From NCBI GenBank assembly GCA_030602565.1, contig JAUVZL010000005.1:6467-70466 (forward strand): a stretch of 64,000 nucleotides of DNA, written 5' to 3'. Below the pieces are notes generated by a model that was given only the letters and a program-made list of their open reading frames with translations, made no database searches and was not told the DNA's origin. Positions 1-64,000 of this stretch are shown in pieces. A program made the position numbers and the translations under genes. This DNA comes from Candidatus Stahliibacteriota bacterium. Lineage in GTDB: Bacteria > Hydrothermota > Tepidihabitantia > SM23-42. Numbering within the stretch: position 1 is the stretch's first letter; each line of letters opens with the position of its first letter.

Positions 1-940
1 TACTGGCTTTCCTCTTGCCATGGCAATGGATCATTCTGGAAAACTATGGGTTGCCAATTCAAACAGCCATTTGATCAGTAAATTCACTTCTCAGGGCAGC
101 TTACTGCTGCGGTTTGCCGGAGGTTTTTCATTGCCTTCAGGCTTTGCCTTTGATAATTCAGGCAATATCTGGGTATCTGATAGATTGCATCACAAGATCA
201 AGAAGTTTAATCAAGATGGTGACAGTTTATTTGTATTTGGGACGCAAGGGACTGACCCTGGTGAAATCAATAGACCAATTGGTCTTGCATACTATGACGA
301 TAAATTGTATGTTGCGGATTCGCGCAATAAGCGGATATCTGTATTTGATACCCTTGGTAATTTTATTGAAATATTCGCTGATTCTACCACATTATCCATG
401 CCGTTCAGTATTGTCATAGACAGTGCCGGATGTCTTTTTGTCAGTGACTTTGTGGCACACCGAGTACTGGAATACGATCCCTTTGGTAATCCATTATACC
501 AAATTGATACCCTGCTCGATTCTCCGACAAGCCTTGCGCTATCACCTGATGCGAATATTCTATATGTATCTGATACCAGGAACAAACGTGTCCTTGCTTT
601 TCAAGTACGTGGCGAACCACCCGACAGCGGTGGTGGTCCGCAAGCATATGGTGATGCTTATATTGATAGATTGATGTTTGATGTATACCCGAGTTTGTCT
701 GCAAAACAAATGAATATCAGATTTCAAGGTTTTACCGGCAGGAAAATATCGCTAAAGGTCTACGACGTAACTGGTAGATTAGTCAAAACCTTCTATGATA
801 ATCAGATGATTAAGGCAAACCAGAGCATCGCCTGGGATTGCAAAGATGATATCAATAGAAAACTCGCCAATGGTGTTTATTTTGTGAGATTAATGACCGA
901 AGGCTTTCAGGAGACGAAAAAAGCAATACTACTAAAGTGA
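1..940 (+). CDS. NHL-repeat beta-propeller protein with C-terminal FlgD/T9SS-like sorting domain (5' partial)
   Basis: Repeated 'G.lwVaD..n.rI..f' NHL motifs; C-terminus 'KVYDVTGRLVK...LANGVYFVRL'. The frame is open from the window start. Confidence 0.85.
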   Translation, partial: TGFPLAMAMDHSGKLWVANSNSHLISKFTSQGSLLLRFAGGFSLPSGFAFDNSGNIWVSDRLHHKIKKFNQDGDSLFVFGTQGTDPGEINRPIGLAYYDDKLYVADSRNKRISVFDTLGNFIEIFADSTTLSMPFSIVIDSAGCLFVSDFVAHRVLEYDPFGNPLYQIDTLLDSPTSLALSPDANILYVSDTRNKRVLAFQVRGEPPDSGGGPQAYGDAYIDRLMFDVYPSLSAKQMNIRFQGFTGRKISLKVYDVTGRLVKTFYDNQMIKANQSIAWDCKDDINRKLANGVYFVRLMTEGFQETKKAILLK

Positions 941-999
941 TTTCGAACTGCTAATTAGCAGTTTTGCGTAGGGACATTTGCTTTTCGAATGAGTTTCGA

Positions 1000-1671
1000 T
1001 CAAGAATCAGGATGAGTCGAGAAATACTTCAGTATTGCATAATCTCTTTTATTCTTGTCACCCCGGCGATATGAATAAAAATATTCCGGATGGCATTTTG
1101 TGCAGAAATCAAGCGATGCAATAAGCTTCTCCTCACCGAGGTCTTCGATAATAGCTCCTTTGAGGTCGATAAAATATTTCCTGTTTCTGCGGATCACTGC
1201 GTTTTTATATTGCTGCGTGAAGAGTTCAGCAGTATCTTCCTTGACTTCATAACAGCAGGGCCCTATTGAGGCACCAAGGACATATTTATAATTATCCATA
1301 AATCGTTTAGCCCTTTTTGCTATCCCTTTAATAATGCCTTGCCACCCGCAGTGAATAATACAGATTTTTGTTTCGTTGAAAAGGTAGACTGGTAGACAAT
1401 CAGCTATTCTGACACCAAGCGCGAGATTGCTTCTCTGCGTTAATAAGCCGTCGCCGATGCGCGCGCTGTCTTTATCAACATTGATGATTATGTCTGAATG
1501 TATTTGTTTTAATAGAATTGGTTTGAACCGTTCAAGGAATCTTTTTTCAGTGCACTTTGTCGAATAAAACATAAGTCTATTGTCTGATTTGAACTGAAAG
1601 AACATCATGTCACCATCATTGATCAGTTCCCATGATGTTTTAGATGAACTTTTTATGTTACTCTGCATCAT
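1000..1671 (-). CDS. pgeF: Polyphenol oxidase/purine nucleoside phosphorylase YfiH (PgeF) family
   Basis: Motifs QIHS, GDGLLT, ADCLPV, IHCGWQG, IGPCCYEV, CTKC...YFYSYRR. Confidence 0.9.
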   Translation of the reverse strand: MMQSNIKSSSKTSWELINDGDMMFFQFKSDNRLMFYSTKCTEKRFLERFKPILLKQIHSDIIINVDKDSARIGDGLLTQRSNLALGVRIADCLPVYLFNETKICIIHCGWQGIIKGIAKRAKRFMDNYKYVLGASIGPCCYEVKEDTAELFTQQYKNAVIRRNRKYFIDLKGAIIEDLGEEKLIASLDFCTKCHPEYFYSYRRGDKNKRDYAILKYFSTHPDS

Positions 1672-1673
1672 TA

Positions 1674-3368
1674 CTATTGTGCGCTCTTTTTCATCTCCTT
1701 GATTTTGAGCACGGTTTTTTTCTTCCTGGTATATGAATCCTCAACTATCGAAAACAGACAATCCAGTCTGGTTTTCCCAGGTTCGATTTCCAGAATTTTG
1801 CCTGCCTGGCTATAGGCGATTACCCCGAAAGTCTTGCCACCGTCTCTTAAAGCGAATTTCAAATGATCATTGCCAACCACTCTTGGCACACCAACGACTT
1901 CCAGATTCGTACCCAAGAAAACTGGTTGAGGGTTTGCCAGACCAGTCGGCTCGAAGTACTTTAGGAAATACGCCACATCTTCAGTAATCTCATCCAAACT
2001 AATTTCCATATCGTAGGAGTGTTTCCTTTGAAAAATCGCCTCATCGAATTTTAGTGCATAGTCATTAATACATTGACGCAGTTGAGCGAGTTTTTCTATG
2101 CTCAATTCCAAGCCTGCTGCCTGGCTATGTCCACCGTATCTAATGAGTTGGTCCTGACACACACTGAGGGTCTCAGTGATGTCTAAATCAGGTATTGATC
2201 GAGCAGAACCTTTTGCTATATCCTCTTTCACCGATAGAATGATTGCTGGTTTGTACAATTCCTCAGATATTTTGGATGCCACAATTCCAACTACACCTTC
2301 GTGCCAGTTTTCTTTTCCAATAACGATTATTCTATCTTTGTCGAGCTGGTTTTCCTGAATTATGAATTTGGCTTCTTGGTAGATTGTGTCCTCGATCAAT
2401 CGCCTTTCCTGATTATCAGCAGAGAGGTTTTGTGCAAGCTTAGTTGCCTTTGTTTGGTCATTCGTCAAGAAAAGTTCTAAAGCCTCTTTTGCATCACGCA
2501 TCCGACCACAAGCATTGATTCTGGGACCTATTATGAACCCCAGATGATATGACGTCAACTCATCTCTTAAGCCAGTTTCTTTTAGCATTGCTTGTAGCCC
2601 TGTCCTTTTGCTCTTTGTGATTTTCTTCAAACCATACTTAACAAACACGCGATTTTCATCAATCAGGGGTACGACGTCAACAACGCTTCCTAAAGCGACA
2701 AGGTCCAAGTCTTCATAAGCTGTTTCAACCGGCTGCTTCATCTTAGTGTATAAACCCTGGATCATCTTGAATGCCACACCAACGCCAGCCAGTTCTTTAA
2801 ATGGGTAGTTGTCGCCTGGTAGTTTCGGATCCAGTATCGCATATGCATCTGGCAGTATTGCCTGGGGTTTGTGATGGTCGCAGATAATCACATCAACATT
2901 ACTTTTCTTTGCCTGCAAAACCTCTTCTACTGCGGTAATCCCACAGTCAACAGTTATTATCAAAGTACATCCGCTTTCTATCGCACGGCTAATGCCCTTA
3001 GGCGAAAGACCATAACCTTCGATAATACGATGGGGTATGTGATAGTCAACATCGAGCCCAAATTTCCTGAGGTTGCCGATAACAAGAGCTGAACCAGTAA
3101 TACCATCTGCATCATAATCGCCATGAACAAGGACTTTTTCGTTATTATTTACAGCTTTAATGACCCTATCTACTGCTTTTTCCATACCACCCAATAAAAA
3201 AGGATTGTACAGGTCAGATAAAGATGGAACAAAATACCTTTCTATTTTTTCTGGCGTGTCATAACCGCGGCTTTTCAAAACCTGAACAATAATCCCGGGT
3301 ATTTTCTTACCCCGTATTTCCAGATCACTTGCATCAACAGTTTGATTTTTTAAAATCCACTCACTCAA
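1674..3368 (-). CDS. recJ: Single-stranded DNA exonuclease RecJ
   Basis: HGDYDADG, TVDCG, DHH, LAGVGVAF, GPRINACGR, GGHSQAAG motifs. Confidence 0.97.
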   Translation of the reverse strand: MSEWILKNQTVDASDLEIRGKKIPGIIVQVLKSRGYDTPEKIERYFVPSLSDLYNPFLLGGMEKAVDRVIKAVNNNEKVLVHGDYDADGITGSALVIGNLRKFGLDVDYHIPHRIIEGYGLSPKGISRAIESGCTLIITVDCGITAVEEVLQAKKSNVDVIICDHHKPQAILPDAYAILDPKLPGDNYPFKELAGVGVAFKMIQGLYTKMKQPVETAYEDLDLVALGSVVDVVPLIDENRVFVKYGLKKITKSKRTGLQAMLKETGLRDELTSYHLGFIIGPRINACGRMRDAKEALELFLTNDQTKATKLAQNLSADNQERRLIEDTIYQEAKFIIQENQLDKDRIIVIGKENWHEGVVGIVASKISEELYKPAIILSVKEDIAKGSARSIPDLDITETLSVCQDQLIRYGGHSQAAGLELSIEKLAQLRQCINDYALKFDEAIFQRKHSYDMEISLDEITEDVAYFLKYFEPTGLANPQPVFLGTNLEVVGVPRVVGNDHLKFALRDGGKTFGVIAYSQAGKILEIEPGKTRLDCLFSIVEDSYTRKKKTVLKIKEMKKSAQ

Positions 3369-3401
3369 AATCTCTCCTTAGATTTAACCATTTAACCAAA
3401 T

Positions 3402-3822
3402 CGTGGGGTGACCTGTAAGCCGGGTTCTGTCTTGGATAGCCATTTATCTTGGCATAGCATCACTACTATGCTCTGTGCAACCTACCCACCCCGTTCCCGC
3501 AAGGTGCGGAATGAAACGGGCAATTTCATACGGGGCTTATTTGGTTTTGCTTCAGATGGGGTTTACCCTGCCTTTAGTGTCGCCACTAAAGCGGTGAGCT
3601 CTTACCTCGCCATTTCACCCTTACCCCCACACTTTTATAAAAAGTATAAGGGCGGTATATTTTCTGTGGCACTTTCCCCCCGCACCTACACCCTCACCTC
3701 ATTCCTCTCCCATCAAGGGAGAGGAAGAAATTGAAAGGTGCGAGACCTTCCAGTTAGGAAGCATCCTGCCCTTTGAAGCCCGGACTTTCCTCTCACATAG
3801 AGCGGCTATCCAGCCACCCCAC
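3402..3822 (-). ncRNA. rnpB: RNase P RNA (type A)
   Basis: Minus strand has GAGGAAAGTCCGGGC, AGTGCCACAGAAAA, GGGTAAACCCC and ACAGAACCCGGCTTA; P1 ends GTGGGGTG/CACCCCAC pair. Confidence 0.97.
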
Positions 3823-3827
3823 GAATA

Positions 3828-3856
3828 AGTATAAGCAAAAGAATCAGTTATGTCAA
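3828..3856 (-). promoter_or_regulatory. Sigma70 promoter of rnpB (TTGACA-17-TATACT)
   Basis: Near-consensus hexamers just upstream of the P1 5' end. Confidence 0.75.
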
Positions 3857-5820
3857 TAATGCATTGATAGACGCCCGAAAAACGTGCGTCCGGGCATAGG
3901 ATAGTCCAAATCATTCATCGTATAGCCAAATTGAGTGGCATAACCCTGGTCTAACAAGTTCTTTACGCCGATTGATAGGGTTAGATATTTAAACAATTGT
4001 CTGCTCAAATTTGCATTGAGAACGAAATAAGGATCAAGTGTCTTCATATCCATAGTCACATTAGGATAGTCGTCATCACTATTTGGATAGTAGTTAACCC
4101 GTGCTGTAACATAAGAACCAGTAAGATTTACTCTATATTTGTCAGGCAGATTAAAACTAATCGTTGATGACATGCTATATCTTGGTGTGCAAACAGCATC
4201 TCTTTCTATTTCTTTAAGGACCGTAGACCCGGTGTCGACCTTCCAGTTATCATAAATTACCTCGGTGTTTTTTTGACGGGCATTGAGAAAAGTAGCCTCG
4301 ACAGAAATACCTATCATGTCACTTATTTCTGTTTTTGCCTCAACATCCACACCTTTTATCGAAACATAATTTACATTTTTAGGCTGCCAGTCCGAAGGAT
4401 TTGCAAGTGGATCATCAGACGGTAACCAGAAAATTCTGTCTTTTACATTGCGCATAAATAAAGACAAAGCGATAAACGAACTGTTCATTGGAGAACTTTC
4501 AAGCCTTAATTCATATGCCCAGCCATGCTCTGGTTTAAGATCAAGGTTTCCCGAACCAGGCCAGAACAAATCATTGAATGTCGGCGCCCTGAATGCCTTG
4601 CCCATCGAAATCTTCGCCCAGAGGTTGTCCATAATCGGAGTGACAAGACCGACTGCTGGTGATAGAAAGTAATCGTATCTTGAATTCCAGTCCAACCTCA
4701 TACTCGGCGCAAATATGAAATGCTCGATTTTGTGTTTCAATTCAAACCAGGCACCTATATTATATGAAGAAGCATTCCATACTGTATCACGGTAGCGTTC
4801 AGAGGTTTCAGTTGTTTCAAGTGTATCATAGTGTGCATCAATACCAAAAACCACTTCAGTGCTATTCATGCTGATCTGCGCCATTGTATTAGAACCGAGT
4901 GTGTAGGTAAGATAATCATAATCAGTGTCTATGGTATCCTGATTATACCCGATAAAAGCAGTGTGGAATTGAATTAAGCGACGGTCAGCAAAAAAGGTAT
5001 TGGTCAAACCAAAACCATCTGATATGTCCCATTTGACGCAGACATTACCGAGTAGGCTATTGTCCTTTTCTCGGTCCAAAAGAGAAGCTGAGCTTGAGTC
5101 AGCAAGCATTGGTCCGGGGATTCCGTAGTCTTTGTTATTATAGGTGAACGTTGAAATGATCTTCGCCTTATCTGGTTTATAACTGAACGAACCTGTAAAA
5201 TAATAACCAGTATAATCGCTATTATCCCTAAAACCATCTGAAGCACTATATGTTCCTGCCGCATCAAAAGTCGTCTTGCCAATAGGTAGACCCACCTTCA
5301 CGAACAATTCTTTTGATTGAAAAGGCATCTCCAGACCTGTTGTTGCTGGATAGAATAAGGCTTTGAATTCCGGCTTTTTGTAATCCTTTGTGGTTATGAT
5401 ATTTACTGCACCACCAATACCATTTGCTCCGTATAAGCTCGAAACCGGACCTTTAACGATTTCAATGCGCTCAACCGTATTAATATTTATCGCACTCAAA
5501 TCAGCCATACCTACGGTTATCAAATTCAAAGGGTGACCATTTACAAGCACCAGGGTTCCATTTGCGGGTATCCCACGTATCGATATGCTCGATACTGAAC
5601 CAGGGTTACCATAGTCTTTGATATCTGCACCAACATAAGCCTGCAAGACTTCACCAACACTTATCGCATTAAGCTTATCAAGCTCCTCTTTATCAATGAC
5701 TACCGTTGCCAATGCAATATCCTGTAATGCGGCAGGGTAACGCGTGGCAGTTACCACAATCTCATCTAATTCATAGATGGGTTGGGCAACCAACATAACA
5801 AGAAAAACCAAAGGGATCAT
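3853..5820 (-). CDS. btuB: TonB-dependent receptor, probably vitamin B12 transporter
   Basis: TonB-box region 'LDEIVVTATR', plug 'IERIEIVKGPVSSLYGANGIGG', C-terminal 'PGRTFFGRLSMHY'; upstream cobalamin riboswitch. True start taken as ATG 5820 after GGAGG; the ORF track's extension to 5973 reads through the riboswitch. Confidence 0.88.
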   Translation of the reverse strand: MIPLVFLVMLVAQPIYELDEIVVTATRYPAALQDIALATVVIDKEELDKLNAISVGEVLQAYVGADIKDYGNPGSVSSISIRGIPANGTLVLVNGHPLNLITVGMADLSAININTVERIEIVKGPVSSLYGANGIGGAVNIITTKDYKKPEFKALFYPATTGLEMPFQSKELFVKVGLPIGKTTFDAAGTYSASDGFRDNSDYTGYYFTGSFSYKPDKAKIISTFTYNNKDYGIPGPMLADSSSASLLDREKDNSLLGNVCVKWDISDGFGLTNTFFADRRLIQFHTAFIGYNQDTIDTDYDYLTYTLGSNTMAQISMNSTEVVFGIDAHYDTLETTETSERYRDTVWNASSYNIGAWFELKHKIEHFIFAPSMRLDWNSRYDYFLSPAVGLVTPIMDNLWAKISMGKAFRAPTFNDLFWPGSGNLDLKPEHGWAYELRLESSPMNSSFIALSLFMRNVKDRIFWLPSDDPLANPSDWQPKNVNYVSIKGVDVEAKTEISDMIGISVEATFLNARQKNTEVIYDNWKVDTGSTVLKEIERDAVCTPRYSMSSTISFNLPDKYRVNLTGSYVTARVNYYPNSDDDYPNVTMDMKTLDPYFVLNANLSRQLFKYLTLSIGVKNLLDQGYATQFGYTMNDLDYPMPGRTFFGRLSMHY

Positions 5821-5857
5821 TGTTGCCTCCTTTCGTCCGAAGGATCTCTCCTGTGAT

Positions 5858-6026
5858 GTTGATGGATAGGTCTCCTGGCTTATCCAACTCTCATCAACCT
5901 TCCCGCTCCGCCCTTTGAAGTTAAAAGGCGGCAGCAGTGGTTTTCTGCGACGAGAGTTACTTATTGGAATCACAGTGGCGGCGACCGCGGCCGATTCTCA
6001 CGGCGCTTCCCTTGAATCCATCAACT
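5858..6026 (-). promoter_or_regulatory. Cobalamin (B12) riboswitch
   Basis: Minus strand AGGGAA-GCGCC-GTGAGAATC...CCGCCACTGT...CCACTG...GGGAAGG...AAGCCAGGAGACCT; P1 GTTGATGGA/TCCATCAAC. Confidence 0.93.
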
Positions 6027-6120
6027 AATCTAATATATTCAAAAAAGCCATAATGTCAATAGAATTTAAGTGCGATTAATTCTATTTGAAATAATCATGT
6101 CTATTTCTGATTCAATATCT

Positions 6121-7434
6121 TTAAGCGTGTCTGAATTTCAACATAATCAACCTTCTAATTGATTCAAAATTACTAATGATCGCTAAAATTGCCAATGTAA
6201 TAAGAATCTGATTACTTAGTGCGCCCAGAAAAATTAGAAATAGCCTGACATCTCTTCCCATTCTCCATTTATTGGTTTTTTCTATTCGGTTCTTAAAAAT
6301 CGCGTCATATTTATCAGCGGTATAGCTATTCAAAAAGCTCCCCACCAAAGCCGCGAAACCGATGGTCCAAATAACGATGTCATTATGTAATAGCCAATGA
6401 CCATGAATCATCCCGAAAATAATTATCGCATCTGCATATCTATCTAAAACTGCATCAAACCATCCACCATATCTTGTCTGTATAAGTTTCAATCGTGCGA
6501 CTTCACCATCACAACCGTCGATAATGGATGACAATTGAACCAAAATCCCACCAATGATGAGAAAGATATATTCTCCGACATAAAAAAATAGCGCACCGAA
6601 AAAACTAGTAATAAAACTTACTAATGAAATTTGATTGGGGGTTATTTTTGTTTTTAAAAGCAACTCAGATATTTTGATTGAAATAGGTCTATTCAATATT
6701 CTGGAGATAGGGCCGTCTGTATTTTTTCTTAATCGTTCAATCAACAAAGATTTGGCATTTTTCAAAGCGCTGTCATCGTCCACATCTAACCAGTATTTAT
6801 TAGAAATATCAAACACTTTCATTTTATGACGGTTTGCTAGAATCCTCATTCCGGCAGCTAAACTGTCGTTTCCGCTATCAATACTTTGTTCAAGCGTATC
6901 GAAAATTACTGGTGTGCATAAAAAAATACCGGTATCAATTCCATTATAGTTGTTAAGTTGTTTGCCAATATCTTTGATTTGACCATCTTCCATAAAAACT
7001 TTCGTAGCATCCTTTACATCTAAATATTTATGATGATTTTTATCCACACAAAGAACACATACATCATCTTCAATTGTTTGTTCTTGAAGTTCAAATAAGA
7101 TTTTATCATCAAACAGATGGTCAGCCATTAAAAGAATAAAGGGCTCATGGAGATAGTCTTTTGCCTTAAGAACTGAAACACCATTTCCTTTTCTCCACTC
7201 TGCATTATGAATATAATCAATTTCTACTCCTAATTTGTCTCCGTTTCTTAAATGTTTTCTGATTTTTCCTGCATTATAGCCTGTGACAATCAGAAATTCT
7301 TTGATACCTGATTTTTTAGCGGTCAAAATTACTCTTTCGATAAAGCTCAATCCCAACAAAGGAATTAACGGTTTCGAATCACCGTTTTCTTTTTGTCTTC
7401 GCCCCTGTCCTGCCGCTAATATTAATGCTTTCAA
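6121..7434 (-). CDS. Bifunctional nucleotidyltransferase / CDP-alcohol phosphotransferase (IPCT/DIPPS-like)
   Basis: N-terminal LILAAGQGRR..KPL NTP-transferase domain; C-terminal DGCDGEVAR...GGWFDAVLDRYAD motif; TTG start after AGGAGG. Confidence 0.85.
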   Translation of the reverse strand: MKALILAAGQGRRQKENGDSKPLIPLLGLSFIERVILTAKKSGIKEFLIVTGYNAGKIRKHLRNGDKLGVEIDYIHNAEWRKGNGVSVLKAKDYLHEPFILLMADHLFDDKILFELQEQTIEDDVCVLCVDKNHHKYLDVKDATKVFMEDGQIKDIGKQLNNYNGIDTGIFLCTPVIFDTLEQSIDSGNDSLAAGMRILANRHKMKVFDISNKYWLDVDDDSALKNAKSLLIERLRKNTDGPISRILNRPISIKISELLLKTKITPNQISLVSFITSFFGALFFYVGEYIFLIIGGILVQLSSIIDGCDGEVARLKLIQTRYGGWFDAVLDRYADAIIIFGMIHGHWLLHNDIVIWTIGFAALVGSFLNSYTADKYDAIFKNRIEKTNKWRMGRDVRLFLIFLGALSNQILITLAILAIISNFESIRRLIMLKFRHA

Positions 7435-7948
7435 TATATTGACCTCCTTTCTCTGCGTCCGTTCCTTCTCTTGGTTGAGTTCTAATATACAGTGATTACT
7501 TTTTACCCTTGAGTTTTTATACGCTTTGTTTTAGCCGTACAAACAAGTCACATACTATTTGATGAACTTCTATCTTCCATTTTTCTTCTTATAGTAATGA
7601 TATCCATTTTTGAAGTAATGTCAATGAAAATATCAATGCACATGCTTTATGATATATGGTATTAAATACACTCATTCTATGCAGAGAATCGGCATTGTTT
7701 GAGTAAGATTCTATTTTGAGGAAAGACGCCAAGGGCAACGCCGCTTATACTGATTACCAAAACAGCACAACGATCGCTGAAGCTCATGATAACTGGAATA
7801 GAACAAGACTCTACGACAATGTCCGCAATGTTTGTATGATGGTAGATTGACGATACAGAACGTTTCTACTTATACTACGGATTTGCCTAAACCCATTTGC
7901 TGGTATTGTTCTGTACACTTTTAAAAAATCTCGAGAGAACTACAGCAT

Positions 7949-9168
7949 TTAAAACAGACCCAATTGTGATTCTTTCGGTTTTTCTTCCTCAAATATCTTT
8001 ACTGTACCGAATTCACCATCATAACCCGGGTTTATTATAAGATCACCCCTCCGTACGCGGTCAATTGCAATTGCGATTCTTTCATCCGTATTGTTCTTTA
8101 GATCATGGATCGAGGTATTCAACAATATCTCAAATTCGCTGCCAAAAATATTGCACAGTCTGCGATATTCATTTTTTACCCCCACTGTATCTCGACCACA
8201 ACCCTTTGCTTCGGCGATAATTTCTTCCAATGGAATCATCTTTTTGTAAGGTATTGAATCTTCCGGCACAAACCCATCATCTCGGTCAGAAAGCGATTCA
8301 ATCCGATGTAATACGCCGATCGTAAGACTGCGCGAGCAGACTGGACAAAGGTTATTATTGAACCGCGCCTCTTTGGGTGATAACCTTACATCGCACTTGC
8401 GGTGTCCGTCATAATGGTATTTACCTTCTTCTGGATGGAACTCAATAGTATACAGGAATTTCTCTTTGTCCTTATTCTTTAAGACATCACGCAGTTGAAA
8501 GTAATCCAGGTCTTCTTTAAATACATTTACCTCACGACCCAAGCGCGATGGTGAATGGGCATCAGAGTTCGAGACCAAAGTATAATTATCTAATACTGAT
8601 ATACGCCAGTTCATTCCTGGATCTGAAGATAGTCCGGTTTCCGCGGCAAAAAAATCGTCTTTGAGATCACCAAAACATTCTTCTATTGAGTCAAAACCTG
8701 AATTGGCTCCAAAAAGAGAAAACCAGGGTGTCCAGATGTGAGCTGGGATCAGAAAAACATCTGATGATATATCAAGCAATGCTTTAAACATCTCATAGGT
8801 ATCAAGCGACAATATCGGCCTTCCATCAGAGGCAAGTTTTCCATAACGGGTCAAATAAGCATTGACTTTCTCCACGGTGGCAAAATCAGGAGCAAATATG
8901 AGGTTGTGTAAACGACGCAGCTTGCCTTTTTTAGTATATATATTGTTAACCTCAACATTCAGTATGAATTTCACGCCGCCATGTTCATAAATACCTTTAC
9001 CCGCTGTTTTTAGACTTGCTTTCAATTCCTTGAGCCATTGAGGATGGGTGAAATCACCTGTTGCAACCATGTTAATGCCCTTGAGCTTGGCATATTCAGC
9101 GATCTTGGGGATCATCATTTCTTTGGATGTTGCCCTTGAATACCGTGAATGAATGTGCAAATCAGCGA

Positions 9169-9172
<4 letters not shown>
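7949..9172 (-). CDS. Endonuclease Q family PHP-domain protein
   Basis: ADLHIHSRYSRATS, TGDFTHP, PAHIWTPW, ETGLSSD, SNSDAHS and zinc motif GHRKC...CPVC. Confidence 0.9.
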
Positions 9173-11377
<2,205 letters not shown>

Positions 11378-11407
11378 TTATACTGATTTTTCCACTAACG
11401 TCAAGTA

Positions 11408-11468
11408 GGCTGTTGGGGTCAAATCTTGACAGGGTAACCGGGAATGTCGAGATTTGACCCCAACAGCC
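11408..11468. repeat. Inverted-repeat element (24-bp arms, one mismatch)
   Basis: GGCTGTTGGGGTCAAATCTTGACA ... TGTCGAGATTTGACCCCAACAGCC. Confidence 0.85.
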
Positions 11469-11475
11469 CAACACA

Positions 11476-11865
11476 CTACGGTACAAACCAAAGTCCAGAG
11501 ATTTCGTTCGCATTATTAAAAACCACCTTAATGTTAATCGTCGATTTCTCAAATTCACAGGCTACGAATACAATGTTAAAACCTTGTTCTTGTGTCTGCC
11601 GAACGCCAGTTTGTTTCTTAAAAGACCCGCTTTGTGCAAGTAACTCCTGCCACACCTCCTGAAGTTTTGCTTCAGACATCACGCCTTTCATTGTACTATC
11701 AAAATTCTTTACTGCATTAGTAAAATCTTCCTTTACGAGTGACTCAACAAATCCTGTTGCTAAAGGAGTAAGGTCACCGACCTTTGGACCATCCTTTTTC
11801 TCACCGCAAGAAATAAAGGAAATCATTAAAACCAACGCCGATATTAGCAGAACGTAAATCTTCAT
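11476..11865 (-). CDS. Small lipoprotein, DUF3887-like
   Basis: Lipobox 'ISFISC'; 'FVESLVKEDF..AVKNFD..MK...KLQEVWQ' pattern; start inferred after GGGGTG. Confidence 0.65.
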   Translation of the reverse strand: MKIYVLLISALVLMISFISCGEKKDGPKVGDLTPLATGFVESLVKEDFTNAVKNFDSTMKGVMSEAKLQEVWQELLAQSGSFKKQTGVRQTQEQGFNIVFVACEFEKSTINIKVVFNNANEISGLWFVP

Positions 11866-12001
11866 CACATTCACCCCCTTCTTAATTACATTCTCTAAGA
11901 AGATTATATCGAGAAACAACTCTGTGTCAATCGGTCAGCTTGACAAACCAGTACTCATCACTACACTTGTTTTGAAAAGTCACTGGAAAACAGGAGAAAA
12001 T

Positions 12002-13132
12002 ATGAAGCAATTATTAGTAGGGATAATACTCTTGGTTTGTTTAGCTGATGGACTGCAATATTCACCTCGTATCAAGGCTTTAGGTACTGATTTTGCCTGG
12101 CTTGTCCCTGATTATGAAACTGACCTTTATCAAAACCCTCAAATATTCAATGAAAAAATGCTCGGCATCGCCTATGACGCAACCTCAGCTCAACCGTTGA
12201 GCATATTCCTCAGCTCGAACCGCATTGGCGTACATGCAAAATACTGGGTAGACTATCAGTACGAGTTTTTTCCGACTTACCAGGGCTGGCGGAAGTATTC
12301 TATTTACTTTGAAGACTTGTGGCTGTTAAAAGTAAAAGACGAAGTCTGGAACTTGTTTAACGATGGTATTATCAACCGCTATGAACAGGAAGATGCATCA
12401 CTCTACCACTTAGTAAAGGACATTGAGTATTTTATCGGTTCTCAGACATCTTTTAATATCGGCAAAGTGAATATTGATTTAAAAATTGCTGCCGGGTTTT
12501 ACGAACGGGTTGAGGAACGGAATATTGGCGAAATCTACAGTCAGCGAGTTGGCATACCCAGTGGCCGAATCGGCTTATTCTACACAAATGCTTCTCAGGT
12601 AAACAGGTTCACCTCCTGGTTTGTCGACTTCGGTGGACCAATCACAACCGCCGAAATCAAGTCATTACCCTACTCAATATACCTTGACCTCGGTGATTTC
12701 GAAAGAGAGCTCAAATATTTTGCCAATACATTCACCACTCGAATCGGTTGGGCAAAGGCATTACCAATGGGAGAAAAAAGCTTTGCAGTAATCGGCTTAC
12801 GCAATGATTTTCTGTATCAACCGACCCGGAATCTTTCAACTGGTAATGATCTCCAGGCTTTTACCAATAGCTTCAGAATCCCTTTGGCAGTCGAATACCT
12901 GATTAATAAAGTTTATCTGCGCTTCGGTACAAGCTTCTTTTACAATTACAAGGATCTCAGAGAATCAACTGATACCGGTCTTGTCAGTGGACATATTTCT
13001 CACCGGTTGAGTTATTCCTATTCTTTTGGTCTTGGCTGGCACCCGAATCAACATCTGTCAATTGATCTTGATAATTATGAATATTTGACCGATCTCAGTT
13101 ATTGGTCTATTTATATCAAATGCGTCTTCTAA
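12002..13132 (+). CDS. Hypothetical protein, probable outer-membrane beta-barrel
   Basis: Signal peptide MKQLLVGIILLVCLA; aromatic alternating strands; terminal Phe. Confidence 0.55.
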   Translation: MKQLLVGIILLVCLADGLQYSPRIKALGTDFAWLVPDYETDLYQNPQIFNEKMLGIAYDATSAQPLSIFLSSNRIGVHAKYWVDYQYEFFPTYQGWRKYSIYFEDLWLLKVKDEVWNLFNDGIINRYEQEDASLYHLVKDIEYFIGSQTSFNIGKVNIDLKIAAGFYERVEERNIGEIYSQRVGIPSGRIGLFYTNASQVNRFTSWFVDFGGPITTAEIKSLPYSIYLDLGDFERELKYFANTFTTRIGWAKALPMGEKSFAVIGLRNDFLYQPTRNLSTGNDLQAFTNSFRIPLAVEYLINKVYLRFGTSFFYNYKDLRESTDTGLVSGHISHRLSYSYSFGLGWHPNQHLSIDLDNYEYLTDLSYWSIYIKCVF

Positions 13133-13159
13133 AAGAACAATGAATAGGAAACAGCAGCC

Positions 13160-13187
13160 TTGACATCTAAATCATTTAGCATATAAT
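13160..13187 (+). promoter_or_regulatory. Sigma70 promoter of tRNA-Gly (TTGACA-16-TATAAT)
   Basis: Perfect consensus hexamers. Confidence 0.85.
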
Positions 13188-13199
13188 TTTTTTGAGTTT

Positions 13200-13271
13200 G
13201 CGGGTGTAGCTCAGGGGTCGAGCATCGGCTTCCCAAGCCGAGGGTCGCGGGTTCAAATCCCGTCGCCCGCT
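13200..13271 (+). tRNA. tRNA-Gly (CCC)
   Basis: Cloverleaf; anticodon arm TCGGC-TTCCCAA-GCCGA; GGTTCAAATCC T-arm. Confidence 0.95.
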
Positions 13272-13390
13272 TTGTGCCGCAGTATGCGGCACAGCGGATA
13301 GCTTATAGCTAATGGCAAATAGCAAATTGTTTTTATTAGCAATTCGCCATAAGCTATTAGCAGCGATTCATATATGAATCGCATGGAGGT

Positions 13391-14182
13391 ATGATGGTGA
13401 TATCGAAGGTTTTCTTTATTTTGTTTTGCATCCTTGCCACCGGTCCTTTTTCAGGCGAGATGGACTGGAAAACATATACACTTAAGGCATCAGCAACTGA
13501 TCAAACAACTGCTTTTGACCTGTTGAAAAAGGAATTCAATACGCTGCAGTATGATCAAGGCATGCTGGTCATGGATTTTCTCCAGAACAACCCTGGGCTC
13601 AGCAATCAAATCTCCAGTCTTTTGCCAGATTACTGTATCCTCAAGCAGAATTACTTAACCGACGGCAGCATCGAATACGTCTACCACCTTTCTTTGACAA
13701 ATAAGATAATGGCACATCTCCTGCCCAAAACGTCTTCTGTGAAGCTCGTCGTTCCCATGTTGTGTCCGTGTTGTAGACAGGAATGGCCTGATGGCAAACC
13801 AGTCCCCCAGGGGCTCGAGCTTGTACCAAAACAGATTGAGTCCACTACGTACACAGGTATTGTCATTGACTGTCGAGATTTTGACCTGAAGCCTTGTCTT
13901 TTCCCAAGCATCTATAATGATATGCTGGAAGAGGTATACTCAGTCAGTTTTGCTGACCAGAATTCTATTATTAATAGAGGGTTGGTGCTCTACACAACAC
14001 AAGATTTACACAACAACCCGAGAATCGGTCAAAATCCCTTAAGGATTCAGGCAATCGATATTATTGGTAAAGCTGGAACTGATATTAAAATCTCTGGACC
14101 AGATGCACGTCGCATCCACGGTTCAAAGAATAATATAGAACTCCTTAAAGAATGCCGTCTCGCCATTATTTTTGGACCTTAG
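13391..14182 (+). CDS. Conserved exported hypothetical protein
   Basis: Signal peptide; C-terminal 'YTGIVIDCR...P.LFP.I...R.GQNPL.I.A' domain; RBS GGAGG. Confidence 0.6.
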   Translation: MMVISKVFFILFCILATGPFSGEMDWKTYTLKASATDQTTAFDLLKKEFNTLQYDQGMLVMDFLQNNPGLSNQISSLLPDYCILKQNYLTDGSIEYVYHLSLTNKIMAHLLPKTSSVKLVVPMLCPCCRQEWPDGKPVPQGLELVPKQIESTTYTGIVIDCRDFDLKPCLFPSIYNDMLEEVYSVSFADQNSIINRGLVLYTTQDLHNNPRIGQNPLRIQAIDIIGKAGTDIKISGPDARRIHGSKNNIELLKECRLAIIFGP

Positions 14183-14913
14183 TACTACTAATCCTAAGCT
14201 GCTCAACTTTCTTTCACCGCCGTAGTGAATTTGAAAAAGGATTAGCCGACTATCAAGCCGAGTATTTCCTGAAAGCCGCAAAGCACTTTGAGACCTATTA
14301 TGCAGAGCACATCGAATCTCAAACTACCCTGTACTACCTTTATGATTGCTACAAGAAACTCAATCAAGGAACCGAAGTAATACATGTTTTAGAACAACTG
14401 GTAAAAATCGGCAGCATGGATGCGAATGTTTACCTCAATCTGTTTCAATATTACCGCACGAATTTGCAATATAATGACCTCTACACATTGCTCAACAATT
14501 TGAAGCCGCCAGTCGCCAGCATTTTTAATGAAAAACACGCCTTGACCAGAAAACTCTATGCAGAAATTATTAGCGGCGCAACGGATCGTTCAGTGTATGC
14601 AGACCCAATGGTTTTTGCAGTATCTGAAAAATATCTTCCATTATTTCCCGACAGTAAATTCTATGACCATGATACACTAACTAATAAAAACCTCATTATT
14701 CTTTTTGATAAACTAGTTGAACCTATTTACCCGAAGACATTCTATACCATGAAAATAGTTCAAACCAATTCCTTTATTTACTTACCATACATGAGATTGG
14801 TTCACCTCGGAATCATGGATTTCAACGCTGACTTGGACCCTGATGCAAAAGCCCTGGTCACCTCTGCGGTCAAAGGAATCGCCCGACTCAAAAATAGAGG
14901 ATTGATTGACTAA
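14152..14913 (+). CDS. TPR-containing lipoprotein
   Basis: Lipobox 'LILSC'; TPR-like helices 'FEKGLADYQAEYFLKAAKHFE'. Confidence 0.6.
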   Translation: MPSRHYFWTLVLLILSCSTFFHRRSEFEKGLADYQAEYFLKAAKHFETYYAEHIESQTTLYYLYDCYKKLNQGTEVIHVLEQLVKIGSMDANVYLNLFQYYRTNLQYNDLYTLLNNLKPPVASIFNEKHALTRKLYAEIISGATDRSVYADPMVFAVSEKYLPLFPDSKFYDHDTLTNKNLIILFDKLVEPIYPKTFYTMKIVQTNSFIYLPYMRLVHLGIMDFNADLDPDAKALVTSAVKGIARLKNRGLID

Positions 14914-16153
14914 GTTAATAGATCGCTATTTTCTCCGAGAGTTTGTGCCACCTTTCTTTTTCTCAGCTGTAGCACTGACTTTTATTCTGTTAATGGACCA
15001 ATTGTTTCGTCTGATTGATCTCTTTGTAAGAAAGGGGCTGCCATTTGACATCGTTGGCCAAATTCTGATCTACACCCTGCCTTTAATAGTTTCATATACT
15101 GCACCAATGGCAATCCTTGTGGCAATTATCATGACCTTTGGCCGTTTTTCTGGGGACAACGAGATTCTTGCCCTGAAAATAAGTGGTCAGACTTTCTTTT
15201 CGGTTATGAAAACACCTTTTGTAGTAACCCTTTTATTTATGTTTTTCCTCATGTTTTTCAACAGCTTCGTACTCCCTGAGTCAAACCATCGGGTGAGAAA
15301 TCTCATGCTTGACATATCAAGGAAGCGACCAGCTATAAGGTTGCCGGAGGGAGTTTTTACAAACGAATTTCCCGGTTACATGGTATATGTAGGTAGAAAA
15401 GATGAGCACCGGTCAAAGCTCTACGATATAACTATTTACGATCTCCGTAATAGCTTAATGATGACTGCTCCTCATGGTGAACTCAAAGATTTTGAAAAAG
15501 AGGGAATCCTCCAATTCATTCTCTATGACGGCGAACTACATCAGCTCATTGATAATGCTACGTACCAGCGAACAAATTTCAGCAAACAGACTATTAATAT
15601 GACGGTAAATACTGAACTGGTAAGAAAGGAAAGAAAGCATCGTAACCAGAATGAACTCAATATATTTGGACTCAAGTCCAGAATTGATCAAACAAGACAG
15701 GAAATCTTATCACTAAACACTGAGATCACTGAAATCGGCACCGTGGCGATAACCAAGTTCATTAACGGTGATATCACAAACCTTGATGCTGCACGATTCA
15801 AAATCGGAAAAAAAATCAATGTAATAAAAGGTAAACAAAGGAAAATATCACGGTATTTAGTCGAATTCAATAAGAAATTCTCATTGGCTATTGCCTGTAT
15901 CCTCTTTGTTTTAATAGGTGCTCCATTAGGTTATCTTTTCCGGCGTGGTGGGATTGGCGGAGTTCTTATCGGCATTCTGCTGTTTTCGTCATACTACATC
16001 CTCGTCCTTGCGGGCGAGGAATTTGCCGACCGACGCGGTTTTTCACCGTACTGGGCAATGTGGTTACCTAATATTGTACTCTTTATCTCGGGGCTCTATC
16101 TCTTTCTCCTCGCTGAGTATGAAAGGTCGCCTCTCAAGCGGTTTCTAAAATGA
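14906..16153 (+). CDS. lptF: LPS export ABC permease LptF/LptG family
   Basis: 'LIDRYFLREF', 'D.EILALKISG', 'PESNHR', C-terminal 'P...AMWLPNI'. Confidence 0.85.
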   Translation: MTKLIDRYFLREFVPPFFFSAVALTFILLMDQLFRLIDLFVRKGLPFDIVGQILIYTLPLIVSYTAPMAILVAIIMTFGRFSGDNEILALKISGQTFFSVMKTPFVVTLLFMFFLMFFNSFVLPESNHRVRNLMLDISRKRPAIRLPEGVFTNEFPGYMVYVGRKDEHRSKLYDITIYDLRNSLMMTAPHGELKDFEKEGILQFILYDGELHQLIDNATYQRTNFSKQTINMTVNTELVRKERKHRNQNELNIFGLKSRIDQTRQEILSLNTEITEIGTVAITKFINGDITNLDAARFKIGKKINVIKGKQRKISRYLVEFNKKFSLAIACILFVLIGAPLGYLFRRGGIGGVLIGILLFSSYYILVLAGEEFADRRGFSPYWAMWLPNIVLFISGLYLFLLAEYERSPLKRFLK

Positions 16154-17229
16154 AAGTGATTAACCGTTACGTACTCAGCAGTTTCCTGAAATATCTATTC
16201 CTTTGCCTCGGGGTCCTGATATTTATCTATGTCGTGATAAATCTATTTGACAACCTGGGGAAATTCTTAGCTAAGGATGCCCTGGCAAAAGATATTCTCC
16301 TCTACTATGTCTACCTAACACCTTCCTACCTTATACTCCTCATCCCTATAGGGTCAATAATGGCAGTCTTTTTCGTCTTCGGTATCATGACAAAAAATAA
16401 AGAGTTAATTGCTTTAAAAACTTGTGGTTTGAATACAAATCGTCTGTTTATGTTAATTCTTTCTGCCGGTTTAATGATTTCTATACTGACCTTTGTCTTC
16501 CAAGAAACAACTGGTGTCTGGTCACAGGCAAAGTTATTTGAACACCAAAAGGAAAAAATCAATAAGCGGCCTAAACGACCACAGCACAGGCGCAATAATT
16601 TTTTCTACCAAGGCGAAGATGACTGGGTCTATTTTATCAAGAGGTTTGACGCCAAAACGCAAATGATTAACATGGTTATCCTCTGGCAGATATCCAAGGA
16701 GAACAAAATCAAGAAGAGAATCGATGCTGCGACTGGAGTATATGATGAATACTGGAAATTTAGCCAGGCGACATATCGAGAATTTGACGAACAAGGTAAT
16801 GAAACGGTGAAAACCTATCCAGTTTTAGAAATGCCCGAGCTCAAGGAAAAACCCGAGGATTTTATGAAGAGAATAAAGCCAGTTGAAGAAATGAATTTTG
16901 TCCAGATCTACAAATTCGTGCAGAAAAGGGCGCGCGCTGGCGAGAATATCGCGAAGGAAGAAGTAGAACTAAATTACCGTTTTTCTAACCCTATAATAAC
17001 GATAATTATTTTACTCATTACGCTTCCTCTTTCTGTAGTATTAAAAAAAGGCGGCATTGCGATTGGCTTAGGCATAAGTGTCGCCATAGCATTTACCTAT
17101 TGGGGACTCATTCAATCATGCCGCGCCTACGGGGTTGCCGGTTTAATGGACCCGCTTTTAGCTGCCTGGCTTCCAAATATGCTCTTTGGAGCGGTGGGCA
17201 TTGTTTTAATACTCAAAGTACCGAGATAG
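16150..17229 (+). CDS. lptG: LPS export ABC permease LptF/LptG family
   Basis: 'KVINRYVLSSFLK', 'NKELIALKTCG', 'PLLAAWLPN'; tandem with the preceding paralog. Confidence 0.85.
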   Translation: MKVINRYVLSSFLKYLFLCLGVLIFIYVVINLFDNLGKFLAKDALAKDILLYYVYLTPSYLILLIPIGSIMAVFFVFGIMTKNKELIALKTCGLNTNRLFMLILSAGLMISILTFVFQETTGVWSQAKLFEHQKEKINKRPKRPQHRRNNFFYQGEDDWVYFIKRFDAKTQMINMVILWQISKENKIKKRIDAATGVYDEYWKFSQATYREFDEQGNETVKTYPVLEMPELKEKPEDFMKRIKPVEEMNFVQIYKFVQKRARAGENIAKEEVELNYRFSNPIITIIILLITLPLSVVLKKGGIAIGLGISVAIAFTYWGLIQSCRAYGVAGLMDPLLAAWLPNMLFGAVGIVLILKVPR

Positions 17230-17295
17230 ATGGTTCCAGCCTTCTCCTGTCTTCTTAATCTTGACATTTTTCCAAAATAAGTTACAATAAAGCCT

Positions 17296-18141
17296 ATGTG
17301 GTTTAAGAAGAAAGTTAAAGCAAGGACTGAAGAGAAACTGAAATTGCCCGATGGGTTGTGGGTCAAATGTGAAACCTGTGGGGAAATATTATATCGTAAA
17401 GAGCTGGAAAAGAATCTTTGGATCTGCCCAAAATGCAATTTCCATTTCAGGATAAACCATCACAACTATATTTCCCTGCTGCTTGATGGCGCGAAATTAG
17501 AGGAAAAAGATAAAGATCTTGAGCCCCTTGACCCTTTAGATTTTCCTGAATACAAGAAAAAACAAAAGATCGCCCAGGAAAAAACCGGCATGAAAGAAGG
17601 CGCTGTCTATGGTCTTGCCAGTATCGGAGAAATCCCAGTTGTTTTTGCTGCTATGGACTTCGCTTTTATGGGCGGCAGCATGGGCTCGGTGATAGGCGAA
17701 AAAATAGCCCGTGCAATACGGACCGCACGTGAGAAAAAACTGCCCCTCATAATCTTATCAGCATCTGGTGGCGCCCGGATGCAAGAGGGAATTCTTTCCT
17801 TAATGCAAATGGCAAAAACATCTGCCGAGTTAGCACTTTTGGCACAGGAGAAAATACCCTATATCTCAATCCTCACCCACCCAACGACCGCCGGCGTCAT
17901 GGCATCCTATGCTTCTTTGGGTGATATCATTATCACCGAACCTGGAGCCCTGCTTGGCTTTACTGGTGCTCGAGTTGCCCAACAGACTATCGGCGAGAAA
18001 TTTCCGCCGGGCCTGCAGCGTTCAGAGAATCTATTAGCACACGGCATGATCGATCTTGTCGTGTCGCGAAAGGAACTTAGAAGCACGCTTATAAGAATAT
18101 TAAGTATTATATGGAAGCATGGCAAAGCTCCAACTAAATAA
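17296..18141 (+). CDS. accD: Acetyl-CoA carboxylase carboxyltransferase beta subunit
   Basis: LWVKCETC...CPKC zinc finger; DFAFMGGSMG; SGGARMQEG. Confidence 0.97.
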   Translation: MWFKKKVKARTEEKLKLPDGLWVKCETCGEILYRKELEKNLWICPKCNFHFRINHHNYISLLLDGAKLEEKDKDLEPLDPLDFPEYKKKQKIAQEKTGMKEGAVYGLASIGEIPVVFAAMDFAFMGGSMGSVIGEKIARAIRTAREKKLPLIILSASGGARMQEGILSLMQMAKTSAELALLAQEKIPYISILTHPTTAGVMASYASLGDIIITEPGALLGFTGARVAQQTIGEKFPPGLQRSENLLAHGMIDLVVSRKELRSTLIRILSIIWKHGKAPTK

Positions 18142-18209
18142 AGTCACTAAGATATACGGTCTACCTGAAGGACTTCTGCCGCGTACTGGAGAACTGTTTA
18201 CGCTCAGGA

Positions 18210-20330
18210 TTGACCCGGCTAAAATATATCTATTCGATGCGAAGAATAAACAAGCGCTTCAATAAACGCCACCGCGTTCGCTGGGCGATTATCATACTCA
18301 TCTCACTATTATTTGGTATTTGTACTGGTACGTATATCTCGATTATCCGAGACCTACCACCCAGTGCATCGATATCCTTTTTCATGGCTCCAGTCGCCAC
18401 AAAAGTTTATGATGACAACGATAATCTGATTAGCGAATTCTTCATTGAAAGGCGAGAATTGGCAAAATTGGAACGCATCCCTCATTATTTAAAAGACGGC
18501 GTCATTTGCATTGAAGACAAAGCGTTTTACAAACACTGGGGAATCGATCTTCTTGCCCTAATAAGAGCGATGATTACAAATATCCTCCATATGCGGGTTG
18601 TCCAGGGTGGCAGCACAATAACAATGCAATTAGCCAGAAACATGTTTCTTACACTCGAGCAGACTATGGGTAGAAAGTTGAAAGAGATGGTAATTGCTAT
18701 TCGTATCGAACGAACGTATACAAAAGATGAAATCCTTGAGCGATATTTGAATCAAATCAATTTTGGTCGGGGTCGATACGGTGTAGCTACGGCGGCAAGA
18801 TATTATTTTGACAAAGAGATCACCGAGCTTACCCTAACTGAATGCGCTCTCTTGATAGCTTTACCAAAGTCACCTGAAAACTACTCGCCATATAAACATC
18901 CGGCTATTGCCAAGCAGAGAAGAGACCTGGTATTAAAGGTAATGTTCGAGAATAACCTTATTTCCAGCGCCCAATATGAAAAAGCTGTAGAAGAATCAAT
19001 CCTCGTCATCGAACACAAAGAGCAGAAGCGTTTCGGTGAATATTATGTTGAGGAAATCAGAAGATATCTCGAGCTTAAATACGGACCCGAATTTCTCTAT
19101 CGCAGTGGCGCACATATCTATACGACATTAAATACTGATATCCAGAAAGTCGCTGAAGAAATAGTAGAAAAACATCTGGTTCAGGTTGAAAAGGACTATA
19201 GATTTAAAAACACAAAAGCGAAATTTGATTCAATCGGTCTGGCTGATACATTGAAATACTCGCCTTATCTTCAGGGTGCGCTTATTGTCATGGATTACCA
19301 CACGGGTGAAATCAAAGCACTCGTTGGCGGACGTGATTTTTCCCAGAGTAAATGGAATCGTGCAACGCAAGCCAAGCGCCAGGCAGGTAGTGCCTTTAAG
19401 GTCTTTGTTTTTACTGCCGCCATTGCCATCGGTTTTACACCATCTGACATTGTTCTCGATCTACCCATTGTCCTTGAGGTTCCTGGTATGGACAGTATTT
19501 ATAGACCGTCGAATTATGACCGTAAATTCATGGGTCCAATTACCATAAAACAGGCTTTAAAGCATTCCAGAAACCTGGCGGCAATCCGTTTAATACGTAA
19601 TATCGGGCCAGAACTTGTTGTGCAGTACGCCCATAACCTCGGTGTAAATTCACCATTGCTCGCAGTCGTATCTTTGGCTTTAGGTTCTTGTGGCGTTAGT
19701 TTGATAGAAATGGTTAGCGCGGTTGGTACAATAGCTAATTTGGGAGAAAAAGTCGCACCAAATTATATACGGAAAATAACCGACCGTGATGGTACGATCA
19801 TTGAAATGAACAGCCCCTTCCCAGAAAATAAACTGTCACCGCAGATCAGCTATATCATGACCAATATGATGCGCTCGGTAGTTGATGGCGGCACGGCTTA
19901 TCGCATAAGAAGATATTATAAAGGACCAGCTGCTGGAAAGACAGGGACGACCAACAATTATTCTGATACATGGTTTATCGGCTACACACCTAAGTATATC
20001 TGTGGAGTATGGCTTGGCAATGATAATAATGATCGGATATTTAGAGGGGCAACCGGAGGTAATGTCGCGGCGCCGATCTGGGGCGACCTCATGGATAAAA
20101 TAAACAAGCCGCCTTATGGCGTATTCCCCAAACCCACTGGGTTAGTGAACCGCCGCATCTGCTCACAAACCGGTCTTTTGGCACGCCAATTCTGCCCCAA
20201 GGTGAGCGAAGAAGTCTTTATCAATGGTACTGAACCAAAAGATTCATGTGATATTCATGGTTTTGAAGGCGGTTTTGATTATCAGGATGATTTCGAAAAA
20301 ATCAACGATTTAGATACTGATAGTTATTAA
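18210..20330 (+). CDS. Class A penicillin-binding protein (PBP1A family)
   Basis: Transglycosylase EDKAFYKHWG, QGGSTITMQL, RKLKE; transpeptidase SAFK, SRN, KTGT; start may be ATG 18237. Confidence 0.95.
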   Translation: MTRLKYIYSMRRINKRFNKRHRVRWAIIILISLLFGICTGTYISIIRDLPPSASISFFMAPVATKVYDDNDNLISEFFIERRELAKLERIPHYLKDGVICIEDKAFYKHWGIDLLALIRAMITNILHMRVVQGGSTITMQLARNMFLTLEQTMGRKLKEMVIAIRIERTYTKDEILERYLNQINFGRGRYGVATAARYYFDKEITELTLTECALLIALPKSPENYSPYKHPAIAKQRRDLVLKVMFENNLISSAQYEKAVEESILVIEHKEQKRFGEYYVEEIRRYLELKYGPEFLYRSGAHIYTTLNTDIQKVAEEIVEKHLVQVEKDYRFKNTKAKFDSIGLADTLKYSPYLQGALIVMDYHTGEIKALVGGRDFSQSKWNRATQAKRQAGSAFKVFVFTAAIAIGFTPSDIVLDLPIVLEVPGMDSIYRPSNYDRKFMGPITIKQALKHSRNLAAIRLIRNIGPELVVQYAHNLGVNSPLLAVVSLALGSCGVSLIEMVSAVGTIANLGEKVAPNYIRKITDRDGTIIEMNSPFPENKLSPQISYIMTNMMRSVVDGGTAYRIRRYYKGPAAGKTGTTNNYSDTWFIGYTPKYICGVWLGNDNNDRIFRGATGGNVAAPIWGDLMDKINKPPYGVFPKPTGLVNRRICSQTGLLARQFCPKVSEEVFINGTEPKDSCDIHGFEGGFDYQDDFEKINDLDTDSY

Positions 20331-20833
20331 GACATGCGAAGGATAGAATAGACCAAAATGATGAAAAGGACAACAAAAATTGTCGATATTTCGCCTTTAC
20401 AATTCACCAATTTAAAGTGTGCTTTTGTTTTAGGTAAATCTTTTAGATAATTCGATTCGCTCATAATAATAAGCGTATACACGAACAAGAACAAAACCAT
20501 AATCAGAACGGCAAACCATATTGCTGGATTAAAGAGTAGAACAACACCTAAAACAAGAAAAAAGTTCCCGACATATAAAGGATGTTTTAGATATTTATAA
20601 GGAGCATTGATTATCCAGCACCCGGTGGAAAAATTTGTCGCTCTGGCTTTTTTGCCGATATATCCAGCCGCCCAAAATCTGATGATCAATCCGATAAATA
20701 TTATAAAATAAGGGATGATTTTGATATGTCCAGGTCTTGAGAGAATGACGAGTAGAATAAAAAAAGGAACGGCGATCACTGCCCGATAACGATAAAGAAA
20801 ACGTCCAAGAGAAATAAGCTTATTATCTATCAT
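20327..20833 (-). CDS. Isoprenylcysteine carboxylmethyltransferase-family membrane protein
   Basis: 'IRFWAAGYI', 'PYKYLKHPLYVGN', hydrophobic helices. Confidence 0.75.
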   Translation of the reverse strand: MIDNKLISLGRFLYRYRAVIAVPFFILLVILSRPGHIKIIPYFIIFIGLIIRFWAAGYIGKKARATNFSTGCWIINAPYKYLKHPLYVGNFFLVLGVVLLFNPAIWFAVLIMVLFLFVYTLIIMSESNYLKDLPKTKAHFKLVNCKGEISTIFVVLFIILVYSILRMS

Positions 20834-20845
20834 CTGTTACACTCT

Positions 20846-20950
20846 AATCCCTATTCCCTGATCCCTATTCCCTGATCCCTATTCCCTAATTCCTGTTCTC
20901 TGATTCCTGATTTCTATTCTCTGATTCCTGTTCCCTAATTCCTGCTCCCT
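20846..20950. repeat. Degenerate heptamer tandem repeat (15 units, consensus about RWTYCCT)
   Basis: aatccct attccct gatccct attccct gatccct attccct aattcct ... gctccct. Confidence 0.9.
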
Positions 20951-20956
20951 ACATCA

Positions 20957-21040
20957 TGCCGGGAAGGGGATTTGAACCCCTACACCCTTGCGGGCACTAG
21001 GTCCTGAACCTAGCGCGTCTCCCAATTCCGCCATCCCGGC
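20957..21040 (-). tRNA. tRNA-Leu (CAG)
   Basis: GCCGGGATGGCGGAATTGG...CTAGG-TTCAGGA-CCTAG, long variable arm, GGTTCAAATCC. Confidence 0.96.
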
Positions 21041-21141
21041 TTTTATCACCAGATACTAAGCAGTCCCGGTTGAATAGTTATCACATTCTACGGGATAAAT
21101 AAGTACTAAGCACTGATATTATAGTTAAAGGACTTCATATG

Positions 21142-21333
21142 TCAATAACTGCCACCTTTTTTTATTTTTCTCCAGCCTAAGTCTTTGATTAACATTATTC
21201 CATGTAAAGTTATGCAAATTGTCTGCTCATTTGCCAATCTCAGTCTTATTGTCTTATCATCTCTGTATACAATTTCACCACGATATATGTGATTATCCAT
21301 GAGTTTAACTTCATAAAGATGTACTGTTTTCAA
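21142..21333 (-). CDS. Small hypothetical protein
   Basis: 63-aa ORF with upstream TTGACA-17-TATAAT (21384-21356); divergent from the XRE gene. Confidence 0.45.
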   Translation of the reverse strand: MKTVHLYEVKLMDNHIYRGEIVYRDDKTIRLRLANEQTICITLHGIMLIKDLGWRKIKKGGSY

Positions 21334-21439
21334 TATTTATCCTTAAAATCGCGTGATTATATTCACTGTAGTATATTTTGTCAAGTGTTTTGTTCTCTTT
21401 AGACTGTAGAAAAATCAGTTTGCTTGATTATATTTATCA

Positions 21440-21766
21440 ATGAAAGAAAATACTATTTTACGTAAATTTGCTAAACGAATCAGAGAATTAAGAAAAATTA
21501 AAAAAATGTCTCAGGAACAGTTGGCTGAAAAGGCTGATTTGCATCCAACTTTCATTGGTAACCTCGAAAGAGCTGAGAAAAATCCAACACTCATTTCTTT
21601 AGAGAAAATTGCTAGAGCTTTCAATGTTTCGCTTTTTGAATTGTTGGCTTTTTCTGATGATAAAAAGATTGTTGATGCTAAGGTCCAAGATATTGATAAA
21701 TTAATTGAATTTGTAAAAGATGCTCTGGATTTGGCAAAGAACTATAAGGTGGATAAAAAGAAGTAA
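21440..21766 (+). CDS. XRE-family helix-turn-helix regulator
   Basis: 'RIRELRKIKKMSQEQLAEKADLHPTFIGNLERAEKNPTLISLEKIARAF'. Confidence 0.92.
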   Translation: MKENTILRKFAKRIRELRKIKKMSQEQLAEKADLHPTFIGNLERAEKNPTLISLEKIARAFNVSLFELLAFSDDKKIVDAKVQDIDKLIEFVKDALDLAKNYKVDKKK

Positions 21767-21771
21767 AAACC

Positions 21772-21853
21772 GCTGCAATTTTTTCATCTGCGAAGCAGTC
21801 GTTTCTCCGTGTCTCCGTTTCACCCATTCTCCGATTCTTAGGAAAGATTTGAC
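21772..21853 (+). repeat. 82-bp direct repeat, copy 1
   Basis: Identical by eye to 22835-22916. Confidence 0.92.
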
Positions 21854-21984
21854 CCCATATGTTCCTCATCTTCACTTTTATCTTTTAAAAAATACATCAA
21901 AAAGTACAGTTTTATCTTTTGCCTCTCAAAAAACAAATTCGATGCTTGACTTAGAATTCAAATTAATTATAATAATGTGAGGTT

Positions 21985-22176
21985 TTGATGACAATAAAGG
22001 ATGCTATAATTAAAGAAATAAAAATGCTTAAAGAGGATGATTTGCGTTATCTTCGGACATTGCTGAAACAAATAGAGAAAAGAAAACCTAAAAAGTTTGA
22101 GACACGAGCTCTCGGGTTAATCAAAAAAGTCAACCGTCAGAAATTGTATGACGAATATTTATCTAATAGATACTAA
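21985..22176 (+). CDS. Putative antitoxin (VapB-like)
   Basis: Small ORF overlapping the start of a PIN gene; promoter TTGACT-16-TATAAT at 21946-21973. Confidence 0.65.
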   Translation: MMTIKDAIIKEIKMLKEDDLRYLRTLLKQIEKRKPKKFETRALGLIKKVNRQKLYDEYLSNRY

Positions 22177-22609
22177 TGTTCTGATTTATGCAATCGACGA
22201 GAAATCAAAATTCCACATTGATTCGGTGGAAATTTTTGAACAAGCTAAGAAGGATAAGTTTATTCCTTGTATTGCCTATCAAAGCATATTAGAATGTTAC
22301 GCAATAATAACTGATGTTAAGCGTGTAAGAAATCCATTAAATCCTGTACAAGCACTTGCTTTGCTGACTAATAATTATTTAGACAACCCATTATTTCTTA
22401 AAATTCATCAGCGGAGTGAAACAGCAAAACGCACATTAAGCATTGCTGTAAAACATCGATTGTCAAAACAACAAATCTTTGATGCATTATTAATTCAAAC
22501 TATGCTCGATAATGGAATAAAGCAGATTGTTACTTACAATATCAAAGACTTTATACGATTTAAGAAAATTAAAGCAATTCAGCCAGCTACATTGTTGGCA
22601 GAAAAATAG
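22148..22609 (+). CDS. PIN-domain (VapC-like) toxin
   Basis: 'LIDTNVLIYA', 'E.Y', 'FDALL', 'IVTYNIKDF'. Confidence 0.9.
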   Translation: MTNIYLIDTNVLIYAIDEKSKFHIDSVEIFEQAKKDKFIPCIAYQSILECYAIITDVKRVRNPLNPVQALALLTNNYLDNPLFLKIHQRSETAKRTLSIAVKHRLSKQQIFDALLIQTMLDNGIKQIVTYNIKDFIRFKKIKAIQPATLLAEK

Positions 22610-22834
22610 AATGCCTTCCAGTTGCCGTATCGAAGCATTGGGCTTCTAAATGGTCTCGGCTCTATTGGGGTCATCTCAATACTTCCTCTTTCTAACTTCG
22701 TTAGACTCGAGACTATAGCGATACTTGCAGCATCTCGATAGACTCGATACTTTCAGCTTGACATTCGACAAAATCTAAAGTTACGGCTGGTTTTGTAAAT
22801 TAGAAGCCGCTGCTGAAAGTGTCGAACATAGTGA

Positions 22835-22916
22835 GCTGCAATTTTTTCATCTGCGAAGCAGTCGTTTCTCCGTGTCTCCGTTTCACCCATTCTCCGATTC
22901 TTAGGAAAGATTTGAC
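22835..22916 (+). repeat. 82-bp direct repeat, copy 2
   Basis: Identical by eye to 21772-21853. Confidence 0.92.
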
Positions 22917-22934
22917 GCCACAACCTCCTCTACT

Positions 22935-23045
22935 GTCATCGTCCGACTTGATCGGAGGAATTCGACGCCATGTCATCGTCCGACTTGCTGTAGTCCTGAG
23001 TTATATGTCGAAGGGATCGGACGATCCAAACTGGATTCCCCGGTC
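22935..23045. repeat. REP-like palindrome cluster (GTCATCGTCCGACTTGATCGG family)
   Basis: Two copies at 22935 and 22972; related in reverse complement to 59047-59075. Confidence 0.7.
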
Positions 23046-23222
23046 GGATAGAGCGGCGTTTTCCCGGAACGTCTCGAGCTTGTCGAGAGGTAAACCGCAG
23101 AAAGCATTTTTTGTAACCCTTGAAATTACGGCTAAAATCCGTGCAAAGTCAATGAAGACAACGTTTTGTACCATAATGGCCTTTTATGATCCTCTCCTCA
23201 TTTAGTTACAAGCCATAATGCT

Positions 23223-23411
23223 TTATTCGACTCCCACATTGCGAAACCCCTCTAAGACGATCTTAATTTTCTGGTCAACCGTGAATTTCCGCTTCGTTAC
23301 CTTCTTCACTTTACGGATCAGCTTTGCCGCACCACCAGGTGTCGGTCTTGGCTCTATTGTTATTTGAATGGATGTTGTGCTCTCCATCTTACGTCCTTCG
23401 GGGTACCTCAT
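23223..23411 (-). pseudogene. Truncated IS3-family transposase (OrfA N-terminus)
   Basis: 'KRKFTVDQKIKIVLEG' matches the IS3 OrfA start; the ORF ends before the HTH is complete. Confidence 0.65.
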
Positions 23412-23579
23412 TATACCCTGTTCCAGAGGGGAGCAACCTTAGAATGTCTCTACGAAAAAACTGGCTTTTTCTCCTATTTTGCCTGGAACATAACACGATT
23501 GGGAACATGTAATTTCTCTTCTTCTATTGATTTTTCATTCTTTGTGAGTATAATTCTGCAAGAGATAGCATAGAGAAAG

Positions 23580-24194
23580 ATGATGAAATACCAACCCTTT
23601 AGGCCCAGAAGCCCTGAATCAGTTTTCAGTGAAGCCAATATAATGACGTTAATTAGAGTAGTCTCGTCCCTTACTTTTTTTACACTGGCAATACTCAAAC
23701 ACAACCCAACATATAATTATATCGGTTTTGTGATCCACTGGATCGGGGATTTCATAGATGGATTCTGTGCTCGAAAATTGAAACAGGAAACGATTCTCGG
23801 AGCTGAGATAGACATTATCGCTGACCGGCTCGAGATCATCTGTTTCTATGTCATTTTCCTGTACTTTCGACCATATATATACTTACCTGTTATGCTCTAC
23901 CTCATCGATTACGCTTTCGTTGATTTCTACTTGAGTTATCAGTTCGTGAAATTCGATATTATATCACCCAATTATTTTTATAAAGTAAACAAGACCGTCT
24001 ATAAACTGAACTACTCCCCGGTCGCCAAGTTCTGCAATTCAAGCGTTGTAACACTGCTGTTGATTTTCCTTCCGCACCTGCACCTATTGGTCGCGGTAAT
24101 CGCTGGTGGTTTAGTGGCGGTCAAATCATACTCAGTATTCCTTCTGCGTAAAGATTTTGCAAAAAAGAGAATAGACGTTGGTTCATCAACATGA
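23580..24194 (+). CDS. CDP-alcohol phosphatidyltransferase family
   Basis: 'GDFIDGFCARKLKQETILGAEIDIIADR' motif. Confidence 0.88.
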   Translation: MMKYQPFRPRSPESVFSEANIMTLIRVVSSLTFFTLAILKHNPTYNYIGFVIHWIGDFIDGFCARKLKQETILGAEIDIIADRLEIICFYVIFLYFRPYIYLPVMLYLIDYAFVDFYLSYQFVKFDIISPNYFYKVNKTVYKLNYSPVAKFCNSSVVTLLLIFLPHLHLLVAVIAGGLVAVKSYSVFLLRKDFAKKRIDVGSST

Positions 24195-25162
24195 AATCTT
24201 TGATACGAACGCTCGCTCTGTTACAAAGGGGCATAGGCAACTATATTCGGAAAAAACCCTATTGTGTCTCGTTTGAAGTTACTTACCACTGTAATGCCAG
24301 ATGCAAACATTGCCATCTTGGGGGTCTGATAGAGGAACATAGAGCAATGCCTGAGATATACGGTGAGAGATGCAACCAGTTGCGTCCAGTTGTGGCTCAG
24401 GTGTCAGGCGGCGAACCATTGCTACGCAATGATCTTGAGCGTATCATCGAAGCCTTAAGGACACCTAACCGGGCTCCGTATATCGTGGTTACAACAAATG
24501 GTGCACTTCTGACCAAGGAACGATTCCGTAGCCTCTGTAAATCTGGAGTGGATTCGTACTCGCTTTCACTGGATTACCCTGATGAACGCCACAATGAATT
24601 TCGTCGTGTTCCGCGGCTTTTCCAACGAATCCAGAAATTGATAAAGGAGCTCGAACCCGAGGAGCGGAATATCATAACCATCAGTTGTGTTGTTCAACGA
24701 GATAATTTCAGAGATCTTATTGCCATAGCAAAGCTGGCAAAAGAATGGGGAGTCAATATCAACTACAGCACTTATACTTGGTTAAGGACTAAAGATAAGG
24801 GTTATATGCTCACGAAAAAGGACCTGGCAGAATTTAAACTAATAGTGGCCAGGCTACTTGATTTCAGAAAACGCTATAAGAACTTATTTGCTACAGAATA
24901 TGTTTTTGGCAGAATGATCAGATTTTTCGAAAATGGTTTTATACCTGATTGCCGAGCTGGGCAGACTTTCCTGATCGTGAACCCAGATGGTACGCTTTCT
25001 CCATGTGGTTTAATTAATAAAAAATATGATACTCAAGAAGAGATTATCCAAGATTTCTCACGGATGAATGTTTGTGGAGACTGCAATACCAGTATCCGCG
25101 CCAATTCTGAAAAACCAGCCAGATATCTTATGCGAGATAATCTCTGGACACTATTAAAATAA
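24191..25162 (+). CDS. Radical SAM protein with C-terminal Cys cluster (SPASM/twitch-like)
   Basis: CNARCKHC, SGGEPLLR, TTNG; C-terminal CRAG...PCG...CGDC. Confidence 0.9.
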   Translation: MKSLIRTLALLQRGIGNYIRKKPYCVSFEVTYHCNARCKHCHLGGLIEEHRAMPEIYGERCNQLRPVVAQVSGGEPLLRNDLERIIEALRTPNRAPYIVVTTNGALLTKERFRSLCKSGVDSYSLSLDYPDERHNEFRRVPRLFQRIQKLIKELEPEERNIITISCVVQRDNFRDLIAIAKLAKEWGVNINYSTYTWLRTKDKGYMLTKKDLAEFKLIVARLLDFRKRYKNLFATEYVFGRMIRFFENGFIPDCRAGQTFLIVNPDGTLSPCGLINKKYDTQEEIIQDFSRMNVCGDCNTSIRANSEKPARYLMRDNLWTLLK

Positions 25163-25176
25163 TAACAGCCAGTCCA

Positions 25177-25836
25177 ATGAACCAGGATAGAAACGGCGCT
25201 GTACCAAACAACACCGTGAAAAAAGAATCGACCCCGGTTATTAAGATATTAATAGTAGGGTGTGAGATTTGTCTTGTAGCGATTTTGCTAGTGCTCTGGC
25301 TAACCTCCCCATCTATTCGCCAGAGCAAGAATTTATGGGTCTTATTCTTCTACAGCTTTCCCTCAATGTTTCTTATTGCGATCGTTCCCCATGAGCCGGT
25401 TTTATTGTATTTCAGCAAGTTCTATTCACCTGTGTCAGTGGCACTTGTAGCCATTTCAGGTGTGCTTCTGACAGAAGCCCTGAACTATACAGTCTTCAAA
25501 TTCTTTGCTGATCTAAAACTTTCTAAAAAATTGTTGAAGAGTAAAATAGTGACCAGATTGGTCGATCTGTTCAAAAAATATCCATTTATCGTATTGTGGG
25601 TGGCTGGCTTCACACCGGTTCCGTTTTATCCTTTTCGCTTCCTTGTAATTTTGGCACGCTATCCATTATGGAAATATTTGCTCGTCGTTTTCCTATCAAG
25701 AACACCGAGATTCTACATCCTGGCCCTTATTGGCTATGTCCTCAAAATACCAAATTCATTAATAATCATCATCTTCATCGGCATTACAATTTTGATATAC
25801 CTGCCTCTTATCAGAAATGCCCTGAAGAAAAAATAA
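25177..25836 (+). CDS. DedA/VTT-family membrane protein
   Basis: Hydrophobic; 'AGFTPVPFYPF...ARYPLWKYLLVVFLSRTPRF'. Confidence 0.75.
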   Translation: MNQDRNGAVPNNTVKKESTPVIKILIVGCEICLVAILLVLWLTSPSIRQSKNLWVLFFYSFPSMFLIAIVPHEPVLLYFSKFYSPVSVALVAISGVLLTEALNYTVFKFFADLKLSKKLLKSKIVTRLVDLFKKYPFIVLWVAGFTPVPFYPFRFLVILARYPLWKYLLVVFLSRTPRFYILALIGYVLKIPNSLIIIIFIGITILIYLPLIRNALKKK

Positions 25837-26057
25837 TAGAGCTGTGGGGTCATCGAAGCTACTTATAATCGCTGCCAAATGAATTAAGTATATAAATCTG
25901 GTCTATTCTGTCAAGATCAGTTAATATGGCACAGCAAACATATACTATCAAGACATTTTCTCACAAATGCTTATAGATATTAGCACAAAGTAAATCATGT
26001 TCTAGTGCACAGCGGTTAACAAAACCGCGGTTCTTAAAATAACAATGAAATACGCAT

Positions 26058-27560
26058 TCAGGGCAGTGGTACTTTAGTTATTTTGGGGTCTTTGCCGAAA
26101 AGATTGGAATAGATCTTTGGATAATCTGATTTGCCGCCAAGGAGTAGAGTAGTTATTGGCATCACCTTTTTTGCTAATTTTGACATTTTATTGGCTTTGT
26201 ACCTGATGTCCCACTGGGCAGTCGGGTCTTCACGCAAACGTGATATATGATAGAATTCCCTCAAGTTCACGCTCAAGAGGACTCTCTTGCGGTGTGCATT
26301 TGTGAGTATATAACTTCCAACCCCAGGATGTTTTTTTTCTATTTTTTTGTAAACTGCTGCACTTTTCTTTGCTATTCTTGTAAACCCTTTTTCCTCACCA
26401 ACTTGTATAACTGATTCAGGGATTGTCAAACCAAGTTCTGGTTCATACCCCTGACATGTTAATGAAGCGATACGGTGGCGTTTGAGCTGACCAAAACAAC
26501 CTCCTGAAACTATTAAGGAGAAGGTCAGCTTCGCAAATTCGAACTCCCTGAGCAGGACATCGTATAATTCCATACGCTCGCAGGATTTTTTATAGAGCGC
26601 AACTTTTTTCTTCTTGGACAGATTTCTTACACACCTTATAGCATCCCTGTAACTTCTCTTTGAGGTCCTAAACAAAAGCGCCGCGAGGATTCTATTATCG
26701 CCATCTGGAGTATAATCAACAAGCTTTACCTCCCCCCCTCCTATTTCCTCCCCCTCGAGGGGGGAGGATAATGGTGGGGGTGAAATTTCTAATCTTCTCG
26801 CATATTTTCGTAATTCAGGATATGTTTTCTGGTCATAATCGTTTGCCTTATGGAACAAGATAATCGAAGGTGCTATTTTATGAACCAACACGTAAAGTTT
26901 TTTTCCAAGCTCATTAATTTCTTTCAAGTTATGTGAAGCAAATCTTCTGATCATCAATTCCAGGTTACGTGCGTTTATTGTTGCGCCAAGCTGGGCTTGG
27001 GTTGCCAGAGACAGGATATACCGGGCATCCTCTTTTGCTGAGTTCTTAAGAGTCTTTTCATTTTTTCGGTTTTTCGCAAGCCCGGGATTTTTCCTGAGGT
27101 TGTATGCACTAATCTTTTTGTAGAGTTTTCTGTAGTAATCATTCTGAAGCTTTATCATATTGAGATAATCATTTTTTAAACTGGAATTTTTCAGTACTGT
27201 AGGGATCACAAAATCGCCTTTTAGAGTTACATAGCGCTGAGATTTTTCAGTATATGAACACAAGCGGAATTTCTCGAGTTCTTCAACGGCAAGACGAGAA
27301 ATTCCAATAATATCAAAATTAAATACTGCATGTTCGGCAATAGAGTGATGTCCCATTTCAAAAATTATCGTGCGATTTGAACGCCGTGCTTTTGCCACTT
27401 CTTTGCATGATTCTTGTCTTAGCTTATCTACTGGCTTAGGGCTTCGGCTAATCCGCGCATATGCCGCTGATATCGATTCCGGGGTTAATACAATATCCTT
27501 TTTCTTGTATTCTTTTAAGGCATTGAGGTCAACATTGAATCCCGCTAAGATCACCTTCAT
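26058..27560 (-). CDS. thyX: FAD-dependent thymidylate synthase-like protein with two Thy1 domains
   Basis: 'GHHSIAEHA', 'SYTEKSQRY', 'EDARY', second domain 'QLKRHR...NLREFYHISRLR...AQWDIR'. Confidence 0.85.
   Translation of the reverse strand: MKVILAGFNVDLNALKEYKKKDIVLTPESISAAYARISRSPKPVDKLRQESCKEVAKARRSNRTIIFEMGHHSIAEHAVFNFDIIGISRLAVEELEKFRLCSYTEKSQRYVTLKGDFVIPTVLKNSSLKNDYLNMIKLQNDYYRKLYKKISAYNLRKNPGLAKNRKNEKTLKNSAKEDARYILSLATQAQLGATINARNLELMIRRFASHNLKEINELGKKLYVLVHKIAPSIILFHKANDYDQKTYPELRKYARRLEISPPPLSSPLEGEEIGGGEVKLVDYTPDGDNRILAALLFRTSKRSYRDAIRCVRNLSKKKKVALYKKSCERMELYDVLLREFEFAKLTFSLIVSGGCFGQLKRHRIASLTCQGYEPELGLTIPESVIQVGEEKGFTRIAKKSAAVYKKIEKKHPGVGSYILTNAHRKRVLLSVNLREFYHISRLREDPTAQWDIRYKANKMSKLAKKVMPITTLLLGGKSDYPKIYSNLFGKDPKITKVPLP
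26733..26784 (-). repeat. Palindromic repeat inserted in frame in thyX
   Basis: TCACCCCCACCATTATCCTCCCCCCTCGAGGGGGAGGAAAT; encodes SPPPLSSPLEGEEI. Confidence 0.75.
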
Positions 27561-27710
27561 ATAATCACAGATTATTGCTCCGTATTCGTGATTCGTGTGT
27601 CGTATTCGTTAATTTTAATTTTATAATTTGACATTCATCCACGCCCATCATAGATGAGCGGGATTCATTTGCGATTTGAGATTTGTCCTTTGTCATTATT
27701 TGTGTTTCCC

Positions 27711-28796
27711 TTACTGCTTACTTTTTTCTTCGAATCTTCTTTTAATGTCTCGCGCAATGAGCTTGAGTGAAGGTAACATACTCTCTGCGGTTTTCCGGTA
27801 AGCATCGATATCCTGTCCAATTGGATCAGAGATTTCGTTATATTTCACCTTTCTCTTGTATTCTTTTAAAAGAAACGTCTTTACTGCGGCGCCTGGTTGA
27901 ATATCTATAACACACTGAAAGTGCTTGTAACCCATAACAAGGATCAAATCTGCCCAGTCTATCAACTCCCTGGTTAATGTCTGGGACAGGTTTTCTTTAA
28001 TTGAACCACCGTATTCTTCGACGACCTGCACACCGTTATCTGATGGCGGCAACCCACTCATGGGCAAATTGCCGCATGATTTTACAGTACAGTACTCTTC
28101 GTCTACCATGGTTTTAAGAACACCTTGAGCCATAGGGCTGCGGCAGGTATTACCAGTACACACAAACAGTACGTTGAACTTCAGGGGTTGTTTCAATATA
28201 ACATTGCGACCATAGACCTTTTCGATTTCAAGAATCGGGATCGCGCCTTTCCTTTTTACTAATGGTGGAGTGCATGCCAAATCAATAACTGTGGAAGGTT
28301 TTGAAATAAGTTCTCCACCATCGACAACCAAATCAACCTCTGGGAATTGCTCGGCAATAGCTAATGCTGAACAGAGTGTTGGTTGACCTGAACGGTTAGC
28401 GCTTGTTACAGCCAAAGGGTTTTCATATTTACTCAAGAGTTTAATAATAAAATCAACTTGAGGGACTCTTATACCGATTTTTTCGCTATTGATTGACAAG
28501 AACTTTTTAGTGTTTCTTCTCAATATAACGGTAATCGGTCCGGGAACAAAACATTCTATGATCTTTCTTTTGGTAATATGAGCATAATCTTCTATGCGAT
28601 TCCTTGACATGAAAAATGCAAACGGCTTCTCTTCACGTTCCTTGATCTTGGCTAATTTATTCAGTGCTTTATCATTTGATCCATCCACGGCAAGACCATA
28701 GACCGTATCAGTTGGTAGAGAAATAATCCGTCCCGCTTTGAGACTTTCTATGAGTTGGGAATAAAATTCTGGCGTGTCTTCGATTTTGACTATCAT
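27711..28796 (-). CDS. Fusion: TsaC/Sua5 threonylcarbamoyl-AMP synthase + low-molecular-weight protein phosphatase
   Basis: N-terminal PTDTVYGL, PGPIT, IGIRVP, TSANRSG; C-terminal VLFVCTGNTCRSPMA and DP motif. Confidence 0.9.
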   Translation of the reverse strand: MIVKIEDTPEFYSQLIESLKAGRIISLPTDTVYGLAVDGSNDKALNKLAKIKEREEKPFAFFMSRNRIEDYAHITKRKIIECFVPGPITVILRRNTKKFLSINSEKIGIRVPQVDFIIKLLSKYENPLAVTSANRSGQPTLCSALAIAEQFPEVDLVVDGGELISKPSTVIDLACTPPLVKRKGAIPILEIEKVYGRNVILKQPLKFNVLFVCTGNTCRSPMAQGVLKTMVDEEYCTVKSCGNLPMSGLPPSDNGVQVVEEYGGSIKENLSQTLTRELIDWADLILVMGYKHFQCVIDIQPGAAVKTFLLKEYKRKVKYNEISDPIGQDIDAYRKTAESMLPSLKLIARDIKRRFEEKSKQ

Positions 28797-28811
28797 GTAT
28801 ACTTACCTAAA

Positions 28812-28942
28812 TCGCCCAATGAATTGGGCGACTACAGTTGGTTGAGAAATTGTAGTAGCCTGATTTATCAGGTATTGCCCAATGAATTGGGCGACTACAT
28901 TATTAACCACCAACTTGTAGTAGCAGCCTGATTTATCAGGCA
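28812..28942. repeat. BIME-like cluster of GTAG-type REP palindromes
   Basis: Alternating (T)CGCCCAATGAATTGGGCGACTAC and GTAGTAGCCTGATTTATCAGG units. Confidence 0.85.
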
Positions 28943-28956
28943 TCATAAATCGAAGT

Positions 28957-29379
28957 TTATGCCCTGGATGTTTTCTCACTCATTGAATGGTATAATCGAC
29001 TGGCGAATATGGCAGCGTTTTTCACGCCGTGTTTCCCGATTCCAAAACACGCCACTGGTACACCTGAAGGCATCTGGACAATTGAAAGTAGTGAATCGAT
29101 GCCGCCTAACGTTGAAACTGGCAAAGGAACTCCAAGAACCGGGATATCAGTCATCGAAGCAATGAACCCGGGTAAATGAGCCGCAAGGCCAGCACCGGCA
29201 ATAATCGCAATAACATCTTCATCCTTTGCCTTTTCCAATAACGCCTTGATTTTTTCAGGTTCACGGTGCGCCGAATGAACATAAGTCTCAAAAGGGATTG
29301 ATTCTTTCCTAAGAATCTCTTCAGCACTTGCCATAATCTCTTTATCAGACTTGCTGCCCATAAATATCCAGATCTTCAT
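28957..29379 (-). CDS. purE: N5-CAIR mutase / AIR carboxylase
   Basis: MGSKSD, SAHR, AGAGLAAHLPG, VQMPSGVPVA. Confidence 0.95.
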   Translation of the reverse strand: MKIWIFMGSKSDKEIMASAEEILRKESIPFETYVHSAHREPEKIKALLEKAKDEDVIAIIAGAGLAAHLPGFIASMTDIPVLGVPLPVSTLGGIDSLLSIVQMPSGVPVACFGIGKHGVKNAAIFASRLYHSMSEKTSRA

Positions 29380-29489
29380 CCCGCTCCTTTCTTGGTCCAG
29401 ACCTCATCAAAATTCATTGGTAATGCTATTGTTATATCTATACTTAACATGTAAACATAATTTTTCTTCTGATAAGGGGCTGGATTCAT
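29376..29489 (-). mobile_element. 114-nt ATGAA-flanked cassette (MITE-like) encoding a 37-aa ORF, copy 1
   Basis: ATGAATCCAGCCCCTT...GAAAGGAGCGGGATGA; MNPAPYQKKNYVYMLSIDITIALPMNFDEVWTKKGAG*. Confidence 0.75.
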
Positions 29490-30772
29490 TTGCGCCTCTT
29501 TCTTTTCATTTTCTTCATACCAGAATTACCAATGTCCTTGCGGTAGTACATGCCTTTGAAACGGATTTTCTTGATTTCACTATAGACATTCTGCTTTGCG
29601 ACCTTTAAATTCTCATGCGTCGTAACAATATTCAGTACCCGTCCTGATGCAGTAACTAATTTCGAATCCTCTTTTTTGGTACCTGCTTGAAAAACAATTG
29701 TCTTGGGCGACAATTTTTCTTTAAACTGAATTTCCTCGCCAACTCGATAATCAAATGGATAACCACCTGAAGCCAGAACAACACAAATTGACCAGTGATT
29801 CTTTATTTTGATCTCCACATCCGCGAGTTTACCGTCAGCCACGGCAAGAAGCGGTTCAAGCATATCACCTTCTATTATAGGCAGAATCACCTGGGCTTCA
29901 GGATCACCAAAGCGGCAGTTAAATTCCAGAACTTTCGGACCCAATGAGGTAATGATAATGCCCGCATATAGAACACCCTTGTAATTCATGCCCTGGTCTC
30001 GTAAAGCTAAAACTGTTGGTTGAATAATGACTTTTTCAACAATACTGCTTACGCGGCGATTTGTCGGGTAAGGGGCATATGCGCCCATGCCCCCGGTATT
30101 TGGCCCCCGGTTGCGATCGTATAACTTCTTGTGGTCTTGAGAAGACGGTAAATAGGTAATTGTCGTGCCATCGGTTAGAACAAATATCGAAGCCTCCTGA
30201 CCAGTAAGGAATTCTTCTACAACAATCCGCTTGCCAGCTTCACCAAGGCGGTGTTGCACAAGTATTTCATCAATTGTCTTTTCGTATGCTTTTCTTGTGT
30301 TTGCCACAAACACACCCTTGCCCCCGGCCAAACCTGAAGCTTTAATAACGACCGGGTATTTGCTAATTGTTTTGGTGTATTTCAACGCCTCAGAGGCAGT
30401 GTCATACACCTGGAATTCCGGTGCCGGTATGCCAAATCGGTGCATGAACTCGCGGGCAAACGACTTGTCAGCTTCGATACGGCTTGCTTTTTTGTTGGGA
30501 CCAAATATTCTCAGACCCTTCTGCTCAAACTCATCGACAATACCTAAGGCAAGAGGGATTTCTGGTCCAACCACAGTTAAATCGATTTTCTTCTCCTCGG
30601 CAAAACGGACCAAACCGTTAATATCAGAAGCCAGAATATTAACACATGTCCCCAGCTCAGCAATTCCAGGGTTTCCTGGTGCTGCATATATCTTCGTAAT
30701 TTTTTTTGCTTTATTCAATTTCCAGGCAAGGGCATGTTCCCTGCCACCACCGCCGACAATTAAAACCTTCAT
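29486..30772 (-). CDS. purD: Phosphoribosylamine-glycine ligase
   Basis: GGGGREHAL, APGNPG, VVGPE, SQDHK, GPNTGGMG, EFNCRFGDPE. Confidence 0.98.
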   Translation of the reverse strand: MKVLIVGGGGREHALAWKLNKAKKITKIYAAPGNPGIAELGTCVNILASDINGLVRFAEEKKIDLTVVGPEIPLALGIVDEFEQKGLRIFGPNKKASRIEADKSFAREFMHRFGIPAPEFQVYDTASEALKYTKTISKYPVVIKASGLAGGKGVFVANTRKAYEKTIDEILVQHRLGEAGKRIVVEEFLTGQEASIFVLTDGTTITYLPSSQDHKKLYDRNRGPNTGGMGAYAPYPTNRRVSSIVEKVIIQPTVLALRDQGMNYKGVLYAGIIITSLGPKVLEFNCRFGDPEAQVILPIIEGDMLEPLLAVADGKLADVEIKIKNHWSICVVLASGGYPFDYRVGEEIQFKEKLSPKTIVFQAGTKKEDSKLVTASGRVLNIVTTHENLKVAKQNVYSEIKKIRFKGMYYRKDIGNSGMKKMKRKRRK

Positions 30773-30882
30773 CCCGCTCCTTTCTTAATCCATCTTTCAC
30801 CAAAATTCAATGGCGAGGTTGTTGTTATGTTTATACTTAACATGTAAACATGATTTTTCTCGTGATAAGGAGCTGGATTCAT
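30769..30882 (-). mobile_element. 114-nt ATGAA-flanked cassette, copy 2
   Basis: MNPAPYHEKNHVYMLSINITTTSPLNFGERWIKKGAG*; 19 mismatches to copy 1, no indels. Confidence 0.75.
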
Positions 30883-31607
30883 ACAATGCTCCTCATGATC
30901 ACCTCAAATTGTTCCTTCGATCTTTCAATAATGCTACCCAACACAATGTAATCAGCACCTGCCTCAACTATTTCCCGAGCATTCTCAGGATTTTGAATGC
31001 CGCCACCAACAATAAGCGGGATGGAAATGATTTCTTTGACCTTTTTTACCATCTCAACGGGCACTGATTGCTGTGCACCACTACCTGCCTCAAGATATAT
31101 GTATTTCATGCCGAAATACTCACCGGTCAGCGCATGAGCCATTGCAATTTCTGGTTTGGAACGAGGGATAGGACGCGTGTTAGACATATACTCAACTGCT
31201 GTGTAATTACCAGATTCGACAAGGATATACCCTACTGGTATAACCTCTAAGTTATATTCCTTGACCAGGAATACGGCTTTGACCTGCTCGCCCACAAGAA
31301 ATTCGGCGTTTCTTCCGCTCAACAACGATAAGAAAAATATCGCGTCGGCATTTGCCGAAACTTGGTGGCAACCGCCTGGAAAGAGAATTACTGGCTTTTC
31401 AGCATTTTTCTTCACTTCAGCAATGAATGAATCGAAATGAGGGGAGACTAGAAGTGACGAACCAATAAGGATAGCCGTAATACCTTGGTCACAAACTGAT
31501 TTTGTCAAATCGCCTACTTTGTCCAGAGCCATGCGGTCTGGATCAAAAAGCGCCAGGACACCAGGTTTTGTCTGGATCAATGTGTCATGAATTGATTTTT
31601 TAGACAT
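30879..31607 (-). CDS. Geranylgeranylglyceryl phosphate synthase (GGGPS/PcrB family, group II-like)
   Basis: LFDPD, ILIGSS, PVILFPG, SLLSGRN, GYILVESG, YLEAGSGA, VGGGI. Confidence 0.9.
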   Translation of the reverse strand: MSKKSIHDTLIQTKPGVLALFDPDRMALDKVGDLTKSVCDQGITAILIGSSLLVSPHFDSFIAEVKKNAEKPVILFPGGCHQVSANADAIFFLSLLSGRNAEFLVGEQVKAVFLVKEYNLEVIPVGYILVESGNYTAVEYMSNTRPIPRSKPEIAMAHALTGEYFGMKYIYLEAGSGAQQSVPVEMVKKVKEIISIPLIVGGGIQNPENAREIVEAGADYIVLGSIIERSKEQFEVIMRSIV

Positions 31608-31723
31608 CTTGTTAAGTATACTTGACATTTGGAAAAAATCAAGACACAAATTAACCAAGGGTTGCGTGGCTAAATCCTAAATTGCAGCCTTGACAATTAT
31701 CTGAATATGATTAGAATGGAAAC

Positions 31724-32239
31724 ATGAAGGACAGGACAAAGGTTAGACTTTTTAAATACCTAACTCCCCAGGAAGTTGATTGGATGCTCGTGAAATGGAA
31801 GGCGCGAAATATTCAAGAGAATACGGTAATAATCAAAGAAGGTACTACTGGTGATGAGATGTTCATTATTGAATCTGGTCGGGTAGAAGTGTATTTAACG
31901 CGCGGCGATGTTGTTTTATTATTATCAGAATTACCGGAAACATCTTTTTTTGGCGAAATGGCTCTGCTTACGGACAAACCGCGTTCGGCAACGGTCAAGG
32001 CTAAAACAACTTGCCGGCTTCTAACTCTGAAAAAACAGGATTTTATGGATATGTTAAGTGAAAACCCAAAAGTTGCAGCGAAATTCCTCTTGGCAATGGG
32101 GGAGGATTTGAGCAATCGAATCATGGCGACTAATTCAAATCTCGAAAACTATTTTTTAATTAACCAAGCAATCGTCGACAATGAATCCTTCAGAAATTTA
32201 TACATTCTGACGCACAAGGCCCCATCGTCTAGGGGTTAG
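31724..32239 (+). CDS. Stand-alone cyclic nucleotide-binding domain protein
   Basis: 'IIKEGTTGDEMFIIESGRV', 'FFGEMALL...PRSATV'; no HTH. Confidence 0.88.
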   Translation: MKDRTKVRLFKYLTPQEVDWMLVKWKARNIQENTVIIKEGTTGDEMFIIESGRVEVYLTRGDVVLLLSELPETSFFGEMALLTDKPRSATVKAKTTCRLLTLKKQDFMDMLSENPKVAAKFLLAMGEDLSNRIMATNSNLENYFLINQAIVDNESFRNLYILTHKAPSSRG

Positions 32240-32289
32240 GACATCACTCTTTCAAGGTGGAGACACGGGTTCGATTCCCGTTGGGGCCG
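32218..32289 (+). tRNA. tRNA-Glu (TTC)
   Basis: GGCCCCATCGTCTAGGGGTTAGGAC...CTTTCAA...GGTTCGATTCCCGTTGGGGCCG. Confidence 0.93.
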
Positions 32290-32320
32290 CATTATTGATG
32301 ATTGTAGCAAAGGAGGTATA

Positions 32321-34414
32321 ATGAAGAAGCTTTTCCTTGTTTTTTGTGCAATACCACTATTCCTCTTAGCACAGGAAACAACGATCTATGGTGGTCGAGG
32401 TATGTTTAAACTGCAATATGCAGAACCTTTTAATATGGGTGTGCTCACATTCCACATCGCTCCGCAGGAACGGTACGAGGCAATGTCAACTTTCCAAGGT
32501 GGTAAGGATGTAACTGACCGTAAGCACTTTTTCCATGTCTCAACTGGCTTGACATATTCAATCATCGATTATATCGATGCGCGAGTTGATTTCACACCAT
32601 ATTGTAAATGGTTTGAGATGACTAATTATCCTATTGATCGCGGTGATCCAGATCCGGTAATCGGGTTGAAGTCGATTAAGATCGGTGCAAAGGGAGGTTA
32701 CCCGTTTATTATTGATGAGATAACCCCTTTAAAATACGCTTTTGGAATTGATGTTTATGTCGACATTGGTCCAGGATTATCAGAAGAATGGTTTAGTAAT
32801 GCACTATATCGTGATGAACAATTCTATGCAGATACATTTGGCTACGACGCCGGTGCTACCCCAGTCGTACCTAATTTTCCTCCGCACATACCTCATAACC
32901 CTGATATTGGAGTCACCGGTCTTGTTGACTTCAGAATCGGTCCAATTGCCGCACATCTCAACGGTGGTTATTTAGCTACCGGAGTAGACAAAAGACCATT
33001 CTACGTCGATTCCGCTGAATTTGATAATAACTACCTAAGGCCAGATTACCTTCAGCATGGTTTTGGTATCGAGCTCATCCCTCACGAAGATGCAAGAATA
33101 TTATTCGAGACCTATGGTATGTTTGATCTGGATGCAAAGGAAGAATCATTATGGGTAACCCCGGGTGTGCGATTTGGTAGCAAAAGAGTAAGCTTTGATA
33201 TTGGCTGTGAATTAGGTATAGTGAGCCCTACGGTTGAGGACATGTGGTGGAAGGTATTCTTTAATATTTCAGGTGGTGCTGACCTGGTCAAAAAAGTGAA
33301 AATCCACATTCCAATTGCCAAAGTCTCGGGCAAGGTCTACAATGTGAAAACCAATGAGCCGGTGAACGCAACAATCAGTTTCCCCGGGTCTGAAAAAGAA
33401 GCAATCCAGACTGGCGATGTTGGTTTCTACGAGACATCTTTTTCACCGGGTAGTTATCGTGTCCATGTTGAAGCCCCAGGGTATCGTTGGAAAGAACAGG
33501 GGATGGTTTTAAAAGACGGTGATCAAATCGTCCTCGATTTTGCCCTTAACACGAAACCGGTATCAAAGATCATCGGTAAGATTTATGATCTAGAGACAAA
33601 AGAACCGATCGTTGCCGAGATAACATTTCCGCAAACCGAAGTAAAGGCGATCAGTTCAGACCCTTCTGGTATGTACAATATTACTCTACCACCAGCTACT
33701 TATCGACTCCACGTCGAAGCGACAAACTATCAGTTCAATGAAAAAGTTGTTACGCTCCAGGAAGATGAAAGTAAAGTCATCGATATTGCACTTACTAAGA
33801 TTGGTGTTGATCAGGCAATTCTTACTGGTAAAATCTCTGAATTTGAAACTGGGAAACCATTGCTTGCCCAGCTCATATTTATCGATACCAATATACCTAA
33901 GGTCACGACTGATCCCAGCACTGGTATATATAAAGTTACTATTCCACCTGGAACATACTCAGTCAAGATCGAGGCTGCCGACTACGTTCCCGAGAGTGCA
34001 CCTATAGTCCTTGCTAAAGACGAAACCAAAATCCATAACTTCACCTTGAAACCGATCCCCAAGGTTGGTGAAAAAGTCGTTCTCAAAGGTATTTACTTTG
34101 ACTTCAACTCAGCAGTCATTAAACCAACCTCATACCCAGTGCTCGACGATGCTGCTAAAGTACTAACAGCAAAACCTAATATGAGAGTTGAGATAAGCGG
34201 ACATACCGACAGTGTTGGTTCTGATTCTTATAACCAGAAACTCTCCTATCAGAGAGCGAACTCAGTAAGAGATTATTTAATCAGATACCATAGTATGGAC
34301 CCCACGCGCGTGATCGCAGTTGGTTATGGTGAATCACAACCGATCGCGGACAACCGGACAAAGTCTGGTCGCGATATGAACAGAAGAATCGAATTCAAGG
34401 TTCTTAGCTGGTAG
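32321..34414 (+). CDS. OmpA-family protein: N-terminal barrel, three carboxypeptidase-regulatory-like repeats, OmpA_C
   Basis: Three 'GK.Y...T.EP..A.I.F' repeats; 'IYFDFNSA', 'GHTDSVGSDSYNQKLSYQRA', 'NRRIEF'. Confidence 0.92.
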   Translation: MKKLFLVFCAIPLFLLAQETTIYGGRGMFKLQYAEPFNMGVLTFHIAPQERYEAMSTFQGGKDVTDRKHFFHVSTGLTYSIIDYIDARVDFTPYCKWFEMTNYPIDRGDPDPVIGLKSIKIGAKGGYPFIIDEITPLKYAFGIDVYVDIGPGLSEEWFSNALYRDEQFYADTFGYDAGATPVVPNFPPHIPHNPDIGVTGLVDFRIGPIAAHLNGGYLATGVDKRPFYVDSAEFDNNYLRPDYLQHGFGIELIPHEDARILFETYGMFDLDAKEESLWVTPGVRFGSKRVSFDIGCELGIVSPTVEDMWWKVFFNISGGADLVKKVKIHIPIAKVSGKVYNVKTNEPVNATISFPGSEKEAIQTGDVGFYETSFSPGSYRVHVEAPGYRWKEQGMVLKDGDQIVLDFALNTKPVSKIIGKIYDLETKEPIVAEITFPQTEVKAISSDPSGMYNITLPPATYRLHVEATNYQFNEKVVTLQEDESKVIDIALTKIGVDQAILTGKISEFETGKPLLAQLIFIDTNIPKVTTDPSTGIYKVTIPPGTYSVKIEAADYVPESAPIVLAKDETKIHNFTLKPIPKVGEKVVLKGIYFDFNSAVIKPTSYPVLDDAAKVLTAKPNMRVEISGHTDSVGSDSYNQKLSYQRANSVRDYLIRYHSMDPTRVIAVGYGESQPIADNRTKSGRDMNRRIEFKVLSW

Positions 34415-34430
34415 CAAGTCGGATACAAAT

Positions 34431-34468
34431 ATGAAAAAAGGGGGCATGAGAATGCCCCCTTTTTTCAT
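34431..34468. terminator. Bidirectional rho-independent terminator
   Basis: ATGAAAAAAGGGGGCAT-GAGA-ATGCCCCCTTTTTTCAT between convergent genes. Confidence 0.88.
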
Positions 34469-34483
34469 TCCTGCTTTCTAGTG

Positions 34484-34577
34484 GGGTCAGGTCTTGAAAT
34501 TTAAGATTAGGTTCTTAACGCGATATTTAACTAGCAATAAACCTTGGAGGGGTATCTTAAATTTCAAGACCTGACCC
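34484..34577. repeat. MITE-like element with perfect 24-bp terminal inverted repeats
   Basis: GGGTCAGGTCTTGAAATTTAAGAT ... ATCTTAAATTTCAAGACCTGACCC. Confidence 0.85.
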
Positions 34578-34583
34578 TAATAG

Positions 34584-35834
34584 CTATTCGTACCTGAGTG
34601 CTTCAATCGGGTTGAGTGAGGCAGCCCGACGTGCTGGATAAATCCCAAAAAATATGCCGACTGACGCGGAAAATCCGAAGCCGAGAAGTATCATCCAGAA
34701 AGACACTGATGCCTTAAGAGGCGACACCGCCGAAATCAACCAAGCCAACAGCATTCCAAATACAATACCGATTAGACCACCGACCAATGCCAGGACGATT
34801 GATTCAATGAGAAATTGCGCAAGAATATTATTGTTCGAGGCACCAACTGCTTTGCGGATGCCGATTTCGCGTGTCCTTTCGGCAACCGAAACGAGCATAA
34901 TGTTCATAATCCCGATCCCACCAACGACCAATGAAATAGCGGCGATAGCTACAATGGCAATAAACCCTACATTTGTTATGCTTTGATAAAGGTCCATGAG
35001 TATTTGCTGCGTGTTTAGTTCAAAATCATCTTCTTTATCAAAACCAAGACCATGACGCCGCCGCATTAGCTCGCGTACTTGATCAGTCGTCTCCTCGATT
35101 TTCATCCCATCCTTTGCCTTAATACCAATACTATAGCCGCCATAGACCCGCGACCACAATGTCCCTCTTGGTCTCGGAAAAAACTTTTCAAAAACAGTGT
35201 ATGGGATGAGGATAAAATCATCAAGGCTGTTTCCAAGAAATGTTCCTTTCTCTTTAAATACACCAATGATTTTGATACGGTGACCATTGAGATGCAGGTC
35301 TTTGCCAACCGCAGTTTCATCTGGGAAAAGATTAGTCGCTATGTACGAACCTATGATCCCGACCGCGCGGCGGTGTAAAACGTCATCTCTTGAAAAATCC
35401 CGACCACTTTCGACTATATAGTTATTCACCCATGCGTAGTTTTCATCAGAACCGGCTACCGATGAGTTCGACACTTCGTTGTCCTTGTATTTCAGTATCT
35501 GCAGCTGTCGACTGGTCTGGGGGATCGCGATTTCAACCGAGCTCAACTTGGTGATTGCTTCAGCGTCATCTGGGAGCAAATCTGGACGACCGGCGAGTTT
35601 GTCCAAATCCCGGTGACCAGTACTGACCCAGGAGAATTTCTGAAGAAAGATGAGGTCTGAACCGATCGACTTTACCTGTTCAGCAACTGTACGGTTAAGT
35701 CCCTCGATCAAAGAAAGGATTGCGATTACCGTAGTAACGCCGATGATTATACCGAGCATTGTGAGAAACGACCTCAGTCTATGAGTTTTAAAGGTTTGAA
35801 AAGAAAGTGTAAATTTACTAAGCAGTTCAATCAT
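34584..35834 (-). CDS. MacB-like ABC transporter permease
   Basis: 'RSFLTMLGIIIGV', 'GGIGIMNIMLVSVAERTREIGIRKAVGA', 'LNPIEALRYE'. Confidence 0.93.
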   Translation of the reverse strand: MIELLSKFTLSFQTFKTHRLRSFLTMLGIIIGVTTVIAILSLIEGLNRTVAEQVKSIGSDLIFLQKFSWVSTGHRDLDKLAGRPDLLPDDAEAITKLSSVEIAIPQTSRQLQILKYKDNEVSNSSVAGSDENYAWVNNYIVESGRDFSRDDVLHRRAVGIIGSYIATNLFPDETAVGKDLHLNGHRIKIIGVFKEKGTFLGNSLDDFILIPYTVFEKFFPRPRGTLWSRVYGGYSIGIKAKDGMKIEETTDQVRELMRRRHGLGFDKEDDFELNTQQILMDLYQSITNVGFIAIVAIAAISLVVGGIGIMNIMLVSVAERTREIGIRKAVGASNNNILAQFLIESIVLALVGGLIGIVFGMLLAWLISAVSPLKASVSFWMILLGFGFSASVGIFFGIYPARRAASLNPIEALRYE

Positions 35835-36513
35835 TGGCTATTAAACCATCCTTTAGCTTCACAGTTCTTCTCGCATGCGCCGCCACATTCACATCGTGAG
35901 TCACCATAACCACGGTATTGCCTTCATCAACAAGATGGTCAAATATTTCCATTATCTCAGCGCCGGTCTTTGAATCTAAATTACCGGTTGGCTCATCAGC
36001 AAATATCACTTTTGGATCATTTACCAAAGCGCGTGCAATAGCAACACGCTGGCACTCACCACCGGACAGTTCATTGGGTCGGTGTAGCATTCGATCAGCC
36101 AATCCTACGTTTTCGATTATCTCCTTTGCCTTTGCGATGCGTTCATGTTTGCTTATGCTCCTGTAGATCAAAGGCAACGCCACGTTGTCCAAAGCGCTCA
36201 GCCGGGGTAAAAGACTGAAGCTTTGAAAAATGAAGCCGAAGAATATATTCCTTACCTTGGCGAGTTCCTCGTCAGAATATTTAGAGACAAGGGCATTTTC
36301 GAGATAGTATTCACCTGAAGTAGGCGTATCCAGACAACTGAGGATGTGAACCAAGGTTGACTTTCCAGAACCTGATGGTCCCATAATAGAAATATAAGCG
36401 TTCCTTTTAATATCAAAACTGACACCACGCAGTGCTTCAACTGCAACCTTACCTCGCCAATAGGTTTTCTTGACATCTACGGCACGACATATGATATCTG
36501 TCTTCTTTTTCAT
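35827..36513 (-). CDS. ABC transporter ATP-binding protein (LolD/MacB type)
   Basis: [26 protein letters not shown]. Confidence 0.95.
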
Positions 36514-36518
36514 AACAC

Positions 36519-37628
36519 CTATTCTGACGAGGAGCCGGACTCGTCCTCATCTTTAATCTCAAATTTAACCCTTTGTCCATCTTTCAGCTTTGAAAGAACA
36601 CGATACGGACCAATGATCACTGTATCACCCTCTTCAATACCTGAAATAATCTCAATTTCTGTGTCGCTCGATGCGCCCACGGTGATTTCAGTGAGTATTG
36701 CCTTGCTGTCCTGGACAACAAAAACAGTTTCTTTGAGCTTATCATCAATCTTGCGTTTGCCTGATGCCTGAATTGGAACAGTCAGAACATCTGATTTCTC
36801 ATCAGTGATAATGTCGGTTTTAACATTCATCCCTGGTCTGAGAAATGGTGAGAATTCACCCAGTTCTATTTCAACCTCGAAATCAGTTGCTTGCTCAGTC
36901 GTCAACTGGCTCGTAATGGGCATCAAACCAACTTTGGTAACAACCCCAGAAAAGGTTGAGTCAGGTAAGGCATCAGCAATTACCTCTGCTGCCTGACCAA
37001 TTTCAACCGTGGGAACATCAGTCTCATCGATTGTCACCACGGCGATCATCTGAGATAGATCTGCAATCGTTATTAGCACTGTGCCCTGATAGTTCATCGT
37101 GCCCATAACCGCAGTCTCACCTTCTTCAACATTGATCTTCATTATTTTCCCGGAAATAGGGGCGTATATCCTGGTTTTCTTATAAGCATCATAAGCTTGC
37201 TCGAACTGCGCTTTTGCCATTTCATAACTTAGTGCTATTTTTTCATAACTTTCTTTTGATATTAATTCCTTCTCAAAGAGCTTCTTACCTCGCTCATAGT
37301 TTTGCTCAGCCTGCTTTAACTGCGCTTGAGCGAGTTTCTTACTCGCCCGAGCATTAACGTCATTCAAGGTGATCAATAAATTACCCTTTTGTACATGATC
37401 TCCTTCCTGGAAATATATCTTCTGAATTCGACCGATTGTTTCAGCCGAGATATCTACCTGGGATTTTGCCCGTAACTCGCCTGATGCCGTAACTTCGGAA
37501 ATAATATCACCTTTGGCAGCAAGTTCAACCTCAATATCTTTTCCACCCTCGCGCTGGGTCAGGTTCAATATTATGACTATGGATATTATGATAATAGCTC
37601 CAATTGCTATTAAAATCTTCTTTTTCAT
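36519..37628 (-). CDS. Efflux membrane fusion protein (MacA-like)
   Basis: Lipoyl-like 'V..GD.V.KG..L', 'IYAPISG', 'LRPGMNV'. Confidence 0.92.
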   Translation of the reverse strand: MKKKILIAIGAIIIISIVIILNLTQREGGKDIEVELAAKGDIISEVTASGELRAKSQVDISAETIGRIQKIYFQEGDHVQKGNLLITLNDVNARASKKLAQAQLKQAEQNYERGKKLFEKELISKESYEKIALSYEMAKAQFEQAYDAYKKTRIYAPISGKIMKINVEEGETAVMGTMNYQGTVLITIADLSQMIAVVTIDETDVPTVEIGQAAEVIADALPDSTFSGVVTKVGLMPITSQLTTEQATDFEVEIELGEFSPFLRPGMNVKTDIITDEKSDVLTVPIQASGKRKIDDKLKETVFVVQDSKAILTEITVGASSDTEIEIISGIEEGDTVIIGPYRVLSKLKDGQRVKFEIKDEDESGSSSE

Positions 37629-37738
37629 CCCGCTCCTTTCATCCGAGACTTCATATTAAAACACAAAGCTGGATTTTGGACCACATAACTGCCAAATATT
37701 CTAATTGTTATCATCTTCTGCCAAGGGGCTGGATTCAT
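37625..37738 (-). mobile_element. 114-nt ATGAA-flanked cassette, copy 3
   Basis: MNPAPWQKMITIRIFGSYVVQNPALCFNMKSRMKGAG*; same ends and length as copies 1 and 2. Confidence 0.72.
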
Positions 37739-38979
37739 TATCGCTCCTTATTGAATGATAACTCACCCAATAGATAGGACAGGCTTGCCCTTTGAATATA
37801 GAAGTCGCTCAATGAAGATTGGTAGGACATTTTAGCCTCATAAAGGTCTTTTTCAGAAGTCAAAAATTCTAAGAAAGAAACAAGACCAAGTGCATACTGC
37901 TCTCGGGCAATAACCGATGCTTCATTTGCTGCATCAAAAGCCTTGTGGGCAAATTGGAGCCGGTCATATGACTCCCGCAAAGCAAAGTAGGTCGTCTTTA
38001 AGGATTTCTCTGTTTCCAACAGAATACGCTTTTTTTCTAATTCCTTGAGTTGGAATTCTTTCTTTGCATTGAGGTGATTAAATATTAATGATTTGATCTC
38101 AAAAATCGGGAATGACATGCTGATTCCGTAGTTTCTCGTTGCATTATCTCTTACCTGTTGAAAGTCAAAAACCAATGAGTCAGAGCTGTATGTATAGCCG
38201 TAAAAAAAAGAAACCTTAGGTAGAAATTTAAGATATGATGATACTAAATCCAGCTTCGCAGCATTTTTCATTTCTTGAGCAATCTGGATATTGTAGTTGA
38301 CCGATTCCAGGATTGTAAATAACGAATCGAGCGACGGAAACTCAGTGCTGTCCGGTGGCACTAATGTATCGGTCAAATAGATATCGTTATCCAAACCAAT
38401 AACCAGTTTCAGTTCCTCTTGAGCGGTAATTTCCAGGGTTTTAGCCTTTGCCCTATCTTGCAATGCACTTAGATAAAAAACCTCACCCTGTAACATTTCT
38501 AGTTTAGATGCCGCACCGAGTTCATATTTTGTCTTGACCAACTCAAGGTTTTTCTCCGCCCGTTCAATAGTTACTTCAGATGAACTAAGCAGTTCCCGCG
38601 CGTTTATCAAACCATAATAAGCAGTCTTGAGTTTCAAGAGCAGACCAGCGATCGCTGACTTATAGACAATCCTGCTGCCTTTTATCTGTCGCCCACTGAC
38701 AAAAACTGAACTTAGTATATCCAGATCAAAGAGCGGTTGATTCAAGTTTAGCACACCTGAATACATGCTGGTCTCAATATCACTGACCTTGGTCCTGGTA
38801 TAACTCGCCGTGGTCGATATCGTTGGTAAAAGACTACTCAAAGTTTGATAAAATAAAATGCGTGATTTTTCCAGGGATACCTTTGCCTCATAATACGCCG
38901 GACTTTGTGCCAATAACTGATCAATAGCCTGATCCATTGATAATGAATCAACCTGGGCAAAAAGTAGAAGAATTATCAT
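37738..38979 (-). CDS. TolC-family outer membrane efflux protein
   Basis: Two helical repeats 'YELGAASKLEMLQ' / 'YALGLVSFLEFL'; start inferred at ATG 38979. Confidence 0.85.
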   Translation of the reverse strand: MIILLLFAQVDSLSMDQAIDQLLAQSPAYYEAKVSLEKSRILFYQTLSSLLPTISTTASYTRTKVSDIETSMYSGVLNLNQPLFDLDILSSVFVSGRQIKGSRIVYKSAIAGLLLKLKTAYYGLINARELLSSSEVTIERAEKNLELVKTKYELGAASKLEMLQGEVFYLSALQDRAKAKTLEITAQEELKLVIGLDNDIYLTDTLVPPDSTEFPSLDSLFTILESVNYNIQIAQEMKNAAKLDLVSSYLKFLPKVSFFYGYTYSSDSLVFDFQQVRDNATRNYGISMSFPIFEIKSLIFNHLNAKKEFQLKELEKKRILLETEKSLKTTYFALRESYDRLQFAHKAFDAANEASVIAREQYALGLVSFLEFLTSEKDLYEAKMSYQSSLSDFYIQRASLSYLLGELSFNKER

Positions 38980-38990
38980 GTGTTCTCTGC

Positions 38991-39668
38991 CTAACCGCCT
39001 GGCCCACGCAAGGAACCAAGCCCGATGCCGATAAAGATTGACACAAACCAAACAAGGAATACAAGGATATAGGCATTTTGTTTCTTGACCCCGCTGACAA
39101 TACTTATACCAATCGCGACAAGGATCATTTCCCAGATAATAAAGAAGTCAAAACCAGCCAGGAACTGATAGAGAAATGAAGTTTTTTCTATGGTGGGAGT
39201 AAGTAAGGCAAGGGAGGTTGTTACATATGGAGACTTGGTGATCGCAACAAGCATTAGCTTAAGTACTGCGGCAGGAACCATTATCAACGCGGAAAAACTA
39301 ACGACTGAAAAAACACTCTTAAAAGCACTCGTTCCGCCAAATACTGGAACAAGCAGGTTCAACACCACGGCAAAGAGCAATAAAAGTACCGCGGTAAAAA
39401 AAGCACCGCCAATACCGCCAAATACTATTGGCAAAGGTCCCTGGATAAATTTCTTTGCCTGTTCAACCTGTTCATCACTCAAGCCTCTCTCTCTTAATGC
39501 TTCTTCTTGTTTTGTGATTATTGCGTCTTTTGTCAGCATCACTGTAAATGCTGAGCTGAGCGCAATGATAATCAGGACAATGATAAAAGGCTTTGCCCAC
39601 TCTGGCTTTTCTTTTAAACCAGTAAAAACCTTGGTTGGTGCAGTAAAAATATCCATTATCTTAGTCAT
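38991..39668 (-). CDS. Yip1-domain membrane protein
   Basis: 'IFTAPTKVF..L..KP.W..P', multiple TM helices; start after AGGAGG. Confidence 0.8.
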   Translation of the reverse strand: MTKIMDIFTAPTKVFTGLKEKPEWAKPFIIVLIIIALSSAFTVMLTKDAIITKQEEALRERGLSDEQVEQAKKFIQGPLPIVFGGIGGAFFTAVLLLLFAVVLNLLVPVFGGTSAFKSVFSVVSFSALIMVPAAVLKLMLVAITKSPYVTTSLALLTPTIEKTSFLYQFLAGFDFFIIWEMILVAIGISIVSGVKKQNAYILVFLVWFVSIFIGIGLGSLRGPGG

Positions 39669-39876
39669 CCACATCCTCCTTTTTATTCTGATCCAAATTT
39701 CAGAAGATCTTATTAATACTACGTTGAGCTGCAAACCTAAAGGTTTGCCCTACATCGCCTTGTTGAGCCATTTGCCTTGCAATCTTCCTTTTTTCTATAT
39801 TCAGTATACGCAATACAATCAAAAAAGTTTCATGGTTTCTTCTGTTTTAGTCACAACTGTCTCTTTCTTCTCCCGT

Positions 39877-39943
39877 GTAGTTGCCTGATTTATCCCGCTT
39901 CGTATTATAATTCCATAAATAGGATTGCGGGATTTATCAGGCA
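39877..39943. repeat. REP-like pair (GTAG-type)
   Basis: GTAGTTGCCTGATTTATCCCGC ... GCGGGATTTATCAGGCA; same family as 28852. Confidence 0.65.
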
Positions 39944-40084
39944 TTGCAATGACCAAATCATTGCAACAAAAAATAGCTAACCGCAACCATTAGCTTTATT
40001 CTACTCAAAAATCGCCTTAAGTCAATTATCTGATACCTTGACAAAGCTCGGCATAGCTATATCCTTACTATCGAAGGAGAACAT

Positions 40085-40441
40085 ATGTTCAACCCAAAAA
40101 GATTCTGGCTTGCTATACTCTTTGGCATTGCCTCAGGTTTTGTATGCTGGGGATTAATGGCTTCAGGTGGAGAGAGTTATCACTGGTCGATTATTGTATC
40201 AACGATCCTTAGCCGCGGTTTAATTGGCTTTGCAATCGGTATTAGTATCTTAAGAATTAAGTGGTGGCTTCACGGCATATTAATGGGACTAATTCTCAGT
40301 ATACCCATGGGACTTAGTGGCTTCATGGTGCCGGGCAAAGAGATGTTTATCCTCATCGGATCAGTAATAATGGGCATTATCTACGGTTTCCTTATTGAGC
40401 TCTTTGTAACGGTGATTTTCAAGGCAAAACTAAAAACATAA
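40085..40441 (+). CDS. Small four-TM hypothetical membrane protein
   Basis: Hydrophobic ORF; RBS GAAGGAG; promoter TTGACA at 40038. Confidence 0.7.
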   Translation: MFNPKRFWLAILFGIASGFVCWGLMASGGESYHWSIIVSTILSRGLIGFAIGISILRIKWWLHGILMGLILSIPMGLSGFMVPGKEMFILIGSVIMGIIYGFLIELFVTVIFKAKLKT

Positions 40442-40472
40442 AGTAAACCAAAGCAGCTAAAAGAACATTTGT

Positions 40473-40781
40473 TTAATATTCGCGCGTTTTTATGCGTTTT
40501 ACGAGAAGTTCAACCTCGTCTAGAACCGATATAATCATCTCCTCCTTTATGAAATATACCTTGCCGTCTTTTAAGTTTTCATAACGAACTAAATCGAGTT
40601 GTCTTAAGTTTCGTAAAGTATTGCTGACTGTAGGAAGAGATAATTTAAGTTCCGCGGCAATATTAGAAGGTTTCTTTTTACCTTTGGCAAGGGACTTGAT
40701 AATTTGATAAGCTGTTGGATTACCTAAAACCCTAAAGATCCTTGAACTTCGATAATGCAACTCCGATACTCTTCTCATCAT
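40473..40781 (-). CDS. ArsR-family transcriptional regulator
   Basis: 'IFRVLGNPTAYQII..L', 'LSLPTVSNTLRNLRQLDLV'. Confidence 0.85.
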   Translation of the reverse strand: MMRRVSELHYRSSRIFRVLGNPTAYQIIKSLAKGKKKPSNIAAELKLSLPTVSNTLRNLRQLDLVRYENLKDGKVYFIKEEMIISVLDEVELLVKRIKTREY

Positions 40782-40878
40782 AGACCATTATACATCATTT
40801 TACCACTTTGTCAATTCATTAGTTTGCCAATTGGCAAATTAATGAATTGGTTAATTGGCTACATGAAAAGCTCTTTTC

Positions 40879-41382
40879 TTATTCAAGCTTCAGTTCTTTT
40901 TCTTTTTGAAGTTTAGAACATCTGAAGGCATCAATAATAATTAATGCAGCGCCAATAGTAAGGCAAATATCATCCAAATTTACAACTGCATATCTGGGTA
41001 TAACAAAAAAATCGCGTCCGCAACCCAATAGTGCACGATCAATAAGAGAACCAATGGCACTGCTGATGACAAGCACAAAACCAAAAAAGGCGCTCCAAGA
41101 TATATAATTTCTATCAGATATATACCCACGATAATAGATGCACATATAAAAAACCAATACGATGTTTAGTATCAATCCAATATAGATACCATAATCTGTC
41201 TGAGATAACAAACCGAATGCTAACCCCTTATTTTCTACATATTTTAAGCCGAATCCGACAAAAAATTTCATATTACATTTTGTAAGCTGGGCAATAGTTT
41301 TTGTGGTTTGGCTAATAAAAACCAATAAAATTATAAGAAAAATAATATATTTCGTTAACAAACTTTTTTTAATAATCTTCAT
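40879..41382 (-). CDS. Divergent signal peptidase II (LspA)-like protein
   Basis: 'N.GLAFGLL', 'AIGSLIDR', 'RDFF', 'VNLDD'. Confidence 0.6.
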   Translation of the reverse strand: MKIIKKSLLTKYIIFLIILLVFISQTTKTIAQLTKCNMKFFVGFGLKYVENKGLAFGLLSQTDYGIYIGLILNIVLVFYMCIYYRGYISDRNYISWSAFFGFVLVISSAIGSLIDRALLGCGRDFFVIPRYAVVNLDDICLTIGAALIIIDAFRCSKLQKEKELKLE

Positions 41383-41537
41383 ATATATTACTTTTATATT
41401 ACTTTACCAGAACCAGCGTTTTTGTCAATATATAATATTATATTGGATAACTATTTTAGCAATCTGTCCTGCATCTACCAAGAAAAATATAATTACGGGA
41501 ATAAAAAACCGCCTCGTTTTTACATCGTCTAACAATT

Positions 41538-42680
41538 TCATTGTTTAGCTTCCCAGGTTTCTGCGGATTTGATCCGGTTACCTGGTGAGGGATGGGAGTA
41601 TTTATACCATTCTATAAATGGATTGGGATAGGCAATTGAAAGTTGTTTATTGCAAAACTTTGCCATCAGGCCAATAAAACTTTCTGGATCTTTGGTTAAA
41701 TTAAGCGCGCCTTTATCTGCTCTTCGTTCATAATATCTTGAGATCGCAGAACCAAGAGGTTTCAGAACAAAAGCGAGGACTGCAAAGATTGCTCCAAACA
41801 ATGGAAATGCAGCAATATCAGAGACTTTGTGAAAACCAACCCATTGGTAAAAATATGGATGTATTCGATAGAACACATAAAACATCACGATCGTAGTGCA
41901 GGACTGCCACAGAATTAACCACCTTACATGATGTTCTCGATAATGCGTAATTTCATGTGCAAGTACGGAGAGAATTTCGCCTTCAGTATAATCAGCAATC
42001 AAAGTATCGCCGATAAGAATCCTCTTCGTATTGCCCAAGCCAACAACCGCGGCGTTTGCTTTAGTCGATTTACTGGATAAGTTAATACTGAAAATACCTC
42101 GCACATTAATCTTTGTCTGCTCACAAATATCTTCAATTTTACTCCTTAAATCTTCGTTTTCAATTGGCGATGTTTTGTAAAAAAGAGGCAGGATCAATAC
42201 TGGAAAAAGGTTGGCGAGAATGACACTGAATATGATCATTATTATGGAAAGCCAGAGCCACCAGAGTGTTGGCGATATGCTTGTTACCAGATAGATAATC
42301 TCAAACACAATTGTGCCAAGTATAAAACTCACAAAAAAAGATTTTACCCAGTCTTTTAACCACGCCTTGAAATCCTGTGTTGAAAAGCCATATTTATGCT
42401 CAATCACAAAACCATCAAGATACGCAAGCGGCATCGTGATCAAAGTGTAGACTATATAAAGTACAGTAAAGTATATTAATATTATTAGAAATCGTGCATC
42501 AGTAATAGCATTTATGAACACAACGAAATTTTTCGAAATATCAAACCACAATAGAGCTGCAATAAATATTCCTGAAATAACATAGGTAGCAACGCTGGTT
42601 TTTAAATTGTCTTTATGATATTTTTTCGCCTGCTTCTGTTTTTCTCTATCAATTAATGGATGCATTGATTTCTCCTTCAT
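41538..42680 (-). CDS. M48 (Ste24-like) zinc metallopeptidase
   Basis: 'KANAAVVGLGNTKRI', HEITH zinc motif, 'ERRADKGA', 'SHPSPGNRI'. Confidence 0.93.
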   Translation of the reverse strand: MKEKSMHPLIDREKQKQAKKYHKDNLKTSVATYVISGIFIAALLWFDISKNFVVFINAITDARFLIILIYFTVLYIVYTLITMPLAYLDGFVIEHKYGFSTQDFKAWLKDWVKSFFVSFILGTIVFEIIYLVTSISPTLWWLWLSIIMIIFSVILANLFPVLILPLFYKTSPIENEDLRSKIEDICEQTKINVRGIFSINLSSKSTKANAAVVGLGNTKRILIGDTLIADYTEGEILSVLAHEITHYREHHVRWLILWQSCTTIVMFYVFYRIHPYFYQWVGFHKVSDIAAFPLFGAIFAVLAFVLKPLGSAISRYYERRADKGALNLTKDPESFIGLMAKFCNKQLSIAYPNPFIEWYKYSHPSPGNRIKSAETWEAKQ

Positions 42681-43006
42681 ATTTTCTCCTGTCCCAATCG
42701 CTCAATGAATTGAGCAACTACAAATTTCTTACCGTTGTCTAACCGATTGGGCAATAAATTTATATTCTATTCTAATTTCAACGTAAGTCAATACGATTTA
42801 CAATAAGAAGATCTTCTTAAAAAATTACACCTTGACAAATCGTGGAGTTACGGTACAATTATATACTCAAACCTTGAAGCGGTATTTTAAGTTTCAAGTA
42901 TATATTTTATAGACGGAAGAAAATATGGTTTTAGCTATTCGCACTATTGGAATTTCAAGGTGCAAGGACTGAGGTATCAGAGTATTAGGAAAAAACAAGA
43001 GGCGGT

Positions 43007-43816
43007 ATGTGCAAATTTAGATGTTTGGTTTGCTTAATGCTTTTATGTGGACTCGGTTTTGGTAGCCAACCTGATGAATGTTTGTTCAAGAAAAAGCAAC
43101 TTGCAATTAGCCTTGATTGGCATAAAGAGATTTCAAAACCTAACTCAATTGAATTTAGCAAATACGATTTCTTCAACAACCGAGGAATCTCTGATTTTAC
43201 ACTCAATGATACAACCCACATGCAGGGTTTCCAAACAGATGCAAGTAGGGTGACTTTTGGTAAGATTGCCTTGGAGTCACTTGGGGCAGTAACTTGTGGA
43301 TATGTTATTACCAGTACTATTTGGTATTCCTCTTTTCCACGGTCAGTAGAGTCATCATTTTACCCTATCAACTTGTTGGGTTTGTTGGTAGTCAATCCGG
43401 CTGGTTGTTTGGATTTTCCTTACGCTGTTGGATTCTCTATCGGTCCTGCAATAGGGGTAACATTAATAGGAAATAGATTGATGAAACCGCGTGGCTCTTT
43501 TTTAAAATCTCTAATTGGTGCAGGTTGTGGAGCTGCGATTGGGATGTTAATTAACACACCTACATTTCTTGTCATGTACGGTGGATGGGAAGCCGGCGAT
43601 GAGGATCCTTGGAAAAGTTGGGGTTGGCACCATTATGGACAAATCGCTGCTTTAATACTGCCAGTTGCTGGCGCAGTTGTCGGATACAACCATAACATAT
43701 CACAGAAGAGTGTGGTCCCCATGATGAATTCGCCAGAGGAAAACAAATTCCTTGATGGTGGTAGTCAACGACACTGTCCATCTATTAGACTTCAGTTAAT
43801 CACAATGAGATTTTAG
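43007..43816 (+). CDS. Variable Gly-rich membrane protein, paralog A1
   Basis: Signal-like N-terminus '...GFGSQPDECLFKK'; shares conserved blocks with 44390 and 46373. Confidence 0.8.
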   Translation: MCKFRCLVCLMLLCGLGFGSQPDECLFKKKQLAISLDWHKEISKPNSIEFSKYDFFNNRGISDFTLNDTTHMQGFQTDASRVTFGKIALESLGAVTCGYVITSTIWYSSFPRSVESSFYPINLLGLLVVNPAGCLDFPYAVGFSIGPAIGVTLIGNRLMKPRGSFLKSLIGAGCGAAIGMLINTPTFLVMYGGWEAGDEDPWKSWGWHHYGQIAALILPVAGAVVGYNHNISQKSVVPMMNSPEENKFLDGGSQRHCPSIRLQLITMRF

Positions 43817-43830
43817 AAAGGATGGGGAGA

Positions 43831-44316
43831 ATGAAGGTTACTATAAACATAGTAATTTTACTAACTGCTCTACTTAGCAACGGTTTTGCAGACAATAGTA
43901 ATATACCCGATAGTATATTGTATGCAAATGCGGAAGGGTTAGATCTAATGAGTGATGCTCCATGGGTGATAAATAAAGATGATTACATACCTTTTTCCTT
44001 TATTATTAAAGATTGCAATCAGTACCTTGGTTTAGAATTTCATTGCCTAGCAATTTATGACATTTCAGATGGTATAGAATACTATGGTGGTACCGAAATC
44101 GTGCCATCACTGAATTACACAATGCGTGTCACGTCAGATTCTGTTATTCATCAAATTGAATATCCTCCATTAACTCCAAATCCATTAGATCGAACAAAGG
44201 TGTCTAATCAGATATTCTATTACGATTATATCGATATGGGATATTCTTTACCTCCGAACTTCAATTATAATTGTTCGATTGTCTGGTTTGATGGAAATTG
44301 GATTAGTCAGTTTTAG
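43831..44316 (+). pseudogene. Truncated N-terminal copy (stub B1) of the giant protein
   Basis: Near-identical to the 47130-47570 translation up to 'DMGYSLPP.F.YN', then diverges and stops. Confidence 0.8.
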
Positions 44317-44365
44317 GTCTTGACAAATGTCAGATATTTATTATAATTCAAAAGACTTAAGTGTA
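44233..44365 (+). repeat. ~135-bp junction/promoter repeat, copy 1
   Basis: Repeated at 46211-46347; contains TTGACA-16-TATAAT. Confidence 0.88.
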
Positions 44366-44389
44366 TAGATCTACACCAAAGGAGGCGGG

Positions 44390-45109
44390 ATGAATAAGTT
44401 AAAATTCTTGGCTTGTTTGATGCTTATATTTGGACTCGGCTTTGGCAGCCAGCCTGATGAATGTTTGTTCAAAAAACAACATCTTGTAGTCAGCCTCGAT
44501 TGGCGTTATGAATTATTGAAACCCACCTTAGCAGCATCTAACAAGTACTATTTCTTCAACAGAGGAATTTCTGATTTTACACTCAATGATACAACCCACA
44601 TGCAGGGTCTCCAAACAGATGCAAGTAAGGTGACTTTTGGTAAGATCGCGTTAGAATCAATTGGGGCATTGGGTGGTGGTTTTCTTCTGGCTTATCCTAT
44701 AACAAAAATGAGCAAGTACGATGTCCAAGTGGGATATCCAATTGGTTTTTCGATAGGTCCGGCGATCGGGGCAACATTAGTCGGCAACGCATTAATGGAA
44801 CCTAATGGTTCTTTCTTAAAAAGTATTATTGGTTCAGCTTTAGGGACTGGTTTAGGTTATCTAGTGTTTCTATACTTCTATATAAAGGGTTTTCCTGATC
44901 CATCAACAGATTATGGAGATGAGTATAATTGGTCTATAGTTGTTGCGGCAGGATTACCCGTGATTGGAGCAACAGCAGGATATAATATCGGAATACCTGA
45001 AATGAATCAGAATTCTGGTTATTTTGAAAGAAATTATAGATTCTTTAATGAAACATTACAATTAAATCAGACGAGGCTCAAGTTGTCGTTGATTTCTATA
45101 GAATTTTAA
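44390..45109 (+). CDS. Variable Gly-rich membrane protein, paralog A2
   Basis: Same conserved blocks (VTFGKIALES, GFSIGPAIG, EPNGSFLKS); different loops and C-terminus. Confidence 0.8.
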   Translation: MNKLKFLACLMLIFGLGFGSQPDECLFKKQHLVVSLDWRYELLKPTLAASNKYYFFNRGISDFTLNDTTHMQGLQTDASKVTFGKIALESIGALGGGFLLAYPITKMSKYDVQVGYPIGFSIGPAIGATLVGNALMEPNGSFLKSIIGSALGTGLGYLVFLYFYIKGFPDPSTDYGDEYNWSIVVAAGLPVIGATAGYNIGIPEMNQNSGYFERNYRFFNETLQLNQTRLKLSLISIEF

Positions 45110-45123
45110 GAAAAGGGAGGTGA

Positions 45124-45414
45124 ATGATGTCTTGGCTTTTGACAATTTTAGCTTTGATTAGTACACCATCATCGGATAGTATTAAACCTTTCTATTATGA
45201 TGATCCTTGGCGTGAAGTAGTCTTGGAGGCTCCATGGGTAATAGCGATCGACGATACAATCAATTTTCTATTCTATATGCACGATTGCGATGAAGATCCC
45301 ATCAATGAATTACATGCTATTGCAATTTATAATCTCACAGATGAAGAACACCATTATTACTGGGCAGGCAGATCTCAATGTGCACCAGCACCTAACATTG
45401 TAGATGCACAATAA
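45124..45414 (+). pseudogene. Divergent truncated N-terminal stub (B2) related to the giant protein
   Basis: 'EAPWVIAIDDTINFLFYMHDC...ELHAIAIYNLTD' aligns with 'DAPWVINKDDYIPFSFIIKDC...EFHCLAIYDISD'. Confidence 0.65.
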
Positions 45415-45658
45415 ATGAGCCACCCATAACACCTAATCCAACAATCCCGTAAATGTTTTGTTTTTCGAAGCAATCTTGCAGTGGATAAAGTATTAATTTC
45501 CTGTGGGAGTGGGCTTCTGTCCGCGATTATCAGGCTCGATTTTAATCTTCGGGGAAGATTATTTTTGATTGAAATCGGGCTATTGACTTTCAATATGTAT
45601 CAATTATAATAGAATAGAAATCAATAAAAGAAAAAAATGAAACAAAGGAGGTAAAATA

Positions 45659-45847
45659 ATGGCAAAAATAAAGCAAACGGTAATTCAAATCATAAAATCT
45701 CTTCCCGAAGACGTTACCATTGATGACATTATGGCTGAACTGTATTTCAAGCTTCAGGTTGATGCTGGATTAAAAGAACTGGATGAAGGAAAAGGGATTC
45801 CTCACGAACAAATAGAGAAAAGAATGTCAAAATGGCTCACAAAATAA
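45659..45847 (+). CDS. Putative antitoxin
   Basis: 'IIKSLPEDVTIDDIMAELYFKLQVDAGLKELDEGKGIPHE'; overlaps the toxin start. Confidence 0.8.
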   Translation: MAKIKQTVIQIIKSLPEDVTIDDIMAELYFKLQVDAGLKELDEGKGIPHEQIEKRMSKWLTK

Positions 45848-46122
45848 TATGGTCACCGCGTGCCGCATCCAATCTTGAAAATATTTGTGAATATATTGCC
45901 CGAGATTCAAAATATTATGCCACACTTTTCGCCAAGCGAATAATCGCGAATATTGAGAATATACCCAAATTTCCGAAATCAGGTCGAATCGTGCCTGAAT
46001 ATAACAGCAAGAATTTGCGAGAAAAAATCTATAAAAACTATAGGATTATTTATCGAGTTAAGCGTAACTTTATTGAAATTGTTGCAATATGCCACAGCAC
46101 GAAACCATTAGGTAATATGTAG
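45832..46122 (+). CDS. RelE/ParE-family toxin
   Basis: 'KIIWSPRAASNLENICEYIARDS...FPKSGRIVPE...LRE....YRIIYRV'. Confidence 0.9.
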   Translation: MAHKIIWSPRAASNLENICEYIARDSKYYATLFAKRIIANIENIPKFPKSGRIVPEYNSKNLREKIYKNYRIIYRVKRNFIEIVAICHSTKPLGNM

Positions 46123-46174
46123 AATATTTTTGGAAAGATATAACATAATAGGTGGATGAAAAGGCACAATGCGC

Positions 46175-46347
46175 CGGGGTGATGAGATTGTGCCCGATGT
46201 AGACTATCCTGATATGGGTTATTCTTCACGTCCGAACTTCAACTATAATTGTTCGATTGTCTGGTTTGATGGAAATGCATGAGGTCAGTCAGTTTTGGGT
46301 CTTGACAAATGTCAGATATTCATTATAATTCAAAAGACTTAAGTGTA
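46175..46347 (+). repeat. Internally deleted giant-gene fragment plus junction/promoter repeat, copy 2
   Basis: GGTGATGAGATTGTGCCCGATGTAGACTAT matches ~47385-47414, then jumps to the GATATGGG block. Confidence 0.8.
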
Positions 46348-46372
46348 CAAAATCAACACTAAAGGAGACGGT

Positions 46373-47116
46373 ATGTGCAAATTTAGATGTTTGGCTTGCT
46401 TAATACCTTTATTCGAGCTAGGTTTTGGTAGCCAACCTGATGAATGTTTGTTCAAGAAGCAGCAGCTTGTAGTCAGCCTTGATTGGCATAAAGAGATTTT
46501 AAGACCCAACTCAATTGAATTTAATAGATATTATCTCTTCAATAGAGGAATTTCTGATTTTACACTCAATGATACAATCCAAATGCAAAAACCACCATCT
46601 GATGTAAGTAAGGTGACTTTTGGTAAGATTGCCTTGGAGTCACTTGGTAGTGCGGCGGGAGGTGTTATCGCTTTCGGGTTTACACGTTTGCTACTTCATG
46701 ATGCAGATTTTTGGGAAGGCGCGACAATGTGCGTTAGTGTTCCTGTCGGTCTTGCAGGTGGGGCAACGATTACGGGTAATCTCCTAATGGAGCCAAATGG
46801 TTCTTTCGCGAAATCCCTTGGTGGCGTTGCCATAGGTTCTTTGATAGGATTACCAATTGCTATAATCGCAGGTTTGACCAGCTTAAGAGGCACGTGGGAC
46901 CATATGTATACAGAAGCAGCACCTATAACCTATATATTGTTTATTACTGCAGGTTTGTGCCCAATTACTGGCGCAGTTATCGGCTACAACCATAACATAT
47001 CAAAGAAGAGCGTGGTCCCCATGATGAATTCGCCAGAGGAAAACAAATTCCTTGATGGCAGTAGTCAACGACACTACCCATCTATTAAATTGCAACTAAT
47101 TACATTAAGATTTTAA
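46373..47116 (+). CDS. Variable Gly-rich membrane protein, paralog A3
   Basis: Start MCKFRC after AAGGAG; N- and C-termini close to A1, middle divergent. Confidence 0.8.
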   Translation: MCKFRCLACLIPLFELGFGSQPDECLFKKQQLVVSLDWHKEILRPNSIEFNRYYLFNRGISDFTLNDTIQMQKPPSDVSKVTFGKIALESLGSAAGGVIAFGFTRLLLHDADFWEGATMCVSVPVGLAGGATITGNLLMEPNGSFAKSLGGVAIGSLIGLPIAIIAGLTSLRGTWDHMYTEAAPITYILFITAGLCPITGAVIGYNHNISKKSVVPMMNSPEENKFLDGSSQRHYPSIKLQLITLRF

Positions 47117-47129
47117 AAAGGGAGATAAG

Positions 47130-50100
47130 ATGAAGGGTACTTTAAACATAGTAATTTTACTAACTGCTTTACTTAGCAACGGTTTTGCAAGTAATAGCAA
47201 TCTGCAAGATAGTATATTGTATGCAAATGCTGCCGGTCTTGATTTAATGAGTGATGCTCCATGGGTGATAAATTAAAGATGATTACATACCTTTTTCCTT
47301 TATTATTAAAGATTGCAATCAGTACCTTGGTTTAGAATTTTACTGCCTGGCAATCTATGATATTTCAGATGGTATAAAATACTATGGTGATGAGATTGTG
47401 CCCGATGTAGACTATACTTTTCGTACAACCCAGGACTCCATAATTTTCGAGATTGCGTACCCACCATTAACTCCAAATCCATTAGATCGAACAAAGGTGC
47501 CTAATCAGATATTCTATTACGATTATATCGATATGGGATATTCTTTACCTCCGAGTTTCGATTATAATTGGTGGAAAAAGGAAGTGAATAAATTTAAATG
47601 CATCGGCACGAATTGGAATCAATCACTGAATGGTCAATTGACCACCCCTTCAGCATTAGGGTACAATCCTGGCGATACAATAACATTTAGAACAATCATT
47701 GTATGCAGGAAGATATTTTATGATCCCAACATGATGCAATGGTCTCTACTCTTGCATTTTCGTGAGCGTGATTTAAGAATTGTGGTGGTAGCGGATCAGT
47801 GTCCTATGCCGAAGTTATCAAACTGGTATTTAGCAGATTGTCACACTCATAGCTGGAATACAGATGACGAATTTGAATATGGTGGGGTCACACCATTTAT
47901 GGCAAAAGCTGCAAAGAAGATTGGGTTAGATTGTGTAATATTTACTGATCATTCAAACGATTGTGGGTGGGTTCAAGACCATAATGATGGTTGGGGATCA
48001 GGAACAAACTGGAATCACTGCGGTTGGGAAATAGACCAGTACACTGACGTGTTGTTGATACGAGGAGAAGAAATAAGCGCACATAGAAATGGTGTTGGTT
48101 GGGGATGGGTAACGTACCCGCCGTTCTATGTAAAACCCTCGAAAATCAAGCGTCATGAAAGACATTTCCTCGGTTTTGGTCTGAATTCTTTTATCAAAGG
48201 ATGGCATCCGTTAGTTGTTGGATATCCCGGGGCATTGTATGATGTCAATGGTATTCTCAGTGGCTACCCACCACCACAATGGACTTGGAATTATGGAACA
48301 CCGTCAAATCATATCAAAGCACAGGGTGGTTTTGGTTATTATGCACATCCAGGTGACTATTTTGAAGAAGAAGATGATTCTACGACACTTATTGAAGCAC
48401 TTGAACACAACGTATGCAAAGGATGGCAAATCTTCAACTGTCGCAAAACTCATAGAGCCGGCGAGGATAGCGGTGGAGATGAACATTTTCATCCTTGGGG
48501 AGAATTCCCATATGGAAAGACCTGGGAGACATCACGTCCTGACTGGCTTGAGATATATGTTCCGATAATTCGTATTTGGGATAGGTATATGAGTCAACAC
48601 CTTAATAGTTTCCGAAAAAAAGCACTCATTCTTGGTGGCTCTGATGCACATGGCGATTTTAATTATTCGATTGGTAAACAACTTGTCTTAGGATGGCAGT
48701 GGCCGCCAGTTGACTTTGACTGGATTGCTGATGCAACTGCCTTAGGTGCTTGGCGTACTGCGGTGTATTGCCCAGGAGGATTGACAAGGGATAATATTTT
48801 AAATGGTCTGAAAAATGGAAAGACGGTGATTACGGATGGTCCTGTGATGATTTTTGGATTGGATATGAATAATGACGGTGATATTTATGATGCCGTGGAT
48901 ATGATGATTGGTGACGGCGATAATAATGAGGACGGGGTCATTGATCATAAGGCGAGGTTATTTGGTGCATGTAAGGATTCAGGCGCAATTACTGTTAACC
49001 CAACCTCATATATCAGCTTCATGTTTGAATGGCAGTCAAACAGCCTTTTTGGACCAGTAGATTCAATAGTCCTCTATCAAGGAACATCAACAACTGGAGA
49101 TCATCCGGATCGAGTATGTAAATTAATCCCATCCAATGGTCAGCAAGGTACAATGAACTATGAATATTACTGGGTACACGAGGCAGAGGATTCAGTGAAC
49201 AGTTATTTTCGCGCTATAGCATATTCTCAAAGCGGTTCGGGAGTAGGTCAGCAATACCGTTGTTTTACAAATCCCATCTGGATTAGGGGATATTTTGAAA
49301 CACCGCCAAACAATCTACATATTACGTGGTATGATGAAAGTCAAGTCAGGATTGCCTGGGAATGGCATTATGCTTGTACGCCTGATTGTTGGAAGATTTT
49401 ACGCAGAGAATATAGCTCGAGCTGGCCATATGAATGGGATACTGTTGCCACTGTGTACTGGGGTTATCGTGAATATGAGGACAATACAGTAGAACGTGGT
49501 AAAAAATATGTTTATCGAGTCGTGGCGACAAAAGGCACAACTCGGTCAAAACACTCCCATAGCGACACAGTTCGGGTGCCTTTGCTCAATCGACCCTGGT
49601 ACCAGCTCCGTGTTCATTCACCAGCTTCAGACAGGATTGTCGTAGAGTTTCGTGACCTCTCAATTTTTGAGACTCGATTTGATGTTGAACGAAAGTGTCC
49701 AGCGATCGGTGAACCCTGGCATGTTGAAGCGACGCTTGATGCTGAGCCATCATCGGGGACTTGGGTTACCTATGAAGATTATAATGTCAAACCAGAAAGC
49801 ACCTATTTTTATCGGGTAATGGCATATACGAGTATAGAACCTGCGGGTTACTCGGCTTACACCTGGAAATATGGTGCAACGGTCTGGCCACATTTAAAGA
49901 CAGGCAATAATGATTCAGCCACAGCATATCAACCCAAGGTTATCTACACTCCCGAAGATAATTTGTATTATATGACATATGCAGGAGAGAACTTGCTATT
50001 CGCAAGCAAATCAAATAATGGTATAGATTGGGAAGGAATGAATGCGATATGCTATAGTGGCTACCCGTGGATTGTAAATTGGGATGCTGGTTTTTCTCAA

Positions 50101-53100
50101 GTTGACATAAACGAAAATGGTGTCCCGGTGGTTGTATTCTCTATAAAAGGGAACTCTGGTTCTAAAGACAAAAAGCATTGGTGGAGTGGCATAAATATGG
50201 GCTATTTTGTTGCTGATAGTAATCAATGGCTCGATTCAATAACTCTCTACGAGTATATAACTTACCAGGAAGAGCCTTTGCTCTTTTTCCCATTTGCCTT
50301 TAAAGTAAATGGTGACACAGTGCATTTAGTTTATTTTGTTGATAATATACTCAAGTATCGCTGGTATAATTTTGCAACCCCTGAGATTGGCAATCCCATA
50401 GACATTGGTACTGTTGCCACTGGTTTATTTGATATGAATGATTGTTATCCAGTTATTGACAGGGACCAAGATGGCAATTTATATGTTGCATGGTTCTTTG
50501 GAGAGTATGGTACCAGCTCAGGACTTCTCATGCATTATCGAGAACGGATTAATGGTGTGTGGCTAACAACTGAGGAATTTGAAATACCGTGGCGAGACAC
50601 GTGGCCTGGCATTGATCAGGGTGTTCGTTATCTGTCAATCAGGCGTTCAAATAATAAAACATACGTACTTTGTACTATTGCAGGAAGCATTCAGTATCCA
50701 GGTATTACCTGGTTAGAAGAACATAGTCTTGCACTCTCAGCATATGAAGGAAGTAACTGGCAGACCGAATGGGTGTTTCCTGATACTACAGTAAGTAATG
50801 CTCAGTTGCTCACAGAGAATTTGATCCTCTATGCTTTAGAAGTCAATAATAATTTCGATTTATATTATCAGGAGAAGATAGGCACTGGTTGGTCAGACCC
50901 AATTTGCATAAAAAACACCGCTGAGAAATCCAAGTTTCCACAGGGAGTTTTTGATGGTGAGAATATTGCCTTAATCTGGACTGAAGGTGATGAAGCCCCT
51001 TATGTTATAGATACCGCAAAGGTTCGTGTGATTCCGCATGTCGAGATTGTGTTTCCTACAGTTGAAAATATCCTTGGTTCAAGGCTGCGGGCTGGGTTAC
51101 CATTGGAAATAAACTGGACATCTTCAGACAATGTTGGTGTGGATCTGCACAGAGTATACTACAGTCTTGACTACGGCGCAACATACACTCAGATTGGTGG
51201 TGACTTATCAGGTACCACTTATGAACTGAGCTGGATCGTGCTGGATACGATTGTGTCGGGTTTGATGATCAAAGTTGAAGCATATGATGGTGCAGGTATG
51301 CTCAGTGCTCAAGAAGAGGGTTCTTTCATAACAACGAAAGAATTTGTCTTTAATCCCAATTTTGAAGACGTATCTGAGGATAAACCTTATCTTTGGACCT
51401 CGTATGGCACTGGCGATGTCTTTGAGGCAGACTGGGAATATGTACAGAATGGGCAATTTTCTACGCATATTAGTCGTGGCTCGGCAGATGGATATTTCGG
51501 TTTCTATCAAAAACAAATCCCAGTTGAACCGAATACAAAATACTGGTTACAGGGTTATATCAAAACCCAATCAACAGCAGGTACTGCAAATTTAGCATTT
51601 GGTGTGTGGCACTCGCATCCAGACACAAATCATCACCGCGATTTTGGTGATATTGCTGGCAATACAGATTGGACTTATGTATGTGATAGTCTTACAACAA
51701 GACCATATGAGGATACGATTCAAGTAATGATGTTTGGCAATCCCGCTTTTATTGGCGATGCACGGTTTGACAATTTGACATTGTTGATAGACACAGTAGC
51801 ACCACAAATCATAGTATCTTATCCTAATGGAGGAGAGAGTCTATTGGTTGAAGAGAAGATTCAAATCTACTGGTACGCGACAGATAACGTTAAAATGGGC
51901 AAAATTGACAGTATCTTATATTCTATTGATGCGGGTCAGAACTGGAATCTAATTGCAGTTGATTTACCAGAGACAATAAATTCCTATGAGTGGACTGTAC
52001 CAGCATTTTCAGATCAATACAAGATAAGGGTTGTGGCATCAGATGCCAGTGGCAATCGCTCAAGGGATGAATCGGATGACTGCTTTGCCACAACATATTT
52101 TAACTCCTCAGGATTTGAATATACTGACCCATATTGTTTTGAAAATGAGTTGATTGGTGTACAAGGAGTGGTTGATGCAGGTGCAATAAGAGTGGCTGGC
52201 TCCACAAATGGTGTTGAACCACACGCAGGTCAATTCATGTATAAGATCTACGGTACGGACAATGAAGCAACGCAGAACAGCTACGTAATTTATAAGGTGT
52301 TTCCATATGACTTTCCAATACATGATTCTACATATTTTTCGTTCTGGCTCTGCATAGAAGAAGCACCTACTGATTCTGGTCATATCTGTATGGACGCATA
52401 TACTAAAAGCGGTAATATTCTGAGAGCCTGGTCAAGATTCGGCAGGATTTTAGATCAGACCGGGCAGAGAATTCATCCGGCTTTGCATTCTGCACCAAAA
52501 CACCAGTGGTGTCAGTATGTTTTCTCTTTTGCACCGGCAGTGGCTGAGACGATTGACTATATTGAATTGATTTATGATGACTATGACCATTCAGAAACAG
52601 GATATTTTGAAGGCTATATTGATGATATCGAGGTTTCGGATAGCTTTCCGATCCAAGACACCTGGCATACAGAGAAGTTCCCAGTTGGAAGCCCACCGCT
52701 TGATCCTACTTATTGGGATCCGAATTTTGAGATGAATTTTGTTGCGGAGTTTTCTAACGGGGTAGAATTAATTATTGACCCGCAGGGTGATGGAGGTGAG
52801 GGCGCACACTGGGTTGCCCCAACTCCAGGTTTGCGAAATGATATCACCGATATACCGGTCGATCAAAATACAATGTTCTTCTGGCAGCAATATGACAAAG
52901 CTCATAGTCTAATTCTTTCGCTGCTGATCCATGACAGTTTTGATGAAGATCATTGGCTCACCTATGCTAAAAATGCCGACAATCACTGGTGGAAAGAGGG
53001 TTGGGTAAATATGGGGAACCCGAGTCAGAATTATGAGGTGTGGGAGTGGTTTTACAGGAATATCAGGGATGATTATATTGAAGAATATGGTGAAGGTGTG

Positions 53101-56100
53101 CCACCAAATGGCGTTGAGCCTCTTTTCATCAAAGAAATGAGATTAGAGCATTTCGCGAAATCAGAATGGCTTGGTGACCATGGTGGGACAATAAAAAACT
53201 TATTTATCGGTGAGGATACGATTGCTCCGATTGTTGAAGTAATACAGCCTAATGGCGGTGAGCGATGTGAGATCCGTAGTATTTATCCGATTATCTGGGA
53301 GGCAAGAGACAATTTACAAATCGGTCTTCAAAGTATTTACTACTCAACTGATGCAGGCGAATCCTGGCAAAATGTCATAGAGAACCAGCAATTTGAACCG
53401 ACGGCTTCGTACCAGTATGACTGGCAGATTCCTGACCATGCTTCTGACAATTGTCTGATAAAGGTGCTCTCCAATGATATAGCCAATAATACTGGAATTG
53501 ATATAAGCAATAACCCATTCTCAATCTGTTGGCTCACGAGCATAGACTCAATTGCAACAACTGGCAATGGTGAGAGGGTTGTTTATGACCAGGATACATT
53601 ACATATAACCTTCACTTCAGCCGATAGCATCTTCTATTCATATTCTTCGGATCAAGGCGAAACCTGGTGCCTAAAAGAATTCATTGATTTTGGTGAATAC
53701 CCCACAATAGCAATTGACCATAATCACGCACTGCATCTTATCTATAAGAAGAATAATACCCTTCGTCATAAGGAAATCAATGGTTCACCTGGTGGAGTGG
53801 CAATCTACACGACGAATCATGATCTACAATCACATTCATTTACCATTGTTAGTGACAAATGCTTCCTCGCATTTGAAGAGCGTGAATACCAGGGCATGGA
53901 TCCGATAAGTCATCTGATATATGGCTACCTTGACTTAGGTGTACCACCGAATGGTAATCTCATTACCCGGGAAATAATGGCCGACAATACTGAATTCTTA
54001 AAGAATCCCCATATTGCGATTTTCCAATCTGATGAGCCACATATTGCATATGAACGTGCAGATTCAATATATTATGTCTATCAATTACCTGATGGCGAGT
54101 TTTCTGCACCGTCTGAAATAGGCCTAGGTAAATCACCTTATATTTCGATTGATTACGAGATTATTGATGTGGTCTGGGAGAGTCAGAATGATATTTATCA
54201 TCGGAGGAAGTGGTATTATAGTAGTTTTGGCGAGGCTGAAAATATTTCACAGACACCAATGACAAAATCCAAAGAACCAGTTATCATTTCACCGTATCTC
54301 GTGATATGGCTCGAAGGACCCGGTGATATGCCAAATTCAAGATATGATGTAGTATACTCAATATGGCAGAGAGATAATTGGTCAGAACAAATAATAATTG
54401 CCACAAATACACAATTAGTTCACGGATTAAAAACATATTTTGACGGCGACAAAATCTACTGCACATACACCTATGGAAATTCAGGTCCTTATGCAATAGA
54501 AAACGCAAAAATGTCGGTCGGCATGATCTTACCACATAGAACATCGAAGACAAAATTAGCCACCGCCAGTAATAATGCAAAGAGAATAGTGTTTGATAAT
54601 GCAGAAATGCTCCATGTTTTTTATCGTTCTGGAGATTATCTTTTTTATACATATGACAATACAGACAGGATATTCGCTGAGGGTCGCTATCCAGCAGTAT
54701 TCTATGAACAGGATTCAATTCATACAATCTGGATTTCTGGATCGCTTTATCCACCGCATAATCTATGGTATCGCAAGGGAATTGCTGAAACCTGGGATGA
54801 GCCTATGGTTATCTGGTCAAGTCCTGGTTCACCTGACTACCAAATCTTACCACCTTCATTTACCGCGTCTAATGACAGTGGATATATTGTTATAGAAGAA
54901 GAACACACTATTGGCTCAACCCTATACTGGAAACTATACTTCATCACATTTCCACTTACTGATCCTTGTAACACTATCATGATGATAATCGATTCAGCAC
55001 AGATATCGCCACCTCCATCACCGCCGCCGCAAGAAGAACCGATTTCACCATCGATTACTCTGGATGATGATAATAATCCTCATATTGTCTGGTCAGACAA
55101 AAATGGACATATATGGTATACTTACAGACAATATGGAACCTTTGTACAGAAACAGGATTTAACCGAAGGGTATATCGGCGCAATTAATGCAAAGCGACCA
55201 TGTATTGAAAAGTACACGAACCGACTTAGCGTGGTATTTGAATTATTCAATGACATATACTATACATATCGTATACTTACGCCTGCACCGAGCGGATTTG
55301 ATTGGTCAGAGTTGAAGAACCTTTCTAACTCGGCGGACAGTTCATGTACACCGATTATTTTGTGCGGGTCCCAGGTATTTTATAGTGAAAAAGCGAATGA
55401 TAACTGGGAGATATTCAGTACGAATTTTGATGGATTTGAATGGAGCCCGCCTGAAAATATCAGCAATACTGCACCTGCGAGTTCGCATTATCCACAGGGC
55501 ACAGCACAGGTTAGCTTAGGTGATAAAGGAGGATCAAAAAAGATTGAGACTCTGATATATCTGGTGTGGACAGACGGCTATGAAGATGAATATCATCTTG
55601 AATATCTACAACTCATAGGTTCAGTGCCAAATTGGCAGAGCGGTGAGCTTACTGAAAACACAACCTGGGATGGTAATGTCTTTGTGACTGGTGATGTTAC
55701 AGTTAAAGACAATGTGAATCTCACAATAATGCCAGGCACCAATATATACTTCAGTTATCCAGACGATCAGTACAGTGGCAAGGACTATAACCGGTGTGAA
55801 TTGATCGTAAGTGGGGACTTAAATGCCGCGGGTACTCCACAGGATTCAATACAATTCATTGCGTATCCTGGTAATGAACCGCCATTTGGGAAACACTGGT
55901 ATGGTCTTGGAATATTTGATTATGGAAATGGAGCAATTAGTTATGGCCGAATAAGAAACAGTAATTACGCGGTCTTTCTAAATTATAATGCAACAGGTAG
56001 CATTGAAAACACAAGAATCGATAGTAATTCTTATGGCATCACAATCTCGAATAACAGCACTGCGGCAATCAGGAATAGTGAGATCATGTTCAACTCAAGT

Positions 56101-58413
56101 ATGGGGATCTATTGTTCTGGCTCGCGGGCAATTATTGACAGTAATTACATCTATAAAAACAGTCTGGCACAAGATACATTGAGGTGGACATCAGGAAGTC
56201 AGGATATCAAGGGGAAGGATACGCGGATATCGGATTATCAGGACAACAGGATAAAGGGGCAATGTAGTGGTTTGATTTATCAAACAGATGTCATTCTGAA
56301 CCATGCCCTGAACTTGTTTCATGGGTTGGTTCAGAATGACAAAAGAGGCGGCTATCCGGATACCTTACCATTTTCCTGTACTGGAATAGTTGTGATGAAT
56401 TCAGAGGTTGACATAGTAAACAACACAATAGTAGATAATTTCAAAGGGCTTTACACATCTGGATGGATTGTCGGTACAGTCAAAAACAATCTTTTTGATT
56501 CCAATAGATTCCACGGCTTTGACTTTGTGGGTGATTCACTCGATATTGAGATTTGTGGCAATACGTTCACCAATAATGGCTGGTATCCTTGGCCTATTGT
56601 TGAGTTAGCCGGCATTTATCAAGGTGTTTTTGAGTATCATTCAGGAACACGGATTGAGATAATAAATAACAAGTTTTACGATAATAATGTTGGTATTTAC
56701 TTTGCCAAATACTACCAGGCAGTATCGAGCCCAACCCAGGTATATGTGACTAACAATGAAATGCACAATAACAAACTGGGTATTGGTACACGCAATGACA
56801 GAGATGCGAATCTTGAGGTAATACTAATTTATAATACCATCGTCGATAATCAGGATTATCAGGTTTTTCATGAAACTTCTCTTAGTCAGGTACTCAACCT
56901 TGGCGATTTGGATAATGAATCAGCACTCGACGACGGTAACAATAAAATCTACAGCACTTCTGGTCTTTCCCAGTATGCTTTGGTAAACAAGACACCGTAT
57001 GAATTAAAGGCGCAGGGCAATTACTGGGCATCGCGGGATTCCGCTACAATAGATACGCTTTTTATCTATGATGATGACGAAGATCCTAATAGTGGATTGG
57101 TGAATTCCAACTACTTTGCAACCTGGGGTGAGATCGAGCCAGGTACTGTATGGCAAGGGATTGTGAATATTGGCGGCGATGTAGTGATTCCAGAGAATGT
57201 GACACTGACTATTGAGCCAGAAACTGAAATACGATTTGCCGCCAGAATTGATGGTGCGCAGGAAGGCATAGATACAACACGAACAGAAATGATTGTTTTT
57301 GGAGAAATCGAGGTTAGCAAAAAAGATGTGATAGGAGGAAATCAGGGTATTACGACGATACGAAATGATAAGTTAGAACGACAAAGTACGAAAACAAACA
57401 GGCACCTCGAAAATACAAAATTATCCCTAGATGATGATGGGAACCCGCTACCCAGAGAGGACGGCAAAATCTATTTCACTTCAGATGCATTTGAACCAGA
57501 ACCTGGTGATTGGTATGGAATACGATTTGTAAATGGTTTAAAACGTGAGATTGATGGTTGGATCGTTAAATACGCGATATCCGGTCTCGACTTACCAACC
57601 GCAGCAGGACTGGAATTGAAGAACTCAAACATTGTTAAGGCATTGGGATATGGCCTCCTGTATAGTGGCGATGAATTAGAAATGCGTTCTTGCTCACTCG
57701 TTTATTGCGGAATAGGTGCGAAAGTTACTGCTGATACTTTTGAAATTGATAGTGCTATTATTATAAGTAACAATGTAGGGATCCGAGTTGAGAACGGATA
57801 TGGCGAAATCAAGAATAGCTATTTGTTTGATAATGATACAGCCATCGTTATGGGTTTTGTAAACGGAGAGATGAAAGAAAATGTTATAAGAGAAAACAGA
57901 ATAGGTCTTTATATGGAAGAAGACTGTGGAGATTTGCGCATTGGAGCGTGCAATGAATTTAACCATAACTTTGTTTATCATATCTACAACGATACTCCTG
58001 ACAGCGTTGATGCAACAGAAAACTACTGGTATCCAGCAGAACCAGAATCAATTGCTCTTTATATCTATGACTATTATGACGATCCTAATTTAGGGGTTGT
58101 TTGGTTTGAGCCTATAGCCGGTGGGTTTGCAGGTGGTCCTCAAGGGTATAGTGATGCTCAATTAGAGAAAATAAAGGTCAGTTTCGGCTCAAATCCGACG
58201 ACACATTTTACAATCAACTACAGTCTGCCAAGTACCCAAAATGTCGATATCTCTGTTTATGATGTAACTGGCAGATTGGTTTCAAGAGAGGACGAGAAAA
58301 AAGAAAAAGGAATCTATAATTTGGCAATTAATAATCTTCCCAGTGGTGTTTACTTTGTGAAATTCAAAGCATCAGAATTTGCAACTGAAAGAAAAATAGT
58401 CCTTCTCCGATAA
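47130..58413 (+). CDS. Giant secreted multidomain protein (~3,760 aa if repaired): PHP/CehA-like metallohydrolase, FN3/Ig-like, CBM-like, propeller-like, beta-helix repeats, T9SS/FlgD-like tail; +1 frameshift at ~47273
   Basis: Signal peptide ORF at 47130 stops at TAA 47274; the main ORF carries DCHTHS, FTDH, GEEIS, AHP, GSDAH; 'NPNFE' CBM-like; 'P.GGE' Ig-like; N/I-rich PbH1 repeats; tail 'VYDVTGRLV...SGVYFVK'. Confidence 0.8.
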
Positions 58414-58678
58414 TAAAATGGAGCGCTCCGTTGGAATGCCTCGTCCTTCATAGCAGGCTTTCCAACGGGGTTTATCTTAAATTTTAAGATATATTGCACG
58501 ATGAATCGTGCGACTACATTAGTCCCCTGAGTTTTGAATAATTACGATTTCTCTTAGCCCTTGACATCTCACCAGTGGCAATTATAATAGTGCATTGAAT
58601 TTTAAAAGGCACTATAGAGAAAAAAGATACTTGTGTCTTTGATGATGCTTTAGGTATTTATCTGTTCGAGGAGGTATA

Positions 58679-58942
58679 ATGAAAAAAGTCTATATTTTTG
58701 GAAAGCCGACATGTCCGGTCTGTAAGGATGCTCGGAAAAAAATTGAGTATTTTAAGAAGAAGGAAAATTTCGCTGCACAAATAGAATATTATGATATGGA
58801 AACGATTGATGGTTTGACTGAAGGGGCGTTTCACGAGGTCAGTGATATCCCGACGGTCATTATTTTTGACGACAAGAATGAACTCGCCCGTTGGGTCAAA
58901 CAGCCACCAATCAGCAAAGAATTCTTACCCTATCTGGTTTAG
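58679..58942 (+). CDS. Thioredoxin/glutaredoxin-like protein
   Basis: CPVC motif, 'IPTVII'; RBS GGAGG. Confidence 0.85.
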   Translation: MKKVYIFGKPTCPVCKDARKKIEYFKKKENFAAQIEYYDMETIDGLTEGAFHEVSDIPTVIIFDDKNELARWVKQPPISKEFLPYLV

Positions 58943-58982
58943 CTATAGAACTAGTATTCTGTAACATTGATTTCTGCTGGGT

Positions 58983-59075
58983 GTCATTCCCGCCCCGTAT
59001 CAAGTACGGGGTAAACTCCAGCGGGAATCCAGAAGATTTCTTCCTGTGGATTGCCCGATCAAGTCGGGCAATGAC
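58983..59075. repeat. REP-like composite palindrome (GTCATTCCCGC...GCGGGAATCCAG; TGGATTGCCCGATCAAGTCGGGCAATGAC)
   Basis: Nested hairpins visible directly. Confidence 0.8.
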
Positions 59076-59176
59076 AACATGGTGTTTTCAAGAATTTATG
59101 TCACAGAGCACCAGTCTGTTATTTCACCTACCCTTTCATAGTAAGTTAGGATTCACATTGTCTTTAAGAAAATCAA

Positions 59177-59959
59177 GTGCAGAGTAAACTTAAAAAAATA
59201 AAAGCTGTCCTCAGCAATTATAAAGGTGTGGTCGTCGCATTTTCAGGCGGTGTCGACTCAAGCTTACTTTTGAAACTTGCAACCCAGGTATTGAAAGAAA
59301 ATGTAGTCGCGGTAACTGCGGTATCACCTCTTCACCCAAAAAATGAAATCGAGGATGCTAAGAAATTTACCAAATCTCTTCGCTGTAAACACCTTCTTAT
59401 TCAAAGCCACGAATTAGCAAACCCAAGGTTCATAAGCAATACAAAAAACCGCTGCTATTTGTGTAAACTTCAGGTTTTTACGCGTATCAAAATGATTGCT
59501 ACCAAATACGGCTATTCAGTGATTGAAGGATCCAATAAATCGGATTTGTCTGATTACCGACCTGGCATCAGGGCTTTGAAAAAACTAAAGATAAAGTCGC
59601 CTTTTATCGAAACCGGAATGACCAAGCAGGAGATACGGGTATTAGCGAAGAAACTACACCTGCCTAATTGGAACAAACCGTCAATGGCTTGCTTGGCATC
59701 GAGGGTCCCTTATGGAAGAATAATCAATAAGCCTATCCTTCAAAGGATTGGTAAAGCTGAAATCTATCTAAGTAGACTTAAGCTGTCCCAGATTCGTGTT
59801 CGTGACCACTTTCCTGTCGCGTTCATTGAAGTGTATCCCAATGAATTCAATGTCGTACTAAACAACCGCAGAAAAATTGTAAGATATTTTAAAAAACTCG
59901 GTTATAAATATACAGTCCTCGATCTTGCTGGCTATCAAACCGGTAGTCTGAATAAATAA
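59177..59959 (+). CDS. larE: ATP-dependent sacrificial sulfur transferase LarE family
   Basis: AFSGGVDS PP-loop, RCYLCK, DYRPG, KPSMACLASRVPYG, LAGYQTGSLN. Confidence 0.9.
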   Translation: MQSKLKKIKAVLSNYKGVVVAFSGGVDSSLLLKLATQVLKENVVAVTAVSPLHPKNEIEDAKKFTKSLRCKHLLIQSHELANPRFISNTKNRCYLCKLQVFTRIKMIATKYGYSVIEGSNKSDLSDYRPGIRALKKLKIKSPFIETGMTKQEIRVLAKKLHLPNWNKPSMACLASRVPYGRIINKPILQRIGKAEIYLSRLKLSQIRVRDHFPVAFIEVYPNEFNVVLNNRRKIVRYFKKLGYKYTVLDLAGYQTGSLNK

Positions 59960-59960
59960 A

Positions 59961-61049
59961 ATGAAAACCCCAAAAGAACTTGCTAAAGCACTTCTCAAGG
60001 TTGGACTTTTTGGCTTTGGCGGCGGTATCGGCATGCTCGCCATTTTGCGCGCAGAATGTGTCAAAAAGAGAAAATTAGTGACTGACGACGACCTATGCAC
60101 TGCCGTTGCCATGGGACAAATGTTACCTGGCCCATTTATCCCGAACTACTGTGAATATATAGGTTACCGTCTTTTTGGGCTGAAAGGAGCGGTGCTTGCT
60201 GCGGCTGCCATACTTATACCTTCTTTTATCCTCATGTTAGTTCTTTCGTGGTTTTACCTTACCTATCAATCACTCCCCGGTGTCACTTTAATCTTCAAGG
60301 GGATTGGTGCAGTAATGACTTCAATTATTCTCTGGGCTGCTTATGACATGGGTAGGGTTTTGATAAAAGACATCAAAGGCATTATTATTTTCGCCTTTGC
60401 CTTAATTCTCTTTCTTGTAAAATTCGATCCGATCTTCACGGTTTTTATCTGCGGGTTTCTCAGAGTAGGATTAGACCATATTAAGACTGCCAAACAATGT
60501 CTTCTTGCCATACCTTTATTTGTGTTCCAGGGGAAAAAAGCAATCACCTTGGCAGCAATATTTCTCAAGATCGGTGCGATCATATTTGGTGGTGGCTATG
60601 CAGCAATACCTTTTATCAAAAACGAAGTCTGCAATACAAGAGCTTGGCTTACCCCTCAGGAATTTCTTGATGGCATAGCACTGGGACAAATGACACCAGG
60701 CCCGGTCGCGATCACGGCAACATTTGTAGGTTTCAAAGTCATGGGCATCCCCGGCGCCATCATTGCAACGCTCAGTATTTTCTTGCCTTCTTTTATTATG
60801 CTTATGATTCTGGTGAAAATATACAAAAAAGTCGGTAATAATAAATATGTAATGTCATTTTTCAATGGCATAAAATCTGCGGTTGTGGCCATTTTATTAT
60901 CCACTGGTATTCTTTTTGCTTCGCTGAACTGGCTCAATATTCCGTATGGAATATTCGGGGTTATTGCTTTAATTATTCTTCTGCTGATAAAAATTGAACC
61001 TATTTTTTTAATTTTAGGTGGCGCGATATTTAGTTTGATTATCGGCTGA
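59961..61049 (+). CDS. Chromate transporter (CHR family, long form)
   Basis: Two repeats: GFGGG / IFGGG and QMLPGP / QMTPGP. Confidence 0.92.
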   Translation: MKTPKELAKALLKVGLFGFGGGIGMLAILRAECVKKRKLVTDDDLCTAVAMGQMLPGPFIPNYCEYIGYRLFGLKGAVLAAAAILIPSFILMLVLSWFYLTYQSLPGVTLIFKGIGAVMTSIILWAAYDMGRVLIKDIKGIIIFAFALILFLVKFDPIFTVFICGFLRVGLDHIKTAKQCLLAIPLFVFQGKKAITLAAIFLKIGAIIFGGGYAAIPFIKNEVCNTRAWLTPQEFLDGIALGQMTPGPVAITATFVGFKVMGIPGAIIATLSIFLPSFIMLMILVKIYKKVGNNKYVMSFFNGIKSAVVAILLSTGILFASLNWLNIPYGIFGVIALIILLLIKIEPIFLILGGAIFSLIIG

Positions 61050-61050
61050 A

Positions 61051-62367
61051 TCAGTACAGAACCTGGTAGATTTTAACCGGGTCTTCTTTCCCCTTCACTT
61101 TAATAAACATGGACTCAGAAAATTTATAGGGAACCTTGGTTTCTTTAAATACATCTTCCGATATGATTATTTCGCCACCACTAGCTACTTCCTGAAGTCT
61201 ATTCGCGATATTAACTGCGCCACCGATGACCGTGTAATCCAGACGGACCTTGGCTCCGATGTTCCCAACCACCACCTCACCGGTGTTGATACCAATGCCG
61301 ACTTTCATCATTTCGCGGTCTTTTCTGTTTCTCTGCTCGCTCATTTCAAACATGGACTTCTGAATTTCCACGGCGGCGTGGATCGATCGATCAGTATCAT
61401 CATCATGAGCAATGGGCGCGCCAAAAACTCCCATTATAGAATCGCCGATGAACTTATCAACCGTCCCCTCATACTTGAAAATGACCCTGGTCATGATCGT
61501 AAGCACTTCATTGAGCAACGTGACAACTCTTTCAGCAGGTAAACGTTCGGTAAGTGGTGTGAAACCTCTTATATCGGCAAAAAGGACTGTAACCTTACGC
61601 CTGCTCCCTTGTAGTGTTTCGATATATTGATCCGGGTTCTTGAAGATCTCTTCAGCCACCTGCCGCGATACATATCTGCGAAACGCATCCTTGATTTGTT
61701 CTTTCTCCCTCAGGCTATCAGTCATTTGGTTAAAGGCAGTCGTCAAATCACCTATTTCATCATCAGCTTTTCTTTTCAGTGTTAGACTCAAATCCCCTTT
61801 TGTGACCGCTTTAACCCCATTAAGGAGTTCGTGAATTGAACCAGTAAAATATCGTGAAAGCAACATGGCGCCGAGCGTACCGAGGAGTAACCCCGTTACC
61901 GAAATAACTATAAGGACAACCTGCATAGCATTGGTCGTGTCGATTATCCTTTCCATATCAAGCCCCACATTAACCTTACCGATCTCCCTTTGCCCGACTA
62001 ACACAATCGGTCGAGTTACGTGGTATATATTGTGCGGTTTAATAATCACATCCACCGGACGGCCAATCAGCGCCATCTCATTATGCGCACGAATAACACT
62101 GTTACGGTCTGTAATATACGCATAGCGCACGCCTTCATTCTTGACTGCATCAATTACTAGACGCACTAAGTATAGGTCATCGTTTGCAATCAGTAGATCT
62201 TCGGCATTTAAAGCAATAAGGTTTGCCAGAATTTCACCCTGGAGCCTTATTTCGTGAGTCAAAGATTTCCTAACCCGATATAGAGTGAACCAGAAGATAA
62301 CACTCGTTATCACCAGCATAAGGAGAAACATCAAGATGCTGAATTTTACTCTTATAGGAATCCGCAT
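61051..62367 (-). CDS. Class III adenylate/guanylate cyclase with sensor and HAMP domains
   Basis: HAMP 'DEIGDLTTAFNQM'; 'TVLFADIRGFT', 'DKFIGD', 'YTVIGGAVNIANRLQ'. Confidence 0.93.
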   Translation of the reverse strand: MRIPIRVKFSILMFLLMLVITSVIFWFTLYRVRKSLTHEIRLQGEILANLIALNAEDLLIANDDLYLVRLVIDAVKNEGVRYAYITDRNSVIRAHNEMALIGRPVDVIIKPHNIYHVTRPIVLVGQREIGKVNVGLDMERIIDTTNAMQVVLIVISVTGLLLGTLGAMLLSRYFTGSIHELLNGVKAVTKGDLSLTLKRKADDEIGDLTTAFNQMTDSLREKEQIKDAFRRYVSRQVAEEIFKNPDQYIETLQGSRRKVTVLFADIRGFTPLTERLPAERVVTLLNEVLTIMTRVIFKYEGTVDKFIGDSIMGVFGAPIAHDDDTDRSIHAAVEIQKSMFEMSEQRNRKDREMMKVGIGINTGEVVVGNIGAKVRLDYTVIGGAVNIANRLQEVASGGEIIISEDVFKETKVPYKFSESMFIKVKGKEDPVKIYQVLY

Positions 62368-62477
62368 AGGCTAAGTGAAAGAATAACGTATTTTCATACG
62401 ATGTCAACAAAAAACACACGGAAATCAGACTTTATTGTCATTGACAGTGCACCATTTTTAGATATAATTTTGATTGA

Positions 62478-62550
62478 GGCGGCGTAGCTCAGCTGGCAGA
62501 GCAGGAGAATCATAATCTCTGTGTCGGGGGTTCAAATCCCTCCGCCGCTA
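62478..62550 (+). tRNA. tRNA-Met (CAT), elongator-like
   Basis: GGCGGCGTAGCTCAG...ATCATAA...GGTTCAAATCCCTCCGCCGCTA; promoter TTGACA-16-TATAAT at 62441-62468. Confidence 0.93.
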
Positions 62551-62558
62551 CTATACTT

Positions 62559-64000
62559 ATGACACAAATTAACGAATATCTTAATAAGACTGCAATCCTT
62601 GGGGATCATGTAAATGAAGTCTCACAATTACTAAACAAGAACAATGATAATATACAAAAGCTCACTCGGGAAATGGAAGTTCTTTTTGCCCGTTTCTCGC
62701 GGGGTGACGAACTAATAAAGATTATTCAGAATTACTCCAAGAGCCTACACAAGGATATTCTTATTTTAAAGGACTCGTACACGCAATACGAGGACACCAT
62801 GGAGGAAACTAACGACCGGCTGGTGAGCCTCAGTGAATTTCTGAAGTCTTTGATCAACATGCTGCAGCAAATCCAGAATAACGCAGGCCTCTTTGTCAAA
62901 TCAGCTCAATCACTGGCTAACCTTTCCAAGAATATAGAAATACGCGCCCACCACGCGAAGAAAGAAGGTAAGGGGTTGGCAATTATCGCTAAAGAGTGCC
63001 TCTCGCTTGCCCGGCTTGCCCAACTTCCATTTCAGGATTTCAGCACTTTACTGAACAACCTTGAACAAATTGCCAGCCCAGTAATTGAAGAACTCAGTAA
63101 GACAATCGTATTCTCGTCGCGGGCACGCACTTTACTGAAACAATTGTTCGAATCCCTAAAGACGATTGATGACACAACTGTATCACTGCAGAATATAATC
63201 ACCCAACTGGAAGAAAACAGCCTCGTTAACCAAGGACTAAAAGCCAGCGTATCCGAAGGGTTAAATGTTCTAAAGAACCAACTCCTCATATCGATGAATA
63301 CGATCGACGACATCTCAGTTCACTGCACACAAATCAGTTCTTTAGCCCAGACCTTGAATGCTCTGAGCGAAACTTCCTCATTAGTTAAAGAACAAGCTTC
63401 AAATAACGTTGAAAGTTCAAGCACATCATTTATTGAACAACAGTATAACTTTTTTTTACAAGAAAATATAAAAAACATAGCGAAGTTCTCAACCGGCAAA
63501 CAACCACCACTGTTCCCGCATAAGATCTACCAAAGTATTGGCAATATGACCAGTCAAATAGTGGAACTCTATAACTCGGTAAAAGAAATTCATGAATATA
63601 AAGAGACCCTGGGTACGGATATGGCAGAAATCGTTGATTTGGGCAAGCAGATTGAGAATTTCCTGGATGAAATACAGAGTATTTATGAACGCCTGAACGA
63701 TTTGGGTGAAAATTTGAGTTCTGAGATTAAAAAAATCGAGGTGCTTGTCTCTTCAACCGGTAAAATTTTCAATAAGATCAAAACCCTGTCTGTATTTGCG
63801 AAAATTGAAGAAGGCAGAAGCTCAAAATACCAGGACATTATCTTACCTATTGTGAACGAGTTTGTTCAACTTGAAGCAGAAACCGAACGAGCATTCGCCA
63901 GTATTGTTCCACAACTAACACTGGTAAAAAAGGATGCTAATGTTCTGGGTAAAGAAAGGATGTTGGTACGTCCAGAAAAGATCAAGCCGCCGGATTATTC
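62559..64000 (+). CDS. Coiled-coil protein with divergent MCP-like signalling motif (3' partial; absent from the ORF track)
   Basis: Open frame to the window end; 'LANLSKNIEIRAHHAKKEGKGLAIIAKECLSLA' resembles the MCP hairpin motif. Confidence 0.65.
   Translation, partial: MTQINEYLNKTAILGDHVNEVSQLLNKNNDNIQKLTREMEVLFARFSRGDELIKIIQNYSKSLHKDILILKDSYTQYEDTMEETNDRLVSLSEFLKSLINMLQQIQNNAGLFVKSAQSLANLSKNIEIRAHHAKKEGKGLAIIAKECLSLARLAQLPFQDFSTLLNNLEQIASPVIEELSKTIVFSSRARTLLKQLFESLKTIDDTTVSLQNIITQLEENSLVNQGLKASVSEGLNVLKNQLLISMNTIDDISVHCTQISSLAQTLNALSETSSLVKEQASNNVESSSTSFIEQQYNFFLQENIKNIAKFSTGKQPPLFPHKIYQSIGNMTSQIVELYNSVKEIHEYKETLGTDMAEIVDLGKQIENFLDEIQSIYERLNDLGENLSSEIKKIEVLVSSTGKIFNKIKTLSVFAKIEEGRSSKYQDIILPIVNEFVQLEAETERAFASIVPQLTLVKKDANVLGKERMLVRPEKIKPPDY

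Follow-up and report, generated by a model that had tools for sequence, protein, structure and literature searches.

Introduction

Silent-cassette antigenic variation is exemplified by pilE/pilS of Neisseria and similar loci, while SprB of Flavobacterium is a T9SS cargo with dedicated SprF/PorP-like partner genes. Orphan arrays at Rhs/CDI loci arise by C-terminal displacement (Poole et al., 2011, PMC3150448; Jackson et al., 2009, as cited in PMC5361080), and effector-immunity modules of the V. cholerae T6SS undergo sequential displacement by homology-facilitated illegitimate recombination (Kirchberger et al., 2017, PMC5361080).

The DNA analysed here, a stretch of 64,000 nt referred to as the window, comes from an uncultured WOR-3 sediment bacterium. 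It contains an array in which small genes of one family (A) each precede the start of a gene of a second family (B), the last of which is a giant of 11.3 kb. Our best reading is that the array forms the variable head end of an operon conserved in a WOR-3 lineage, and we put at about 60% the probability that it consists of recombination scars of N-terminal displacement at a hot spot and is not a programmed switch. Under this reading the array would be the mirror image of Rhs/CDI C-terminal displacement.

Like the Rhs/CDI loci, the array pairs a giant exoprotein gene having one constant and one replaceable end with replaced ends and small partner genes that accumulate beside it, and its repeats appear to be reshuffled by homologous recombination. 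Unlike in those loci, it is the N-terminal end that varies, the partner gene lies upstream, and the leftovers, also upstream, bring a promoter, RBS and start codon and are short heads (96-164 codons) rather than whole toxin domains; no toxin or immunity family is recognised, and a T9SS C-terminal domain serves as the signal for export. Assignment to the CDI/Rhs/MafB polymorphic toxin class fails on both ends of the system, since it is the N-terminal half of B that varies while its C-terminal 4.7 kb are 97% conserved between strains, and since the small linked gene lies upstream of B and not downstream as an immunity gene would. As in the V. cholerae modules, a homologous anchor together with an illegitimate join is proposed to leave behind an old partner gene and a piece of effector, and strain differences are mostly clean homologous replacements with scars being rarer; here, however, the anchor would be the downstream 3’ half of B and the scar an upstream 5’ stub, and the partners form one homologous family with variable cores instead of unrelated immunity families. 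SprB/SprF likewise sets a very large T9SS-exported surface protein beside a small envelope protein thought to be specific for it, but A has no detectable PorP/SprF similarity (no Pfam or NCBIfam hit), the CTD of B is type-A and not type-B, and A, an upstream gene, varies along with the cargo N-terminus rather than the CTD. With pilE/pilS the array has in common partial copies of a surface gene that lie near the expressed copy and appear to exchange with it by gene conversion; in contrast to pilS, there are few of these copies (two or three), they come with promoters and start codons and code for the constant end that bears the signal peptide, and most of their differences from B are synonymous.

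Results and Discussion

Composition and assembly of the array

The first-pass annotation had read the array as an A1-B1 stub, an A2-B2 stub, a toxin-antitoxin (TA) pair, a B fragment and A3-B, an order that ORF calls and the sequence both show (Table 1). The A-to-B spacing, claimed to be 13-14 nt, measures 14, 14 and 13 nt in the three units, and promoter-like sites are found where they had been placed. Two of the B-family starts lead into stubs (164 and 96 codons) and the third opens the giant gene; the array also holds a headless B fragment and the TA pair, which does have a ParDE layout, the ParE ORF overlapping an upstream ORF that has no family match in Pfam or NCBIfam. ParE is the only Pfam match among the array’s own ORFs, and the genes downstream of B are housekeeping-like. 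Two loci of the same species, L001 and L005, match the P1 region at 92% identity.

Table 1. Features of the array and of the giant B gene (window coordinates)
Feature	Position	Strand	Evidence
P1, promoter-like TTGACA-16-TACAAT 5’ of A1	42832-42859	+	11/12 match
A1, A-family membrane protein, 269 aa, unique core	43007-43816	+	A HMM, E 2e-109
B1 stub, first ~148 codons of type-1 B, then tail CSIVWFDGNWISQF (stop) from filler DNA	43831 (or 43822)-44316	+	85% nt to B 5’ end
Junction filler (beginning TTCGATTGTCTGGTTTGATGGAAAT) and P2	44274-44381	+	Repeat/junction comparison
P2, TTGACA-16-TATAAT	44320-44347	+	12/12 match
A2, A-family paralog, 239 aa, type-2 tail	44390-45109	+	A HMM
B2 stub, first 96 codons of type-2 B	45124-45414	+	Aligns to N-termini of 2742-aa (L009) and 1066-aa (L007) proteins
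Inserted ParDE-type segment, own promoter-like site (11/12) at 45583, ahead of TA pair	45434-46162	+	Pfam, promoter search
Antitoxin-like ORF, 62 aa	45659-45847	+	Overlaps ParE by 16 nt
ParE toxin	45832-46122	+	Pfam PF05016 ParE_toxin, E 4e-17
Headless B fragment, 35-codon in-frame deletion and shared junction	46178-46290	+	Alignment
P3, TTGACA-16-TATAAT	46302-46329	+	12/12 match; 97% identical to P2 segment
A3, A-family paralog, 247 aa from ATG 46373 (GTG 46343 also possible)	46373-47116	+	A HMM
B start, signal peptide and 24 residues, closed by TAA	47130-47276	+	One extra T at 47273/47274
Remainder of giant B, 3,712 codons, +1 frame	47275-58413	+	ORF calls
PHP/CehA-like domain of B	about 48307-49284	+	Sub-threshold match
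Conserved 3’ part of B	52744-57489	+	97% identical to strain L001, whose 5’ half is unrelated
T9SS type-A sorting domain of B	about 58192-58401	+	TIGR04183 / PF18962

Repeats in the array are far above chance. The A 5’ ends are 81-87% identical across ~290 nt, the A1 3’ end with B1 matches the A3 3’ end with B at 85% over 614 nt, and the two segments made up of junction and promoter share 97% identity across 61 nt. These repeats are direct, in one orientation, and carry a novel junction missing from the simple form of the locus, as is characteristic of a tandem duplication or displacement scar. A Pfam scan of ten neighbouring ORFs identified neither an integrase nor a reverse transcriptase, and no recombinase to a distance of about 6 kb; such inverted repeats as occur are weak and short. 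Programmed rearrangement (shufflon, invertible promoter or silent cassette) is therefore improbable, for lack of a linked recombinase or inverted sites. Cassette exchange within the cell is likewise unsupported, as recombinant joints did not appear in the contig data either.

The order of the three units across the repeats rests on short-read assembly. Strain variants of a single A-B unit could in principle have been strung together through shared repeats, given that related strains are present in the sample, that identical stretches of 47 and 65 nt connect the A1/B1 and A3/B paths, and that 47042-47310 (the A3/B junction and frameshift) has no Logan contig in run X1, the probable source. We regard such a chimera as highly improbable: in X1 the array pieces occur with zero mismatches at depth 18-33, on a par with the single-copy flanks (28.4 and 26.7) instead of at fractions of their depth, mismatch-free contigs span B1/P2/A2, A2/B2/TA and TA/B fragment, and stub-junction-promoter structures are found in independent assemblies from JGI, ENA and NCBI. 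The stub structures, for which misassembly had been a worry, are thus inherited and present in independent samples, while the missing contig presumably reflects bubble popping against the B1 path.

The A family and the giant B protein

A is a small, uncharacterised family with 84 representatives, all so far from WOR-3-type MAGs and metagenomes. Its members have a signal peptide, an N-domain of ~60 aa, four Gly-rich hydrophobic segments (the signal peptide and four segments are predicted in A1 as well) and a tail usually ending in ...LQLITxRF. No Pfam family matched A; a Pfam scan of 25 members at E values up to 1 gave no PorP/SprF match, nor did an NCBIfam scan of one A protein, A3. From their sequences the A genes read as mosaics: synonymous divergence has reached saturation in the cores (dS above 1.5), the ends have dS of 0.07-1.2, and the core of A3 is nearly that of the first A of L001 (dS 0.01) while the 5’ and 3’ ends of the two genes differ at dS 0.66 and 0.25. 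AF2 models are poor for both A (pLDDT 48) and the B head (pLDDT 50).

B is predicted to be exported as a type-A T9SS cargo, and its head is PHP/CehA-like. Its sorting domain (residues 3599-3668) scores 42.2 bits against cut-offs of 23 (NCBIfam) and 27 (Pfam), whereas the CehA/McbA-type PHP match of the head, at 53 bits, falls below its cut-off of 80; a PDB search found no sequence relative. With the sorting signal at the C-terminus, the N-terminal head would be the free, distal end. The gene had been described as full, but as assembled it is not intact, since the extra T stops the ORF after 48 codons and splits the signal peptide from the B body. This T is missing from B1, L005, L006, L020 and two contigs of run X2, and the ortholog in L020 (3767 aa, 91.5% nt identity, immediately 3’ of an A gene) is intact, signal peptide included.

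Exchange of A genes and B heads between strains

Of 13 distinct related loci, 12 have an A-family ORF immediately 5’ of a B N-terminus, in line with the linkage first proposed, and the comparison supports A and B as a conserved, undescribed gene pair. Three A genes precede B in L009/10, L012 and L007 (the third A of L007 is frameshifted), a promoter and one A precede an intact B in L020, and a distant A precedes B in L014/15/17. The operon would comprise one to three paralogous A genes followed by a giant, Sec- and T9SS-exported surface protein B. B does not follow A in every case: A lies ahead of acetyltransferase genes in an operon without any B in L004, ahead of a PQQ propeller in L005, and ahead of another A and then a 569-aa protein in L001.

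Near-identical strains differ by what align as clean swaps. L007 and L012 have flanks that are 98-100% identical around a block of 54-61% identity that takes in the third A together with the first ~500 codons of B, a swap between nearly identical strains that bears out the proposed exchange of A and the B N-terminus by recombination. Similarly, the window and L001 share flanks (97.5%) and the B 3’ half (97%) around unrelated 5’ halves, while the window and L020 differ by a patch of 62-80% identity within an otherwise 90-99% identical B. At the population level, recombination thus replaces blocks consisting of an A gene (or the A core alone) and the 5’ part of B. Conserved sequences anchor the exchange, namely both ends of A, the opening ~450 nt of B and the B 3’ half.

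The L007/L012 block, in which A changes together with the B head as a single unit, would also suit a mirror-image polymorphic effector, that is, a C-terminally anchored B with an exchangeable and possibly antagonistic N-terminal head, for which the upstream A supplies the cognate protective or partner protein, displaced A genes being kept as orphans and stubs being by-products. Consistent with this, A genes pile up in twos or threes 5’ of B, the conserved ends of A enclose ancient and deeply divergent core alleles, as balancing selection on specificity would produce, and A is a predicted multi-pass membrane protein, as are the immunity proteins against pore-forming colicins. The geometry also mirrors that of Rhs/CDI orphan arrays and V. 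cholerae immunity arrays (PMC3150448, PMC5361080). Nevertheless we consider an effector unlikely. No recognised toxin domain was found in B (Pfam, NCBIfam), where the head has only the sub-threshold PHP match, and the alternative heads in sister strains resemble glycan or polymer enzymes (GHL15, PQQ propellers). Furthermore, nearly the same N-domain (88-96% nt) is paired with saturation-diverged A cores in the window and L020, the A3 core allele occurs in L001 without an adjacent B-type gene, and A also heads operons without B (L004). It is similarly doubtful that exoproteins with a C-terminal secretion signal evolve as mirror images of polymorphic toxins, the head and an upstream membrane partner (protective or docking) moving as a cassette while displaced partners and stubs accumulate upstream; if they did, the A family would be the first such specificity partner for T9SS cargo, with balancing selection maintaining its ancient core alleles.

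Origin and fate of the stubs

The type-1 stubs have a single common junction and a perfect promoter, in at least six independent contigs. The junction (NFNYN, then TTCGATTGTCTGG, with 33 nt of filler) and the promoter occur twice in the window (44273/44274 and 46251/46252) and again in L005/6, L011, L013, P0112 and P0116; the 35-codon deletion of the headless fragment, with its junction, recurs in L005/6 and L013, and the same promoter is present without stub or filler in L020 and L004. One junction common to the type-1 stubs points to one ancient illegitimate join that was later copied and reshuffled. In the displacement reading, an incoming promoter-A-B unit would at least once have joined illegitimately inside a resident B, after codon ~150, in a homology-facilitated event that pushed the old A and old B head upstream as a stub; we infer the illegitimate step from the junction alone. 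The junction with its filler and perfect sigma70-type promoter would later have spread and, within the window genome, been copied by unequal crossing-over, and the junction-bearing stubs would go on exchanging sequence with full-length B alleles.

B2 has a different origin. Rather than the divergent copy of B1 that it was taken for, it is a second B type, corresponding to the N-terminus of the L009/L007-type giants, and the A2 3’ half with B2 is 65-68% identical (nt) to the third A and B start of L009, L007 and L016. This head of a different B type would have been severed when the ParDE segment landed; run X4 contains the segment at 99.9% identity beside another left flank. The array is consequently not a record of three replacements in succession, the alternative first offered: its two type-1 stubs share one ancestral junction and so go back to a single illegitimate event and subsequent copying, and B2 was apparently cut by the arrival of ParDE.

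The stubs do not form a clade. That of L005 resembles the full window B (91-93% identity) more closely than it does other stubs (77-84%), and B1 is 74-76% identical to L011 and L013, which implies exchange with full-length alleles. Open frames are kept in four of the five junction-sharing stubs, and stub pairs show dN/dS of 0.13-0.34 at dS 0.34-1.04. Exchange with full-length alleles would leave stubs open and looking constrained. Open frames and low dN/dS could also mean functional stubs, which counts against the scar reading, and mosaicism of the L005 type, another cause of low dN/dS, is compatible with stub function too.

Stubs that are working parts, either small secreted N-domain proteins or a 5’ sequence reservoir for gene conversion of the B head, would account for the low dN/dS, for frames that are open, begin 13-14 nt past A (14 nt past the A1 stop in B1) and bring an RBS and a signal peptide of their own, and for the clear trade of sequence between stubs and full-length genes; a module of ~50 aa from the N-terminus also heads some A paralogs (P0022, P0031-33, P0025), suggesting a functional unit. 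We give this little credence, since the junction falls inside the N-domain, which in full-length B proteins extends to about residue 215, and a low-confidence model would pair early strands with strands missing from the stub. In addition, the post-junction tail runs in different frames to different stops (B1, L011, P0112, L005), one variant lacks 35 codons, one copy is headless, and only eight such short proteins were found among the 5.8 billion searched. As a reservoir the stubs would add little protein variation, their differences from B being mostly synonymous.

Under the displacement reading, further deletions, duplications and hybrid genes are likely at the direct repeats of the array. 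Rearrangement at these repeats has yielded other products as well: L018/19 carry an in-frame B-head::A hybrid, of which a broken form is found in L021/22, and in L011 and L005/6 a stub and promoter are placed to drive a lipase-like gene.

Organization of the A-B array

The tandem arrangement described in the first-pass annotation, in which each A gene (A family, membrane-protein genes) is followed by the start of a B-family gene, is borne out by short gaps, strong repeats and promoters (see table). The spacing from A stop to B start is 14, 14 and 13 nt at the three A/B junctions, the 5' ends of the A genes are 81-87% identical over about 290 nt, and the 3' end of A1 together with stub B1 aligns with the 3' end of A3 and the start of giant gene B at 85% identity over 614 nt. 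Two segments of 61 nt each (44305-44365 and 46287-46347) are 97% identical. Two other details of that description have to be corrected. B2, taken there for a diverged B1, is a head belonging to a second type of B. The giant gene, described as full, is split as assembled by one extra T at 47273/47274, which ends the signal-peptide ORF after 48 codons, the remaining 3,712 codons reading on in the +1 frame. This T is absent from B1, from the stubs of related loci L005 and L006, from the intact L020 ortholog and from two contigs of sequencing run X2.

Features of the array in window coordinates
Feature	Position	Strand	Basis or remark
M48 peptidase gene	41538-42680	divergently oriented	left border of array
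Promoter-like site	42832	+	11/12 match
A1	43007-43816	+	ORF calls, sequence
B1 stub, 161-164-codon ORF	43831/43822-44316	+	ORF calls, sequence
Promoter TTGACA-16-TATAAT	44320	+	consensus 12 of 12
A2	44390-45109	+	ORF calls, sequence
B2 stub, 96-codon ORF	45124-45414	+	ORF calls, sequence
Promoter-like site upstream of toxin-antitoxin (TA) pair	45583	+	11/12 match
62-codon ORF overlapping ParE toxin gene	45659-46122	+	ParE: Pfam PF05016, E 4e-17
Headless B fragment	46178-46290	+	sequence
Promoter TTGACA-16-TATAAT	46302	+	consensus 12 of 12
A3	46373-47116	+	ORF calls, sequence
Giant gene B	from 47130, end 58413	+	ORF calls, sequence

The window sequence is a short-read assembly, and misassembly of strain variants would offer another origin for such an array. 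Independent Logan contigs of X1, the probable source run (89% of sampled words matched), span several of the junctions and match the array pieces with zero mismatches and at like depths (M48 28.4; A1 core 24.1; A1 3' end and B1 33.2; B1, the promoter ahead of A2, and A2 29.1; A2/B2/TA 24.7; TA/B fragment 22.1; A3 core 17.9; B 26.7). These depths are the expectation for a single genome carrying all pieces and not for a mixture of strains with one unit each. The finding is real and not merely the oddity of one assembly. No Logan contig of X1 covers 47042-47310, where the A3/B junction and the extra T lie; since this interval is bracketed by stretches of 47 nt and 65 nt identical to the A1/B1 copy, we infer that the A3/B and A1/B1 paths form a bubble that was popped by the Logan contig step. 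The window flanks are about 97.5% identical to contigs of other samples (L001-3, L005-6), and all matches come from WOR-3 MAGs and from metagenomes of marine or subsurface sediment.

The A and B proteins

A profile of A, searched exhaustively against 1.84 billion representatives, returned 84 A-family proteins with E of 1e-3 or lower, 25 of them with E of 1e-10 or lower, the few named records belonging to WOR-3 or unclassified 'bacterium' MAGs. Pfam (E up to 1, 25 A members) and NCBIfam (A3) gave noise only and no family, and the distant relatives likewise matched no Pfam family. All members have an N-terminal signal-like segment and an N-domain of about 60 residues, followed by a conserved helix (VTFGKIALESxG) and four Gly-rich hydrophobic segments of 20-30 uncharged residues each. 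Most end in the tail ...KLQLITxRF; the distant members (L014/15/17) stop directly behind the fourth segment. Four helices are visible in the AF2 model, which is of poor quality (pLDDT 48). We read A as a predicted multi-pass membrane protein. An outer-membrane β-barrel, considered for the C-terminal Phe, was rejected on the length of the uncharged hydrophobic segments and on the distant members that lack the Phe tail. In the A paralogs P0022, P0031-33 and P0025 the usual N-domain is replaced by a B-type N-terminal module (...DS..PLYAN..GLDLMSD.PWVINKD..IPFFF), and the A and B families therefore share or exchange a module of about 50 residues past the signal peptide.

The B head consists of a β-rich N-domain (residues 1 to ~215) ahead of a PHP motif, matches a PHP-type CehA/McbA metallohydrolase under threshold (53 bits vs 80) and is poorly modelled by AF2 (pLDDT 50). 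Further modules are Big_7, CBM_4_9, BNR and NosD/β-helix, with a T9SS type-A sorting domain at the extreme C-terminus. The PHP head as query retrieved no protein besides that of the window and its L020 ortholog, a profile of the B N-terminus had no match in the genome contigs, and the metatranscriptome of the same sample (X19) gave no signal at the locus. Elsewhere in the window, ORF 20-940 ends (542-937) in a 31% identical relative of the B sorting domain; the window therefore encodes at least one further predicted T9SS-type cargo.

Linkage of A and B in other loci

The B N-terminus profile retrieved seven metagenome loci, six of them with an A-family ORF directly upstream; in the exception (L013) a PQQ-propeller cargo gene lies between A and the stub. 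When loci found through A homologs are included, A stands directly ahead of a B start in 12 of 13 distinct loci. Three A genes precede B in L009/10 (B of 2742 aa), in L012 and in L007, where the third A is frameshifted and B has 1066 aa. A single A follows a promoter and precedes an intact B of 3767 aa in L020, and a distant A precedes B in L014/15/17. A decayed A is followed by a type-2 stub in L016, an A by a type-1 stub in L011, and an A by a B-head::A hybrid in L018/19 and L021/22. The proposed A-B linkage thus holds for what lies upstream of B, but A is not always linked to B: it leads an acetyltransferase cluster in L004 and a PQQ propeller with CTD in L005, while in L001 it is followed by another A and a 569-aa repeat protein. 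The A family followed by a giant T9SS cargo gene is a new conserved gene pair, and belongs to a phylum without cultured members.

Exchange of A and B heads between strains

That A and the B N-terminus are exchanged by recombination, as first suggested from the window alone, is borne out by L007 and L012. These loci are 98-100% identical on either side of a block of 54-61% identity comprising exactly the third A and the first ~500 codons of B, the head being type-2 in L007 and type-1 in L012. Parts are thus seen to be exchanged among strains otherwise 98-100% identical. Between the window and L001 the flanks are 97.5% identical and the 3' part of B, from 52744 on, 97%, whereas the 5' half of the L001 giant (569-aa gene, GHL15 head) is unrelated to window B. 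Between the window and L020, B is 90-99% identical except for a 62-80% patch in the PHP region (47891-48790), and the A cores are unrelated.

Comparison of dS by gene part indicates that A core and A ends reassort. Synonymous sites are saturated in the A cores (dS above 1.5) but not in the ends. Between A3 and the L001 A, dS is 0.01 in the core and 0.66 at the 5' end, and the A1 3' end lies closest to that of the L001 A (dS 0.07). The swaps and the mosaicism of A are marks of old alleles moved by homologous recombination between conserved flanks.

Stubs, the common junction and the TA segment

B1 and the headless fragment end alike after ...NFNYN and continue into the same filler of ~33 nt (TTCGATTGTCTGGTTTGATGGAAAT...) and the same promoter. 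Exactly this junction recurs elsewhere: L011 has it in a full-length stub; L005/6, L013 and P0116 combine it with an in-frame loss of 35 codons, which the window fragment has too; and in P0112 the filler is read in a different frame after a frameshift. L020 and L004 have promoter and A without stub or filler, which looks like the simple state. Together with this arrangement, the identity of the junction across loci indicates that the type-1 junction arose once and was then inherited, copied and moved. Filler plus promoter as a diverged continuation of B coding sequence was rejected, the alignment being unconvincing.

Other truncations are independent of this junction. B2 ends at 45414 adjoining the ParDE segment, and the L016 type-2 stub has its end at another place. 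The ParDE segment (45434-46162, with its own promoter-like site) recurs 99.9% identical in run X4 beside a different left flank, and the TA module appears to be independently mobile. X1 also has several loose ends at 45563-45589, which suggest that the segment stands in still other contexts.

One product of the repeats is the in-frame B-head::A hybrid P0025 of L018/19, present in broken form in L021/22. In L011 and L005/6 the stub plus promoter now stands ahead of a lipase-like gene, joined a few codons into the former A (ATGTGTAAGTAC...). This arrangement is seen at L011 1452-2608, L005 16010-16199 and L006 6445-7137; the gene has a lipase/esterase-like N-domain (DCPIIFIHGHKS), in L011 fused to a probable β-barrel C-terminal part.

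Taken at face value, the open frames of four of the five junction-sharing stubs and a dN/dS of 0.13-0.34 at dS 0.34-1.04 between stub pairs suggest constraint, and by a minority reading the stubs are functional. The junction falls inside the N-domain, however, the frame of the tail and the position of the stop are not conserved, and just eight such short proteins were found in 5.8 billion. Identity of the L005 stub is 91-93% with full-length B of the window but 77-84% with other stubs, and B1 is 74-76% identical to L011 and L013, with affinities that shift along the sequence. Since the stubs are not mutual closest relatives and their affinities shift, sequence keeps passing between stubs and full-length alleles, received or donated. 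Such exchange could explain the open frames and the low dN/dS without function. For annotation, short signal-peptide ORFs between A genes are best taken as displaced gene heads and not as new small proteins.

A proposed recombination model and a possible role of A

The observed swaps, common junction and mosaicism are best accounted for by ordinary recombination at a hot spot. Most exchanges would be clean homologous replacements, with the conserved ends of A, the initial ~450 nt of B and the conserved 3' half of B as anchors. At least once, an incoming promoter-A-B unit would have had a downstream anchor and an illegitimate join within the resident B, so that the former A and former B head were pushed upstream, and unequal crossing-over would have produced the second junction copy in this genome. 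No recombinase, integrase or reverse transcriptase was found among the ten neighbouring ORFs scanned, no meaningful inverted repeats at the locus and no within-sample recombinant joints in the contig data. Displacement of the 3' remainder of B1 to a position downstream of B was rejected, as none was found in the window.

Displacement of this kind was put forward earlier for the C-termini of Rhs and for the T6SS effector-immunity arrays of V. cholerae (PMC3150448, PMC5361080); the A-B locus would follow the same model, mirrored. Because the T9SS export and anchoring signal is C-terminal, the constant end of B is 3' and the free variable end 5', and scars are expected upstream and not downstream. 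The array is a new variant of displacement scars at a polymorphic exoprotein locus, the mechanism itself not being new, and illustrates clearly how a giant surface protein can have its head end replaced in nature. In the literature searched, no paper joined WOR-3 with type IX secretion, and 'N-terminal displacement' was not used in such a sense; an A-B head-displacement array has not been described there.

It is conceivable, if rather unlikely, that the likeness extends to function, with the B head as effector and A as its partner in mirror image. Such a pair would suit the travel of A and head as one unit, the piling up of A genes in arrays, the ancient alleles of the A cores and the predicted membrane location of A. 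Against it, no toxin domain was recognised, the heads of sister strains are glycosidase-like or propellers, N-domains that are nearly identical are paired with unrelated A cores, and operons without B are also headed by A. If A were a specificity or protective partner, the rules of CDI, Rhs and T6SS orphan arrays would extend, mirrored, to T9SS cargo.

Further repeats in the window and related loci

In the window, an X1 contig (depth 23.6) joins 42774 to 42693 via 38 extra nt, giving an 82-nt direct repeat with spacer as at L001 9567-9768. The window holds one copy, and this intergenic repeat (42693-42774) is either collapsed in the assembly or strain-variable. In L007 1-12046 the whole A-A-A-B (1066 aa) unit is repeated in tandem with a period of 5871 bp, the two copies being 100% identical but for the first ~230 nt; a small circular element, a very recent duplication or a loop made by the assembler could each account for this. 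The short sequence ACAAATCATTTTTTGTCATTCTGAGTCCGCC borders both L016 (1800-2000) and L007 (1-40), preceded in L016 by two copies of the palindromic motif GTCAAGCAAG(C/A)TTGAC, and may represent a small dispersed repeat that lies at the borders of A-B loci. Finally, the sister strain L005 has, at 4835-5318, four tandem copies of a 114-nt start-codon cassette (ORFs of 37, 36, 37 and 51 codons), of which the window has one (37625-37738) between TolC-like and MFP genes; copy number is therefore strain-variable.
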